Shown here: positions 1 through 49,656 of the stretch, piece after piece | Layout of the letters: every line of letters starts with the position of its first letter | Position numbering within the stretch: position 1 is the first letter of the stretch | NCBI GenBank assembly: GCA_003152195.1 | Contig: PLZN01000357.1 | Coordinates: 37,457-87,112 of the forward strand | Direction of reading: 5' to 3' | DNA from: Acidobacteriaceae bacterium | GTDB lineage: Bacteria > Acidobacteriota > Terriglobia > Terriglobales > Acidobacteriaceae | Length of the DNA stretch: 49,656 bases | Translations under genes and position numbers: made by a program | Notes under the pieces: model-generated | Told to the model about the DNA's origin: nothing | Seen by the model: the letters and a program-made list of their open reading frames with translations, nothing else | The model's database searches: none

Positions 1-212
1 ACTCGAACCCGAAGATCGTGGTGAACGGATCAGGCACGCCGACCATGCAGCTCGGGCCCACGAACATCTCGACGGGCACGGGCGCGCCGACATCGACCTG
101 TGGTACGGCACCGATCGGCAGCGGATCGCTGTGGCTAAGGACGGATGGCGGGGCGAGCACCTCTCTCTACTCCTGCGCGGGCACGACGTGGACGGCGGTG
201 ACCATCCCATGA
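1..212 (+). CDS. C-terminal end of an upstream protein (fibre-like / beta-rich), partial
   Basis: Frame 3 is open from the window edge with no stop before 210-212. It ends ...LWLRTDGGASTSLYSCAGTTWTAVTIP. Its stop overlaps the next start (ATGA at 209-212), so it is translationally coupled to the following genes. Confidence 0.4.
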   Translation, partial: SNPKIVVNGSGTPTMQLGPTNISTGTGAPTSTCGTAPIGSGSLWLRTDGGASTSLYSCAGTTWTAVTIP

Positions 213-823
213 GGACGCTCAAAGCCGCGATTCTCATACCGCTTCTCTTGGCGCTGCCGGCATACGCCGTCACCCTGACGAGCGCCTACGTGAGCAACCC
301 GGGGCCGGTGAGTGCCATGAACACCGGCGGCGCGCTCCAGGTCTATGCCTATTGCAAATACTCGGATGGCTCCACGACCAACTGCTCCACCACAGACATC
401 CATGGCAATAGGGTCACGGCCTGGACAAGCAGCAACTCCGCCGTGCTTACGGTTAACGGCTCGGGTCTCGCCAGCGGCATCAGCATCGGCAACGCCACCA
501 TCAATGCGACGATTACCGGAGGCGTCGTGGCCACCCCGCCGTTTGTGGTCACGGTTAGCGGGCCGAACACCCTGGGGCTCAGCTCACTGTCCCTGGCGAC
601 AACCGGTGGTGTTAGCTCGATACCCGCCGGGACGACCAACCAGCTCATCGCGACCTGCACGTACTCGGATGGCTCGACCACCAACTGCACCACAACCGAC
701 ATTCATGGGAGCGCGGTGAGTTCTTTTAGCAGCTCGGCGCCAACGGTGGCTACCGTGAGCTCGAGCGGCCTGGTCAGCGGCGTGGGCGCAGGGTCAACGA
801 CATTCAGGGCGACAATCCCATGA
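209..823 (+). CDS. Secreted protein: signal peptide plus two Big_2-type Ig-like domains
   Basis: The internal ATG at 209 gives MRTLKAAILIPLLLALPAYA|VTL, a classic signal peptide; the 131 start in the ORF track is unlikely. Two repeats carry the C-x-YSDGSTTNC-x-TTDIHG ... V-x-GxxxGxxTIxA pattern typical of bacterial Ig-like group 2 domains. ATGA overlaps occur at both ends. Confidence 0.7.
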   Translation: MRTLKAAILIPLLLALPAYAVTLTSAYVSNPGPVSAMNTGGALQVYAYCKYSDGSTTNCSTTDIHGNRVTAWTSSNSAVLTVNGSGLASGISIGNATINATITGGVVATPPFVVTVSGPNTLGLSSLSLATTGGVSSIPAGTTNQLIATCTYSDGSTTNCTTTDIHGSAVSSFSSSAPTVATVSSSGLVSGVGAGSTTFRATIP

Positions 824-2931
824 GGAACGTGAGCAGGATTATTGTTCTGCCGCTCTTTTGGTTCACGGCATTGGCGTATGGGCAGGTGACTGCCACTCCT
901 GTCTTCACGCTGCCGACCGGCACGTACACCATGCCGACGAGCAGCACAATCACGGATGCGACGGCGGGAGCCTCCATTCTCTGGTGCTTTACAGGGAGCG
1001 GCACATGCACCCCGGCCACAAGTTATACGGGCTCCATTTATATTGACCCCTCATCGGTGGATATCTTGTGCGCGAACGCGACTGCTTCCGGGTTCTCGCA
1101 GAGCCCGGCCACCTGCGCTACGTACACGGCGGCGAGCCCGACCGGGGCCGCTCCCCCGACCTTCTCGCCGGTTGCCGGCTCCTACTCGGGAACGAGGTCG
1201 GTCACGCTCTCCACCAGCACGGCGGGAGCGAATATCTATTACACGACGGACGGATCGACGCCGGATTACACCAGCACTCTTTACACCGGCCCGATCCTGG
1301 TCTCGGCAACGACCACGCTCCATGCGATTGCGGGAGTCATTGGTACGTGCACGGGCGGTACGGCCGGCGGGTCTCATGCTTGCCAATCGCTGAGTGAGCA
1401 GGTATCGCAGACCGGATGGAAAAAGGCTGACTGCCAGAGTCCGGGCAACTCAACATGCACCAGCGACAATCCGGGAGGTGCTGGGGTGCCTAAGGCAAAC
1501 TCCAGCCCCGGAGGCACCATTCTCCATTCGGGATGCTTGAGCAATGGCGGTGCGGGTCCATGCATGAATTTCACGCAGACGCCGCAAGCCAATCAACAAA
1601 CCAACGTCCTCTGGCCGCACAACGGCACGGGGGCTTGCGATAAATGCACATGGCTGGTGGAGAACGCAATGGTTCTGTACGGCCCCGACTCGGCAAACAC
1701 CTCGGCACACGAGAACGACCTATTTAACTTCGATTCGAGCGACGACATCAACTTCCAATTCGGGATGCAGTGCACGAAATGCACGAGCTCCTCTGCAGTG
1801 TGGGATATCGGCGGAACGACCAACGTGCCGTGGACGGCCACCGGCGTCACGCAGGAGTTTGCCGCGAACGAATGGCACCACATCATCAAAGAGGACCATT
1901 GGGTTACTTCGGAACTTACTTCGAAACCGTGCAGTGGTTTCCCTTGCCTTTATTGGACAAAACTTATTCTCGATGGTGTTCCCCATAACTTGCAGGCGGC
2001 GGGCGCTTGCGGTCAGACTTCGTCCTCGCCTTATAAAAACGGCTGCACCTTCAAGGCGGACACGCTGGAGACTGGCTTTGGTTCCCTGGTAGCCAATCAG
2101 TTCCAGATCGACGGAGGGCCCGTGAGCTCGCCGGTGTCACTCAACGATACTTTGGATGAGGCGACCTTCACGGCTTTCTACGATCCTTCCGCGGTGGCGA
2201 GCGCCGCCTACACGATCGGTAACCTTACGGCCAGCGTGCCCCTCACGGTGACGACAGCTACCCCTACACTGGTGAGCGCCTATCTCACTACGCCGGGCAG
2301 CGTAAACACCATGACGGCCGGCGGTACGCTGCAATTCTCGGCCTTCTGCCACTACTCGAGCGGGCCCGATCTGAACTGCACGATGGCCGACACTTACGGG
2401 GATGCGGTGACCGTGTGGTCGAGCTCGAACACCGCCCTGGCGACCATCGGCGCGGTGGGGTCGGCCAGCCCCGGCCTGGTGACAGCGGTGGCGGCCGGAG
2501 CGCTCACTATCCAGGCGACCATTGGCAGCGCGGTCACGCCGGCTTTTGGGCTGACTATCTCGAGCCCTACTGTAACTCTGGCGGGGTTGTATCTCGCGAC
2601 CACCGGCGGCGTAACCGGATTGTTTGTAGGCTCGACCACGAACCTTATCGCGACCTGTACTTACTCTGACGGATCGAACACAAACTGCACGTCTACCGAT
2701 AGCCATGGAAATGTGGCGTCTTCTTATGCCAGCTCGAGTACGGGCCACGCGACGGTCAACGCGACCACCGGCCTGGTTACAGGCGTCGCCGCCGGCACTA
2801 CCAACCTGACGGCCCACGCCGGCAGCTTTACCAGCCCTAACCTCGGCCTCATGGTCGTGGGCGTGCCTTCTGGGGTCTACTCGATCACGATTATCGGCCC
2901 AGTGCAATTTTCGGGGACGGTGAAGTTCTGA
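820..2931 (+). CDS. Secreted multidomain protein: signal peptide, CHB_HEX_C/Fn3-associated-like domain, Cys-rich central domain, two C-terminal Big_2 domains
   Basis: Signal peptide MRNVSRIIVLPLFWFTALAYG|QV. The segment PTFSPVAGSYSGTRSVTLSTSTAGANIYYTTDGSTPDYTSTLYTGPILVSATTTLHAIA matches the chitobiase/hexosaminidase C-terminal-like motif. The last ~200 aa are two Big_2 repeats paralogous to ORF 209-823. Confidence 0.75.
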   Translation: MRNVSRIIVLPLFWFTALAYGQVTATPVFTLPTGTYTMPTSSTITDATAGASILWCFTGSGTCTPATSYTGSIYIDPSSVDILCANATASGFSQSPATCATYTAASPTGAAPPTFSPVAGSYSGTRSVTLSTSTAGANIYYTTDGSTPDYTSTLYTGPILVSATTTLHAIAGVIGTCTGGTAGGSHACQSLSEQVSQTGWKKADCQSPGNSTCTSDNPGGAGVPKANSSPGGTILHSGCLSNGGAGPCMNFTQTPQANQQTNVLWPHNGTGACDKCTWLVENAMVLYGPDSANTSAHENDLFNFDSSDDINFQFGMQCTKCTSSSAVWDIGGTTNVPWTATGVTQEFAANEWHHIIKEDHWVTSELTSKPCSGFPCLYWTKLILDGVPHNLQAAGACGQTSSSPYKNGCTFKADTLETGFGSLVANQFQIDGGPVSSPVSLNDTLDEATFTAFYDPSAVASAAYTIGNLTASVPLTVTTATPTLVSAYLTTPGSVNTMTAGGTLQFSAFCHYSSGPDLNCTMADTYGDAVTVWSSSNTALATIGAVGSASPGLVTAVAAGALTIQATIGSAVTPAFGLTISSPTVTLAGLYLATTGGVTGLFVGSTTNLIATCTYSDGSNTNCTSTDSHGNVASSYASSSTGHATVNATTGLVTGVAAGTTNLTAHAGSFTSPNLGLMVVGVPSGVYSITIIGPVQFSGTVKF

Positions 2932-3302
2932 TGGCTACTTCTAAAGTGAAGCTGGTGACCGCGCGGACGATCGATACGCAAATCCTTGAGCAATTGGCGG
3001 AGGTGAAGTGCAAGGTGGACGAGAGCCTGGAACAGGGCCGCGAAAACGGCAACGAACTGAAGATGCTTCGCCGGGAGCTCGGGCTGGATGGGCAACATGG
3101 ACGCTTACCAATCGTGGAGGCGACGCTGATCCGCCACGAGGTGCGCATGGAAAAGGGCGAGGCGCGCATCGACAAGCTGGAAATCGGCAATAGCGAGGCG
3201 AACGGCAAGGCAAAGCTTGTCGCTACTTCCCTGGCGCTATTGGGGGGCGGAGCGGGCGGCGCACTGATTGCCCTGTTGGCCCACCTGCTTGGAGTGCATT
3301 AG
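2931..3302 (+). CDS. Coiled-coil protein with a single extreme C-terminal TM helix (tail-anchored); sits in the holin position
   Basis: 123 aa. The charged, heptad-like N-terminal ~95 aa are followed by LVATSLALLGGGAGGALIALLAHLLGVH at the C-terminus. The gene lies immediately upstream of the muramidase, and its start overlaps the previous stop by 1 nt. Confidence 0.5.
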   Translation: MATSKVKLVTARTIDTQILEQLAEVKCKVDESLEQGRENGNELKMLRRELGLDGQHGRLPIVEATLIRHEVRMEKGEARIDKLEIGNSEANGKAKLVATSLALLGGGAGGALIALLAHLLGVH

Positions 3303-3806
3303 ATGGCAAACGTGGAGGCGGCGATCGACTACGTGCTGAGCTGGGAAGACTCGACGCTCTCGGGCGTGATTACGACGGCTCCGGATGGCAAGCGGACCAG
3401 GTTCGGGATCGATGAGCACTGGCACCCGGAGCTGACCAATTGCCTCTATTTCAGCTCGATGGGCCAGGTGGCCGCGCTGCAGATTGCCAAAGGGATTTAC
3501 GATATCAGCTATTGCCAGCCGTTATGCATCGCGGAAATCGCAAGGCAGGAGATCGCCAACAAGCTGCTGTCGTTAGGGGTGAATGTGGGAGTGGTGAACG
3601 CAGCGAAGATGTTGCAGGATGCAGTGACTGTGGTGGGTGACGGCCGCATCGGGCCGCTGACGCTGCACGCGCTCGACCTGGCGGATCCACAGAAAGTGCT
3701 CGAGGATCTACGGGGAGAAGCGGAGAATTATTACGACGCGTTGACGGCAAAGAATCCGAACCTGGCCGTGTACCGGGCAGGCTGGCTACGGAGAGCTGCA
3801 GCGTGA
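3303..3806 (+). CDS. GH108-like N-acetylmuramidase with PG_binding_3-like C-terminal domain (COG3926 'secretion activator'/endolysin class)
   Basis: The N-terminus AIDYVLSWEDS...PDGKRTRFGI resembles the GH108 EGG...D.GG.T..GI block. The C-terminus DGRIGPLTLHALDL...YRAGWLRRAA resembles PG_binding_3. There is no signal peptide. Confidence 0.65.
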   Translation: MANVEAAIDYVLSWEDSTLSGVITTAPDGKRTRFGIDEHWHPELTNCLYFSSMGQVAALQIAKGIYDISYCQPLCIAEIARQEIANKLLSLGVNVGVVNAAKMLQDAVTVVGDGRIGPLTLHALDLADPQKVLEDLRGEAENYYDALTAKNPNLAVYRAGWLRRAAA

Positions 3807-6601
3807 GCGATCGCAACTACTGGTCTGCGTTAGACAGAGTAAGACGCGGTGGTGCGTGGGCGCTCTTCCTTCTGGCCGTCTTGACGTTGCCATTTTGCGG
3901 GCGCGTCCGGGCACAGAATATCGAAGGTCAAATCGTCGCCGCGCAGTTCGGCGAGTTCCAGGTGCCTGCGGTGGGCAACGGTTTCCAATTTCCGGCAGCG
4001 ACCTGCCAGGTGAGCGGAGGCGGCCGGAACTTCAATGCATTCGCTATGGGCGCTCCCATCAAGATCGTGGATAGCGATCCGAACCTGACCGAGATCGCAA
4101 ACCCAGCCGCAGTGTTTATCGACTCCTGCGCTGTTAGTCTGCCGACGGTACATAGCCATGAGTCGTTCTATCTTACGTCGGGAACCGGCGGCCTGCAGGA
4201 GGCGATTACTAACGGGATCAACCGCGGTGGCGGACCGAATACCATCATCCTGAATGCGGAATGGTACACGCTCGTCGCCCCATCGAGCCCGTCCGCGGTG
4301 ATCGCTTCGGTACACGGCAATACCGCTCTTGGCCTGGTGGACGTCATCACCACGCCATACACCTCTTATGCCTGGAACGGGACAAGTTATGCGGCCATTA
4401 GTGCTGGCGGTGGGGCGGCTACTCCGGCGACCACGGCGCTACTCAAAGGAAGTGGCAGCGCAAATGGAGTGGTGCCGGCCACGCCGGGCACGGACTTCAT
4501 CACTCCGAATCCAGGCGGTACGGGTCAGATCATCGCCGAGACCGGGGGCGCGGTCCTGGGGGTCACCAATCTGAACAATAACTTCTATGTTTCGGGTTTT
4601 CCCTTCAACGGCTGCACGGTCAACTCGATCACTTACACCACGCAGCTGGAGTGCGCCTGGTGGACGGCCAAAGCTTACGCCGAGGCCAACACTGCAATGG
4701 TCACGCTCTATATGGGGTACGGGTATTACAACATCAACGCCTCGCTGGTGCTGCCTACTCAGTCATTCACGAGCGTCAGCCTGATCGGCGCGGGCTACCA
4801 GGGATCGACGATCGTGGCCAACGCTACGATGGCCGACGCGATGATCTACAAGAACGAGACCGCTGGCGGCGGAACGCTGCCGAACGCCACTTTCCGCGAT
4901 TTCAAGATGATCGCGAATGACAAAGCGCAGGGCTGCTTGAGGCTCTGGGGGTTGCAGGAACCGGTGATCGAGAACGTGAATTGCGACAACGTTCCTAACG
5001 GCGCTCCGTTTCTCTACCAGTTTGGTGAGCCCAGCAATTATGGGCAAGGTTGGATTTTCCAGCTCATGGGGAAAAATATCATCGGCGGCAACTCAGTCAC
5101 CAACCCAGCCACCAAGGCCACGGTTACGGCCACCCTGAGCGGCGGCAGCACAGGCAACATCACTGGCTATGTGGTCGCGAACGGCGGTTCAGGGTACGGC
5201 ACGCCAAGCGCCGAGCAGGTGCTCTATGTAAACGTCCTGGGGAATCAAAACGGAACCAGCGATCAGCCCTGTGCGGTCATGCCGACCAACCTGGCCGCCA
5301 CCCAGAGCGGCGGAGTCATTCAGACAGTGACGGGGACCGGCGGTACGGGTTGCTCGGGAGTGATCACGGTGCAGGTTGTCCCAATATCCAACATCGCGGT
5401 GGGCATCGACGATTGGTCTTCGGACTCGACGCTGGACGATGCCGACGTGGGCTCGACGATCATCGGGGTCATTCAGCACAGCGGAGACACGACTTACAAG
5501 CACGCTCATCCCACGGGCACCAATATCGGCATGCAGAACGCCGGGGGCACGAACAACATCTACAAAGACACCGAGATCGATACGAACTACAAGTGGGGCT
5601 TCGATATGCAGGGCGGTGCGAATAGCTCGGAGATCGAAGGAACCCATGATTTCGGAGACGATCCGTCGGGGTTCAACATGTTCCACCTGTCGAGCACGGC
5701 CACGGTGCAGTTTGGGCCGCAGACTGATTTGTGCGTAGCCTCCCCCTCGCCGGTTGATTACCACGAATTTCTCATGCCCTATGGCACCTATGAAGTGGCG
5801 GGGTATCTGCCGGCGGGGTCGAGCATCGCGCCCAACGACTCCGTTTGCTCAAACCTGGGATCGATCTTCATGCAGCCGGTCACGATTGGTGGTCCTGGAC
5901 ATACCAGCCCGTTGCTGGTGAATGGCAACGCGGCCGTCACGGGCACTACAACGCTCGGACCTACATTTACCGGAGCATTGCAAACCAGTGGGACTCTCAA
6001 TGCTGGACCATCTGGAACGGCTACGGCCTTGGCGAACTTTGGTTCCAACGGTCTTGTCGCTTCCGATAGTTATTGGAATGGGTCCGCACCGACTAATACG
6101 ACTTTTGGTTGGAATGTCGCACCTGGTGGCGGGAGCAATCCATTCACGTATGCGTACCTCGGATTTGGTAACTGCCCCAGCGGCGGGTGCCAGCTTCAAA
6201 TTCAGCCTAACGTTTACTTCGACGGCACGGTGCAGTTTTCATCGCCCACCCAGTTTCCAGGGTCTACCGCAATTGACGCGAATGGCCTGGTCGGCGCACC
6301 GTCCTATGCAGTTACGGGCACAACCTTTACTACCAGTGGCTGCGGAACGGTGACTAACCGTCTCGGCGGCGCAACCGCTGGGTCGTTTCATTCGGGGACG
6401 AGCGGAACATGTACGGTCGTCGTGACCATGAGCGACTCGGTCACCGCAACTAACGGCTTCGCTTGTGGCCGGCCGAATGACCTGACCACTAATAGCGATT
6501 CGAGCAGTTGGAGTCAGACGGCTACCAGCACTACTACGGTCACCCTGTCAGGCACTTCGGTTGCCGGCGACGTCATTAACTTCGCCTGTACGCCGTACTA
6601 A
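3803..6601 (+). CDS. Large secreted beta-rich protein (tailspike/depolymerase-like), paralogue A
   Basis: GTG start overlapping the muramidase stop (GTGA). Signal peptide ...GAWALFLLAVLTLPFCGRVRA|QN. The N-terminal ~190 aa are paralogous to ORF 8469-11132. The remainder is Gly/Thr/Asn-rich and beta-type. The C-terminus is a Cys-containing ~100-aa module. Confidence 0.75.
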   Translation: MSDRNYWSALDRVRRGGAWALFLLAVLTLPFCGRVRAQNIEGQIVAAQFGEFQVPAVGNGFQFPAATCQVSGGGRNFNAFAMGAPIKIVDSDPNLTEIANPAAVFIDSCAVSLPTVHSHESFYLTSGTGGLQEAITNGINRGGGPNTIILNAEWYTLVAPSSPSAVIASVHGNTALGLVDVITTPYTSYAWNGTSYAAISAGGGAATPATTALLKGSGSANGVVPATPGTDFITPNPGGTGQIIAETGGAVLGVTNLNNNFYVSGFPFNGCTVNSITYTTQLECAWWTAKAYAEANTAMVTLYMGYGYYNINASLVLPTQSFTSVSLIGAGYQGSTIVANATMADAMIYKNETAGGGTLPNATFRDFKMIANDKAQGCLRLWGLQEPVIENVNCDNVPNGAPFLYQFGEPSNYGQGWIFQLMGKNIIGGNSVTNPATKATVTATLSGGSTGNITGYVVANGGSGYGTPSAEQVLYVNVLGNQNGTSDQPCAVMPTNLAATQSGGVIQTVTGTGGTGCSGVITVQVVPISNIAVGIDDWSSDSTLDDADVGSTIIGVIQHSGDTTYKHAHPTGTNIGMQNAGGTNNIYKDTEIDTNYKWGFDMQGGANSSEIEGTHDFGDDPSGFNMFHLSSTATVQFGPQTDLCVASPSPVDYHEFLMPYGTYEVAGYLPAGSSIAPNDSVCSNLGSIFMQPVTIGGPGHTSPLLVNGNAAVTGTTTLGPTFTGALQTSGTLNAGPSGTATALANFGSNGLVASDSYWNGSAPTNTTFGWNVAPGGGSNPFTYAYLGFGNCPSGGCQLQIQPNVYFDGTVQFSSPTQFPGSTAIDANGLVGAPSYAVTGTTFTTSGCGTVTNRLGGATAGSFHSGTSGTCTVVVTMSDSVTATNGFACGRPNDLTTNSDSSSWSQTATSTTTVTLSGTSVAGDVINFACTPY

Positions 6602-6620
6602 ACGAGAGGAGGAGGGTATT

Positions 6621-6851
6621 ATGAACAATCTCAAGGCATGGGTTCACGGCTTGGCTGCGGCTGCTATCTCAGCTTTTGCCTCGGCGGCTAGCGGCGCCAT
6701 CGCACTGCCTAGCGTGTTTACATTCGACAAGGTGGGGCTTTTCAATATGGTCAAGCTGGCTGCTGTGCCGGCGTTGCTGGCAGTATTTGCTTATCTGAAA
6801 AGTAGCCCGGTGCCGGCGTTGACCGATACGACGATGGTTAGGGGTCAATAA
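6621..6851 (+). CDS. Small two-TM membrane protein (class II holin-like)
   Basis: ATG at 6621 is preceded by the strong SD gaggaggagg. It encodes 76 aa with two hydrophobic helices (GLAAAAISAFASAASGAIAL and MVKLAAVPALLAVFAYL) and a short polar tail. Confidence 0.5.
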   Translation: MNNLKAWVHGLAAAAISAFASAASGAIALPSVFTFDKVGLFNMVKLAAVPALLAVFAYLKSSPVPALTDTTMVRGQ

Positions 6852-6915
6852 AGAGTGGCGCTTCCGTACTGAAAGCTTCGAAAATTGATCTAAGTCTTTC
6901 CACGCGGGTGTGAGA

Positions 6916-7155
6916 TTCCCATATCTCGCTGGTTTTTGGCGAAATGTGAGCTCCCACGACCGCCATTTTACAACCTCCAACGACCCACATTAAGGTCTGC
7001 GTCTCCCACATCTCGCCAAAAACGGGCGAGATACCCGGATTTCCTGTACGCGGCGCCACCCATGGTCGCTTATGCGGCTTTCTCTAAGGAAAGCCGCAAA
7101 AAGTTGGGTGCATCCCACGAAGCACCACAGGAAATCCGGGTGTATGGGACACCCT
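6916..7155. repeat. Composite palindromic repeat cluster: two REP-like hairpins in opposite orientation plus a ~107-nt structured element
   Basis: Hairpins at 6916-6950 (cccatatctcgc/gcgaaatgtgag) and 7003-7036 (cccacatctcgcc/ggcgagataccc). A long-range inverted repeat, cccggatttcctgt (7034-7047) with acaggaaatccggg (7127-7140), encloses the hairpin tgcggctttc-tctaa-ggaaagccgca (7073-7098). Confidence 0.75.
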
Positions 7156-7229
7156 TTGAGCCGCGGCAGGACGAGGGCCTCGGGTTCGATTTCTTTCTCT
7201 AGAACACACAACACATAAAGGAGAGTCCC

Positions 7230-7577
7230 ATGGCATTTACCTGGCAGTCGGCCGGGCACGCATTCGCGTCCCTGCTTAAAGATGTAGTCACTGTTTCAAA
7301 GAAGGTGGTCACGGTCCTGGGTGGTCTGCAGAATGAAGAACAGCTTATTGAGTCGCTGACTTCGCTGGTGAGCCCGCAGGCTGCGGCGGTGGAACAGATT
7401 GCTTTTGGCGCGCTGGGCGAGTTGGTTGCGGCCGTGCAAGCGACCGAGACGGCGGCAGGCGCCAACGGCGTCAATGTCGCCTTCGATGCTTCCGTCGTGG
7501 CCGAAGTGAAGAAGCTGGTCGCCGAGTTTCCTGAGGTTCTCGCCCAGGTCGAGGCGGCGTTCGGCAAAACCAAGTAA
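7230..7577 (+). CDS. Hypothetical phage protein
   Basis: ATG preceded by aaggagag. 115 aa, Ala/Val-rich and helical. No recognisable domain. Confidence 0.55.
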   Translation: MAFTWQSAGHAFASLLKDVVTVSKKVVTVLGGLQNEEQLIESLTSLVSPQAAAVEQIAFGALGELVAAVQATETAAGANGVNVAFDASVVAEVKKLVAEFPEVLAQVEAAFGKTK

Positions 7578-7608
7578 CTCATTCCAAATCCTAAATGGGG
7601 TGTACCCA

Positions 7609-7947
7609 ATGGCCCTCCGGCTCTCGTGCCTGATCCACGGCGTGATGCTGCTGCTTGTCTCAGGATGCTCCACGCATCGCCCCGTCGCGGCGCCCGTCCT
7701 CCCCGATGCTGGGGTTTCAGACGACAAAGAGTTTGTCTGGGCGGTCGCAGACAAGATGCCGATGTGGGATGCCGACGCTATCTCGAGGTACGAACAGAGG
7801 GAAATCGCCACGGTCAAGGCCGACATCGCGATGGCGGAGCAGGACGACGGGAAAAGCGTGTTCCTGGCCGACGTCACCAAGCTACATGACGATTGGGATG
7901 CGCTGGTCGCACTCGACGACATGCTAAAGAAGGAGTCGCTCCTATGA
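7609..7947 (+). CDS. Lipoprotein (lipobox LVSGC) with acidic coiled C-terminal part
   Basis: MALRLSCLIHGVMLLLVSG|CSTHRP fits a signal peptidase II lipobox. The ATG at 7609 is preferred over the GTG at 7600. Confidence 0.55.
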   Translation: MALRLSCLIHGVMLLLVSGCSTHRPVAAPVLPDAGVSDDKEFVWAVADKMPMWDADAISRYEQREIATVKADIAMAEQDDGKSVFLADVTKLHDDWDALVALDDMLKKESLL

Positions 7948-8087
7948 GCAGCAAACACTGGATCGAACGGGCGATCACGAAACCCGGAGCGTTCAAGACG
8001 CCGGCCCAACCAGCCGGCGAGAGCAAGACGGGCAAGCGAGCGAGACTGGCCGAGCTGCTGATGAAGATACGGAAAGAGAAAGGCTAA
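7944..8087 (+). CDS. Small basic hypothetical protein (47 aa)
   Basis: ATGA overlap with the previous stop, SD aaggag at 7929-7934, product MSSKHWIERAITKPGAFK... Confidence 0.4.
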   Translation: MSSKHWIERAITKPGAFKTPAQPAGESKTGKRARLAELLMKIRKEKG

Positions 8088-8089
8088 CC

Positions 8090-8455
8090 ATGGCCCACAC
8101 ACGATCGATTACGCTCAACGGCAGCGCCGGCGCGTTTGTCGCCGTCTCCGCAACCCAAGTGACGCGACGGGTCGAGGTCATCGAAGACGGCAGCGCGAAT
8201 GGCGGGACCGGCCAGGGCATCGCGTACCAGTTCAACGATGGCTCAGCCACGCCGTTCACCACTACCTACACCATTGAGCCACAGTCCGAGCCGATCGTGC
8301 TCGGCACGCCGGTTCCTCAAGGCGGAGGATATGGGATGGTGCTCGGCACACCGCCAGATAACTCGGGAGGGTATACGATCGCAGCGACGCTGCTTATCAA
8401 CCTAAGGTCGGCAAGCACGAACACAACCATCGTCCGCGTGACGGAATTTGACTAG
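8090..8455 (+). CDS. Hypothetical phage protein (beta-rich, 121 aa)
   Basis: ATG lies 2 nt after the previous stop, and coding-type composition runs throughout. No recognisable domain. Confidence 0.55.
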   Translation: MAHTRSITLNGSAGAFVAVSATQVTRRVEVIEDGSANGGTGQGIAYQFNDGSATPFTTTYTIEPQSEPIVLGTPVPQGGGYGMVLGTPPDNSGGYTIAATLLINLRSASTNTTIVRVTEFD

Positions 8456-8468
8456 GCAGTCACGACTT

Positions 8469-11132
8469 ATGAAGAAAATACTGTTGGTGGTTCTCGCCCT
8501 CGTATCCTGCTTCCCCCGCGTACGGGCGCAGAACGTTGAAGGCCAGATCATCGCCGCACAGTACGGCGAATTCAAGGTGCCGGGCACGACGATGGGCGGA
8601 TTTGTTTTCCTGCCTGCGACCTGCCAGGTCTCCGGCGGTGGCAAGAACTTCTCCGCGTTCGCAACCGGGGTGCCGGTCAAGATTGTTGACGGCAACCCGA
8701 GCCTCAGCGAAATTGCCACGCCGAGCTCGGTGTACATCAACGTCTGCTCAGTCAACATGGCGACGGCGAATGTCCACGAACCGCCTTACTACCTCACTTC
8801 GGGGACAGGTGGGCTACAGGAGGCGATTACCGCCAACCAGACCAGCGGGATTAACTCGATCGTCCTCAACTGGGAGTGGTACGAGGAGGTGCTGCCAGGC
8901 AGCGCGGCGAATGTCATTGCGTCCGTGCATGGCATCGCTTCGCTGGGGTTGGTGGATGTGACCACCACGCCATACACCTATTACACCTGGACCGGGTCGC
9001 AGTATACGGTGAACAATCCGACGGCCGGCAGCGTTAGCTACAACCAGGGTGGGACCGGCGCCGTGACGCGCAGCAGCACTGCGAAGTGGCAAGACTCGAT
9101 ATCGATCAAAGACTTTGGGGCGTTGGGCAATGGCTCGTCCATAGCGGCCGACACAGCGGGTTTGCAGAGTGCTGTGGCTGCGGCCAATATCCAAGGTAAA
9201 GCAGTCTACGTCCCGGCCGGCAATTACCTGCTCAACAACAGCGGCGGCCCGGTGATCTCCGGCGCGAACAACATAGTCATTTGGGGCGACGGACCATCGT
9301 CTTCCCTTGCCTGCCAAACCACCGGAGGGCCGGACTGCATCGCGTCGACGGGCGCTACCGGCTTTGGACTGCAGAATCTTTCGATTGCCTTTGGACCGAC
9401 AGCTACGGAACGATCCAGCGGCTACGCAGTGGACATCGAGACGTGCAACACTTGTACGCTCGAGGGAGTGACGCTGAACAATGGCGACCTGAGCGGCCTC
9501 AGACTGGCGAGCTCGGTGCATACCTCGATCCACAACCTGCAAGTGTCGAACTTCTTCGCCAACGGCACCTTCCTGGTGAACGACCAGGATTTGCGCGTGG
9601 ACGGCCTGGCCTGCGCAAACAATGAGGACGCGTGCCTGGAAACTTCATGGTACGACTCGGAGTATACGGCGCACGCGGTTCCCTGCCAGGACGTCACGGC
9701 GACCAACATCACCAGCACGAATGATCTTGAGGCGGTACTGGTCAATTCCTGCAATAACGTCACCGTGACGGGTTTCTCGGCGGTGGGGAGTGCCAAGGAA
9801 GCCGTCTTTGTCGGTCAGGATCCCACCACGACCACCGCACACTGGCCAGACCGGGTGAGCATCTCCAACGGATCCATCTACGGGTCTGGTTACGGCAGCA
9901 ATCCGCTCAACTCCGCGGCCGCGCAGGCACTGTACATCAACGTCGGCACCAGCCCGGGGAGCTTCATCTCGCACCTCAACTTTTCTAACATCGTAGCCAC
10001 GCACATCAGCTCGTGGGGCTTGCAGATGGCGGAGCTACAAAACGACGATGTGCAGGCAAGCAACCTGACCTTTTATGACATTGGCAATGGGAACTCGGCG
10101 GGCTGCGTGCAGACAGAAGGTAACCAGGTCAACCTGGACAATATCGCCTGCTCCAACATCGGCACCTACGCCTTTTATGACGCCAATACCAACCGGCTCA
10201 CGGGCACGGGCTGGACGGCGAGCGGCTCCAACCAGGTGGGCACGGGGACCGAGGCAGTCTTTCTTTCACCCACCGCGGTCGGGTTTGTCAACGTCAACGG
10301 CATCTCGCTGAACGACACCAACGGCAGCGTTTTTTCGAGCGCCGTCTACGATGACACGACCACGGGCGATCACATCCTGGTCAACATCAAGAGCTCCGGC
10401 ATCGTCGCCCCCACTGGGCCAACCAGCGCAAACCAGGGCACGACGTATACCTACGCCGATCCAACCCACTCCTGGATCTTTCGGAATGGGGGGATGATTA
10501 TGTCCTTCCTGCCGCCCGACGTGTACCTGTTGCCCACCGCCGGCGCGACCTCGGGGGCCTATGTCAACGGATCTACCTTCTGGTGGCAGAGCAAGTGCTG
10601 GACAACTTCGCAGCAAACCGAGAGCGTTGCGTGGCTCGACCTCTATCCCACAATGAGCACCGAGTCTTTCGCGTTCGCGCACACCGGGGGCTGCGGGTTT
10701 CCTATCACGCTCGATGTGACTGCAGCGGCTTCGATGCTGGGGAATATCTTTACTGGCACGATCATCAGCGGCCAGCATTTCAGCGGGCTGGCCAGCTCGG
10801 CACCAACGGCGGTAGCGGGGGCCGGCGCCGGTACAGGTCCCACAATTTCGCTCAACGCGAACTCGAATGACCTGTCCGGTTATCTGAGCGTCACTACCGG
10901 ATCTTCGCCGACGGCAAGCGCCATCGTCGCAACGCTCACCTATGGCACGGCGTACGCGACGCTGCCCAAGTGCTTGCTCGCGCCGGCAAACGCAGCCGCC
11001 TCCGCGCTTAGCGGCGCTGCCAACGTTTATATTCCGCTGACTTCCTCTGAGTCGGCCTTCACGGTTAACGCAAACACGACCGCTCTTGCCGCGTCGACGC
11101 TTTATACCTGGGGGTACACATGCACGCAGTAA
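8469..11132 (+). CDS. Secreted right-handed beta-helix protein (pectate-lyase-3/tailspike-type depolymerase), paralogue B
   Basis: The ATG at 8469 gives MKKILLVVLALVSCFPRVRA|QN; the TTG at 8448 is less likely. SIKDFGALGNGSSIAADTAGLQSAVAAANIQGKAVYVPAGNYLL is the typical N-terminal cap of Pectate_lyase_3/tailspike beta-helices. It is followed by periodic N/G/V-rich beta-helix turns. Confidence 0.8.
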   Translation: MKKILLVVLALVSCFPRVRAQNVEGQIIAAQYGEFKVPGTTMGGFVFLPATCQVSGGGKNFSAFATGVPVKIVDGNPSLSEIATPSSVYINVCSVNMATANVHEPPYYLTSGTGGLQEAITANQTSGINSIVLNWEWYEEVLPGSAANVIASVHGIASLGLVDVTTTPYTYYTWTGSQYTVNNPTAGSVSYNQGGTGAVTRSSTAKWQDSISIKDFGALGNGSSIAADTAGLQSAVAAANIQGKAVYVPAGNYLLNNSGGPVISGANNIVIWGDGPSSSLACQTTGGPDCIASTGATGFGLQNLSIAFGPTATERSSGYAVDIETCNTCTLEGVTLNNGDLSGLRLASSVHTSIHNLQVSNFFANGTFLVNDQDLRVDGLACANNEDACLETSWYDSEYTAHAVPCQDVTATNITSTNDLEAVLVNSCNNVTVTGFSAVGSAKEAVFVGQDPTTTTAHWPDRVSISNGSIYGSGYGSNPLNSAAAQALYINVGTSPGSFISHLNFSNIVATHISSWGLQMAELQNDDVQASNLTFYDIGNGNSAGCVQTEGNQVNLDNIACSNIGTYAFYDANTNRLTGTGWTASGSNQVGTGTEAVFLSPTAVGFVNVNGISLNDTNGSVFSSAVYDDTTTGDHILVNIKSSGIVAPTGPTSANQGTTYTYADPTHSWIFRNGGMIMSFLPPDVYLLPTAGATSGAYVNGSTFWWQSKCWTTSQQTESVAWLDLYPTMSTESFAFAHTGGCGFPITLDVTAAASMLGNIFTGTIISGQHFSGLASSAPTAVAGAGAGTGPTISLNANSNDLSGYLSVTTGSSPTASAIVATLTYGTAYATLPKCLLAPANAAASALSGAANVYIPLTSSESAFTVNANTTALAASTLYTWGYTCTQ

Positions 11133-11593
11133 GGCGCTGCTTTCCATACGCGGTTCTGCTCTTCCTGGTGGCCTGCATCGCCAGGGCGCAGCAGACAGGG
11201 CGCAATGGTGTTCCGGGGACGTCGTCGGTCCATGTTGGCGTTCGTGCTGCCGCTATCCCAACCATTGCGGCCGGCGTGGGAGCCGGCAGCGCACCCGGCG
11301 CGGTCACTATCGCCGCCGGTTCCACCGATCTTTCCGGGACAATCACTATCGGGACCGGGACGTCACCGACGGCGTTCGGCATCGTCGCGACGATCACGTT
11401 CAATGTGGCTTATACGGGCACTGTTCCGCATTGCGTTCTTTATCCGGTTACTACCAATGCTGCACAGCTAGGGGCTGGGCCGGTGTTTCTGCCGCTGAGC
11501 GGCATCACGCTCGCGGGATTCAATATAAATTCCACCACGCCCGCTTTGGCCGCTTCGACGACTTACTCGTGGGAATACATCTGCACACAGTAG
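11120..11593 (+). CDS. Small secreted protein: signal peptide plus a stand-alone copy of the C-terminal module of ORF 8469-11132
   Basis: Signal peptide MHAVRRCFPYAVLLFLVACIARA|QQ. Residues ~60-157 align with the last ~100 aa of the preceding protein: both contain DLSG-x-[IL]-x-[IV]-x-TG-x-SPTA...IVAT[IL]T[FY]...P-x-C and both end in C-T-Q. Confidence 0.65.
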   Translation: MHAVRRCFPYAVLLFLVACIARAQQTGRNGVPGTSSVHVGVRAAAIPTIAAGVGAGSAPGAVTIAAGSTDLSGTITIGTGTSPTAFGIVATITFNVAYTGTVPHCVLYPVTTNAAQLGAGPVFLPLSGITLAGFNINSTTPALAASTTYSWEYICTQ

Positions 11594-11627
11594 TTGGGGA
11601 ACAAAGCGGCGATGAGAGAGCCGCGTA

Positions 11628-11660
11628 TCCCACCCTTCGCAAACAGCGCGAAGGATGGGG
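11628..11660. repeat. REP-like hairpin
   Basis: tcccacccttcgc-aaacagc-gcgaaggatgggg followed by cacccgtt. Same family as the elements at 7003, 14692 and 14788. Confidence 0.7.
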
Positions 11661-11698
11661 CACCCGTTGGCTTGCGGAGGGGACAGGGTGAACGGACG

Positions 11699-12112
11699 AT
11701 GAGGATGCCCTGGATATCCCGCTCTTCCCACGAGGAGATGATGGGCCTGATGACTACGCAGGTGGACGAGTTGACCCACGAGCGGAGGCTCCTGCTCGAT
11801 CGCCTGGCTACGCTTGGACTGGGTGGACCTCTCTTCAACTCGCCTTCCTGGACCGATTCCTCAGAAAAGACGGCGGAGGAGACAGAGCCAATTGACCCGG
11901 AAGCGGATGAGATAGAGAAGTTGATGCAGCTTCGCCGCCGTCCTTCGAAACTGGCCGATGCGCTCACCCGTAAGGCTTATCGGGATTACAACCGGGCGCA
12001 GGCTGGGCCCAGCGTCAAGTGGATACCCAAGGTGGAAGCGCAGGCTTCCAAGCTTGACACCATGACCGCGGCGCTCGACGAAGCGGAAGCGTTCGGAAAG
12101 AAACAGGCGTAA
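11699..12112 (+). CDS. Hypothetical protein immediately upstream of the portal gene
   Basis: The ATG at 11699 lies downstream of the repeat; the longer 11594 start would translate through the REP hairpin. 137 aa, charged and helical. The stop abuts the portal ATG. Confidence 0.5.
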   Translation: MRMPWISRSSHEEMMGLMTTQVDELTHERRLLLDRLATLGLGGPLFNSPSWTDSSEKTAEETEPIDPEADEIEKLMQLRRRPSKLADALTRKAYRDYNRAQAGPSVKWIPKVEAQASKLDTMTAALDEAEAFGKKQA

Positions 12113-14635
12113 ATGGCCACATATCCCGGCGTTGCAATGACCGCGAGTTCCCAGACGCAAGTACCCCAAACCCAGCGAGGGATGGAGCATACGCCATCGG
12201 ACCCCATGCAGGGCAAGGCAGATGAGCCGCAGAATAGCGCGCAGCTTAGCGAAGAAGATCAGCAGCGGCTGATTGCCCTGGTGCGTAGTTATAAAGACCA
12301 GTGGTCGCAGGACCGCATGGTGCTGATGCAACGGTGCCTGGAAAATCTGGAGTTCTTCAAGGGCAATCAGTTCATCTCCTTCGGCCCCGGGGAGTCGGAG
12401 TTTTTTAACGCGGTCGACTGGATGAACCAGGGCGACCACGCGCAGGACTCCGACGATAAGGATCTCTATCAGTATTGCAACAACTTTTACCAGATGCTGG
12501 CGACCGGCTTTGTGGCGGCGCTGGCTCCGCAGGTTCCAAAATCCAAATGGATGCCGGAGGACGCTGAGCAGCTCTCCGATGTGACGACTGCCAAGGCGGC
12601 GCAGACACTGATCGGCATCATCGAGCAACAGAACCGGGAACAGTCGCTGCTCAAGCAACAGTTGCTGTATCTCTACACCACGGGGGCGGTCTTTCGGCAT
12701 ACCCGCTACGTCGTGGACGCGGAGCGCGCAGGCACCTCGCGGGAGCCGGTCTTCAACGAGACGGAGACACAGCTGGCGCCGGATCGCTACCACTGCTTCC
12801 ATTGCGGCGCGACTTCGCCGGCGGATGCGTTGCCTGTCGGTGGGCACCGTTGCCAGCAGTGCCAGCGGCCGCTGGGAGACGACTCGTTCTTCCCGGCTGA
12901 GTATGGGCCGGTGATTCAGAAAGTGGGCGAGGAGGAAGTGCCCAACGGCATGGTGGCGCAGAACCTCTATAGCCCGCTCGAGGTGGACTGCGACCCGGCG
13001 GCGAACAACCTGCGGCAGACGCCGATTCTCAACCTCGAGGTCGAGGTTCACGTGGGCGCGCTGCGGGCCGCGTATCCCGGCATGTACGACCAGATCGCGG
13101 CGAGCGCGACGAGTGAGCTCTCGGCCAACGGAAGCATCGACCGTATCGCCAGGCAGCAGGTGTATTCGCAGACGGGGGCGTCCTCGAGCATCCTGCAGGA
13201 CCAGCGGCCAACATTGTCGCGGACGTGGATTCAGCCGTGGGCCTTTGATCTGGAAGATGACCGGGATTTCGGCGAGCGGATGCGGGCGACTTATCCCAAC
13301 GGCCTGCTGCTGGTGAATACCGGCGCTACCTTTCTTTCCGCACGCGAAGCCTCACTGACCAAGGAGTGGACGTGGGCGGGCACGCATGAGGGATTCGGCA
13401 TGTATCCGCCGGCGATCGGCGACATTGTTGTGCCTTTTCAAAAGCGCTACAACGATATGGCCAACATCCTGCACGAGTTCATGGACCGCTGCTCGTCGGG
13501 AGTGACGCTGGCCAATGCGGACCTGATCGACACCAAGTCGATGCAGGGCAAGCCGATGCTGCCCGGGGTTCTGAACCTGGTGAAGCTGAAGCGGACAGGG
13601 GCCCCGGGCGCGGTGCGCATGGCCGATGCGCTCTACCAGTTCCAGTTCCAGATGCATGAAGAAGCCTTCAGCTACCTGGATAAGCTGGCCTACAACGCGC
13701 AGATGTTTGCCGGCATTCCTCCGCAGGTGTATGGCGGCGCGGGCGACCCGTCGGTCGAGACCTTTGGCGGGCAGCAGCAGCAATTGAATTCGGCGCTGGG
13801 CAAGCTGAACATTTATTGGGAGAACCTGAAAGAGGAGCACGCGAAGGCTGATGAGCTGGCGGTGAATTGCGCCAAGGACAATCTGACCGCTGATATGAGG
13901 CAGGTCCTTGTGGAGCGAGGCTCGGAGTTTCGCAATGATTACATCCGGCTCGACGATTTGCAGGGCAGCGTGCATGCGTATGCCGATACCGACCAGGGGC
14001 TTCCGGTTACCGCGGCGGAGCTACGGCAGCGGTGGATGGATTTGATGCAGGCGGCGGCGAGCAATCCTCTGGCGCAGGCGATCTTCGACGATCCAACGAA
14101 CCAGGAGCAGGCGGCCACGGCGTTGGGGGTTCCGAATATGGTGGTTCCGGGCGCGGCGATGCGTTCGAAGGTGTTGCAGATTATCGAGCGGCTGTTGGAG
14201 GCGGAGGCGGTGCCCGTGGTTGACCCGCGCACGGGACGGCCGACCGGGCAGGTGAGGCCGACGATTCTTCCGGATAAGGCTATCGACGACTTCACGGTGC
14301 TGAAGCAGGTTGTGCGGCAGTATTGCCAGGAGAATTCAGATATTCCCGATGATAACCCCGCGGGGTGGCAGAATCTGCTGGCGTACTTCACGGCTGCGGT
14401 TGCCCTCGAGACTCAGCAGATGGCGGAGATGGCACAGCAGAAGGCAGTGGTGGCGCAGGCGGGTTCGTTGAAGCAGGCGAGGCCGCAGGAGATCCCTCCC
14501 CATGAGATCGATGATGTGGTGAACACGATGGGAGGGCTGATGCATCTTTCACCTGAGGCAACCTCGGAGAATATTCAGGGCCAGGTGCAGGCAGCGAACG
14601 CGCTGATTAAATTGGCGGATAAGCTGTCGGGTTAG
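12113..14635 (+). CDS. Portal-like protein (unusually large, 840 aa)
   Basis: It sits upstream of the scaffold-like and capsid-like genes. The N-terminal block ...RCLENLEFFKGNQF... resembles the conserved portal motif (r..n..fy.G.Q), and the C-terminus is long and helical. The call rests on position and motif, not on a search. Confidence 0.65.
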   Translation: MATYPGVAMTASSQTQVPQTQRGMEHTPSDPMQGKADEPQNSAQLSEEDQQRLIALVRSYKDQWSQDRMVLMQRCLENLEFFKGNQFISFGPGESEFFNAVDWMNQGDHAQDSDDKDLYQYCNNFYQMLATGFVAALAPQVPKSKWMPEDAEQLSDVTTAKAAQTLIGIIEQQNREQSLLKQQLLYLYTTGAVFRHTRYVVDAERAGTSREPVFNETETQLAPDRYHCFHCGATSPADALPVGGHRCQQCQRPLGDDSFFPAEYGPVIQKVGEEEVPNGMVAQNLYSPLEVDCDPAANNLRQTPILNLEVEVHVGALRAAYPGMYDQIAASATSELSANGSIDRIARQQVYSQTGASSSILQDQRPTLSRTWIQPWAFDLEDDRDFGERMRATYPNGLLLVNTGATFLSAREASLTKEWTWAGTHEGFGMYPPAIGDIVVPFQKRYNDMANILHEFMDRCSSGVTLANADLIDTKSMQGKPMLPGVLNLVKLKRTGAPGAVRMADALYQFQFQMHEEAFSYLDKLAYNAQMFAGIPPQVYGGAGDPSVETFGGQQQQLNSALGKLNIYWENLKEEHAKADELAVNCAKDNLTADMRQVLVERGSEFRNDYIRLDDLQGSVHAYADTDQGLPVTAAELRQRWMDLMQAAASNPLAQAIFDDPTNQEQAATALGVPNMVVPGAAMRSKVLQIIERLLEAEAVPVVDPRTGRPTGQVRPTILPDKAIDDFTVLKQVVRQYCQENSDIPDDNPAGWQNLLAYFTAAVALETQQMAEMAQQKAVVAQAGSLKQARPQEIPPHEIDDVVNTMGGLMHLSPEATSENIQGQVQAANALIKLADKLSG

Positions 14636-14691
14636 TGGGCAAGCAGCGGTTACACCCTCTCGTATAAAGCAACGGAAACCATCCGAATTTA

Positions 14692-14821
14692 TCCCACGTA
14701 CGCTGAGGCGAACGTGGGGCACCCGTTCTATTTTAACTAAATTAGTTTGCCGTAGCGGCGGACAGCTGCGGGTTGAACGCGACGTTTCCCACATCTCGCA
14801 AACAACGAGCGAGATATGGGG
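14692..14821. repeat. Two REP-like hairpins between the portal and scaffold genes
   Basis: 14692-14719 is tcccacgtacgc-tgag-gcgaacgtgggg(cacccgtt). 14788-14821 is cccacatctcgc-aaacaacga-gcgagatatgggg(cacccc). Confidence 0.75.
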
Positions 14822-14875
14822 CACCCCATGATTCGCTGGCAGGATAGCCTAGACCATCAGAAAGCAGATCCAACC

Positions 14876-16387
14876 ATGACTGAAGCTACTATTGTGGCTC
14901 CCGCTCCGGCGGCGGCACCTATTTCTGCGCCCACTCCAGCCCCTATATCGGCTCCGGCGTCTACGCCTTCCACTCCTTCCTTTGGGGGATCGGTTCCGGC
15001 CTCTACGGTTGATCCGGGCAGGTTTCCTATTCGCGAAGATTATGCGGCGGCGCTGCTTAAAGAAAAGCTGGCCGCGATTCCTGCGGCTGCGGAGCAGCCT
15101 GCTTTGAGCGATGAGCTGGTTATCGCAACCGAGTTTGTCACGGACGAGGCTCCGGCCCCTGTAGCCGTCACCGATACAGATGCGCCGGAAGACGAGGACT
15201 TTCAGCTGGAACTGGAGGCCATCGTTACGCCCGAGGTTCTGAGCCAGATGGTCACCGACAACCCCGAGTTTGGCAAGTTGCTCGAGGCGGACGCCCGGCT
15301 GAAAGGTCAGCTCTACAAGACAGCACGCGAAGCAGCGGAGCTGAAACCGTACCGCGCAATCTTTCCCGACCTGGATTCGGCGAGGGCGGCCCAGGACTAT
15401 TCGTCCACCTGGATGGACGTGCGCGAAACCTTTCTCGGGTCGATCACCCGCGAAGGCACGATGGCCTCGCTCAGCAAGATCGCTGAGCTCTCCTATGAGC
15501 GCGACGCCGACGGCAACGTGGTCATGCAGAATGGCAAGCCGGTCATCGGCGAAGACTTTTTTGGATTTGTCGACAACGTGGTGGGACTGGATCTCGAACA
15601 CCGCGCACAGGATGTAACCGCACGCCTCAAGGCGAACCAGTATCGCTCTGAGGAGGAACGCACACGCGACCAACGCGTGAACGATGCACTGGAGGTCCTC
15701 AGGGAAGAATCCGCGGCTACTTCCCCCGCGATAGAGGCCCAACCAGAGGCGCTGCGACGCAAGGCAGATGAACTGGACCGGAGAGAACGCGCATTGAATG
15801 AGCGCCAGCACGGCGAGAAGGTGGAGGAGAGACGGTCCTTCGAAAACGGTTTGCAGACGGAAGCCCAAACGCGGATCCACGACGGCATCAGCGGGATCAT
15901 CGCCAACGTGGAGAAGCAGGGCGGCGTCGTCAGTCCCTACTTGAAGAACATTCTCCCCAAAGCCATCGGCGCTAAGCTGATTCGCAAGATTCAGGCCAAC
16001 CCGGCGCTGCAGGGTCAGATGCATTCATTGCAGCGGCTCCCCATCGGCGATGCGTCACGCCAACGCAGACTCGCGGCCATTGACCGGGCCGTGCAGCAGT
16101 ATCTCCCCGACGTGGCGCGAGAGGAGCTGCGTGAGGCAGGGGTGCAGATCGCCAATGCCTCAGCAGCCAAACGCGCCAAGGTAGACGCCCAGATCGACAG
16201 CACAAAGAAGACCGAGCCGAAGGGATCAACCGGGCCGGCCAGCGGTGGCAGCGCAACGATGACCTCCAGCGCAGCCTTCGACCACGCGCAGGCGGAGTGG
16301 CATCGCGCCAATCCGGGTAAGCCCTTCGACAAAGTGGCGAGGGAGCTGATTCTTCCTCGCGTTCTGCAGCTGATGACATCTCGGTGA
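14876..16387 (+). CDS. Scaffolding-like protein (Ala/Pro-rich N-terminus, long charged coiled-coil)
   Basis: Lies between the portal-like and capsid-like genes. It has a low-complexity APAPAAAPISAPTPAPISAP N-terminus and E/R/K-rich helices. The start is uncertain (ATGs at 14816, 14828 and 14876); 14816 lies inside the REP hairpin. Confidence 0.5.
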   Translation: MTEATIVAPAPAAAPISAPTPAPISAPASTPSTPSFGGSVPASTVDPGRFPIREDYAAALLKEKLAAIPAAAEQPALSDELVIATEFVTDEAPAPVAVTDTDAPEDEDFQLELEAIVTPEVLSQMVTDNPEFGKLLEADARLKGQLYKTAREAAELKPYRAIFPDLDSARAAQDYSSTWMDVRETFLGSITREGTMASLSKIAELSYERDADGNVVMQNGKPVIGEDFFGFVDNVVGLDLEHRAQDVTARLKANQYRSEEERTRDQRVNDALEVLREESAATSPAIEAQPEALRRKADELDRRERALNERQHGEKVEERRSFENGLQTEAQTRIHDGISGIIANVEKQGGVVSPYLKNILPKAIGAKLIRKIQANPALQGQMHSLQRLPIGDASRQRRLAAIDRAVQQYLPDVAREELREAGVQIANASAAKRAKVDAQIDSTKKTEPKGSTGPASGGSATMTSSAAFDHAQAEWHRANPGKPFDKVARELILPRVLQLMTSR

Positions 16388-16436
16388 GGGATCAGCATTC
16401 GCGCGGCGTCCACGCCGCAGATAAGGAATCAATTTC

Positions 16437-17720
16437 ATGTCGAACATCATCGGCACAGCATCCACCACACAACAGCTGCAGCTTGAGGCCTTGAACGAGG
16501 TCATCAAGCTGCTCATCGAAAAGGAGGCCAAGCTCGACTCCCGCATCTCAGAGCGCGGCTCCATCACCCCGGTCTCGCTGCGCAGCTTTCGCCTGCGCTT
16601 CCAGACCGCGTTTCCCGGCAACGTCGCGCTGTTCAACCTGGACGGCGGCATTCTCCCTGCCGGCAATTTCTCGCAGTGGGATCAGGGGACGCTGACTCCG
16701 CTGGCGACCGTTATCCCGGTTGAGTATTCGCGGCTGGTGGACATCATCGGCGAAGGCGGACCGAAGGTGGTCTCAGAGAACCCGGTCACTAAGACGCTGG
16801 CGGACGTCGCTGTCCAGATGGCGAAGAACCGGGACCAGTTCCTGCAGCAGGCGGGCGATGGGAAAATCGGCCAGGTGGATCCCACGTACACCGGTGGCGG
16901 CGCCAACCCGATTATCCTGACCTCACAACCATGGGGCGCACGCCTGGTGTCGCAGGGTCAGCAGGTACAGGTGATGTCCAACACCTACACCCTGCGCGGC
17001 ACCTGCTACATCACCAACGTCAACAACAAGCTCGGCTCGGCCCAGTCCATTACCGTGGACGCGGTTCCCGCGGGCACCACCTCTGGCGACTTCATCATGG
17101 TCGCGGGCGTGGCGGCGACGACCCCGGTGTTTCTCTACGGTATTCCGTATTTTCACAACACCTCTACCACGGGCACCTATCTCGGCATCAACCGGACGCA
17201 GAATTACGTGGTGGCGAACGGTGTGGCTGCCGGCGGCGCTCCGCTGTCGCTTCCCATGCTGCGCGCGGCGCTCAGCCGCGTGGAGCAGTCGCTGGGCACG
17301 GATGCGCTCAAGTCGCAGGTATGGCATGCGCATCCCTCCCAGATCCAGGCCTACGAGGAGATGGGCTTCGCCAAGCAGGAGATCTTGATGACCAACGGCA
17401 AGATGCCCGGCTTTGACGGACTCACCGCGAACGTAGGCCAGTTCACCATCGCCGGACGCGAGGTGATGCGGAACATCCACGCCGACCAGACACGCATCGA
17501 CTTCATGGAGTTCGGTTCATGGCTCAAGGTGGTGTGGGGTAAGGCGCCGTTCTGGTTCAAGAACCGCAGCGGTCAGTGGGTGTTTCAGATCTACGATCCG
17601 GCGTCGGGTAACCCGACGGCGAACGAAGGATGCTACTACGTCGACGCGCGACAATACGCGGTTGATAATCCCCAGGCTATCAGCTCGGTTACCGGGCTGA
17701 AGGTACCTGTCTACAACTAA
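16437..17720 (+). CDS. Major capsid protein candidate
   Basis: 427 aa. SD aaggaa lies 9 nt upstream. The gene follows the scaffold-like gene directly and is followed by the strongest intrinsic terminator in the window. Called from position and size only. Confidence 0.6.
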   Translation: MSNIIGTASTTQQLQLEALNEVIKLLIEKEAKLDSRISERGSITPVSLRSFRLRFQTAFPGNVALFNLDGGILPAGNFSQWDQGTLTPLATVIPVEYSRLVDIIGEGGPKVVSENPVTKTLADVAVQMAKNRDQFLQQAGDGKIGQVDPTYTGGGANPIILTSQPWGARLVSQGQQVQVMSNTYTLRGTCYITNVNNKLGSAQSITVDAVPAGTTSGDFIMVAGVAATTPVFLYGIPYFHNTSTTGTYLGINRTQNYVVANGVAAGGAPLSLPMLRAALSRVEQSLGTDALKSQVWHAHPSQIQAYEEMGFAKQEILMTNGKMPGFDGLTANVGQFTIAGREVMRNIHADQTRIDFMEFGSWLKVVWGKAPFWFKNRSGQWVFQIYDPASGNPTANEGCYYVDARQYAVDNPQAISSVTGLKVPVYN

Positions 17721-17743
17721 CCAGAAAGTAAGTGCACTTAGGG

Positions 17744-17779
17744 AAGGGCTGAGATCAATTTCTCAGCCCTTTGTTTTTG
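17744..17779 (+). terminator. Rho-independent terminator after the capsid gene
   Basis: aagggctgaga-tcaatt-tctcagccctt followed by tgtttttgg. Confidence 0.75.
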
Positions 17780-17839
17780 GTCTTAATACCTTGACGTTGG
17801 GATTTGTGGAACCGATGGTTCCGCTTATGGACAGAATGC

Positions 17840-18631
17840 ATGGAGAGATCAGCGATGTCTTATGACGGCCCTTGCCCCGGTGGCACGGCGAACTTGCCCG
17901 ACCCTCACTTCAAGATGGAAGCAGTGTTGGTGTGCGACCGCTACTCCGATTTCTTACGCTGTACGCTGCCGGCCAACAAACATTTGTTCGACCGCATCGT
18001 GGTGGTCACCTCCGCGGAAGATCGCGATACCCAGCGTATTTGCGAGTTTCATCACGTCGAGTGCATTAAGACCGATGCGCTCAATTCGCGCTGGGACCGG
18101 TTCTGCAAGGGAGCAGGCATCAATGAGGGCCTAAGCCGGCTCGACCGGGATGCGTGGGTGGTCCATCTTGATGCGGATATCTGGCTGCCACCGCAGACGC
18201 GCTTGTTGCTGCAGAATGCCAACCTCGACCCGAGCATGATCTATGGCATCGACCGGTTTTGCGTGAAGGGTTATGCACGGTGGGACAGCTTTCTGGAGAT
18301 GCCCTCACTCCAGCATGAATGCGATGCCTACGTTCACCTGAACGCTTTTCCCCTGGGCACGCGCGTCACCAGCAAGGACGGCGGGGGCTATATTCCCATC
18401 GGATTTTTTCAGATGTGGTGCCCGACGGTCTCCTGCGTTTGCGAATACCCGGTTGCGCATACCGACGCGGGCCGCGGCGACATGGTGTTTGCCAAGACGT
18501 GGCCACGGGCGAAGCGCGGGTTGATCCCTGAGGTTGTGGGGTACCACCTGGAGAGCACGGACGCGTCGATGTCAGCAAACTGGTACGGCCGGAAGACGGC
18601 AGCCTTCACGCACAGTGGCGGCCCGTTATGA
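17840..18631 (+). CDS. GT-A fold glycosyltransferase (family 2-like), DXD = D-A-D
   Basis: ...RIVVVTSAEDRDT...KGAGINEGLSRLDRDAWVVHLDADIWLPP... matches the nucleotide-sugar transferase pattern (Rossmann start, K.gaiN.g, hLDADi.lP). The start is ATG 17840 or 17855. Confidence 0.55.
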   Translation: MERSAMSYDGPCPGGTANLPDPHFKMEAVLVCDRYSDFLRCTLPANKHLFDRIVVVTSAEDRDTQRICEFHHVECIKTDALNSRWDRFCKGAGINEGLSRLDRDAWVVHLDADIWLPPQTRLLLQNANLDPSMIYGIDRFCVKGYARWDSFLEMPSLQHECDAYVHLNAFPLGTRVTSKDGGGYIPIGFFQMWCPTVSCVCEYPVAHTDAGRGDMVFAKTWPRAKRGLIPEVVGYHLESTDASMSANWYGRKTAAFTHSGGPL

Positions 18632-19335
18632 GCCATATCGTCCCCAGAGCTACACAGCGGTTTCTTACTTCCTACGGTGGCACAAATCCGTTCGGTAAGC
18701 CGCGATGGAGACTGCTCGTTGGCAGCGACCGGCTGGTAAAAGAGTCGGGCGTTTACCGGGATTGGGCTCCAGGGCTCTCCACCGCGGAGAAGGGCGGATT
18801 GAACTTTGAGGCCAACCCAGATGCTCCGGGCTGTAACTTCTCTCGCCATGACAACCGTCCGATCCGCGTGGTCACCGAGATGCGCGAGGTGAAGAAGTAT
18901 CCCCACGCCCCAGGGTGGGTGCTGGAGAGGTGGTTCCCTGCATCGAGTTATGGCACGCAGGCAGAGTGGTATTCGTACAAGGCAGTCGACGGGTTTACTC
19001 CGATGCTGGGTCCGTATCCCGAATGTGGTGACTACGAGATGATCTTTGGACCGTGGCCCAAGGCGCCCACGACCGATACGCTGCAGGATTTGATTGCGCA
19101 GTACAGTGCGGACATCAACAACCGCCGCGGAAGCGCAGAGTCCAGGGCACAAGAGTACTTACTGCGGTTTCAGTATGAGGAAGAACAGGCTGAGGCGAAA
19201 CGGAAGATCGAGTATGACGCCATGATGCGCGATCATATCTCGCCCTTGCACAGCAGTAGCCTCGCCGCCAGCCGTTGGAGACAGGATCTGGCACGCCGCA
19301 CCGGGAATGCTAACGAGCATATCGGGATTCTCTAG
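18628..19335 (+). CDS. Hypothetical phage protein
   Basis: ATGA overlap with the glycosyltransferase gene. 235 aa with no recognisable domain. Confidence 0.6.
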   Translation: MSHIVPRATQRFLTSYGGTNPFGKPRWRLLVGSDRLVKESGVYRDWAPGLSTAEKGGLNFEANPDAPGCNFSRHDNRPIRVVTEMREVKKYPHAPGWVLERWFPASSYGTQAEWYSYKAVDGFTPMLGPYPECGDYEMIFGPWPKAPTTDTLQDLIAQYSADINNRRGSAESRAQEYLLRFQYEEEQAEAKRKIEYDAMMRDHISPLHSSSLAASRWRQDLARRTGNANEHIGIL

Positions 19336-19386
19336 GGCGGGGATGACAATTCTTTACTTAACCAAGACACTCAAGGAGCTTGATCG

Positions 19387-20343
19387 ATGGCGACAGTTGT
19401 TATTACTCCCGAAATGCAGCGGGCGAACGCGGAGGCACTGCTGGGCAAGGATCCCGGTAAGTTCCGTGACCCCGGCCAGCGCTGGACGGTCAAACGATAT
19501 GCCGAGATTCAGCGGCTGCTTAAACAGGCGGAAGCCGATAAGCCCGTCACCATCCTCAACTTGAACCCCTTTTCCTTAAAGATCAACGGCGGTGTCTTTT
19601 TCCCGGAGGAGATTGCCCCGTGCCCTCCGGGCAAGCCTTACACCATCCACCTGATCCGGGAGACGCGTTGGGGCCATAAGGACCTGGGCTACGATGCGCA
19701 GAACATGATGCAGATGGAGCCGGTACCGGCGATTCCGCTGGTGCTGGCGGCTGAATACATTCGCGAATACGTACAGCAGGACGGCGGCTTCGGCGGGGTG
19801 CTCTGCTATGTCGGCGATCACGACCCGGCCAGCTTCAAGAAAGGCGCGATGATCCGTGTTCCCGAAGTTGCCTACAACGAGCGGGGAGAGTTTTACGTGG
19901 AGGTTCGCGAGCGCGACTTCCACGAGACGCTGGCAGCCATCCGGAAGAAACGTAACTCGTCCATTCTGAACCGGCTGCAATCAGCCAATGCCTGGTACGA
20001 GAACGACTCGCAGCGCATGAACGTGAACGACACCCACCGCGATATGGCGCGGCTCGCGGTGGAGGAAGGGCTGATTCCCGAGTTGCCGCGCTGGGTCATG
20101 CAGGCCAACACGCTCACCGACAAGCAGCCGGAGCCATGCCCGAGCTGCGCGGCGACGCCCAAGGCCGGCGCCATTCTGTGCGTGAACTGCGGTCACATCT
20201 TCAATGTGATTCAAGCCTACAAGAACACGCGTATCGCCTACGGCGCGGTGGAGATGGATCGCCTGACAGCGGAAGAGTGGAAGACGGTGAACCAGATCAA
20301 GGCGGAGCGCGATAAGGCGAAGGGCAAGGCAGGCGCGCCGTGA
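19387..20343 (+). CDS. Hypothetical phage protein with C-terminal 4-Cys zinc-ribbon
   Basis: 318 aa, containing CPSCAATPKAGAILCVNCGH near the C-terminus. Confidence 0.6.
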   Translation: MATVVITPEMQRANAEALLGKDPGKFRDPGQRWTVKRYAEIQRLLKQAEADKPVTILNLNPFSLKINGGVFFPEEIAPCPPGKPYTIHLIRETRWGHKDLGYDAQNMMQMEPVPAIPLVLAAEYIREYVQQDGGFGGVLCYVGDHDPASFKKGAMIRVPEVAYNERGEFYVEVRERDFHETLAAIRKKRNSSILNRLQSANAWYENDSQRMNVNDTHRDMARLAVEEGLIPELPRWVMQANTLTDKQPEPCPSCAATPKAGAILCVNCGHIFNVIQAYKNTRIAYGAVEMDRLTAEEWKTVNQIKAERDKAKGKAGAP

Positions 20344-21020
20344 GCTGGACTCTGGGCCAGGTAAAGGCGCGGGTGCGGAATCTGCTGGACGATCCCCAGG
20401 GATCGTATCTCACCGATGACTTCGTCGTGCCCTTGATTAGTGAAGTGTATGACGATGCCAACTCACAACTCGCGTCGACGCAATCCTCGTGGGATATCGC
20501 CGTGGTTGAGGTGCCTGGTCTTGCTCCGGGTACGCCAAACCTGGGGCCCTATCAAACGGGCTCCGGCCCCCTGGCCGCCCTGACTGACCGGCCATTGCGC
20601 ATCGATTGGAAGCCGGCTGGGGATGACCCTTCCTATTACCGGCTGGTGACCAATTACGAAGTCCTTCCCGATCTGCAGCCGCGCGAGGGCATCGCCGGAT
20701 GGGAGTTCCGCAGCGAAGTGATCTGGCTTACGAATTCTTCCATCGCCGTTGACCTTCGCGTCCGGGGCGAATTTGGGCCGCAACCGCTGACCAGCGATGA
20801 GAGCGTGCTGATCTCACATCCGCGCATTGGCTACGTCGTCGCCTACGGCACCGCAGCACTGATTGCCACGGTACGCGGCAACGATGCGTGGACGAGACAG
20901 TATGAACAAAAAGCTCTGGAGGGTATGGACGAAATTATGGAGCAGCTCGTCCGCGCCGAACAGGGCCAGGTACGCCGCGCCGGAAGACAGACCCGGCGGC
21001 GTGGATCTTATGGACAGTAA
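20340..21020 (+). CDS. Hypothetical virion protein (possible head-tail adaptor)
   Basis: GTGA overlap with the previous gene. The N-terminus ...VKARVRNLLDDPQGSYLTDDFVVPLISEVYDDA resembles adaptor/connector-type openings. The call is weak. Confidence 0.45.
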   Translation: MSWTLGQVKARVRNLLDDPQGSYLTDDFVVPLISEVYDDANSQLASTQSSWDIAVVEVPGLAPGTPNLGPYQTGSGPLAALTDRPLRIDWKPAGDDPSYYRLVTNYEVLPDLQPREGIAGWEFRSEVIWLTNSSIAVDLRVRGEFGPQPLTSDESVLISHPRIGYVVAYGTAALIATVRGNDAWTRQYEQKALEGMDEIMEQLVRAEQGQVRRAGRQTRRRGSYGQ

Positions 21021-21048
21021 TTATTCCATTTCTTACTAAGGAGAAACC

Positions 21049-21414
21049 ATGGCAGTTTCAGGAGCAATCATCGATTACACAGGTGCGGCGGGAGAGCGTA
21101 ACTTTACCGTCTTCATCCAGCTTACCTTTAGCGGTAGTTTCACCACCGGCGGAGATCCGCTCAACTTAGCGACACTGACCAATCCGAACGGCCTCGATGT
21201 CGAGGGCGTCTTCGAGCTTCCGCTGTCCTTGGGCCCGTCGGTTTATCTGGAGGATATCGGCGGGTATTATGTGCAGCCGAAGGTTTCGGGCTCGACCGTG
21301 AATGCATTCCTTATTAACGTGTATGCACCGGGCGGATCGATCGTCTCCGGAGCGTACAACACGGCTGTCACAAGCGGCAACGTGATTCTCACCATGCAGA
21401 AGCGGCGCGTCTAA
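21049..21414 (+). CDS. Small hypothetical virion protein
   Basis: SD aaggagaaacc precedes the ATG. 121 aa, beta-rich. Confidence 0.55.
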   Translation: MAVSGAIIDYTGAAGERNFTVFIQLTFSGSFTTGGDPLNLATLTNPNGLDVEGVFELPLSLGPSVYLEDIGGYYVQPKVSGSTVNAFLINVYAPGGSIVSGAYNTAVTSGNVILTMQKRRV

Positions 21415-21499
21415 GAGCTGAAACCGCAGGTCCTTCCACTACGATTCGCTCCGGCCGGGATGACAAATTGGTGTGCGCATTTGAGCGACAGGACACTCG

Positions 21500-24463
21500 A
21501 TGAACTTTGAAGGCTTCATCCCGCACGAGTTCACTCGCTTTGGTGGGCTCGTAGACAATGACGATCCGACCGTGCTGCCTATGGGCGTTGCGGCTGTCTG
21601 CAGGAACTGCAGATTTCAGCTTACGACCGTGGCCACGCGGTACGGCCTGCAGACGGTCATGCAGGGGCCAAACCAGGTCCCTATCTCCGGCCTGGCTTCT
21701 TTGATTTATACCCCGGAGAATCCCGGCGAGACACTCTTCCAGGTACCGATGGTCTTCGATACAGACGGCTATCTGCTGGTCGAGAGGCCGACAGGCAGCG
21801 GGAGGCTGGTGCGTGTGCAAGGGCCGCTGGTGAGCCAGCCGGCGAACGCGCACGCGATCGTGACCGAGGCTTATAACAGAGCCCTGATCGCGTACTCGGA
21901 CCTGAAGACGCCGTCGGCTCCCATCAACGTCTATGGGCTGAGCACGGAGGATCTGGACCCGTACGGGCAGAAACCTCTCGGCGCCTCCTGGCTCCCGTCC
22001 ACGGCATATGTCGTGGGCGAGCACGTGCAACCGAATGCCGCGGGTGGGAATGGACACCTCTACCGATGCAGCGTGGCGGGGACCACGTCCGCCTCAGAAC
22101 CAGTTTGGCCGCTCACGGAAAACGCGACGGTTACGGATGGTGGGGTAATCTGGGAAGAGCTGACCCCGGTGCTGGTAAACAGGCTGCCCGCGCCCAATTC
22201 CCCGCAGCCCAGCAGGGTGGCAAGCGGCGGAGCTTTCGCCGCGGGCCGCGATGTCTACCTGGAGATGACCTACGTCAACGCGCAGGGAGAGTCGATTGCC
22301 TCGGCTCCGGGCATCCTGGTCAACACGAATTTGAATGACGCCGCAAAGTTCACGGCGCCAACCTTATCCAGCCTGGCGGGGTGGATTCGTGGGCTGGCTG
22401 CGGCGTATCGGCCCACCTCCGTCAACGTGTACGAGGCGGACGTTGCCACGGGCGGCGCAGCGCCCTCTTCGGCGAGCTTTGCCGAGGTAGGAACTTTTGC
22501 GCTTGGCGCTACGGTCACGGTGACGACAACGGCTGCTGGGGTTGCGCCGCCATCCTCAAACACGGCTCGGGTTACTCCGGGTGGATTGCAGCCCCCACCA
22601 GCACCTACCATCGAACGCGCATCGGGCTCGGGCAGCTGGGCAGCAGGACGCGATGTCTACGTGATTGCCACCTTCACCAATGCATCGGGGGAGACGCTGC
22701 CGTCGGTTGCCGGAACGCTGATCAACACTATCCTCGATGACGCAGTGCAGGTTCCCATTCCCTCCACGCTGTACCCGATCACGGGTGTGAACCTTTATGA
22801 AGCCGACGTTGCCACCGGAGCGCCCGCACCTGCCACCGACAGCTATGCGTTCGTGGGATCATTTCAGCCGCTGACAACCGCCACGATGACTGCGGCCGCG
22901 AGCGGGCCGGCTCCTCCAGTGGCCAACAGCTCAGGGGCTGCGGGCAATATCGCAGCAGACGCGAGCCCGGGCCTTCGCTATGCCAGCATCGCTTTCACCA
23001 ACCGCAACGGAAACCTGAGCGGCACGGTTCCGGCCTTCACCTCCGTCAGCGTGGATGTACCGGGCTACGAACTGTACATGGCCAACATTCCGATTGGACC
23101 AAGCAACATCATCAACCGCACGATTGGATTCACGGTCGCGGACGGCACGAATGTCGGCCCATTCTTTTACATTCCCTCGGCAACGGTGAGCGCCGGCATC
23201 GCCATGGCGGCGACGGTGATCGGCGACAACACGACATCGACGGCATTCTTCAACTTCACCGATGAGTTTCTGGAGGCAGAGACCTCGACCGACATGACGG
23301 ATCGGCTGCGCTGCGTGGTTCCTCCGGCGGCGGTGGATGTGTACTATTCGCCATCGAACGATCGCGTGGTGCTGAGTGGGGTGGATGGATACGGATCGGG
23401 CCACTACATCTCGCTGGCCGCGGACTCGGAGTCCTACTATGGCGACACCAGCCCGATCCAGGTAGCGAACGGCAATGGACAGCGATGCATCTGCGCCCGC
23501 GAATTTCAGGGAACGCTCTTCTCGCTGAAAGAGCGCTCCGGCTTCACCATCTCGCCCACGGCGACCGATCCTTCCACCTGGTCGGTGCAGCAGCGATGGG
23601 AGGGCGTAGGGCCATGTGGGCCGCGAGCGGTTTGCGTCACCAACGAGTTCCTGTTCTTCGTGCATCGCAGCGGCGCATACGCCTACACGCCCAGTGAAGC
23701 GCAGCCTAAGCTCATGACCAAGGAGATCCCTACCCTGTGGCAGACCATCAACTGGGATTACCAGCATGTGATCTGGTGCTGCGTGGATGAAGAGAACAAG
23801 GAGATCCGGATTGGCATCCCGGTGGGCAGCGCGACGGTGCCCAACCAGACACTGACCATGAACTACATGGAGGGCATGTCGGGGCCCATCCACTTCAGCC
23901 AGTATGCGGGTCGAGAGGTCGCCATGGGCGCGGCACGCAAGTGGAGCCTGGATGATGTGGCCGGATCAATGGCCGTGCGCTGTGAGCGCCAGTTGCCCGG
24001 GAGTGCCTCGCCGTTTGGATCCCTGCGGCAGTCTCAGCTGCTGATCGCCTCCTCGTCGCCCGATGGGACGGTGCAGATGATTGCGACCGGCGTTTATAAC
24101 GACAACGGCCGCGGGATCACCTGCCAGTACGAGACCACCAGCACGCAGGACTTGATGGATGTCTCCATGCTGGGCGGCGTCAGCATCAATGCGCTGGGCC
24201 AGGGTTCGATGAGCGTATCCGTCATGGTGGCGAGAAGCTATGCGAACTCTCAGAACTCCGGGGGCAGCGCCGAGATCAAATTGGCGCCCTTCCCGCTGAC
24301 GCCGGAAAATTGGAGAGGCTACGACGGCGGCGCGAGGGGACAGAATGAGCGCTTTCGCATGCGCTTCACCAACGGAGCGATCGCGAACGCCTGGTTTGCG
24401 CTCAAGTATTGCAGCCTGTTTACGCGCCCGCTCTACACGGGCAGGAGCGGCGATGGCGCTTAA
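21500..24463 (+). CDS. Large virion protein (tail/nozzle-like) with three internal ~110-130-aa repeats
   Basis: 987 aa. Three repeats (~22190-23200) share AAGRDVY-x5-[FY]-x-N-x2-GE[ST], and the first two also share VN[LV]YEADVATG. The motif YRCSVAGTTSASEPVWP...DGGVIWEEL is common in phage tail proteins. Confidence 0.65.
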   Translation: MNFEGFIPHEFTRFGGLVDNDDPTVLPMGVAAVCRNCRFQLTTVATRYGLQTVMQGPNQVPISGLASLIYTPENPGETLFQVPMVFDTDGYLLVERPTGSGRLVRVQGPLVSQPANAHAIVTEAYNRALIAYSDLKTPSAPINVYGLSTEDLDPYGQKPLGASWLPSTAYVVGEHVQPNAAGGNGHLYRCSVAGTTSASEPVWPLTENATVTDGGVIWEELTPVLVNRLPAPNSPQPSRVASGGAFAAGRDVYLEMTYVNAQGESIASAPGILVNTNLNDAAKFTAPTLSSLAGWIRGLAAAYRPTSVNVYEADVATGGAAPSSASFAEVGTFALGATVTVTTTAAGVAPPSSNTARVTPGGLQPPPAPTIERASGSGSWAAGRDVYVIATFTNASGETLPSVAGTLINTILDDAVQVPIPSTLYPITGVNLYEADVATGAPAPATDSYAFVGSFQPLTTATMTAAASGPAPPVANSSGAAGNIAADASPGLRYASIAFTNRNGNLSGTVPAFTSVSVDVPGYELYMANIPIGPSNIINRTIGFTVADGTNVGPFFYIPSATVSAGIAMAATVIGDNTTSTAFFNFTDEFLEAETSTDMTDRLRCVVPPAAVDVYYSPSNDRVVLSGVDGYGSGHYISLAADSESYYGDTSPIQVANGNGQRCICAREFQGTLFSLKERSGFTISPTATDPSTWSVQQRWEGVGPCGPRAVCVTNEFLFFVHRSGAYAYTPSEAQPKLMTKEIPTLWQTINWDYQHVIWCCVDEENKEIRIGIPVGSATVPNQTLTMNYMEGMSGPIHFSQYAGREVAMGAARKWSLDDVAGSMAVRCERQLPGSASPFGSLRQSQLLIASSSPDGTVQMIATGVYNDNGRGITCQYETTSTQDLMDVSMLGGVSINALGQGSMSVSVMVARSYANSQNSGGSAEIKLAPFPLTPENWRGYDGGARGQNERFRMRFTNGAIANAWFALKYCSLFTRPLYTGRSGDGA

Positions 24464-25544
24464 GGTTAACCTGGCGCAGATCAACTCCGCGGCCAGGGGA
24501 AACAGCGATTTGCGGGAGACCCTGACCGGCATTCATCTGGCGCTGCAATCCCTCTACGCGCAGACGGGCACTGTACCGCTGCAGAAGATAGACGCGACCG
24601 CGACCGCCTTTACCTCACCACCGGCGCCTTCGCAGCTTGCAGTGAGCGGGGCGAATGGGAGCTTCACCGTCTCCATCGCCACGCCGCAGAACGCCTCGGG
24701 AGCCGCCGCGCCGCGCAACGCGACCAACGCGCCTATCTACCAGGAGATATCAAGCTCTCCGGTGGCCAACTTTGTCTCGGGAGTAGCAACTTACCCAGTC
24801 AGCACAAATACGAGTTACGTCTTCCCTAACCCGGGTGTGACCCTCTACTGGCGGCTGCGCTCGAGCTATAACCAGCAAAACTGGACCAGCTATATCGCTC
24901 AGCCGGGAGCAGTCAGCTCCGGCTTGATGAGCTCAGCGGCGACGGCGAGCAATCTCTCCCTCAACCAGTCGAACTACGCGACCGTGGACTCGGTCGCCAA
25001 TGGCAGCACGGCAACGGTGCGCATCTACGGCTCAGGTGGGGTCGGCAGTTCGTGGACCTCGATACTGGGCAGCAGTTCCCAGGTGATTGCCTCGGGATCC
25101 ATTATGAATGTCGCTTACGCGACCAATGGGTTCGTGGTGTGGGATGGGCAGAAGTATCAGCTCAAGCCACAACTGGCGCAGACGTTTCCTGATGCCTGGG
25201 TGCCAGTGGGAAAGATATCGGTCATTGCCAACGGGAGCGGCCTGGTGCTGCCGGTGATTCATGCCGTAGTGACCGGGGGCGCGATCGTCGCCTACCAGAT
25301 CATCAACCCTGGCAACGGGCTCACGGCGGCACCCGCGTTGACCATTACGGATAGCTCCGGCAGCGGCGCGACCGCTACGGCGGTGGTGTCGGCCGGCGCG
25401 GTGACGCAAGTCAACCCAGGAAGCGCGGGCAGCGGCTACTCCAGCACACCCACGGTGACCGCCTCCGGCGGAGTGAGCGGCGGCGCCGCCGGCGGTGGCG
25501 GAGCAACCGGCAACAACGGGGGGAGGCTCTACGCGGATGTATAG
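24453..25544 (+). CDS. Hypothetical virion protein (fibre-like, Gly-rich C-terminus)
   Basis: Internal ATG at 24453 overlaps the previous gene by 11 nt. 363 aa, Ser/Thr/Asn-rich, ending GGVSGGAAGGGGATGNNGGRLYADV. Confidence 0.55.
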   Translation: MALKVNLAQINSAARGNSDLRETLTGIHLALQSLYAQTGTVPLQKIDATATAFTSPPAPSQLAVSGANGSFTVSIATPQNASGAAAPRNATNAPIYQEISSSPVANFVSGVATYPVSTNTSYVFPNPGVTLYWRLRSSYNQQNWTSYIAQPGAVSSGLMSSAATASNLSLNQSNYATVDSVANGSTATVRIYGSGGVGSSWTSILGSSSQVIASGSIMNVAYATNGFVVWDGQKYQLKPQLAQTFPDAWVPVGKISVIANGSGLVLPVIHAVVTGGAIVAYQIINPGNGLTAAPALTITDSSGSGATATAVVSAGAVTQVNPGSAGSGYSSTPTVTASGGVSGGAAGGGGATGNNGGRLYADV

Positions 25545-25797
25545 CCTGCACGAGCAGTATGTGGACATGGCGAGCGGCTTTCATGTGATCGAGCTGCGCG
25601 ACGAGCGGGGCCATCGGCACCTGATACAGATTGCCATTGGCCTAGACTGCTGCCCGGCATGCGGAGCGGTCCATCCCAAGGACAACCTCGAAGCCCTGGA
25701 CCCGGCGGCCGCTATCGCCGGCGTGAACGAGGCGCTGAATACGTCGCAGCGGCAGATGCTTACCTATGCCGGCAAGCATGGGCTAAGAGTGAGATGA
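25537..25797 (+). CDS. Small hypothetical protein (Cys pair CCPAC)
   Basis: ATG 25537 with SD gggggagg upstream; overlaps the previous stop. 86 aa. Confidence 0.5.
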   Translation: MYSLHEQYVDMASGFHVIELRDERGHRHLIQIAIGLDCCPACGAVHPKDNLEALDPAAAIAGVNEALNTSQRQMLTYAGKHGLRVR

Positions 25798-26210
25798 GGC
25801 GCATCACGCTGCGTCAAGCGACCCGGGAAGACTGGCCGGCGATTCAGCGATTGCACCTGGAGCATCAGGCCGCGCAGGGAACCAATTACGAATTGCCTGA
25901 CCTGTTCGGGCGCTCGATCGCCATCGCCCTGGTGGGTGTGGAAGCGAGCGGAACGGTCAGGAACTGTATCTACGTGGAAACGATCGCGGAGTTGCGCTTT
26001 GTCGGATGCGACCCCAAGGCGACCGCGTTCTGCCGCCGGGAGATCGATGGGCTTAGTTACGTTTTGAAGCTGCATGGTTTTCGCTGGTTGGAGTGCTTCG
26101 TGCCCCGGCAACTCAAGCCAATGATCCAGAAACCATTGCGGCGGGCGGGGTTCGTTTGTGTCGATCGCGAGTTAGCCCATTTCGCCAAGGACCTGAGGGG
26201 GAAAGCATGA
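25794..26210 (+). CDS. Possible GNAT-like acetyltransferase (weak)
   Basis: ATGA overlap with the previous gene. It opens MRRITLRQATREDWPAIQRLHLEH, like many GNAT proteins, and is 138 aa. A clear acetyl-CoA loop (Q/RxxGxG/A) is not visible. Confidence 0.35.
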   Translation: MRRITLRQATREDWPAIQRLHLEHQAAQGTNYELPDLFGRSIAIALVGVEASGTVRNCIYVETIAELRFVGCDPKATAFCRREIDGLSYVLKLHGFRWLECFVPRQLKPMIQKPLRRAGFVCVDRELAHFAKDLRGKA

Positions 26211-26322
26211 TCCCGATCTCCTGCCACGCAGCACCTGGACAGATCCGCGTGCGAGCCTTTCATTAAGGAAAGGCGCATGAAACGTACCAGCACCACCAAC
26301 CTCCACAGGAGATCGGGATGAG
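26211..26322 (+). promoter_or_regulatory. 12-bp long-range inverted repeat covering the SD/ATG of gene 26318, plus a coupled 14-codon leader ORF
   Basis: tcccgatctcct (26211-26222) is the exact reverse complement of aggagatcggga (26307-26318). The ORF atg aaa cgt ... gga tga (26277-26321) has its own SD (aaggaaagg), and its stop overlaps the downstream ATG (ATGA). Confidence 0.4.
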
Positions 26323-26884
26323 CAGAGGCCAATCCACGCAAGCATTCAACACGGGGTCGGACGAGAACGCAACCAACTTTGGCAACGCGCAATCGGCCTT
26401 CGGCTCGACGGACAATGCCATCGGCAACTACAACAACCAGCTGGCAAATTTCGTCTCCGGCAATCCCTATACAAAGGGAGGCGAGTACGACCAGACCATC
26501 AACACTGGCCTGGCGAATGTATCCGATGCGGGCGCGAACTCGCTCCAGGGTGCGCTGCAATCGCAGGCCCGGCGAACGGGCCAGAACAGCGCCGCCGATG
26601 CGGCGACGGCGGCTGCCGAAGCGCAGCAGAGCACGCGTGACTTATCCAGCGACTTAGCCAATGCTCAGCAGAAGCGCATCGCCGGCGAGGCCGGCTACAA
26701 CCAAACGGCGCTGGGCGCATCCGCGTTGCCTATCCAAGCGAACCAGGCGCTCTACGGCACATCTTCGAATGCGGCTGAAACCGATTTGGGCGACGAAGCC
26801 CACGCGGCACAAACGCCCAGCTTCTGGGATGAAGTTGGCAACAGCGTTGCCGGCAACCTGGGCAAGGCTGCAGGAAAACTATAG
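26318..26884 (+). CDS. Low-complexity Gln/Asn/Ala-rich protein (internal virion/ejection-protein-like)
   Basis: 188 aa. Its composition and its position after the tail genes suggest this role. No domain recognised. Confidence 0.5.
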   Translation: MSRGQSTQAFNTGSDENATNFGNAQSAFGSTDNAIGNYNNQLANFVSGNPYTKGGEYDQTINTGLANVSDAGANSLQGALQSQARRTGQNSAADAATAAAEAQQSTRDLSSDLANAQQKRIAGEAGYNQTALGASALPIQANQALYGTSSNAAETDLGDEAHAAQTPSFWDEVGNSVAGNLGKAAGKL

Positions 26885-26886
26885 CG

Positions 26887-27321
26887 ATGGCCAACGATCA
26901 GGATTACAGCACTTTTGTTTCCGGTGAAGAGGAAGCAAGCAGGCTACTCCGAAAGATCCTGTCGCCGGCGGAGGCGCAGAGCCTGGTGCTGCCACCGCCC
27001 AACCACGCTCCCGTGAGCGGCCCGGGAGAATCCACTCCGCTGACCGGCAACCTGGCAAAGCCGCCCTCGCAGGCGACTCCGTCGCGGGCTCCTGCTTACG
27101 ATGAGGTCAAGCCGGCAACACCAGAGCAGAGTACGCCGGTGCGCAGCGGCCTGGCAGGATACTTCCTGAATGCGGCGGCACCCGTGGCGACACCTGACCG
27201 AAGCGGCGATCCCCAGTATGTGAAGGTTTCTTCACAAGGCCAGGTGGGTTATCTACCAAAGGCTAACCTTCGACTGGCTCAGCAGATAGATAGGAATCTC
27301 GAAGTGTTGGATGAGGGGTAA
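26887..27321 (+). CDS. Hypothetical Pro-rich protein
   Basis: ATG lies 2 nt after the previous stop. 144 aa. Confidence 0.5.
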   Translation: MANDQDYSTFVSGEEEASRLLRKILSPAEAQSLVLPPPNHAPVSGPGESTPLTGNLAKPPSQATPSRAPAYDEVKPATPEQSTPVRSGLAGYFLNAAAPVATPDRSGDPQYVKVSSQGQVGYLPKANLRLAQQIDRNLEVLDEG

Positions 27322-27400
27322 ACGGAGAAGGTGGCGACCTGAATGCGCGAGGCCCGACGCCTAGGTCGGGCCTCCGTGACAAGACACTTCTGGCTGCGGA

Positions 27401-27751
27401 CTACCGGTGATCCCCATCATGATGATCCCAATCGTGGTGGTCGCCGTGATCTTCATGGTCCCAGTGACCCTCATGGAGGGCCCAGCCCTGCTGGTAGTGA
27501 TCATAGTGCGGGTGGTTCCAATATGCTCCCGCGTAAGGCGGTCTCCGCCAAACTCCCGGGACCCACACATACCTTCCCCCTACGGGGTTCCAATATCCAT
27601 CGACCCAAGCGTAGCCCGGACCTGGTAGAGGAGGGCGCACCTCATAGCGAATCGGTGGTGGCGCAACGCCGATATATACACCAACGCCTGCAAAGGCCGG
27701 AGCCGTAAGTGCAGAAGCCAAGATCAAACTAGCTATCCATTTCGTCTTCAT
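27401..27751 (-). CDS. Secreted YXWGXW-repeat protein with His/Asp-rich C-terminus
   Basis: MKTKWIASLILASALTAPAFA signal peptide. GYAWVDGYWNPVGGRYVWVPGVW matches the YXWGXW repeat family. The tail is HEGHWDHEDHGDHHDWDHHDGDH. It is one of only two predicted minus-strand genes (with the small basic ORF at 28923-29045) inside the late block. Confidence 0.7.
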   Translation of the reverse strand: MKTKWIASLILASALTAPAFAGVGVYIGVAPPPIRYEVRPPLPGPGYAWVDGYWNPVGGRYVWVPGVWRRPPYAGAYWNHPHYDHYQQGWALHEGHWDHEDHGDHHDWDHHDGDHR

Positions 27752-27865
27752 CGTTCCCTCCGTACAAGTACCTTTCATACAGTGCTAACACGGCCTAAAG
27801 CGAGAGGTTTGCTACCCAAGTACGTCAGTAATCTAACTAAGCACTTAACTCCCAGGCAACCTTCT

Positions 27866-28876
27866 ATGAAAGCAACCATGGCGGCACATCCACTCCATAT
27901 GCTTGGCTTTGAGGCCATTGCTTCTCCGGAGCGAAGGAACTTTTGCTCGCTTGCCGAATTGGGGTTCGAACCCACCGTAACGCACACGATCGGTGCGCAG
28001 GCAGAGGTCGCGGCACGCAGAACAGCGCGCGAGCCACGCCTGTTGCCGCAGATGCAACAACTCATTGTGCGCCCGCAGGTGGAGGGCGCCATCGAACTCA
28101 ATTCTGGCCGCAAGATCGTGCAGCCAACGGATAACCCCGCGATCAACCAGGCGCTGGCCACCGCTGCGATGCCGGCATACAAGTCAAGGCTGGAAAAGGT
28201 GCTCAGGGATATCCCAGGTGCGACACTGGCGGCGACCCGCGATGCCAAGAAGCCCGCACGCCTGGCGGAGAAAATTTCCGGGCAGGGGCAGCCGGCAGAG
28301 ACGGTAAGCGACTACGGCGCAGCACAGGTCGCGGTCGATTCGCCGCAGGCGAAGAATGCGGTGGTGGCCGCCGTGAAGCAGCATTTTCCCGTGTTGCGGC
28401 AGCAGGACAACTTCGCCCTCGGCGATCCTGAATATCGCTATCGCAGCTACTCCCTCCAGGTGCAGATGCCCAATGGGGCATCGGAGGAACTACAGATCGT
28501 CCCGCGAGAAGTCTTCGAGGCAAACCAGCAGGAACACCACGACTACAAAAAAGCGCGCAATGCGGAGCTCGCGGGTAAGAGCGCCGGCCAGGTGAGGGCA
28601 GCCGCGCGGGCAATCAACGATGCGGCCATGGACCGATTCAACTCCAGAAATGGAGTTAGCAGCGCGGTCATTACCGCGCCTGGAAATTCCTGGGCGGATG
28701 GAGTGGTTAAGGGCTCCAGGGTAAGGTTGACCGACGGCACTCCGGCAAGAGTTGTCTACGTGGATCCGAACATGCGAATCGCGCGCGTGCGCACGGAAGA
28801 CGGACGTAACGTTACCCTGCGGAGGAAAGATCTGCGCGCCCCGGTAAATCGGGCGCGGCCCTCTGCGTCGCGTTGA
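27866..28876 (+). CDS. RelA/SpoT-homologue (RSH)-like nucleotidyltransferase-fold protein with a C-terminal SH3/KOW-like domain
   Basis: Four colinear blocks match small alarmone synthetases. TRDAKKPARLAEKI corresponds to R.Ks..S...K. VSDYGAAQVAV corresponds to i.D..G.R. GDPEYRYRSYSLQV corresponds to P...GYRS.H. EELQIVPREVF...EHHDYKK corresponds to vEiQirT......H..YK. Several catalytic positions are substituted. The start is uncertain (GTG 27782, ATG 27866 or 27878). Confidence 0.5.
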   Translation: MKATMAAHPLHMLGFEAIASPERRNFCSLAELGFEPTVTHTIGAQAEVAARRTAREPRLLPQMQQLIVRPQVEGAIELNSGRKIVQPTDNPAINQALATAAMPAYKSRLEKVLRDIPGATLAATRDAKKPARLAEKISGQGQPAETVSDYGAAQVAVDSPQAKNAVVAAVKQHFPVLRQQDNFALGDPEYRYRSYSLQVQMPNGASEELQIVPREVFEANQQEHHDYKKARNAELAGKSAGQVRAAARAINDAAMDRFNSRNGVSSAVITAPGNSWADGVVKGSRVRLTDGTPARVVYVDPNMRIARVRTEDGRNVTLRRKDLRAPVNRARPSASR

Positions 28877-28922
28877 CGGCGAGCCGCTGCAATAGAATTT
28901 GTTTGCGATCAGCCCTTCGCGG

Positions 28923-29045
28923 TCATACCTTCGGGGGCGGCCCACCGAGGCGGGTGTCTTCCCCGCGCTTGCGTCCAGGCTCTACTTTGGGCTTAGGTTT
29001 AGGTGCCTTCTTCGTTTCGCGCTTGCCTTTGTCTTTGCTTCCCAT
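28923..29045 (-). CDS. Very small basic protein (40 aa), doubtful
   Basis: MGSKDKGKRETKKAPKPKPKVEPGRKRGED... This Lys-rich mini-ORF could be spurious. Confidence 0.3.
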   Translation of the reverse strand: MGSKDKGKRETKKAPKPKPKVEPGRKRGEDTRLGGPPPKV

Positions 29046-29150
29046 GAAAGCAAATATTACACAAATAGCTTGGCAAAGCGAGATGCTGCCACCTCGCCGT
29101 ACCCCCCAAGGTCCGTCCAACAAAGAAATTCCAGATAAGGACTCTTCAAG

Positions 29151-29468
29151 ATGAGCAAGCAGCCCAGGTCAGCAGGAAACCAGGCCCCTCTTTGGGAGGA
29201 AACCGAGGAGGAAGTGGGCAAGGGTCGTCCCGTGCCCTGGCCGGAGGTCGGCCGCGATCAGATCCTGGGCAGGTATTGGGAGTTGGCCAACCTGGATCCG
29301 GAGGAGACCAAAGGAAACATCACGGGGCAGATCAAGGCGCTCGATTCGATTTGTGAGCAGCTGCCTCTGGTTCCAGTTGAGAAGCATAAGCGCGTACGCA
29401 CGCTGGATGTTTACCAGGCGGGATGGATGAACAGGTCCCGAGGGGAAAGTCAATCGGAAAAAACTTGA
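29151..29468 (+). CDS. Terminase small subunit candidate
   Basis: 105 aa, directly upstream of TerL. The segment ILGRYWELANLDPEETKGNITGQIKALDSICEQL resembles TerS helical cores. Called mostly from position. Confidence 0.45.
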   Translation: MSKQPRSAGNQAPLWEETEEEVGKGRPVPWPEVGRDQILGRYWELANLDPEETKGNITGQIKALDSICEQLPLVPVEKHKRVRTLDVYQAGWMNRSRGESQSEKT

Positions 29469-29614
29469 TTTATCCCACGTACGCCGACGAGGGTGTTAAG
29501 AAACCGGTCCTGACGGCGTGGAAGGGCAGGGACGGTTGGCATGGCAAACCGGACGGGTGCCCCACCTGGCTTTGCTGCAAGAACAAACCATCTTTGCCCT
29601 GTCGATAGACCGTC

Positions 29615-31201
29615 ATGACCACATTTGATGAGGAGACTGTCTATCGCTGGATGCCAGCCACGGCCGCGCAACAAGCAGCACTCGATTCGGAAGCGGACAT
29701 CCTGCTCTTCGGAGGTTCTGCCGGGTCGCTCAAAACCGAGACCATGTTGATGGACGCGGTGCAGGAATACGAAAACCCCAACCTGCGCGCCATTGTTTTC
29801 CGCTCCTCCTTCGTGGAGATGACGGACATCGTCGACAAGACACGACGGCTCTACGCGCCCCTGGGCGGCGTCTTCGTCGGTTCTCCTAAATGGACGTGGA
29901 GCTTTCCTTCGGGGGCGACGATCCGCTTCGCTTACATGAAGACGGACGACGACGTGTGGAAGTACCTGGGGCCGCGCTATTCCTTCATTGGCTTTGACGA
30001 ATCGACGCTGCACACAGAAAAGCAAGTACGCAACATCCTGGGCCGCTTGAGCTCGACCGACGCGAGTCTGCGGCTGCGCATGAGGCTCACTTCAAATCCC
30101 GGCAATGTGGGCGCCTCCTGGCACCAGACGTTATTTCTGCGCGGCCACTGCCCGGTGCACAACCGGCACGACTCGTCGCAACCGGCCCAACTCTATCGTG
30201 ACCGCTGCTGGCCATCCGATGGAGCCGCAATACCCTTCTCCGTTGCCTTTATCCCGGGCAAACTTTCCGATCACAATCTATTGGACGTCCACTACACCAA
30301 GCGCCTGCACATGATGTCAGGCGGCGCAGCGGCAGCGATGGAGCAGGGTTGCTGGTGTACGCTCGAAGGGGCCTACTTCCCTTTTGTGCATGCAGGCATC
30401 GTGCGCCCGTTGGCCGAGGCCGGCGTGGAGTGGTGGCACAACCACTTCCTCTCCATCGATTATGGCTATGGGAAGTCCTCTTCCTCGGTGGGGCTTTACG
30501 TCCGCGGTCCAGCGGAGGTGCGGCAGAAGGTAGAGATACACGGCGTCGATTCGCGCCTGCTGGAGCGGGATGATGGCCCGGAGTTTCCTGAAGGGCGTAT
30601 CCGCAAGATCGGCGAGCTGGTGGTGCCCCACGTGCCCGCGTATGAGCTGGCAAAGATGGTGGTGGATGCCTTTATCAAGCCCGATGAAAACGGGCAGAGG
30701 CGGCGCATTGTGGCCGCCTATCTTGACCCTGCCAACTTCAAGGAGATCGGCGACGGCCATACCATTGCCGACCAGATCAACGAGGTTCTGGAGCCGTGGG
30801 AGATCGTCTGCGAGCGGGCATCGAATGATAGGCTGGGCGGGTGGCAGTTGCTTTACCGGATGCTGCGCACGGGCGAGTTCGAGATCACCGATGTGTGCCC
30901 GCGGAGCTTTGAAGCCCTGCGCACACGCATGCATGACGATACAAGGCCCGGAGACATTCGCAAGATTGCGGGCGATCCGCTGGACGACGTTGCCGATGAG
31001 ACACGGTACGCGCTGTACACCTTTATTCAGCAGGCGACGCAGCCGCGAGAGTTGATGCTCCAGCACGCAGTGCGTGGGCTTGATTTGGGATCCGCTGCGA
31101 TCCGCTGGCAGCAGAAGGCAGAAGAGCTGGACCGTGAAGAGGCGCCGATCCGCACCACGGGTAGGATGGGGTTGGGGCGGCGGGGAGGCAGGCGGTTTTG
31201 A
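29615..31201 (+). CDS. terL: Terminase large subunit
   Basis: Walker A-like LLFGGSAGSLKTE, Walker B FIGFDEST, then a C-terminal nuclease-type region (…SIDYGYGKSSS… / …DDVADETRYALY). 528 aa. Confidence 0.85.
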   Translation: MTTFDEETVYRWMPATAAQQAALDSEADILLFGGSAGSLKTETMLMDAVQEYENPNLRAIVFRSSFVEMTDIVDKTRRLYAPLGGVFVGSPKWTWSFPSGATIRFAYMKTDDDVWKYLGPRYSFIGFDESTLHTEKQVRNILGRLSSTDASLRLRMRLTSNPGNVGASWHQTLFLRGHCPVHNRHDSSQPAQLYRDRCWPSDGAAIPFSVAFIPGKLSDHNLLDVHYTKRLHMMSGGAAAAMEQGCWCTLEGAYFPFVHAGIVRPLAEAGVEWWHNHFLSIDYGYGKSSSSVGLYVRGPAEVRQKVEIHGVDSRLLERDDGPEFPEGRIRKIGELVVPHVPAYELAKMVVDAFIKPDENGQRRRIVAAYLDPANFKEIGDGHTIADQINEVLEPWEIVCERASNDRLGGWQLLYRMLRTGEFEITDVCPRSFEALRTRMHDDTRPGDIRKIAGDPLDDVADETRYALYTFIQQATQPRELMLQHAVRGLDLGSAAIRWQQKAEELDREEAPIRTTGRMGLGRRGGRRF

Positions 31202-31288
31202 GTGGCGGGCTTGGTGTGTGCGGGGTCCGGGTAGTGATGCAGTTTGACAAAAGCTGCTAGAGTTCTATTCCCGAGTGCCGATAGGCTA

Positions 31289-31654
31289 TCAGGCTACGTT
31301 AAAAACCTTCGCCCCGGCGGGTGGAGAGAACTCATCGATTTCCTGTGCAATGCCAAACTGCACGGCTTCTGTAGCGGAAAGGTAGAGATCATGATGGTCA
31401 AGTTGAGCCCACAGATTATCTGGCCGGCCGGCGTTGTACAGCGTTAACTGAATCGGCAAAGATTTGAAAAAGCTATGGAGAAAAATTCCGTCGCTCACGC
31501 TTCCGCCAAGCGATTGAAATAGCAAATGAACATGCTCTACATTGTTGTTCATGCATACTGCCATGGTGCTACAAAGCTTATTGGCATTGTCCTGATTGAT
31601 TCCCCCACAAAAGAAGCCATAAACATCCGGTGGGAACGTTGATTCGTTTGCCAT
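31289..31654 (-). pseudogene. ClpP/crotonase-fold protease-like gene lacking the catalytic core (apparent internal deletion)
   Basis: ATG 31654 with SD aaggaag. The N-terminal half aligns with ClpP (…FFCGGINQDNANKL…LLFQSLGGSVSDGIFLHSFF…LTLYNAG). The sequence then jumps straight to the ClpP C-terminal helix (LYLSATEAVQFGIAQEI). About 85 aa holding the Ser-His-Asp residues are absent. Low-GC context. Confidence 0.45.
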
Positions 31655-31993
31655 CTGTCTTCCTTTAGCAAGCAGCATGAAGTCTATTGCCCAACCTATG
31701 GCGTGACCGCCGATCAGATAGGAAACGCAGAGCTTTGTGTCTGCGTCGATGGCCTTCAAGGTCCAAGCACTGCCCAACCCTCTTGTTTTTTCTCGACCGA
31801 TACGTTCTTCGCCTTACCCCCAAAGAACGCCCAAATTTCATTGCACTAAAAAACGATGGACGCGAAGCAGCAAGTTGAGCGCAGTACGCCTTGCGACGCC
31901 AGTCATTCGACAAGTTGCTCTAAGAGTGGCTCCCTCAACCAATGCCGCGATCGCTTGAACTCGCTTTGCTGTGGCGATTCGCTGGAAGGTCAC
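31655..31993 (-). pseudogene. Decayed DDE transposase remnant (HTH plus start of the catalytic domain)
   Basis: Three minus-strand frames carry successive pieces. The first is VTFQRIATAKRVQAIAALVEGATLRATCRMTGVARRTALNLLLR (HTH). The second is CNEIWAFFGGKAKNV. The third is WTLKAIDADTKLCVSYLIGGHAIGWAIDFM. The pattern L.EG.S.R....tgv...T...LL / DEIWsF..aK.kn / WtwtA.D.dsKL is typical of a transposase family often annotated as IS1/IS1595-like. The remnant is truncated at 31655. Confidence 0.5.
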
Positions 31994-32071
31994 TAAAAAG
32001 ATAGTACATTAATAACCGACAAACCGCAAATACTATTGTCCTTTTTATTTGAAATAAACTATATTTATCTC

Positions 32072-33232
32072 ATGTTATTTAAATCGGAGGACATTCGACA
32101 ATCCGAGAAGGAAGTAATCAGCAAGATCGAAGACGCTAGGAAAGCGCTGAAGTACAACTTGGCGACACCACGCCGATGGAGAGGGTTGCTTCGGCGCAAT
32201 ACTTTCGCTCGCGCCATACGTGGTTCAAACAGCATTGAGGGCTACAACGTTACGGCGGAAGATGCGATCGCCGCTGCCGAGGGAGAAGACCCGCTGGACG
32301 CAGACCGTGAGACATGGCTTGCGGTTACGGGGTACCGCACGGCGATGACCTTCGTCCTTCAGCTCGCGAAAGACCCGAATTTTGTCTACAGCGAGGGCTT
32401 CATTCGCAGCCTGCATTTCATAATGCTTCAGCATGACCTTAAGAAGAATCCAGGAAACTGGAGGCCCGGGACGGTTTATGTCAGGGATGAGGCACGGAAC
32501 GAAGTGGTGTATGAAGGCCCTGAGGTTGAGATGGTTCCTGGCCTAATCGAGGAATTGATCGAATACCTTAACGCCGAGGATGAACGCCCGCATGCGCTGA
32601 TTAAGGGAGCAATGGCACATCTCAACTTGGTGATGATTCACCCGTTTTCGGACGGTAATGGGCGTATGGCTCGCTGTTTACAAACGCTTGTACTGGCGCG
32701 TGAGGGAATACTGGAATCAGAGTTTTCCTCTATCGAGGAATATTTAGGACGAAACACGCAGGAATACTACAACGTTCTCGCCAAGACTGGGGAAGGCTCA
32801 TGGCACCCACGACACAGCACACGAGGGTGGATTCAGTTCAATTTAACGGCTCATTTTCGACAGGCAGTCACCTTACTCAATAGAACAAGACTAATCGACA
32901 TGCTTTGGCAAGAGATCGAGCAGATAATTGCTCGACAGGGACTTCCAGATCGTGTCACCTACGCGATTTGTGACGCAGCTATTGGCCACCGTGTACGAAA
33001 CGCCAGCTATCGTAATCTTGCGGAAGTAAACGACGTGACAGCCAGTCGTGATCTTAAAACAGCCGTTGATGCAGGCCTTCTGATTCCAATCGGTGAACGA
33101 AGAGGACGATTGTATGGCGGATCACCCCAGATAAGAGCAATATTCGACAAAATGAAGCGAGAACACATCAGACCGATACCCGATCCTTTTCTTCCAGAGG
33201 CGCAGCAATTGCTATTGCCTAATCCTTTGTAG
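32072..33232 (+). CDS. Fic family protein (class II, N-terminal inhibitory helix) with C-terminal winged-helix-like domain
   Basis: Canonical HPFSDGNGRMAR active-site loop. An upstream SNSIEG matches the [ST]xxxE[GN] auto-inhibition motif. The promoter region 31990-32070 is AT-rich. The ATG at 32072 is preferred to the TTG at 32036. Confidence 0.85.
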   Translation: MLFKSEDIRQSEKEVISKIEDARKALKYNLATPRRWRGLLRRNTFARAIRGSNSIEGYNVTAEDAIAAAEGEDPLDADRETWLAVTGYRTAMTFVLQLAKDPNFVYSEGFIRSLHFIMLQHDLKKNPGNWRPGTVYVRDEARNEVVYEGPEVEMVPGLIEELIEYLNAEDERPHALIKGAMAHLNLVMIHPFSDGNGRMARCLQTLVLAREGILESEFSSIEEYLGRNTQEYYNVLAKTGEGSWHPRHSTRGWIQFNLTAHFRQAVTLLNRTRLIDMLWQEIEQIIARQGLPDRVTYAICDAAIGHRVRNASYRNLAEVNDVTASRDLKTAVDAGLLIPIGERRGRLYGGSPQIRAIFDKMKREHIRPIPDPFLPEAQQLLLPNPL

Positions 33233-33341
33233 CTTCCCTCACGATCCGCGCAGCAGCTTGACTCACATCTTCGCTGGTCCTCTTTCTTGCGGCGTCGCGA
33301 TTCAGCGTCCCGTACTCGCCTGTACATATCATTCCCTCTCA

Positions 33342-34682
33342 CTAGAAAACTTGCAGGTACACGCGTCGTAGTTCAGAGTGTGCGGTGCCCAGCGGGCCGT
33401 TGCGCGCTTTGGCGACGATTAATTCGCCCTTGCCTGTCAGCGATGGGTCTTCGCGATTGTAGTATTCCTCGCGATGCACAAAGAGGACCATGTCCGCATC
33501 CTGCTCGATGGAGCCCGACTCGCGGAGGTCGGCGAGAATCGGCCGCCTGTCCGCTCGCTTATAAAGTTCGCGGTATCAATTGCGATAGCAGAATCACAGG
33601 CACGTCGAGACGCTTCTCCATTCCCTTCATCGCACGGCTGATTCCCGCAACCACTTGCTCGCGGTTTTCCATTCCCTTCCGCTCAGCCGCCATCAACCCC
33701 AGGTAGTCGACGACCACCAGATCCAGCCCGGCACTCGCTTGCAGCCGCGCTGCCTTGGCTTCGATCAACGCAGCGGTCTGGCCTGGTTGATCGTCGATGT
33801 ATAAAGGCGCATCGATGATCTCGGCCAGCGCGCGGAGATAGTATTGCTTCTGCACTTCACTCAGCTTTCCATGGCGATGCGCTTGCAGGTCCACCTGGCC
33901 TAGAGCGCAGCACATGCGGTCGATGAGCGCCTTGCTGGGCATCTCCAGGCTGAAAACGCCGTCGTCTTGCCCGACGTAGCAACATGCACGGAGATGTTGC
34001 CGGACACCGCGGTCTTTCCGATCGAAGGCCGCGCGCCCGGAATGGTCAAGTCCTTCGGCTGGAAGCCGGCTGTCAGGTGATCTAGACACCAGAAGCCGGA
34101 GGTAACGCCGGTCAGCCTCGCGCTCTGTTCAAAACTTTTGTCGATGCACGGATAATGACACTTCACATATTCGGCTACCGAGGCCAGGTCAGAGGTGATC
34201 GCTCTACCGGCAATCCAGCGGAAGGCAGACTCGACCTCGGCCAGCACCTCCTCAGCGGAGCCGGATTGGTCACCAGCCAGCGCGCCTACCCTGTCGCTCT
34301 CCGCGATGGTTTGCCGCAGGAGAGATTTGTCCTTCACGATGCAAACGTATTCTTCGATGGAGAGGCGTCGGGGCAGACCCTCGGTCAGGCTGGCGAGGTA
34401 GGCCACTCCGCCAATCGCGGGCAACTCCTTGTTACGCTGTAACTGCTCGGCCAAGGTCACAATGTCGACGCTCTTGCCATCGATCAGCAGCTCGCCCATG
34501 CGACTGAAGACGCGGCGATGCGAATCCAAGGAAAGGTCCGCGGCCTCGATGCGGCCTGCCACCTCCTGGTAATGGCCGTTGTTCAGCGGGATCGTGCCCA
34601 GGATCGCCGCCTCCGCGGCCACGCTGGCGGGCGGCGAGCTCACAGTCGCCGCCAGTCCCGCCCGCACTGCCGGGGATGACAT
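33342..34682 (-). pseudogene. dnaB: Replicative DNA helicase (DnaB family) disrupted by two 1-nt frameshifts
   Basis: The first piece (34682 to ~33945) carries AEAAILG…, the N-terminal domain and Walker A GARPSIGKTA. The second piece (~33945 to ~33577, shifted frame) reads VFSLEMPSKALIDRM…VVVDYLGLM…ILLSQL. The third piece (back in the first frame) reads [30 protein letters not shown]…[14 protein letters not shown]. The junctions lie at about 33940-33950 (run gttttc) and 33572-33580. Confidence 0.8.
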
Positions 34683-34990
34683 AAGGCCAACGCTGCCGCA
34701 GATTGCGATCGGCGCCACTCGGCAGTTTCCGGCGCATCGGGCGGCAGGAAGGTGACGATGTCCTTGGTAGCGTTGCTGTAGAGAAAAGTCATCTCCACGT
34801 CGGCATAATCGAGCACTACCACCGTGCGTGAGCTTGTAACTTTGCGCGCGTACTTTACATCCCCCGTCTGCACCCGGCGGATCAGCGTTTGCCGCACGTG
34901 CCTGCCCACTTCCAGACCGAAGCGCTGCTGAGCGCGGTCTTTCACAAGCCGCCGGCACGCGTGGGAGCGGACAGGCTGTTCGGGGCTCAT
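34640..34990 (-). CDS. Hypothetical protein (replication-module accessory)
   Basis: 116-aa ORF, ATGA-coupled to the upstream HTH gene. Its 3' end overlaps the dnaB start by ~40 nt. Confidence 0.4.
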   Translation of the reverse strand: MSPEQPVRSHACRRLVKDRAQQRFGLEVGRHVRQTLIRRVQTGDVKYARKVTSSRTVVVLDYADVEMTFLYSNATKDIVTFLPPDAPETAEWRRSQSAAALALCHPRQCGRDWRRL

Positions 34991-35250
34991 ATCCGGGCCG
35001 CTGGAATGCGGCTGCGCATACCCAGGGCCCTCATCCCTCCAGTGTATTTTCCCTGTGAGGCGATTTCATGGCGCTGTGCGGCTGCGTAGCGTTTGATCCC
35101 GCTCACCAGGACAGCCATCGCGTCGTCGCCAAGTTTTCGCGCCGCCAACCGGCGTGCGGCTTTTTCCGATATACCCCAGCGCTCTGCAATGTCTAGGACG
35201 GAATGGGCAGAGCGGGGACGGCCGCCGCCATGTCTCCGAAGAGGACTCAT
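34987..35250 (-). CDS. Small helix-turn-helix DNA-binding protein
   Basis: SVLDIAERWGISEKAARRLAARK looks like an HTH. 87 aa; first in a minus-strand string leading into dnaB. Confidence 0.5.
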   Translation of the reverse strand: MSPLRRHGGGRPRSAHSVLDIAERWGISEKAARRLAARKLGDDAMAVLVSGIKRYAAAQRHEIASQGKYTGGMRALGMRSRIPAARI

Positions 35251-35442
35251 AGCATCTCCGATTTCTTTGCGGGGGAGTAACCAAAGGCATAACGGAAGGG
35301 GTCAGCCGGGGAGGAGACGACCCTTCCAAACATAACTATTTCTGTAATAGTTACGACTTAACTGAGAGCAGTATCATTCACGAATCGGGAACACGCAACA
35401 ATCATAAGCACTATTCCAGATACGTCCTAAGTAATGGACTTT

Positions 35443-35691
35443 CTAAACTATTTCGCCACCTTTGTTAAGGTATCCTTTTGTGTTATCTAGTATGTAACGC
35501 TTATTTATGCGTTCATGATGTTGGAGCCAGCTGCCATCAGTGCGTGCGGTCTCATATGCGTCCCGCCCGATCCGGCTTGAGGCTACAGGAGTTAGACCAT
35601 TTCCCGTGTTAATGAGGCGGAGCCCATGCAGTCGTTGTTCGATGAAAACCTGCGATGAAAGCTGGTACCGCCTCCCTCCAACAGCAAACAT
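35443..35691 (-). CDS. Hypothetical protein in the AT-rich junction (doubtful)
   Basis: 82-aa ORF in the low-GC segment. No recognisable motif. Confidence 0.3.
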   Translation of the reverse strand: MFAVGGRRYQLSSQVFIEQRLHGLRLINTGNGLTPVASSRIGRDAYETARTDGSWLQHHERINKRYILDNTKGYLNKGGEIV

Positions 35692-35829
35692 TTCGTCCGA
35701 TTTTGCTCTCTGTGATCTGACACAACAGATGTGTCAGACAGGAGTAGTTGAGACTGGGCTTTTTGCATGCCGCGTAATAGTGCATTTCCACTGTTGCCGT
35801 GTGCAGCTTCTCTTAACGGAACAGCTGCG

Positions 35830-36552
35830 TCAACAAAGTGAGAAAAGCTCTGGATCATCGCAGTCCTCAGTGGGCGCTCCAGGCTCAAGCAACTGCGCGG
35901 TGTCGTTGCGGACGTTGCCCACCGCTCTTTCCACCTTCCAGGCGATCATCTGTTCGGCTGGAAAAGGCCGCAGCAGATCCAGCGGCGGCTGGGCCGGATC
36001 GCCGGCGCCAAGCCAGCGTTCATAATGCTTGCGCTCCAGAATGACCGGCATGCGATTGTGCAAAGGGGCAACGACCTGGTTGGCATCGATAGTGATAATG
36101 GAGAAGCTCTCCAGTGATTCGCGGGTCGACGGGTGCTTCCATCGGTCCCACAGCCCAGCGAAAGCGTACGGCTCGCGATTGCTGAGCGCGATGGCAAATG
36201 GTTGCTTGTGTTTGGCGTCCAGCTTCTGCCACTCATAAAATGCGTCCGCGGGTACGAGACAGCGGCGGCGCCTGAAGGCCTCACGAAAAGCAGGGGCGGT
36301 GGCCACGGTTTCAGCCTTGGCATTGATGGTGGAGTAGCCGATCTTCGTGTCCTTCGACCAGTAGGGAATCAAGCCCCAGCGCATGAGCACGATTTCGCGC
36401 ATTCCGGTGTGGCGGCTCAGGCGCACGACGGGTTGGAAGCTCTGCGGCGCGACGTTGTAACTAGGGCCCCACGCCACGGCTTCGTCATCCTCGACGCCAA
36501 ACCACGCCGCGATCTCTCTTCGGGTTGACTTACGAACGTAACGGCCGCACAC
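35830..36552 (-). CDS. SOS-response-associated peptidase (SRAP/YedK, abasic-site processing protein)
   Basis: (M)CGRYV… N-terminus, plus …YNVAP…MRWGLIPYW…INAKAETV…FREAFRRRRCLVPADAFYEW… and …MPVIL. The GTG at 36552 places the catalytic Cys at position 2. The longer ORF starting at 36621 would bury it. Confidence 0.85.
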   Translation of the reverse strand: MCGRYVRKSTRREIAAWFGVEDDEAVAWGPSYNVAPQSFQPVVRLSRHTGMREIVLMRWGLIPYWSKDTKIGYSTINAKAETVATAPAFREAFRRRRCLVPADAFYEWQKLDAKHKQPFAIALSNREPYAFAGLWDRWKHPSTRESLESFSIITIDANQVVAPLHNRMPVILERKHYERWLGAGDPAQPPLDLLRPFPAEQMIAWKVERAVGNVRNDTAQLLEPGAPTEDCDDPELFSLC

Positions 36553-36586
36553 ACCTTTCATGATAACAAGCGGCGGCGTGCAGCCT

Positions 36587-37387
36587 CTATCGGGGAAAGG
36601 CTTCGGCGAGGGAACGCCCAACCTCCGGCAGGGGGCCTTTGCTCAACAGCAACAGGCGAAGCGGATGGGCGTTCTTCTTCACTTCACGACACTCCAGAAA
36701 GCGGGTTGAAAACTGCTCGAGCCGGGGAAAGGAACGAAAGTTCTTGTTCAACGTGCAAACCAGCAAAGTGCGTTCATGGAACAAAGGCTCAAGGTCGTCC
36801 AGGTAGAATTCGAGCGACCAGTGAAAGCCGATACTGTAAAAGCCGTAGATCAGGTCATAGGGTCCGGGCAATGCCGCAAGTGGCAATTGTTCGGCATCGA
36901 AGATCTCATATTCCTCCACGCCGTTGTAATCCAGCATGGCGCGTAAGAGCGGGAGGTTGCCACAGAAGGAGGAAGTGTCCGGCCACCTGGGAGGGTGCTC
37001 ATAAAATTTCTGTTTGTATTTGGTACTGGTTCCGTTGGCGTCATACAGATTGATCTCGCTACCGGGCCAGAGTCCCTTCTTGGTGAAGAAGACAACGGAT
37101 CGGCCAAAGCCGGGACCAATCTCAAGAACGCGCTTCGGCTTATCGACTTTTTCAAACAGCGGCAGCAGGGCTTCGTACTCCGCTTCCGCGGCGGCGTTAC
37201 TTTCTCTCTGCCAGAGCCCTCGGGAGGCTTCGTCGGCCTTTAGCGGCAGGCGTGTCGAAATGAGACGAATCGCCTCAACGACCTCTTCGGTAAACGGCGG
37301 CGCGAGAAAGAGCTGCTCCGCTGAGGAGGCCTTGGCATCAAGAATGGACCTGCCACGAAGCCGGTTGAGTGAAGCCTTCAGGAACAA
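36587..37387 (-). CDS. Class I SAM-dependent methyltransferase
   Basis: VLEIGPGFGRS matches motif I (E/DxGxGxG), followed by an acidic loop (NLYDANG). 266 aa. The stop lies 35 nt upstream of the SRAP start. Confidence 0.65.
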   Translation of the reverse strand: MFLKASLNRLRGRSILDAKASSAEQLFLAPPFTEEVVEAIRLISTRLPLKADEASRGLWQRESNAAAEAEYEALLPLFEKVDKPKRVLEIGPGFGRSVVFFTKKGLWPGSEINLYDANGTSTKYKQKFYEHPPRWPDTSSFCGNLPLLRAMLDYNGVEEYEIFDAEQLPLAALPGPYDLIYGFYSIGFHWSLEFYLDDLEPLFHERTLLVCTLNKNFRSFPRLEQFSTRFLECREVKKNAHPLRLLLLSKGPLPEVGRSLAEAFPR

Positions 37388-37602
37388 ACGGGTACCTTCC
37401 TTAGCAGACTGATTAGAGGGAGCGTCCCACCTCCGGTCTCCTCGAGCGGGAGCTATAACTTTTGCATCGGTTACGCTTCCAGTTTCACTTAGGGACGCGG
37501 TTATCCGTTTTATAACCTTCCGGTTGGGGGCCCGAGGTATCTCAGATGGATCTAGTTTGATATTCTAGGTGTGACGACTTTTTTGCGTCTGGAGAATACC
37601 CA

Positions 37603-37839
37603 TTGAACACTAAAGAGATCTTAGAACACATCAACGGTGAAATTTCACGGCTGCAGCAGGTGAAAGCTTTGTTGCAAGGTACCACAAATGGTCACACCCG
37701 GAGTGCTTCTGCTCCCTCAGTCAATGGTGCAGCGGCGCCGAAGGTCAAAGGCAGGCGCGTGCTGAGCCCGGAAGCTCGTAAGAAGATCGCTGCTGCGCAG
37801 CGGAAGCGCTGGGCGAACGCAAGAAAGGCTCAGGCCTAA
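37603..37839 (+). CDS. Small protein with basic C-terminal tail
   Basis: TTG start, 78 aa, ending …RVLSPEARKKIAAAQRKRWANARKAQA. No ATG alternative exists. Confidence 0.4.
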   Translation: MNTKEILEHINGEISRLQQVKALLQGTTNGHTRSASAPSVNGAAAPKVKGRRVLSPEARKKIAAAQRKRWANARKAQA

Positions 37840-37929
37840 CGCACTTTCGCCTTTGGTGTCAGTGCGAGAACCGAACTTGGCGCAATGTGCGGAGCCCTTG
37901 AGTGCCGGCTCCGCAAAGCTCCCCAACTA

Positions 37930-37977
37930 CCGGATTTCCTAGATGCACTCGGTGCAGCATAGCAATAGGAAATCCGG
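37930..37977. repeat. Short copy of the ccggatttcct/aggaaatccgg palindromic element
   Basis: ccggatttcct (37930-37940) and aggaaatccgg (37967-37977) enclose the hairpin tgcac-tcg-gtgca. The termini match those of the ~107-nt elements at 7034 and 46041. Confidence 0.65.
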
Positions 37978-38191
37978 AGCGGTTCTTGCAGTTACTGTGA
38001 AACCGCTCGAAACCCCTCCGCCGTCGATGACGTGACTTCTGACCGGTCATCACGTTGTTGTCATCGGCAGGTAAAAAAGGCCAGGTGGCTTACTCGTCCA
38101 GCTTCAACATTCGCTTGAGTGACTGGCTGGCGGGAGCCTCTCCTTCCTATTCCTGGGTGAGCTAGAACCCTATCTCCCGTCAAACCCTGTC

Positions 38192-38944
38192 TCAGGTGTT
38201 CCAACCGCCGTCGATGACGTGCGTCTGGCCGGTGGTGAAGCTTGACTCATCCGATGCGAGATACACCGCCAACGCGGCAATCTCTTCCGGGCGGCCTAGC
38301 CGTCCCATAGGTTGGCGCGCGATAAACTCTCGGCGCACCTGTTCCTCGTCGCCCTGCGCGGCAATTCGCGCATCGAGCGAAGGCGACTGTACGGTTCCCG
38401 GACAAATGGCATTGCAGCGGATACCATGGCGCACAAAGTCGATGGCAATTGCCTTCGTCAATCCAACCACGGCGGCCTTGGAGCTGGTGTAGACAAAGCG
38501 GTTCGGTACGCCTCTGACGCTTGACGCGATAGAAGCCATGTTGACGATACTTCCCCGGCCGGCGCGTACCATGCCGGGCAGAAAGGCGCGACAGGTGCGA
38601 TACATAGACCGGACATTCAGGTCGAAGGAAAATTCCCAATCCTCTTCGCTGCAGTCGAGTATGGTCCCGTGATGCACGAACCCGGCGCAGTTGAATAAAA
38701 TGTCAAGCTCCGCGAGCTGGCCGGCGAGCTGCTCAATTTCCTTCAGATTGCGCACATCGAGTTCGCGGCATACGATCTGTGGCTGTTCCTTGCCAAGAGA
38801 TTGCAGCGCAGCCTGGTTGATATCCGTTGCCCACACGGTGGCGCCTTCCTGGGCATAGGCGATCGCCGTGGCCCGTCCGATTCCCTGTCCCGCGGCTGTA
38901 ACTACAGCGGTCTTCCCCGCCAATCTTCCACTCATCCGATTCAC
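38192..38944 (-). CDS. Short-chain dehydrogenase/reductase (SDR) family oxidoreductase
   Basis: TAAGQGIG cofactor loop, NCAG, the YxxxK region (YTSSKAAV), and a C-terminal …TGQTHVIDGGWNT. Confidence 0.85.
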   Translation of the reverse strand: MNRMSGRLAGKTAVVTAAGQGIGRATAIAYAQEGATVWATDINQAALQSLGKEQPQIVCRELDVRNLKEIEQLAGQLAELDILFNCAGFVHHGTILDCSEEDWEFSFDLNVRSMYRTCRAFLPGMVRAGRGSIVNMASIASSVRGVPNRFVYTSSKAAVVGLTKAIAIDFVRHGIRCNAICPGTVQSPSLDARIAAQGDEEQVRREFIARQPMGRLGRPEEIAALAVYLASDESSFTTGQTHVIDGGWNT

Positions 38945-39028
38945 CCTTGAAGTGTTTTCATTTTAGGCTGCTAAGAAATGCGGCGATGAGCCAGCAAGAC
39001 CATCACGCAAAAACGTTCTACTCACAAA

Positions 39029-40009
39029 CTACTCCCCTTTTCCTTCGAGCCCCATTGCCACACAGAGCGCAGCAACATCGCCGATCTGCTCCCCCAGGGC
39101 GGCGGGAACAATCTCACAGGCCCGCAACGACTGCGGCAAAGACTCGCGTTCGATCACTCTGCGCATGGGCGCAAGCAATGACTCGCCCAGGCGCATGGCC
39201 AAGCCTCCGAGCACAATGCGCTGCGGATTCAGCACGTCGATCAGCATGGCAATCGCCTGGCCGAGCCGCGCGCCAGAGCTGCGCAGGATCCTCAGCGCGA
39301 CCGCATCTCCAGACTGCGCGGCATGGCCAACATCGCGCGCGGTCAAAACCCCGCCCCTGGCCAACTGCGTCTGCAACATGCTCGAACGGCCGCGCCTTTC
39401 CGCTTGCGCCAGCATACGCACGGCGAGCTGCGCAATGCCGCCGCCGCTGGCCCAGCCCTCGATCGAGCCCGCCTTGTGGTAACCGACCGGCCCGGTCGGG
39501 CTAAGCCGCACGTGGCCTATCTCACCCGCGTCGCCTTTGGCCCCCAGGTATAAGCTGCCGGCGGCGATAATGCCGGCGCCCAAACCCGTTCCCAGGGTGA
39601 GAAAGACCATGTGGTCGGTGCCCATGCCCGCACCGAATCGATGTTCCGCCACAGCACCCGCGTTGGCGTCATTTTCCACCCGGCAGGTGGTGTGGAAAGC
39701 CTCTTCGAGCAGCCGCCGGATAGGTACATCCACCCAGGTGGAGAGGTTGGGTGGCGCATGAATGATTCCCTTCACCCGATCAAGCGGACTGCCACAGCTT
39801 ACCCCGATAGCCGCGATCTGCTCCCCGCCGAAGCCCTGCTGCGCCAGCAGGCTGCGCACCGATTGCATGATGCGATCGAGAGCCGGCTCCGGCCCGTGCT
39901 CCGGCTGCGTAGCGAACTCTACGCGTCCCAGGCTGGCCGGGGGGCGGGCAGAAAGTACGACTGCGGTCTTGGTACCGCCCACATCGACGCCGATATAGAC
40001 CTTTCGCAT
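39029..40009 (-). CDS. ROK family sugar kinase
   Basis: IGVDVGGTKTAV phosphate-1 loop, …LTLGTGLGAGII…, …GHVRL… and a sugar-kinase fold pattern. 326 aa; upstream of the SDR on the same strand. Confidence 0.85.
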   Translation of the reverse strand: MRKVYIGVDVGGTKTAVVLSARPPASLGRVEFATQPEHGPEPALDRIMQSVRSLLAQQGFGGEQIAAIGVSCGSPLDRVKGIIHAPPNLSTWVDVPIRRLLEEAFHTTCRVENDANAGAVAEHRFGAGMGTDHMVFLTLGTGLGAGIIAAGSLYLGAKGDAGEIGHVRLSPTGPVGYHKAGSIEGWASGGGIAQLAVRMLAQAERRGRSSMLQTQLARGGVLTARDVGHAAQSGDAVALRILRSSGARLGQAIAMLIDVLNPQRIVLGGLAMRLGESLLAPMRRVIERESLPQSLRACEIVPAALGEQIGDVAALCVAMGLEGKGE

Positions 40010-40321
40010 GGCAGCTGATGTTCCTCAACCTCGGAGCAAATCCCCTACTGTTATGTACGAGTCCACGGTGATCACCTGCCGCCAGGCGATGGAGAATGTT
40101 TCTCAATAAGCTTAGAATCGTTGTGGGCCTTCGGCCGTCTTCTTCGGCCTACGTACGCTGGTGAAGGTCTGGGGAAATCTTGCTCGGGAATTTCCTCCGT
40201 GCCAACGGACGACCGGGTGCGAACATGGGTCACCTATTCCGTTCTCAGACTTGATGTTGTGGGGATGTGCATTGAGAACGCCAGGCGCGACGCCGATGCG
40301 TGGAGCAAGTATCCCAGTCCC

Positions 40322-40714
40322 CTACTGCGCCTTGATTTTTTCGCTGACCCTCTTAGCCAGCTTGCCGATCTCCTCCGCCTCTTTGATGACGGCCACCGGC
40401 GACGGGTCGTGCTCTCGTTTGTCCACTTCGGCGTTCAAGTCGGTCGCCAACTGCAGCAACCTGGCGGTGTCGGAGAGCACCTGCTGCTGCCGCTGCTCCA
40501 GAAGCCGCTTTTCCTGCCTTTTCTGCATTTCCCTCGTCATGATGGACTGTTCTTCGTCCCGCGGGCGCTGGCGACCCAACTGCCCTAGGGGTTCCCCGGA
40601 AGGAAGCCCGGAAACCCCATACTGCATCGGCGCCATCCCCAGGCCCGCAACCGCCAGGCTGCCAACCACGGCCACTAGCCCCACCCGCACCCACCTCTGT
40701 AATAGGCTGCTCAC
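40322..40714 (-). CDS. Secreted/anchored coiled-coil protein, paralogue 1
   Basis: N-terminal hydrophobic segment VGLVAVVGSLAVAGLG. The C-terminal ~55 aa are paralogous to the next gene (…DTA+LL+L…+L..EVDK…+IAV.K.A+EI.KLAK…). Confidence 0.55.
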   Translation of the reverse strand: MSSLLQRWVRVGLVAVVGSLAVAGLGMAPMQYGVSGLPSGEPLGQLGRQRPRDEEQSIMTREMQKRQEKRLLEQRQQQVLSDTARLLQLATDLNAEVDKREHDPSPVAVIKEAEEIGKLAKRVSEKIKAQ

Positions 40715-40749
40715 TCCACCCTCACATCTTCTGTGCTGGAAACCGCCGA

Positions 40750-41340
40750 TCAGGGCTTGTTTCCAGGCTCTTGCTCCCGTTCTCTCATCCTCTCCTTGAG
40801 GTTTTTTGCCAGCTTTTGAATCTCATCGGCCTTGCGGACGGCTATCAGCGATAACGTGTCGGTTCCGGCTTTGTCCACTTCGACCTTCAACTCCTGCACC
40901 AAATGCAGTAATTGCGCCGTATCTTTCTCCAGTTGCTGCTGGTCCGGAGTTGCAGCGGGTAAGGCCAGCGCGGGCTGCTTGGCTTGCGCGGGCTCTGTGG
41001 CTTGGGCATTCCCAGCTTGTTCGGGCGTCGGGGACGGAGCGGGGTGCCCGGCCTGCACTGGCTCGTGGGCGGGTTCATCCGCGTCTTTTTTCGGGGCATT
41101 TTTCTGCTCAGGGGCTGGGGCATCCCCAGCTTGCCCAGGAGTTGCAGCCGGCGGGGTCTGTCCGGCCTGCACCGGCTCATCGGTTGGTTCACCCCAGTCT
41201 CGGTCATCTCCGGCTTTCGCCGGCGCCGCAGATTGGGTACTCCCTGCCTGCGATGGACCGGAAGCGCCGCCGGCGGTCGAGACCAGTCCCGCGCCTAGAC
41301 CCAGCATTGCCGCAACCCACCACAGGGTTCCCCGCATCAT
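40750..41340 (-). CDS. Secreted/anchored Pro/Ala-rich coiled-coil protein, paralogue 2
   Basis: N-terminal WWVAAMLGLGAGLV segment. The middle holds repeated HEPVQAG/TPxQAG motifs. The C-terminal helix pair is shared with ORF 40322-40714. Confidence 0.6.
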   Translation of the reverse strand: MMRGTLWWVAAMLGLGAGLVSTAGGASGPSQAGSTQSAAPAKAGDDRDWGEPTDEPVQAGQTPPAATPGQAGDAPAPEQKNAPKKDADEPAHEPVQAGHPAPSPTPEQAGNAQATEPAQAKQPALALPAATPDQQQLEKDTAQLLHLVQELKVEVDKAGTDTLSLIAVRKADEIQKLAKNLKERMREREQEPGNKP

Positions 41341-41379
41341 AGGGTGTCAGTGTACTCCACCATTTTCCCTCACGTCTTG

Positions 41380-42381
41380 ATGGCTTTTGCCATCCTTCGC
41401 TGGCGCCAGCCTGTGCCTTCGTTTCTTCGCGGTCTTGACCAGGAATGGCTATCCGACGTGCAGGAGTTCCTCCACACAGGGCTCCCGAAACTGATATTTA
41501 TCGCGCTCTATGCCTGGGCGCTGATCCTGCTGGTCAACTTCATTACCACCCGGGTCATCAAGGTCGCCGAGCGCCGGGACACCCTGGGACACGCCAGCGG
41601 CGCGCAGGTACGTACGCTGGCCACGGTCATCCGCGCCACCGGCATCGTCATCGTCGCCTTCCTGGCCTTCCTGCAGATCATGGAGAATGTTCTCCACTTC
41701 AACCTGGGGCCGTTCCTGGCCAGCGCGGGTGTCGCGGGCGTGGCTATCGGACTGGCCGCGCAGACCATCGTGAAAGACGTGCTGAACGGCATCCTGATCC
41801 TGATTGAAGACCAGTACAACGTGGGCGACGTCGTCACCCTGGCGGGGATGACCGGCACGGTGGAAACCATGACCCTGCGCAAGACCACGGTCCGGGGCTT
41901 TGACGGCACGCTCTACATTATTCCCAACAGTCAGGTCACCAATGTGGCCAACCAGACCCGCGGCTTCTCGGTCTCCACGCTGAACGTCTCGGTCGACTTC
42001 TCCGCCAATCCTGACCAGGTGATCCCGTTGTTGAAGAAGATTGCGCTGGAGGTGCGCAACGAGCCCGCCTTCAAAGATATTTTTCTCTCCGATCCACAGG
42101 TGTTCGGCGTGGATTCCATCAAAGGCACCGAGGTCATCTACCCCATCCAGATCAGGACGCTGGCGCGCAAGCAATTCGACGCCATGCGGGAGATGCAGCG
42201 GCGCATCCGCCTGGCGCTGGAGGAGTACAACCTGCTGCCGGGCAGCCCCTACCGTGTGCTCAGCGGCCCCACGCAATCCACAACGCAATCCGCCTCAACG
42301 GCGCGTGAGGCCGAGGCGGCAAAAGCCCCCGACCCTACCATGGCCAAGCCCAACGAGACCAATCCTTTTACCGCGGAGTAA
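41380..42381 (+). CDS. Small-conductance mechanosensitive channel (MscS family)
   Basis: TM helices are followed by GVAIGLAAQTIVKDVLNGILILIEDQYNVGDVVTLAGMTGTVETMTLRKTTVRGFDGTLYIIPNS, the MS_channel signature. ATG 41380 is preferred. GTG 41344 would leave only 3 nt between it and the divergent gene. Confidence 0.8.
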   Translation: MAFAILRWRQPVPSFLRGLDQEWLSDVQEFLHTGLPKLIFIALYAWALILLVNFITTRVIKVAERRDTLGHASGAQVRTLATVIRATGIVIVAFLAFLQIMENVLHFNLGPFLASAGVAGVAIGLAAQTIVKDVLNGILILIEDQYNVGDVVTLAGMTGTVETMTLRKTTVRGFDGTLYIIPNSQVTNVANQTRGFSVSTLNVSVDFSANPDQVIPLLKKIALEVRNEPAFKDIFLSDPQVFGVDSIKGTEVIYPIQIRTLARKQFDAMREMQRRIRLALEEYNLLPGSPYRVLSGPTQSTTQSASTAREAEAAKAPDPTMAKPNETNPFTAE

Positions 42382-42393
42382 CGGTCAATATTT

Positions 42394-45300
42394 TTATCCC
42401 GCATCACGCAGGAAAAGTTTCGGCAGTCCGTCGACAATGCTTTGACCCAATCGGCGATAGCTTTCAAACTGCGACTCCGTGAACCATTGCTCGGCGGTGG
42501 AGTCGTGGGGAAAATGCTTATGCTGCAGCTTGTAGTTCTGCACATCGCCGGGCACATCGGGCAACTCTACGCTGCCCTTTACCGGGACGGCGGCCGGATC
42601 GCTCGGCGCTTTGCCGGTGAGCGAGGCCTTGATATACAAAACCTCTCCAATAACTTCGCCCGTTCCAACAGGAGTTTCCGGATAACGTATGCTGCCGCGA
42701 ACGATATGCGCGGGACTAAGCTGGCTGCGCGTATTGGGGGAAAGCGCGGAGAGATCCAGGTCGATCTCGGCGCCAAAGTCGATGCGGCATTTACGTATCG
42801 CGTCGCCGATGCCCTCATAGATGTAGCCGGCATCCTCCTCGGCATCGCAGATCACGATTTTGTAACAGCGCCTCCGTACCAGTTCATATAGCCCCATATT
42901 GTCGAAGTGGCCGCCGTCGGTCAGATACACGTATTTCGAAGTATCGTCCACGCTCCCCAGCAGTTCGCTGGTGAGCCACCAGGGGGCGAATTTTGGTGAA
43001 GCCGGGGTGCTATTACCGTCCGGCTCCACATTCAATCTCTGGCCGGCAAGTTCGGAGCGGCGGGGATTGGGTATCCAGAGTCCCAGCCGTACATCGAACA
43101 TGGTCATCAGAAATGCAGTCGCAGGATTGGTGTGATAGCCCCAGTTGGGACTGACCGCGGCCCCCGAAGCCGCCATCGCCGTGGCTATGTTCGGACCGCC
43201 CATATCCTTTGTCTGGTTCGGATCGCCTTCATAGAGAAACCTGGTAGGTACGAAACCGTTGAACCGGATATCGTCGTCGTTTCCGGTCCAGCCTACGGTA
43301 TATCCGCTATAGAACGGCGTGAAGGCAAAGGAAGCAGCCTTGCGCTGCTGCCAAGCAAGGTCTTCTCCCAGGGTGATATTCATGGCGCAGCAGAAGATCG
43401 GGATAGGTCCCGGATACTTCGTCTCCTGGGTCAGCTGCGCGATCTGTAGATCGGCGGTGTCCCGCTGATCAAAACCGGTGACCGGACTTGGGCTACGCAT
43501 CAAATTGGAAGCGCCCAAGTAGCATCGCGTTAAACGGTCGCGATAAAAGCTGTGCATGGAGAACTCGTTGATGTCGAGGCGATATCCGAGCAGGGCCGCG
43601 AGGAAAAGGAAGAACCCAATGGCTGCCGCCCAAAAAAACATATCGCATCCGGGGAAAAAACGATCGGCCAACGGCGCGTGAACTTCCTCCAGCACCAGGG
43701 ACAAAAAGAAGACCAGCCCGGCGATGTAGACATAAGGGCCGATCAGGACAACTAATTCAAGGATTTTGCCTCCACTACTCACGGAGTTACTCTGCGTACC
43801 GCTCGTCTCGCTGCTCTTGCCGCCCAGCACGCCGGCGGCTGTGGTTGCGGCCCAGGCGAGAACCGCCGGCCATTTGATCCACGTCCAGTGATATTTGTGA
43901 AGCAGAACCCCGGGCATCAACAAGGAAGAGCCACAGAGAAAGACCCAGCCGATACCGATCAACAGGGAGTATCCGCGGATGCGTCCGAGCCACTCGCCCA
44001 GCCAGTCGGGAAAGTCCTTTCCGATAAGGCCGGATGCGATGATCATGGTGAGCGGCGCCAGCCAGAAAAAGAGCAGCGTGCCGAGCACGATCTGCAACGA
44101 ATATGGGCTGTTGAGACCTAGCCAGCCTGCGGCTCTCTGCGTCATCCACGACTGCAGCAGCGCTGCGATGGCCACCCCTACAGCGGCGCCCGCTAAGGCG
44201 GCCGGAACTCCCAGCACAAGCAGCCAGCACGACCAGCCGATGAAGGCCGGCCGCGCGCGCTCCTTCGGATTCTTGCCGCGCCGCTGCAGTCTCTGGGTGC
44301 GCACCGTCATGATTTCGCCCAGCGCACCGCCGGAAAAAGTCTCCGCCCACACCAGGAAAAGCAGCAGGAGAAAGAGCCCAACCGGGTAGGCGGCACTCTC
44401 CCCGCGTTTAAGCGTGACCCGCGTCAACAGGATGCCAAACACCAGCAACAGGGAAAGCATGAAATTTGCAGTAAACACCTGGTAGCGGCGGAGGCGGCGG
44501 AGCCAGCGAATGTATCTACGGATCGGCCTTGCGGCCTCGCTTGGCTGCAGCGCAAAGTCGTACTCCCTGCGCAGCAGAAAGATGATGAGCAACGTGCCCG
44601 CAAGAAAGCAGGCCAACGCACCCACAATCTCTCCCCGGATACCCTCGGCTTTATTCAAGAAGTGGAGCATCCCGGACAGGCTCCAATTTCCATGCCAGTA
44701 TTGCTGGAAGAGGCAGCGGAAAAGCTCCACAGCCTTCCCCGTGACGGGTGTCGGCGCAGCGACGGTCTCTGCGTTCCCAGGACAGTGCACAGACGCTTGA
44801 ACCGCCAGGCGCACACTGGGCGCCAATATATGAGGAAAAGACAGGATGCACAGGAAGATCGCGATCAGCAGCGCCTGGTTCAGCAAGACATTGCGTATCC
44901 AGATGGCCACCGCCGACCAGGTGTCGCTGGTAAACATGCCGACCTGTGGGGTTAGGTAGTTGCTATACCTGCGCAGCCACTGAATCTGACGCGGCCAGAC
45001 CGTCTGATATTTTTCCCCGGTGGTGCGCCCAGGTAACGGCGTCAACCGGTACGCTACCTGTTTCCATGCATCCCGCAGATCCTCGTCAGATGGGTTTGTG
45101 TCCTGGTGCTTCCCGGTGTGCTCCAGGGTCTTACGTTTGAGCCACGCAGCCAGCCACGAGTGAATATACCCGCCACCCGAAACACTGGAGAGGTAGTCGA
45201 ACTTATTCAACCAGCCGCGCCTGGCCAATCCCTGCAATATGCCGAGATTGAAAGTGGCGCTGCGTATGCCGCCGCCGGAGAAGCATATTCCCGTAACTTG

Positions 45301-45714
45301 GTTGTCCCTGGCCCAACGGTAGATGTCGCCCGGATCATCCTGCGAAGAACCGGAAACCGCTTGCTGGGGCTGAAACTCCAGGATCTCTTGCTTTGGGTCG
45401 TGCAAGACGCGCAGCTTCCTGATCGCAGGAGCCTCCTGTTCGAGCAGCCACTTGCTCGGCGTGTAATGCACGATGAAGGCAAGAGCCTCCTGCAGGCCGG
45501 GATACGCATAGAGAACCTCGTACGTGAGGTCATTACCGCTTGATCCAGGGATAAGGGGAAAGCGGATGAGCAAGTCGGAGGGTAACGGGTTGACACCAAA
45601 CTTCGCCTGGACTTCTTTCAGCAACCGCTCGATGTAATCGTTTCGGTCCATCGTCAGTTCGCCTTCCCGGCCCGAAACCTCGCCCTTGCGTCGATCTCCC
45701 TGGAACGAGCTCAT
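42394..45714 (-). CDS. Patatin/cPLA2-like phospholipase with an inserted ~10-TM membrane domain
   Basis: Oxyanion loop FSGGGIRSA (aa ~145), nucleophile elbow SVSGGG (Ser ~179) and catalytic LTDGGHFDNMG (Asp ~933). Residues ~270-720 form about ten hydrophobic helices. Confidence 0.8.
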   Translation of the reverse strand: MSSFQGDRRKGEVSGREGELTMDRNDYIERLLKEVQAKFGVNPLPSDLLIRFPLIPGSSGNDLTYEVLYAYPGLQEALAFIVHYTPSKWLLEQEAPAIRKLRVLHDPKQEILEFQPQQAVSGSSQDDPGDIYRWARDNQVTGICFSGGGIRSATFNLGILQGLARRGWLNKFDYLSSVSGGGYIHSWLAAWLKRKTLEHTGKHQDTNPSDEDLRDAWKQVAYRLTPLPGRTTGEKYQTVWPRQIQWLRRYSNYLTPQVGMFTSDTWSAVAIWIRNVLLNQALLIAIFLCILSFPHILAPSVRLAVQASVHCPGNAETVAAPTPVTGKAVELFRCLFQQYWHGNWSLSGMLHFLNKAEGIRGEIVGALACFLAGTLLIIFLLRREYDFALQPSEAARPIRRYIRWLRRLRRYQVFTANFMLSLLLVFGILLTRVTLKRGESAAYPVGLFLLLLFLVWAETFSGGALGEIMTVRTQRLQRRGKNPKERARPAFIGWSCWLLVLGVPAALAGAAVGVAIAALLQSWMTQRAAGWLGLNSPYSLQIVLGTLLFFWLAPLTMIIASGLIGKDFPDWLGEWLGRIRGYSLLIGIGWVFLCGSSLLMPGVLLHKYHWTWIKWPAVLAWAATTAAGVLGGKSSETSGTQSNSVSSGGKILELVVLIGPYVYIAGLVFFLSLVLEEVHAPLADRFFPGCDMFFWAAAIGFFLFLAALLGYRLDINEFSMHSFYRDRLTRCYLGASNLMRSPSPVTGFDQRDTADLQIAQLTQETKYPGPIPIFCCAMNITLGEDLAWQQRKAASFAFTPFYSGYTVGWTGNDDDIRFNGFVPTRFLYEGDPNQTKDMGGPNIATAMAASGAAVSPNWGYHTNPATAFLMTMFDVRLGLWIPNPRRSELAGQRLNVEPDGNSTPASPKFAPWWLTSELLGSVDDTSKYVYLTDGGHFDNMGLYELVRRRCYKIVICDAEEDAGYIYEGIGDAIRKCRIDFGAEIDLDLSALSPNTRSQLSPAHIVRGSIRYPETPVGTGEVIGEVLYIKASLTGKAPSDPAAVPVKGSVELPDVPGDVQNYKLQHKHFPHDSTAEQWFTESQFESYRRLGQSIVDGLPKLFLRDAG

Positions 45715-46040
45715 TGACTATGAAACTGTTACGGTAACGAAGGGTAGGCCGAAAGATTTCGACAACGTATCAGAGATGGGTCTTCAATAACAACACAATA
45801 GTTTATTTTGCGGCGGATAACCTCTGTAGGCTCTCTGACGGCGTGATTGGATTGGTAACCATCTTCATAGCATATTTATCAATACCTTATGGCCACATGC
45901 TGCACGGTACCGGTTGCTATGTCACAGCCAGACCAACCCCTTCACCGGAGAATAGCCGCTGGGGATTCGATTTCCGATTGTTGCCGTGGCTGGGTTCGTG
46001 TTGGGGAAAGGGAATACCGCAGATCCCTCCACTTCGCTAC

Positions 46041-46170
46041 CCCGGATTTCCTGTCAGGCTTGGTGGCGCTGGCGAACGTCATGCGGCTTTCCTTGATGAA
46101 AGCCGCACGCGCAGATATGTCTAGTGTCGCGTAGTAGGAAATCCGGGTACGCTCCGGCCGGGATGACAAA
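46041..46170. repeat. ~107-nt structured palindromic element followed by the cgctccggccgggatgacaaa repeat
   Basis: cccggatttcctgt (46041-46054) with aggaaatccggg (46136-46147), and a central hairpin tgcggctttcc-ttgat-gaaagccgca (46082-46107). The span 46150-46170 is identical to 21447-21467. Confidence 0.75.
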
Positions 46171-46208
46171 GGGTAGAGCGGCGGCTCCATGGCTCGGTTC
46201 GTTACTTC

Positions 46209-48326
46209 CTAATCCTGCAATAAGGCGAGCAGCTGGTCAGGGTCTGCGGTAGGCGGCAGGCAACAGCTTGCCTTGCAGACCACCGCGAAGCTGTGCGCCG
46301 CGTCGAGATCGGGAAGCAAGGGCAGCGTTTCCGCCAGCACCGGTGGCAGCTCTCCCGCGACCTGGGCCCGGGTCAGGCGGATGACGCTCTTGTTCACGGC
46401 AAAGCGAGCCGTGGCTACCGCATCCAGGTGCTCGGCCACGGCATCTTCGCCAATCACCACCACCTGCACCGGCGGCAGCAGCAGGCGCTCGAGGGCCAAG
46501 CCGTAGGTTCCCGCGTAGAGCCCGAGGTGTTCCACTACGCCGGCAAACGCCTCCAGGGTATCCTCCGCCTTTTCCCGCAGAGCGGCGCTTCCGTTGAGCG
46601 CCTCCAGGCGCAGCAACGCAGCGGCTGCAGCCGGATTTCCCGCCGGAACGGGCGAATCCTGCAGCGGCTTGCGCCGTGCCGTCAATGCGCCCAGCAGCGC
46701 TTCTCCCTTGGCCGTGGCATCGAAAAACCCACCCCCGGTGGTGTCGTAGAACTCCGCCACCATGCGCTTAGCCAACCCCAGCGCCGCCCGGTAATACTTC
46801 GCCGCGCCGGTTGTCAGCCAGCCATCCAGACAGGCGTGGATGAGAAAGGCATAATCGTCCAGCATGCCCGCAACCCATTTGGTCCCGGTTGAGCCGCGGG
46901 TATAGGAGATCACGTGGGCCAGCCCGCGCTCCGCATCGAGACCCTCGCGAAGCAGCCGGTCCAGGGTAAGCAGCGCAAAAGCTTTCACTTCGGGCAGGTG
47001 CAGCACGTGCGCCGCCTCCAGGTAGGCGGAGACGGCAAGGGCATTCCAGTTGGTGTAAACGGTAGTGTCGATGAACGGCGTCGGGCGCTCACCCCGCGCC
47101 GCATACAGCCGGGCATGGGCCGCGGTCAGCAGTGCCTCTGCCTGCGCGGGGGTCTTGCCGGCACGCACAGCCACGGCGTCGAGGGTCCGCTTCACATGCA
47201 GCACGTTCTTGGCGGGATTGTGATGCATGTCCCCCAGATCGCCGATATCGTAATAGGCCCCGGCAATCTCCATCTCTTCCGGGGTGAGCACGGCCGCGGC
47301 TTCGGCCCGCGTCCAGGTAAAGTAATCGCCATCGTCGTCCAGATCGATGTCCGCATCCTGCGAAGCATAGAAGCCGCCCCGCTCCCGGTCCGTAAGCCAC
47401 GCGTCCATCCAACGGATGATGTCCTTGGCTACCCGCGCGGACTCGGGGTCGACATAGCTTTGGAAGGCATGCACATAGTTCTTCAGCAGCTCCGCGTTGT
47501 CATACAGCATCTTCTCGAAGTGCGGCACCACCCAGGCCTCATCGACCGAATAGCGATGGAAACCCCCACCCAGGTGGTCGTAGACGCCGCCCTGGGCCAT
47601 CTTCTCCAGGGTCACCGTGGCGGCCTCCCTGGCCGCTTCGTTGCCCGTGCGCGTGGCCACATCGAGCAGAAGGTCGATGGCCGAAGGATGGGCAAACTTG
47701 GGCTGCGAACCAAAACCCCCGTGGTGGCGGTCGAACTTTTCCAACGCCGAGGCCACCATCTTGTCGACGATGCTCATGCTCAGGTTGCCCGCGCGGCCGG
47801 CAAAGTTCTCGTTGTATTCGATGGCTTCCACCACGGTGCCGGCCGACTCCATGACCTCCTCGCGGCGAGTCTTCCAGGCGTCCACCATGCTGCGCAGCAC
47901 CCGCTCGAAGCCGGGCCGGCCGTAGCGATCGTCCCGGGGAAAATATGTTCCCCCAAAAAAGGGCTTGCCCTCGGGAGTCAACACCGCGGTCAAAGGCCAT
48001 CCGTTTTGTCCACTGATGGCGGCGACGGCAGCCTGGTAACGCGTATCCACATCCGGACGTTCGTCGCGGTCGACCTTGACGGCGATAAAGTTTTGGTTGA
48101 TCACCTCAGCCAGCCCGGGATCTTCATAGCTTTCCCGATCCATCACATGGCACCAGTGACACCACACGGCGCCGATATCCAGAAGGATGGGCTTGTCTTC
48201 CCCGGCAGCACGGGCAAAAGCTTCGGCACCCCATTCATGCCACAGCACCGGCTGATGCATGGCGGATCGCAGGTACGAGGAGGAAGCTTCCGCGAGGGCG
48301 TTGGTGGGGTTTGTCATCTGCCCCAA
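46209..48326 (-). CDS. Thioredoxin-domain protein of the DUF255/YyaL family (N-terminal thioredoxin-like domain plus (alpha/alpha)6 domain)
   Basis: …KPILLDIGAVWCHWCHVMDRESYEDP…IAVKVDRDERPDVD… is the characteristic Thioredox_DsbH/DUF255 block. 705 aa. Confidence 0.85.
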   Translation of the reverse strand: MGQMTNPTNALAEASSSYLRSAMHQPVLWHEWGAEAFARAAGEDKPILLDIGAVWCHWCHVMDRESYEDPGLAEVINQNFIAVKVDRDERPDVDTRYQAAVAAISGQNGWPLTAVLTPEGKPFFGGTYFPRDDRYGRPGFERVLRSMVDAWKTRREEVMESAGTVVEAIEYNENFAGRAGNLSMSIVDKMVASALEKFDRHHGGFGSQPKFAHPSAIDLLLDVATRTGNEAAREAATVTLEKMAQGGVYDHLGGGFHRYSVDEAWVVPHFEKMLYDNAELLKNYVHAFQSYVDPESARVAKDIIRWMDAWLTDRERGGFYASQDADIDLDDDGDYFTWTRAEAAAVLTPEEMEIAGAYYDIGDLGDMHHNPAKNVLHVKRTLDAVAVRAGKTPAQAEALLTAAHARLYAARGERPTPFIDTTVYTNWNALAVSAYLEAAHVLHLPEVKAFALLTLDRLLREGLDAERGLAHVISYTRGSTGTKWVAGMLDDYAFLIHACLDGWLTTGAAKYYRAALGLAKRMVAEFYDTTGGGFFDATAKGEALLGALTARRKPLQDSPVPAGNPAAAAALLRLEALNGSAALREKAEDTLEAFAGVVEHLGLYAGTYGLALERLLLPPVQVVVIGEDAVAEHLDAVATARFAVNKSVIRLTRAQVAGELPPVLAETLPLLPDLDAAHSFAVVCKASCCLPPTADPDQLLALLQD

Positions 48327-48341
48327 GTCTACAGAATTGCT

Positions 48342-48845
48342 TTAAACCTCTGGAGGCGAAGGTGCCGTAGCGGAAAGAGCGGAGAGCCGTCGTCTCGCCA
48401 GGACCACATACACCCAGACCACCATCAGGGCGAATGTGAGGACGAAGAAATTGGGCGCGGTGACGAAGAAAGCGCGAAGGGCTTTCGTATGCCGGAAGTA
48501 GTGAAAGTGCAACAGTCCCATGCGCTTGTAGATAGCCACGAAGGCGACCAGCGGGGCTCCTGGAATCAGAATGCGGCGCCAGCGCACGATCCAAGCCGGC
48601 GCAATCAGCAGGACCAGCGGCAGCATCAGCGGCACGAAGCCTGACACTGCCATGAAGAGGCTGAAGGCGGCCCAGACCACCAGTCCTTCGGCCAAGGAAT
48701 CGGGCAGCTGGTGCAGGTTCCCATCCACATAGCGCCGAGCCAGAGCGAGTTCAAAGGGGAAGGTGACCAGGAAGCCGGCCAACCAACCTGCTAGAGCAGC
48801 CAGCACTCCGTATTTCAGCCGCGTCGGCCAGCCGAATGTGGTCAT
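48342..48845 (-). CDS. Integral membrane protein (4-5 TM), unknown function
   Basis: The internal ATG at 48845 gives a 167-aa hydrophobic protein. The longer ORF to 49181 would overlap the M20 gene. Confidence 0.5.
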   Translation of the reverse strand: MTTFGWPTRLKYGVLAALAGWLAGFLVTFPFELALARRYVDGNLHQLPDSLAEGLVVWAAFSLFMAVSGFVPLMLPLVLLIAPAWIVRWRRILIPGAPLVAFVAIYKRMGLLHFHYFRHTKALRAFFVTAPNFFVLTFALMVVWVYVVLARRRLSALSATAPSPPEV

Positions 48846-48855
48846 CGCGCGATCT

Positions 48856-49656
48856 TCATCCGGCGAGTCGACGCGCCACGTCGAAGTACAGATCCACTGC
48901 CCGGAGCAGTTCGCGCTTGGCGATCTTCTCAAACGGTGTATGCGCCACATGGATCGAACCGGGACCGAGCAGCAGCGGCTCACCCCAGTTGCTGAGCGCG
49001 GGAATATCGGTGGTGAAGGCCGCGACCATGGTCTCCAATCCCTCCACCTGGCGCATACGGATGAAGGGTATTTCCAGGGTAAACTCCACCTCGGCCAGAC
49101 CGGCGACTGCCTCCTCGATGGCCTTGCGGGTTGGCTCCGAAGGGCCCACCAGGCGGACCAGCACCTGGGCATTGGCGGCATCGGCGATCACGTTCGGCGC
49201 ACGTCCGCCATCGATCACGCCGACGTTCAGCGTGCTCGGGCCTATCCCCTCGACGCTGGGCAACTCGAGGGCCAGCAGCCGGTGCAGGGCCTGTACCAGC
49301 TTGTGTACGGCGCTATCGCCCAGCTCCGGATAGGCCGAATGCGCCATGGTACCGAGCGCCCGGATCTCGGCCCGGAGCGCTCCTTTCGAGGCTAACGCCA
49401 GCCGGTTGTCGGTTGGCTCCCCGTTGATCAGAAACCGGCTTCCCTTGGCATGCAGGTTGGCCACCCGCGCTCCCGCAGAATCGCGCTCCTCGCCCACCAC
49501 AAACAGCAGCGCGACTGCCGCCCCAGCCTCGCGCAGCCGCTCCGCGGCCGCCACTTGCGCAGCCATAATCCCTTTAGCGTCGCAGGCGCCACGCCCATAT
49601 AAGAAAAGATCATCCTCGCTGCTGGGGATAAACGGCGGCACCGTATCCATGTGCGT
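48856..49656 (-). CDS. M20 family metallopeptidase (ArgE/DapE-like deacylase), N-terminus outside the window
   Basis: …HMDTVPP… (the GHxDvVP metal motif) lies at the window edge, followed by …LYGRGACDAKG…, …VGEERDS… and a C-terminal catalytic lobe. The frame is open to position 49656. Confidence 0.8.
   Translation of the reverse strand, partial: THMDTVPPFIPSSEDDLFLYGRGACDAKGIMAAQVAAAERLREAGAAVALLFVVGEERDSAGARVANLHAKGSRFLINGEPTDNRLALASKGALRAEIRALGTMAHSAYPELGDSAVHKLVQALHRLLALELPSVEGIGPSTLNVGVIDGGRAPNVIADAANAQVLVRLVGPSEPTRKAIEEAVAGLAEVEFTLEIPFIRMRQVEGLETMVAAFTTDIPALSNWGEPLLLGPGSIHVAHTPFEKIAKRELLRAVDLYFDVARRLAG

Follow-up and report, generated by a model that had tools for sequence, protein, structure and literature searches.

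Proteins resembling phage receptor-binding proteins carry predicted signal peptides beside the lysis genes of an Acidobacteriaceae prophage

The window (the whole stretch of DNA analysed, 49,656 nucleotides) contained a Caudoviricetes prophage in the genome of a soil acidobacterium (Acidobacteriaceae), running from base 1 to about 31-33 kb, with synteny across 39 genomic loci and 15 IMG/VR contigs. All genes described here lay on the + strand. Bases 12113-31201 encoded virion and packaging genes that were colinear with those of relatives and had no signal peptides: portal-like (12113-14635) and capsid-like (16437-17720) genes, both labelled from size and position only, an SU10-type adaptor (20340-21020; SU10_adaptor 1.9e-05, under the cut-off), a 987-aa tail protein (21500-24463) and the large terminase (29615-31201; phrog_979 TerL 2.9e-38). 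The SU10_adaptor match of the homologue in locus L057 was listed unmarked. Large uncharacterised proteins of 987 aa and 399 aa were encoded in the tail region of the same phage.

Upstream, the first-pass annotation had described bases 1-11593 as a tail-fibre-type module starting at base 1. The module type stood, but the start did not, as the C-terminal end of a third giant signal-bearing paralogue of ~1600 aa (about 1580-1690 aa), cut by the window edge, occupied bases 1-212 in a frame open from base 3. ORF 3-212 shared 82-92% identity with the C-terminal ends of proteins of 1611-1688 aa in L013, L015, L019 and L020, whose N-termini matched the N-domain discussed below; intact giant paralogues in relatives begin MKKLLAVLTVLVCCANVQA|QNIEGQIIASQYG (vertical bars mark predicted cleavage sites). 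Next came a 204-aa protein (209-823) with a signal peptide (score 5.7, ...LALPAYA|V) and two Big_2 Ig-like domains (1.8e-08, two stretches), sharing 49% identity with the C-terminal end of the 703-aa protein that follows it (820-2931; signal score 5.6). The latter combined a CHB_HEX_C/Fn3_assoc carbohydrate-binding-type domain (CHB_HEX_C_1 2.6e-17, Fn3_assoc 2.2e-14), a Cys-rich centre and two Big_2-like repeats (Big_2 4.7e-08), and its orthologues in relatives likewise begin with signals. RBP1 (3803-6601, 932 aa, GTG start) consisted of a signal (score 5.85, ...GRVRA|QN), the N-domain and, over its C-terminal 733 aa, a rare module with only 12 homologues and no match in Pfam, PHROG, NCBIfam or PDB. 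It filled a variable slot; the proteins found there in relatives are 250-1500 aa long, and many have signals and some resemble Laminin_G_3. RBP2 (8469-11132, 887 aa, signal score 6.4) carried the N-domain, a pectate-lyase-like right-handed beta-helix (PF12708 1.3e-11) and a C-terminal domain of ~100 aa; its residues 186-400 matched tailspike/tail-fibre genes of isolated phages (E 2e-9 to 3e-4), and nearly all of its about 200 homologues begin with a signal. Last was a 157-aa protein (11120-11593) with a signal and the C-terminal ~100-aa domain, 44% identical to the RBP2 C-terminus. Its N- and C-ends matched 801-aa proteins of L005 and L040, and it is an internally deleted remnant of that signal-bearing type.

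Signal peptides were called by our own n-h-c/AxA heuristic together with conservation across the family, not by SignalP. The five ORFs for which signals had been proposed (209-823, 820-2931, 3803-6601, 8469-11132 and 11120-11593) were the only ones in the window with top scores (5.6-6.4); a lipoprotein (7600) and a 2-TM protein (6621) scored lower, and none of the ~19 core virion and packaging ORFs (11594-31201) had a strong Sec signal by this heuristic, their scores not exceeding 2.6. A random scatter of five signals over 30 ORFs would put all of them inside this 11-ORF block with P = 0.003. The cleavage sites proposed for 209, 3803, 8469 and 11120 were recovered as claimed, but for 820 the heuristic preferred QVTA|T. 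Across ~120 homologues the signal was conserved in form, not sequence: they begin MKK, followed by a variable hydrophobic stretch and then xQA|QN, with identity of 0.59 in the signal and 0.39 in its c-region versus 0.77 just past it, and an invariant Gln (Q21) at position +1 after the AxA site. An N-domain profile search returned 645 clusters, and every full-length member of the 150 best had a signal; over hundreds of clusters the h-region varied freely in sequence and length while the small-x-small site was kept. The n-h-c pattern, small-x-small site, invariant +1 Gln and free h-region together argue for a cleaved signal and not a structural element. The signal-bearing block was confirmed, and is a stronger observation than first stated. 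One paper regards phage receptor-binding proteins as characteristically lacking signal peptides (PMC6199706).

Paired cysteines, earlier noted in the Big_2 repeats and C-terminal modules, were borne out by even counts in all five mature proteins. ORFs 209, 820, 3803, 8469 and 11120 encode 4 (two close pairs), 22 (close pairs), 16, 16 and 2 mature Cys, closely spaced throughout, and 16 of the 16 Cys in RBP2 were invariant in 70 orthologues averaging ~66% identity. Given the conserved secretion signal and the invariant Cys pairs, the large proteins are probably exported and folded with disulfides outside the cytoplasm.

From the predicted cleavage site on, RBP1 and RBP2 were 61% identical over about 160 aa, in agreement with the conservation initially seen right past that site, and the N-domain was all that the paralogues had in common. 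This domain of ~165 aa directly follows the signal and is joined to exchangeable C-termini, giving proteins of 400-2196 aa, with up to three paralogues per prophage; in the 150 best of the 645 clusters it always lay at the extreme N-terminus. Its model (pLDDT 76) had no significant match to known virion-attachment domains. The large signal-bearing proteins had a phage context in every case examined, and no non-phage context for the N-domain family was found among them: in L057 the family gene has the capsid-like gene on one side and the adaptor on the other, in L061 it adjoins terminase genes, and in L060 it is near x121 (see below) and a portal-like gene. The tail-fibre-type assignment is supported, and the large proteins have the build of receptor-binding proteins or depolymerases, with predicted C-termini of beta-helix, lectin or Ig type.

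Interleaved with these genes was a block of conserved order: tail-anchored protein, muramidase, variable slot, 2-TM protein, x115 and lipoprotein. The tail-anchored protein (2931-3302, 123 aa), whose N-part is charged and helical and whose only TM segment (96-122) is C-terminal, is a holin or holin-regulator candidate; in relatives, too, its gene immediately precedes that of the muramidase. The muramidase (3303-3806, 167 aa), which we read as the endolysin of the phage, had no signal or SAR segment; E15 and D28-G-K-R-T-R-F-G-I36 were invariant in relatives. It matched PG_binding_3 over the cut-off (PF09374, 4.8e-09, 36.7 bits), GH108 just below the 21.2 cut-off (PF05838, 6.7e-04, 20.6 bits), phrog_315 'endolysin' (1.1e-19) and, weakly, PDB entries for NMB1012, for 'secretion activator' proteins and 6v3z, consistent with the GH108/PG_binding_3 class to which it had been assigned. 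A 76-aa protein (6621-6851) with two hydrophobic segments (11-29 and 37-59), 78-93% conserved in relatives, is another holin candidate. It was followed by x115 (7230-7577, 115 aa, 81-95% identity in relatives), with neither TM segment nor signal, and by a predicted lipoprotein (7600-7947, 115 aa), called from the heuristic and its N-terminal sequence, with a lipobox (LVSG|C) conserved in relatives; it may be a protein of spanin or exclusion type in the outer membrane. Hydropathy thus backed the membrane character proposed for the muramidase's neighbours (one C-terminal TM segment and two TM segments), as did the lipobox. The tail-anchored protein, the 2-TM protein and the lipoprotein had no family match, and x115 had no matches. 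Between the 2-TM protein and x115 lay a non-coding insert with nested inverted repeats (6852-7229), a MITE-like copy of a host repeat outside the system; a 12-mer from it is found again at 46040-46148 as an inverted pair (5 matches versus 0.21 expected). Downstream, x121 (8090-8455, 121 aa), a strongly conserved jelly-roll protein with no signal and no Cys, is a core gene of the lineage, with 133 homologues and 55% identity in the distant L060; its AF2 model (pLDDT 91.5) gave generic jelly-roll matches only (E at least 5.5e-03), and it is, speculatively, a candidate virion partner. The claimed translational coupling was present (ATGA at 209 and 820, TGATG at 2931, GTGA at 3803), and these junctions point to co-expression with the lysis genes; the junction at 3303 was TAG|ATG.

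Bases 1-11593 are best explained, if tentatively, as the late host-recognition and lysis region of an integrated, podovirus-like tailed phage whose adaptor is of the SU10 type. The best reading of how it might work, also a tentative one, combines late Sec export, periplasmic oxidative folding, ordinary lysis and docking on virions outside the cytoplasm. Late in infection, the large proteins would be co-translated with the lysis genes, exported through Sec, cut after AxA to leave an N-terminal Gln, and folded in the periplasm with disulfide bonds. The GH108-type endolysin and the interleaved membrane proteins (tail-anchored protein, 2-TM holin candidate and lipoprotein) would carry out ordinary lysis. 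In holin-endolysin lysis, an endolysin without a signal or SAR segment is expected to act with a hole-forming holin, which here would mix cytoplasm and periplasm. Once the holin had breached the inner membrane, cytoplasmically assembled virions would meet the periplasmic proteins, and the N-domain would dock these on the tail, a step that, above all others in the sequence, we infer. With one N-domain shared by three paralogues, the tail would have to offer a separate docking site for each, or they would compete for a single one, which speaks against docking.

The main rival to docking, rather unlikely in our view, is that these are free exported glycan-degrading or glycan-binding proteins acting outside the virion. 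A depolymerase, lectin and Ig toolkit exported late would have envelope or matrix polysaccharide as its target, from the periplasmic side and, once the cell had lysed, in its surroundings; progeny would find their way cleared, or debris would lose its receptors. The N-domain would then serve in oligomerisation or in anchoring to the cell surface, and the receptor binder would be another tail protein. The further uncharacterised tail-region proteins of 987 aa and 399 aa might be the true receptor binders, which argues against that role for the signal-bearing proteins. This account requires no unprecedented assembly step, signals with paired Cys are typical of secreted enzymes, and the domains present (pectate-lyase-like, CHB_HEX_C, Big_2 and Laminin_G_3) are typical of secreted carbohydrate-active proteins; about 5% of soil-prophage CAZymes have signal peptides (PMC13507307). 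Several proteins also bear a signal but no N-domain (the Big_2/CHB proteins, small Laminin_G_3-like variable-slot proteins of relatives and a ~500-aa upstream protein), and at least some of these are probably free exported proteins. However, a conserved, lineage-restricted domain that is strictly N-terminal and has freely exchanged C-termini is the hallmark of virion-attached receptor binders, and the family occurred in phage contexts only, in L057 inside the capsid-connector gene row. Moreover, a phage genome of at least 45 kb would devote more than 15 kb to non-virion proteins, and proteins of 900-1700 aa would need lysis anyway to leave a diderm cell.

It is distinctly improbable that the N-terminal hydrophobic segment serves export only partly or not at all, with attachment to virions in the cytoplasm, another role for the segment and disulfides formed after release. 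The classical assembly pathway would then be kept, some virion proteins of other phages do form disulfides after release, and the n-region of RBP1 is unusually long (17 residues); yet the full set of signal features described above is the signature of cleavage, and the Cys count is even in five of five mature proteins.

The muramidase-assisted, T10SS-like unit proposed in the first-pass annotation, in which muramidase and holin would open the peptidoglycan and Sec cargo would leave living or sacrificial lysogens independently of virions, is very improbable: the muramidase class includes TtsA, the enzyme lacks a signal and has membrane proteins as neighbours, its cargo would be periplasmic, as typhoid toxin is, and the genes are adjacent and coupled, but in the 39 loci and in distant relatives the cassette always accompanies portal-like, capsid-like and terminase genes, and it lies in a single co-oriented late gene row with no excess of promoter-like sites inside the block (2 versus 3.9 expected), with a lipoprotein of possible spanin type, with an endolysin class common in phages (phrog_315) and with no dedicated regulator seen. 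TtsA belongs to the N4 gp61 muramidase family (PMC13284979), and T10SS cassettes are lysis modules of phage origin that have been turned to uses other than virion production, whereas the lysis block here sits within a full virion and packaging gene set in 39 syntenic prophages and also in more distant relatives. The simplest reading is the original lysis job, by which periplasmic proteins would be released in any case, and the muramidase looks like an ordinary phage endolysin.

Export of receptor-binding proteins is, to our knowledge, known in no characterised tailed phage, and we found no precedent for it in the literature searched. Periplasmic export and folding of tail-spike-like proteins, if true, would be unlike any studied tailed phage.

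The five ORFs that the first-pass annotation had credited with Sec-type signals (209-823, 820-2931, 3803-6601, 8469-11132 and 11120-11593) carried the N-termini it described, and they took the top scores (5.6-6.4) when 42 ORFs were scored with a simple n-h-c/AxA rule set of our own, rather than SignalP. The rules look for a positive n-region, an uncharged hydrophobic h-region of 7-16 residues and small residues at -3 and -1; the five had a net n-region charge of +2 and AxA-type sites. The same rules gave no noteworthy score for ~19 core virion and packaging ORFs, and lower scores than the five for the lipoprotein (7600-7947) and the 2-TM protein (6621-6851). The probability of all five signals landing in the 11-ORF block by chance was P = 0.003. 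An alternative start that would shorten the long n-region of RBP1, the 932-aa protein at 3803-6601, was ruled out, as the stretch from 3803 to the h-region contains no further start codon. When the N-terminal 210 residues, which cover the N-domain (a ~165-aa conserved domain directly after the signal), were turned into a profile and searched against 1.84 billion representatives, 645 clusters were recovered, 448 of them at E <= 1e-10. Among the best 150 of these 645 clusters the N-domain was always at the extreme N-terminus, and every non-fragment sequence had a signal-like start. The five N-termini are predicted to be Sec (signal peptidase I) signal peptides, and this appears to be a family-wide trait.

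The proposed paralogy of RBP1 and RBP2 (887 aa, 8469-11132) was borne out, with 61% identity over ~160 residues that started exactly at the predicted cleavage site and none beyond. RBP2 continued into a pectate-lyase-like beta-helix (PF12708, 1.3e-11), the start of which matched genes annotated as tailspikes or tail fibres in isolated phages, including those of Salmonella, Escherichia, Vibrio and Curvibacter (E 2e-9 to 3e-4); isolated phages matched RBP2 only through this beta-helix start. RBP1 had no match in Pfam, PHROG, NCBIfam or PDB, nor did a profile of its homologues, and its C-terminal 733 residues were rare (12 homologues). One N-domain was joined to very different C-termini in proteins of 400-2196 aa. 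Relatives encoded up to three such paralogues: a giant of ~1600 aa, a protein in a variable slot after the muramidase gene, and a ~890-aa protein. Bases 3-212, open at the window edge, are the giant's C-terminus. An AF2 model of the N-domain (pLDDT 76) found no match at E <= 0.001 in Foldseek searches of PDB and BFVD; the weak matches, several of them to phage tail proteins, were not counted. Judged from sequence, the layout of these spike-like proteins is the modular one of receptor-binding proteins, with the N-domain as the putative attachment module. The 157-aa ORF at 11120-11593, first considered to be a chaperone for tail-fibre assembly that bears a signal of its own, proved instead to be the fused N- and C-ends of an 801-aa signal-bearing type that is intact in two related loci (L005:10785-13190 and L040:10778-13183). 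As the post-signal start of this type differs (QTVGGNGVPG...), it points to a second class of exported spike-like proteins in the lineage. At the other end of the block, the 204-aa protein (209-823) aligned with the C-terminal part of the 703-aa protein (820-2931) at 49% identity, and the ATGA junctions at 200-215 and 811-826 had the same local sequence (TCCCATGAGGA), suggesting tandem duplication of a Big_2 cassette.

GC content was ~0.6 throughout the window, and a single row of co-oriented phage genes ran from base 1 to ~31-33 kb. It included a large terminase (TerL; 29615-31201, phrog_979, 2.9e-38) and an SU10-type adaptor (20340-21020) that was a weak match here, its homologue in the distant locus L057 listing the family without that mark. 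Portal-like, capsid-like and tail positions were held by large uncharacterised proteins: sequence searches gave no match to the portal-like protein among isolated phages, the portal-like, capsid-like, RBP1 and RBP2 sequences gave nothing useful against PDB, and NCBIfam gave nothing relevant for ten proteins from the block and head region. Ordinary bacterial genes (SRAP, SDR, ROK, MscS, DUF255) occupied the window from ~35.8 kb on, and there were hardly any homologues outside Acidobacteriaceae genomes and soil metagenomes. The signal-bearing block therefore lies within a prophage cut on its left by the window edge. Locus L063 was colinear with the window on into host DNA and so represents a prophage at the corresponding position of a closely related genome; it departed from the window at 31196-34958, a segment with a Fic/DOC gene (32036-33232). 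A DnaB-like gene on the minus strand (33900-34958) encoded the N-terminal domain but no more than the initial 52 positions of the C-terminal helicase domain, which suggests a truncation close to the end of the prophage. A 364-aa protein encoded immediately upstream of the terminase region (27782-28876) had a weak RelA_SpoT nucleotidyltransferase match (1.2e-04, below cut-off) and may be a phage-borne small alarmone-synthetase-like protein. Zinc-ribbon-type motifs are unusual for head or connector-region proteins; here the portal-like 840-aa protein (12113-14635) had two CxxC pairs (228/231 and 247/250), and a 318-aa protein (19387-20343) had a zinc-ribbon match with two further CxxC pairs. The ORF at 11594-12112 reads as 172 aa from its listed TTG start; relatives are 112-133 aa and lack the first ~35 residues (…PPFANSAKDGAP…), and translation probably begins at a Met further downstream (MRMPW… or later).

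The block was syntenic in 39 genomic loci as well as in IMG/VR contigs. Relatives shared the order ~500-aa signal protein, giant, one or more Big_2/CHB signal proteins, tail-anchored protein, muramidase and variable slot, followed by the 2-TM protein, x115 (7230-7577), the lipoprotein, x121 (8090-8455), the ~890-aa protein, a small protein and the portal-like gene. The ~500-aa protein (L035:44-1534, L032:129-1619, L041:113-1591), which falls outside the window, had no Pfam match and a signal-like start (MSKVKALLILIMSTATAYG|GTITG…), so the exported set would be larger than the window shows. In L057, an N-domain protein lay between the adaptor and a capsid-like gene 78% identical to that of the window; this 1222-aa protein (L057:10001-13669) had both signal and N-domain. 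The same slot in the window, between the capsid-like and connector genes, held a 275-aa, 12-Cys protein with a weak GT2 match (17804-18631). In L060, only a few genes separated an N-domain protein from x121 and the portal-like gene, and in L061, which has nothing but a 30%-identical terminase in common with the window, one adjoined the terminase genes. Together, TerL, the adaptor, synteny and these three distant loci place the family in the late/virion region of a Caudoviricetes genome, and no N-domain member outside a phage setting was found among the contexts examined. x121 itself was a 121-aa jelly-roll without signal or Cys (AF2 pLDDT 91.5), ~85-94% identical across close relatives, conserved above its neighbours, and present also in L060; structure searches returned only generic jelly-roll/cupin matches, and its profile found nothing in PDB below E = 0.6. 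Between the 2-TM gene and x115 lay a 378-bp non-coding insert (6852-7229) with nested inverted repeats (6922-6948/7007-7033 and 7033-7047/7127-7141). Its 12-mer GGAAATCCGGGT recurred as an inverted pair in host intergenic DNA at 46040-46148 (5 matches against 0.21 expected), and the insert resembles a MITE-like repeat of the host that has jumped into the lysis block of the prophage.

We propose that the spike-like proteins would be made late, alongside the lysis genes, exported through Sec, cleaved before Gln21, folded oxidatively in the periplasm, released at ordinary lysis, and then docked onto virions outside the cytoplasm. The steps up to release at lysis are the well-supported part of this prediction. 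For the last step we tentatively favour docking: the domain is strictly N-terminal and restricted to this lineage, its C-terminal partners are freely exchanged, and it was found only in the virion or late regions of phages, all of which has the look of a virion anchor. Since the endolysin lacks a signal, the holin of this phage would be expected, from established knowledge of holin-endolysin lysis, to form holes through which cytoplasmic particles meet the periplasmic proteins before the envelope bursts. It is possible, if somewhat doubtful, that a widespread lineage of Acidobacteria phages (at least 645 clusters with the N-domain) exports its spikes through Sec, folds them with disulfides in the periplasm and attaches them to cytoplasm-built virions only after the holin breach. 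The main rival, that the proteins form a free, exported glycan-active secretome, is somewhat less probable than docking; in its favour, the block includes several signal-bearing proteins that have no N-domain, and the receptor could be bound by other tail proteins.

Podovirus receptor-binding proteins with modular N-terminal anchors, such as the P22 gp9 type and those of the multi-spike phages K1-5, SP6 and CBA120, offer one comparison. Like these tailspikes and fibres, the proteins described here have a conserved module at the N-terminus and beta-helix or lectin modules at the C-terminus that can be exchanged, occur as several paralogues per genome, and are encoded in or beside the virion module near the lysis genes, and RBP2 has weak tailspike sequence matches. 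Podovirus proteins, however, have no signal and fold and attach in the cytoplasm, whereas a Sec-type signal and invariant Cys pairs run through the present family, and no fold match to known anchors was detected for its N-domain. Tail-fibre regions of phages also encode exported accessory proteins that carry Sec or lipoprotein signals (lambda Lom and Bor, T5 Llp, Cor), and the 115-aa lipoprotein may be of this type by analogy; those are small outer-membrane or lipoproteins acting in exclusion or host fitness, unlike the 900-1700-aa beta-helix proteins with receptor-binding architecture found here. Sec-dependent and signal-anchor-release endolysins provide a precedent for late phage proteins that use host Sec before lysis, but in this prophage the endolysin lacks a signal and the spike-like proteins carry one. 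A functional analogy without homology is the dockerin-cohesin system of cellulosomes, in which many exported enzymes share one docking module on an extracytoplasmic scaffold; the scaffold here would hypothetically be the virion tail.

A further reading, in which the hydrophobic start has no role in export, is improbable given the pattern of conservation in the family. Essentially all full-length RBP2 homologues (of ~120) started MKK, followed by a hydrophobic stretch variable in sequence and length and then by xQA|QN(VE)GQIIAAQYGEF. Across 70 RBP2 orthologues, identity was 0.59 in the signal and 0.39 in the c-region, compared to 0.77 over the next 40 residues, and Gln21, the predicted +1 residue, was the first invariant position in an alignment of diverse members. 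The signal was therefore retained as a feature while its h-region drifted in sequence and length, and the mature part began at a fixed residue; if the protein is exported, its N-terminus after cleavage would be pyroGlu-QNVEGQIIAAQYGEFK. Mature Cys counts of the five proteins (4, 22, 16, 16 and 2) were even throughout, with most of the Cys arranged as closely spaced pairs, and all 16 Cys of RBP2 were invariant in the 70 orthologues, which are only ~66% identical overall. Paired or invariant Cys together with a signal fit oxidative folding outside the cytoplasm, and disulfide formation is likely.

The first-pass annotation had suggested that the block may be a T10SS-like, muramidase-assisted export unit. 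Its gene junctions (ATGA, ATGA, TGATG, TAG|ATG and GTGA) were as described, and hydropathy agreed on a C-terminal anchor in the tail-anchored protein (2931-3302), two hydrophobic segments in the 2-TM protein and a lipobox in the lipoprotein; the two holin candidates are proposed from membrane topology, with no family matches. In the muramidase (3303-3806), the C-terminal PG_binding_3 domain was recovered (PF09374, 36.7 bits against a 24.6 cut-off), while GH108 fell just under its cut-off (PF05838, 20.6 against 21.2 bits) with a match beginning at profile position 15. Weak PDB matches, including NMB1012, 'secretion activator' proteins and 6v3z, agreed with the suggested class, the whole length matched the PHROG endolysin family phrog_315 (1.1e-19), and E15, invariant in relatives, is presumably the catalytic Glu. 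The muramidase lacked a signal, was coupled to its neighbours and was flanked by membrane proteins and then the lipoprotein, and signal-bearing, cargo-type genes adjoined it in translational coupling. T10SS such as TtsA with typhoid toxin, or ChiWXYZ or ChiH/ChiP with chitinases, likewise use a signal-less N4 gp61/GH108-class muramidase needing a holin (TtsA itself belonging to the N4 gp61 family), and in the typhoid-toxin case Sec-exported periplasmic cargo is encoded nearby (PMC13284979). T10SS are, however, lysis modules that have been turned to tasks other than virion production; they have regulators of their own and are often non-lytic and spanin-free (PMC13284979). A T10SS-like unit is very unlikely here, as the cassette did not stand alone but sat within a complete conserved prophage late region, always among portal-like, capsid-like and terminase genes (39 loci and distant relatives), and a promoter/terminator scan that assumed sigma-70-type promoters, which may not suit Acidobacteria, gave no excess of sites. 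The economical reading is that the muramidase is the endolysin, and lysis would free periplasmic proteins in any case.

To our knowledge, the receptor-binding proteins of all characterised tailed phages have no signal peptide and are made and assembled in the cytoplasm. Literature searches for tail fibres or tailspikes that are exported turned up no precedent: a paper on RcGTA had no bearing on the question, and one on the Tunturi phages of Acidobacteria says nothing about signals or fibres. Export of phage enzymes is in itself familiar, as ~5% of soil-prophage CAZymes have signal peptides (PMC13507307). The novelty lies in a large and coherent family that has receptor-binding architecture and carries the signal universally, and there is an appreciable chance that it amounts to something more unusual. 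That a signal peptide is lacking has been used as a criterion or support for phage origin of variable lectin-type receptor-binding proteins (PMC6199706), and a family exported as a rule would break such a criterion. Such a family would also mislead automatic annotation, which labels these genes as bacterial pectate lyases or GH28-related. Where and when the virion gets its spikes becomes a testable question, and either way disulfide-stabilised, depolymerase-like proteins could be robust enzymes. If they act as free enzymes, they would form a phage-encoded secretome of >15 kb directed against the polysaccharide matrix that abundant soil bacteria make, with a bearing on soil carbon turnover by prophage enzymes. 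If they dock onto virions after release, such two-compartment assembly would be undescribed for any tailed phage.

What the first reader, a model, noticed from the sequence alone, without database searches (positions are those of the whole stretch)
27866..28876. Divergent RelA/SpoT-like (RSH) nucleotidyltransferase with a C-terminal SH3/KOW-like domain, in an accessory (moron-like) position of the prophage
**Seen in the sequence**
- Four colinear blocks reproduce the small-alarmone-synthetase core: R.K....L..K; .D.G....; P..-Y-R-S; and E-[LI]-Q-I ... E-H-H-x-Y-K-K.
- Key positions are altered: there is no Arg in the G-x-R block, GYRSxH becomes RYRSYS, and EIQIRT becomes ELQIVP.
- The C-terminal ~110 aa (…VKGSRVRLTDGTPARVVYVDPNMRIARVRTEDGRNVTLRRKDL) looks like a small beta-barrel.
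- The gene has its own lower-GC upstream region. It is divergent from a minus-strand gene and lies between the virion genes and the terminase.

**Established knowledge**
- Prophage-encoded RSH enzymes act as toxic effectors in phage defence. Examples are toxSAS toxin-antitoxin systems; fused CapRel, which senses incoming capsid protein and pyrophosphorylates tRNA; and mycobacteriophage Phrann gp29.
- Related enzymes make (p)ppApp.

**Inference**
This could be a fused, self-regulated toxSAS-like defence or exclusion gene with changed chemistry, or an ejected virion enzyme. No separate antitoxin gene is evident.
Basis: partly seen in the sequence, partly recalled or inferred. Interest (0 to 1): 0.65.

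Follow-up and report, generated by a model that had tools for sequence, protein, structure and literature searches.

The report
Phage-derived RelA/SpoT-like enzyme with basic barrel
The gene encodes a genuine but divergent alarmone-synthetase-fold enzyme that is the shrunken remnant of a giant multi-enzyme 'polyvalent' phage protein, and it sits in a phage-derived gene cluster that a whole genus of peat-soil Acidobacteria has inherited vertically, so it is not a stray defence gene.

Summary
ORF 27866-28876 has a RelA/SpoT synthetase fold: Pfam PF04607 E=1e-4 (below threshold), 26 of 27 wider-family members hit PF04607, and the top 47 Foldseek PDB hits of the AF2 model (pLDDT 88.6) are all RelA/SpoT-family (RSH) synthetases. 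A ~45-aa very basic Tudor/SH3-like barrel follows.

- **Active site:** the Mg-Asp (D149), catalytic Glu (E208), G-loop Tyr (Y192) and basic ATP-site residues are invariant. 'E-x-Q-I-V-P' is a family trait. Q154 and R191 are peculiar to this clade.
- **Not a moron:** its GC matches the cluster and dN/dS is 0.145. Together with the upstream 144-aa ORF it forms one gene in a relative, so it was split by insertion of the minus-strand WXXGXW gene.
- **Origin:** in related 50-66 kb viral contigs the same slot before TerL holds 3000-4300-aa polyvalent proteins (RSH plus 2H, GGDEF or SNF2).
- **Inheritance:** the cluster is syntenic in 63 of 67 species of one Acidobacteriaceae genus and in none of 141 other genera sampled. 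Its dS equals that of flanking host genes.
- **Core loss:** at least three species deleted the RSH core in frame but kept the N-peptide plus barrel.

Best reading: an active pyrophosphokinase cargo module, probably made late and possibly delivered with DNA. The toxSAS fused-TA reading is poorly supported.

The parts
27866..28876 (+). RSH-like gene (336 aa; the start conserved in homologues is 27878)
27878..27985 (+). N-terminal peptide specific to this clade, with two 'HPLxxLGFE / LxxLGFE' motifs. It is predicted disordered and is retained when the catalytic core is deleted.
28079..28651 (+). RelA/SpoT synthetase-fold core (aa 72-262). Key residues: R125, K128, R132, K136, D149 (28310), Y192 (28439), E208 (28487), H224, Y227. 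Clade-specific residues: Q154 and R191.
28652..28702 (+). Flexible linker (aa 263-279). pLDDT is below 60 and dN/dS is 0.41.
28703..28837 (+). Tudor/SH3-like beta-barrel (aa 280-324), pI 11.6, dN/dS 0.10. It is a mobile module found at varying positions in family members.
26887..27321 (+). 144-aa ORF. It is the detached N-terminal part of the ancestral gene: aa 1-104 match aa 1-105 of the fused 412-aa relative P0121.
27349..27374 (.). 10-bp GC-rich hairpin between the 144-aa ORF and the convergent WXXGXW gene. It looks like a bidirectional terminator.
   Evidence: read from the sequence
27401..27778 (-). Secreted WXXGXW-repeat protein gene inserted into the ancestral gene. This is the truly moron-like element.
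27779..27865 (.). 47%-GC divergent intergenic region. It must hold the promoters of the RSH gene and the WXXGXW gene.
29151..29468 (+). Conserved 105-aa ORF between the RSH gene and TerL. A small-terminase-like role is assumed from position only; no family hit was found.
29615..31201 (+). Large terminase subunit

Best explanation
The gene encodes a probably active, divergent RelA/SpoT-homologue pyrophosphokinase. It would transfer pyrophosphate from Mg-ATP to the 3'-OH of a purine nucleotide or an RNA 3' end. The catalytic core is joined by a flexible linker to a very basic Tudor/SH3-like barrel.

It is the reduced, stand-alone descendant of the RSH module of a phage polyvalent protein. Related viral contigs carry a 3000-4300-aa multi-enzyme protein with this domain in the same slot, after the virion-like genes and just before the terminase.

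In this lineage the remnant gene was further split by insertion of an opposite-strand secreted-protein gene. The cluster it belongs to is a phage-derived element that one Acidobacteriaceae genus has inherited vertically.

The N-terminal peptide plus barrel act as a conserved scaffold, and the RSH core is a dispensable cargo or effector module.

**Inferred, not shown:** the protein is made with the late genes. The basic barrel may bind nucleic acid, and the protein may leave with the packaged DNA. It would then act in the receiving cell, or late in the producing cell, by making an alarmone-type nucleotide or blocking RNA 3' ends.
For: **Fold and active site**
- PF04607 E=1e-4 over the whole profile; 26 of 27 relatives hit it.
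- The family profile hits SAS and Rel in the PDB.
- AF2 pLDDT 88.6; Foldseek's top 47 PDB hits are all RSH synthetases.
- D149, E208, H224, Y227, R125, R132, K136 and G118 are invariant in 100 representatives at <=50% identity, K128 is in 98 of them, and position 192 is Y or F throughout. The Asp and Tyr correspond to residues required for activity in toxSAS (10.1101/2021.04.30.441581; PMC7229694).
- dN/dS is 0.14 for the core and 0.10 for the barrel.

**Polyvalent-protein origin**
- The domain sits in 2000-4000-aa proteins with ART-PolyVal, GNAT, 2H, SNF2, Zeta or GGDEF domains.
- The best BFVD fold matches are ~1000-1300-aa phage proteins, four of them named DdrB-like, RelA/SpoT or ART-PolyVal.
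- IMG/VR contigs keep the order 987-363-86-138-188-[giant RSH protein]-TerL.
- This matches the class described in PMC5512222.

**Gene split**
- P0121 (412 aa) equals the 144-aa ORF plus the RSH protein. It lies in a tight same-strand operon without the WXXGXW gene.

**Cargo and scaffold**
- Three species have in-frame deletions of the core, with at least two different junctions. They keep intact ORFs of N-peptide plus barrel, and the rest of the cluster is conserved.
- The barrel has pI 11.6.

**Expression**
- Metatranscriptome contigs 90-95% identical cover the RSH, virion-like and TerL genes.
Against: - There is no biochemical evidence and no virion proteomics, so packaging and delivery rest only on analogy with polyvalent proteins.
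- This protein itself scores below the Pfam gathering threshold.
- Q154 replaces the Arg that, from my memory of the SAS1 structure, stacks on the ATP adenine. R191 replaces the G-loop Gly. Activity or substrate may therefore differ or be weakened.
- The acceptor cannot be predicted: the literature reports no sequence signature that separates tRNA-using from nucleotide-using RSH enzymes.
- The metatranscriptome contigs are from relatives, and DNA carry-over is not excluded.
- Several species have lost the core, which shows it is not required for the cluster.
Confidence: 0.55

Rival explanations
1. Late-acting enzyme in the producer cell. It is an alarmone or (pp)pApp synthetase expressed with the late genes. 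It would reprogramme or shut down the producing cell (growth arrest, resource diversion, lysis timing) and would not be packaged.
For: - It has the same fold and conserved catalytic residues.
- It lies in the late gene string next to the terminase.
- It has acquired its own promoter region after the split.
- The core is dispensable in some species, as expected for a modulator.
Against: - Its orthologous position is occupied by polyvalent proteins, which are predicted to act on delivery (PMC5512222).
- The retained N-peptide plus basic barrel scaffold has no obvious role in a purely cytoplasmic regulator.
Confidence: 0.22
2. One reading: a fused, self-inhibited toxSAS (CapRel-like) or toxin-antitoxin-type RSH. 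It would give the lysogen abortive-infection or superinfection-exclusion defence.
For: - The RSH fold matches FaRel and CapRel among the fold hits.
- The Mg-Asp and G-loop Tyr needed for toxSAS toxicity are present.
- It has a C-terminal extra domain and a basic surface (pI 10.1).
- Its promoter region is separate from the late operon.
Against: - PADLOC gives no hit.
- SAS (RelP, SAS1), Rel and Tas1 structures score better than FaRel or CapRel.
- The C-terminal domain is a Tudor/SH3-like barrel that is absent or elsewhere in about 70% of relatives.
- Relatives are embedded in polyvalent proteins of phage contigs, not in defence islands.
- The position is syntenic and the composition matches the cluster.
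- The downstream 105-aa ORF stays when the core is deleted.
Confidence: 0.12
3. A catalytically dead fold retained as a structural or adaptor protein of the particle or the packaging machinery.
For: - Two canonical positions are changed in this clade (Q154, R191).
- The N-peptide plus barrel survives without the core, which suggests the scaffold is the selected part.
Against: - All metal-binding, catalytic and phosphate-binding residues are invariant across very divergent relatives, and the core has dN/dS 0.14.
- Half of the wider family also has Gln at position 154.
Confidence: 0.06

Closest known systems
RelA/SpoT modules of phage polyvalent proteins (Iyer, Burroughs, Anand, de Souza & Aravind 2017, PMC5512222)
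   Same: - The same RSH subfamily domain is embedded in 2000-4300-aa phage proteins together with 2H phosphoesterase, ART-PolyVal, GNAT, SNF2, GGDEF and Zeta domains.
- It occupies the same syntenic slot before TerL.
- The best viral fold matches are such proteins.
   Different: - Here it is reduced to RSH plus barrel (336 aa).
- It is split from its N-terminal part by an inserted gene.
- It resides in a vertically inherited, genus-wide element rather than in a mobile phage.
- Neither this protein nor the polyvalent modules have been tested experimentally.
Small alarmone synthetases RelQ/SAS1 and RelP/SAS2 (PDB 5dec, 6ex0, 6fgk)
   Same: - They are the best solved-structure matches (TM 0.65-0.68 over the whole SAS).
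- They are also the best sequence-profile matches.
- The Mg-Asp, catalytic Glu, G-loop Tyr and H-x-x-Y motif are shared.
   Different: - Sequence identity is 15-19%.
- EIQIRT is ELQIVP, the D-x-x-G-x-R Arg is Gln, and the G-loop Gly is Arg.
- There is an extra conserved N-terminal 'SGRxIxQP' segment and a C-terminal barrel.
- There is no evidence for a tetramer or for allosteric pppGpp control.
toxSAS toxins (FaRel, FaRel2, PhRel/Phrann gp29, PhRel2) and fused CapRel
   Same: - They share the RSH synthetase fold and the catalytic Asp and Tyr.
- They are associated with phages or prophages.
- They have a basic surface, and CapRel also has a C-terminal extra domain.
   Different: - No antitoxin gene and no CapRel-type C-terminal domain is present.
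- Fold scores are weaker than for SAS or Rel.
- The gene is not in a two-gene TA-like locus.
- The gene is syntenic with virion-like and packaging genes.
Tas1 (type VI secreted (p)ppApp synthetase) and the exported Streptomyces SAS (PDB 6ox6, 8vx3)
   Same: They are RSH enzymes used as effectors delivered into another cell. Both are among the top fold hits.
   Different: The delivery route differs, and no immunity gene is seen here. The product is unknown.

Membership tests
RelA/SpoT homologue (RSH) synthetase domain, Pfam PF04607 | Sequence match to the family profile at or above the curated threshold | tested here: inconclusive
   This protein scores 23-24.5 bits against a cut-off of 27. Relatives reach or pass it: P0128 at 27.0 and P0146 at 28.8. 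26 of 27 relatives hit at E<=0.01.
RelA/SpoT homologue (RSH) synthetase domain, Pfam PF04607 | Synthetase fold (mixed beta-sheet flanked by helices) | tested here: met
   The AF2 model has pLDDT 88.6. The top 47 Foldseek PDB hits are all RSH synthetases, with TM up to 0.68.
RelA/SpoT homologue (RSH) synthetase domain, Pfam PF04607 | Mg-binding Asp, catalytic Glu of E-x-Q, acceptor-stacking G-loop Tyr, and basic ATP-phosphate residues | tested here: met
   D149, E208, R125, R132 and K136 are invariant and K128 is in 98 of 100 diverse representatives. Position 192 is Y or F throughout, and Y in this protein.
RelA/SpoT homologue (RSH) synthetase domain, Pfam PF04607 | Arg of D-x-x-G-x-R, Gly of G-Y-R-S, and R-T of E-I-Q-I-R-T | tested here: not met
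   These positions are Q154, R191 and V212-P213. V-P is family-wide. Q154 is shared by 47% of the family. R191 is clade-specific.
Phage polyvalent protein (PMC5512222) | Many (2-15) conflict-related domains in one polypeptide of a phage or conjugative element | tested here: inconclusive
   The window protein has only two modules. Its positional orthologues have 3000-4300 aa with RSH plus 2H, GGDEF or SNF2.
Phage polyvalent protein (PMC5512222) | Packaged and delivered with the DNA | not testable with these tools
   This needs particle proteomics or infection assays.
toxSAS toxin-antitoxin / fused CapRel | Cognate antitoxin gene, or a C-terminal antitoxin domain homologous to the CapRel/PhRel antitoxins | tested here: not met
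   - The C-terminus is a Tudor/SH3-like barrel.
- That barrel is not constantly linked to the core.
- The neighbouring 105-aa ORF persists without the core.
- PADLOC gives no hit.
toxSAS toxin-antitoxin / fused CapRel | Toxicity that depends on the catalytic residues | not testable with these tools
   This needs expression assays.
Moron (accessory gene inserted into a prophage late operon) | Sporadic presence, atypical composition, and own promoter and terminator | tested here: not met
   - GC is 0.616 against 0.603 for the cluster.
- It is present at the same place in 63 of 67 species of the genus.
- It is also at the same place in distant viral contigs.
- The inserted WXXGXW gene is what fits this description.

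The most novel reading that the evidence does not exclude
The cluster would be a host-domesticated, gene-transfer-agent-like particle system fixed in one Acidobacteriaceae genus. The RSH-plus-barrel protein would be its enzymatic cargo. Cells would then send a pyrophosphokinase, bound to the packaged DNA through its basic barrel, into sister cells. There it would make an alarmone or cap RNA 3' ends and so transiently reprogramme the recipient.

A second untested possibility comes from the recurrent pairing of RSH with a 2H phosphoesterase in relatives. The family might act on immune-signalling nucleotides rather than on GDP or GTP.
Probability: 0.12. Interest if true: 0.85.

Novelty: new variant of a known kind. 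Interest (0 to 1): 0.55.

Why it matters
- RelA/SpoT modules of phage polyvalent proteins were predicted in 2017, but I found no experimental study of them in the searches run here. This 336-aa stand-alone version is a tractable entry point to their chemistry: which acceptor is used, and what the E-x-Q-I-V-P and Gln-154 changes do.
- Three natural 'experiments' are available. The gene is split, the core has been deleted in frame in at least three species, and orthologues are giant proteins. Together they separate a conserved scaffold (N-peptide plus basic barrel) from an exchangeable enzymatic cargo.
- The host element is a ~48-kb phage-like cluster kept intact and under purifying selection across a whole genus of abundant peat Acidobacteria. 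It is a candidate domesticated particle system in a phylum for which my one literature search turned up no described example.

Tried and rejected
- PHROGs, NCBIfam and PADLOC scans of the protein gave no hits.
- Single-sequence and shallow-profile searches of PDB sequences found only chance-level matches.
- The first AF2 run used 25 close homologues and was too uncertain (pLDDT 60). A deeper 56-sequence alignment fixed this.
- tblastn of the RSH protein and of the 105-aa ORF against 50,697 isolated phage genomes found no match.
- Pfam and PHROGs gave nothing for the 105-aa, 144-aa, 188-aa, 138-aa, 86-aa and 363-aa neighbours. The small-terminase and GNAT guesses therefore remain untested.
- The consensus promoter scan found no sigma-70-like promoter upstream.
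- The 'HPLxxLGFE' N-terminal motif is not shared with any other ORF of the window, so it is not a common targeting signal there.
- A literature search found no paper reporting a phage RSH enzyme in virions.
- The moron and fused-TA readings were considered and set aside, for the reasons given under the rival explanations.

Full report
**1. The observation**

The ORF 27782/27866-28876 (+) is open. Homologues start at the equivalent of M5 (27878, 'MAAHPL').

Pfam's RelA_SpoT model aligns to residues 127-230 over profile positions 3-111 of 113. The match has E=1e-4 and 23 bits, below the 27-bit gathering score. PHROGs, NCBIfam, PADLOC and a single-sequence PDB search gave nothing.

The match is nevertheless real:
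- A search of 1.84 billion representative proteins found 370 relatives.
- 26 of 27 diverse core segments hit PF04607, best 6.8e-8.
- The family profile hits B. subtilis YwaC (SAS2, 2.4e-4), SAS1 and Rel in the PDB. The D-x-x-G-x-R, G-Y-R-S, E-x-Q-I and H-x-x-Y motifs are in register.
- An AF2 model from close homologues was poor (pLDDT 60), yet its top 34 Foldseek hits were already RSH synthetases.
- With a 56-sequence alignment the model reached pLDDT 88.6 and pTM 0.73. The top 47 PDB hits were then all RSH synthetases: RelP, SAS1, Tas1, an exported Streptomyces SAS, Rel, SpoT, RelA, FaRel and CapRel. TM reached 0.68 when normalised to the SAS.

It spans aa 280-324 and matches Tudor domains and many 55-70-aa actinophage proteins. 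Residues 214-261 are the helical hairpin of the RSH fold, and 263-279 is a floppy linker.

**2. Active site**

I examined 100 representatives at <=50% mutual identity.
- Invariant residues: G118, R125, R132, K136, D149, H224 and Y227.
- Near-invariant: E208 (99 of 100), K128 and R231 (98 each).
- Position 192 is always Y or F.
- D149 and Y192 correspond to the Asp and Tyr whose mutation abolishes toxSAS activity.
- 'E-x-Q-I-V-P' is a family hallmark (P213 in 92%), not decay.
- Position 154, the canonical Arg, is R in 53% and Q in 47%; this clade has Q.
- Position 191, the canonical Gly, is G in 71%; this clade has R.

Across about 42 species the gene has dN/dS 0.145. By region this is 0.14 for the core, 0.10 for the barrel and 0.41 for the linker.

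I therefore expect an active pyrophosphokinase. The acceptor cannot be predicted, because the literature reports no sequence signature separating tRNA-using from nucleotide-using RSH enzymes. The barrel is very basic (pI 11.6) and the whole protein has pI 10.1. This is compatible with nucleic-acid binding, but that is inference.

**3. Where the gene comes from**

The domain occurs inside proteins of 2000-4000 aa. These carry ART-PolyVal, GNAT, 2H phosphoesterase/Acb1-like, DUF6302, SNF2 helicase and Zeta-toxin domains. This is the 'polyvalent protein' class of Iyer et al. 2017, which explicitly lists RelA/SpoT, 2H, GNAT, SNF2 and GGDEF modules in phage-type members (PMC5512222).

The best viral fold matches are ~1000-1300-aa phage proteins; four of the top six are named DdrB-like, RelA/SpoT or ART-PolyVal (E down to 2.5e-9).

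In IMG/VR, 50-66 kb viral contigs keep this window's gene order. Homologues of the 226-, 121-, 987-, 363-, 86-, 138- and 188-aa proteins come first, then a giant ORF, then TerL. The giant ORF carries the RSH domain near residue 500-800. Examples:
- L077: 3693 aa, RSH + 2H + GGDEF.
- L070: 3913 aa, RSH + SNF2.
- L074: 669 aa, 2H + RSH.
- L079: 898 aa, RSH + 2H.

The window gene is therefore the positional orthologue of a polyvalent protein, much reduced.

**4. The gene is split**

A closer relative, P0121 (412 aa), lies in a tight same-strand operon 364-156-86-139-189-[412]-105-TerL with no minus-strand gene. Its residues 1-105 match the window's upstream 144-aa ORF (49% identity). Its residues 97-403 match residues 14-323 of the RSH protein (53%).

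In the window's clade, a segment carrying the secreted WXXGXW-repeat gene (27401-27778, minus strand) split this gene. The segment also carries a hairpin at 27349-27374 and a 47%-GC intergenic region. This explains the 'own upstream region' and the divergent arrangement that suggested a moron. The RSH gene itself has the cluster's GC, 0.616 against 0.603.

**5. The host element**

The RSH protein has relatives in 52 Acidobacteriaceae MAG species of GTDB.
- Whole-genome searches found it in 63 of 67 species of the window's genus (29 of 31 high-quality genomes). It was in none of 141 other genera sampled in the family.
- In about 50 loci the whole neighbourhood is syntenic. This includes the flanking short-chain dehydrogenase and ROK genes on the right. 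An amino-acid permease lies on the left in the window's contig and in L007.
- Pairwise identities of TerL track those of the flanking host genes (rho 0.70-0.72) as well as the two host genes track each other (0.67).
- Median dS is the same for phage-like and host genes (0.92-1.14). All are under purifying selection: TerL 0.074, dehydrogenase 0.063, ROK 0.113.
- No integrase appeared among the called genes with Pfam hits.
- The element starts with DUF1376 and an ECF sigma factor.
- It ends with a second, phage-type DnaB and an SRAP gene. The chromosomal DnaB is elsewhere. The element's copy is broken in the window's genome and in one other genome.

This looks like a vertically inherited, domesticated phage-derived element. 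Whether it makes particles is unknown.

Metatranscriptome contigs from permafrost, 90-95% identical, cover the 987-aa gene, the 86- to 188-aa genes, the RSH gene (28153-28659) and TerL. Relatives are therefore probably transcribed in nature, although DNA carry-over cannot be excluded.

**6. Natural deletions**

In five genomes only the barrel matched. I examined three of them. In each, the cluster is otherwise conserved, but the RSH core is deleted in frame. What remains are intact ORFs of about 79-120 aa made of the 'HPLxxLGFEP' N-peptide plus the barrel, with at least two different junctions. The 105-aa ORF and TerL remain.

So the catalytic core is dispensable cargo, whereas the N-peptide plus barrel is kept for its own sake. 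In the wider family the barrel often sits elsewhere in the same polypeptide.

**7. Verdict**

- The fold and motif observation is confirmed.
- The 'moron' and 'fused toxSAS' readings are not supported.
- The 'ejected virion enzyme' alternative is the better lead, but it rests on analogy.

My best explanation (confidence 0.55) is an active RSH pyrophosphokinase descended from a polyvalent phage protein. It would be made with the late genes, tethered to a basic barrel scaffold, and would act as an effector in the recipient cell or late in the producer cell.

Rivals:
- A producer-cell regulator that is not packaged (0.22).
- toxSAS-like defence (0.12).
- A catalytically dead scaffold (0.06).

It is a new variant of a known kind. 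The kind, RelA/SpoT modules of phage polyvalent proteins, was predicted in 2017, and I found no experimental test of it.

Noticed in passing
window 1-37400 plus about 10.8 kb upstream (L063 9200-20000): The whole ~48-kb phage-like cluster runs from an ECF sigma factor to TerL, then DnaB and SRAP on the minus strand.
- It sits between the same host genes (amino-acid permease; short-chain dehydrogenase and ROK) in about 50 species.
- The RSH marker is present in 63 of 67 species of the genus and in no other genus sampled.
- Its dS equals that of the flanking host genes, and it is under purifying selection.
- No integrase was seen.

It looks like a domesticated, vertically inherited phage-derived element and a GTA-like candidate.
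   Followed up: partly
L096 5590-5829; L097 about 5069-5320 (minus strand); L098 about 5120-5480 (minus strand): In at least three species the RSH catalytic core is deleted in frame. Intact ORFs of about 79-120 aa remain, made of the 'HPLxxLGFEP' N-peptide plus the basic barrel.
   Followed up: yes
window 27401-27778 (-): The secreted WXXGXW-repeat, His-rich protein gene is the inserted element that split the ancestral RSH gene. It is absent from the more distant relative L065, but it is conserved in the 51 of 52 genus loci that span the site (38 of them at 74-88% identity).
   Followed up: partly
window 31260-33300: The low-GC island after TerL (ClpP-like remnant and Fic gene) is peculiar to the window's lineage. 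Its two ORFs (31289-31777 and 32036-33232) have no counterpart in the other ~50 species' loci, apart from one weak ClpP-like hit (34% identity) in L055.
   Followed up: partly
window 33559-34958 (-): The DnaB next to the cluster is a second, element-linked copy. Each genome checked has another, better-scoring DnaB elsewhere. The element's copy is split in the window's genome and in G320 but intact in G346 and G106.
   Followed up: partly
L074 9080-11086; L079 9776-12469; L077 8174-19252; P0129; P0150: In the viral relatives the RSH domain is repeatedly paired with a 2H phosphoesterase (LigT/Acb1-like) in the same polypeptide. One relative also has a GGDEF domain. This suggests a shared nucleotide-signal-related role.
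   Followed up: partly
homologues P0035, P0040, P0048 (alignment A1, columns about 136-171): Three otherwise divergent homologues carry a nearly identical 36-aa in-frame insert (DPDFLYAALDTTASAAFSKESRMRFANATSSPGNPG) in the N-terminal region. It may be a small mobile repeat inserted in frame.
   Followed up: no
L063 12509-13261 (upstream of the window): An ECF-type sigma factor is the first same-strand gene of the cluster. A sigma-70/ECF-type factor also lies upstream in two other genomes' loci (L006, L007). It is a candidate regulator of the late genes.
   Followed up: no
window 21000-31200: Permafrost metatranscriptome contigs 90-95% identical cover several cluster genes, including the RSH gene and TerL. 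Two peat metatranscriptomes from the same study as the best DNA holders showed nothing.
   Followed up: partly
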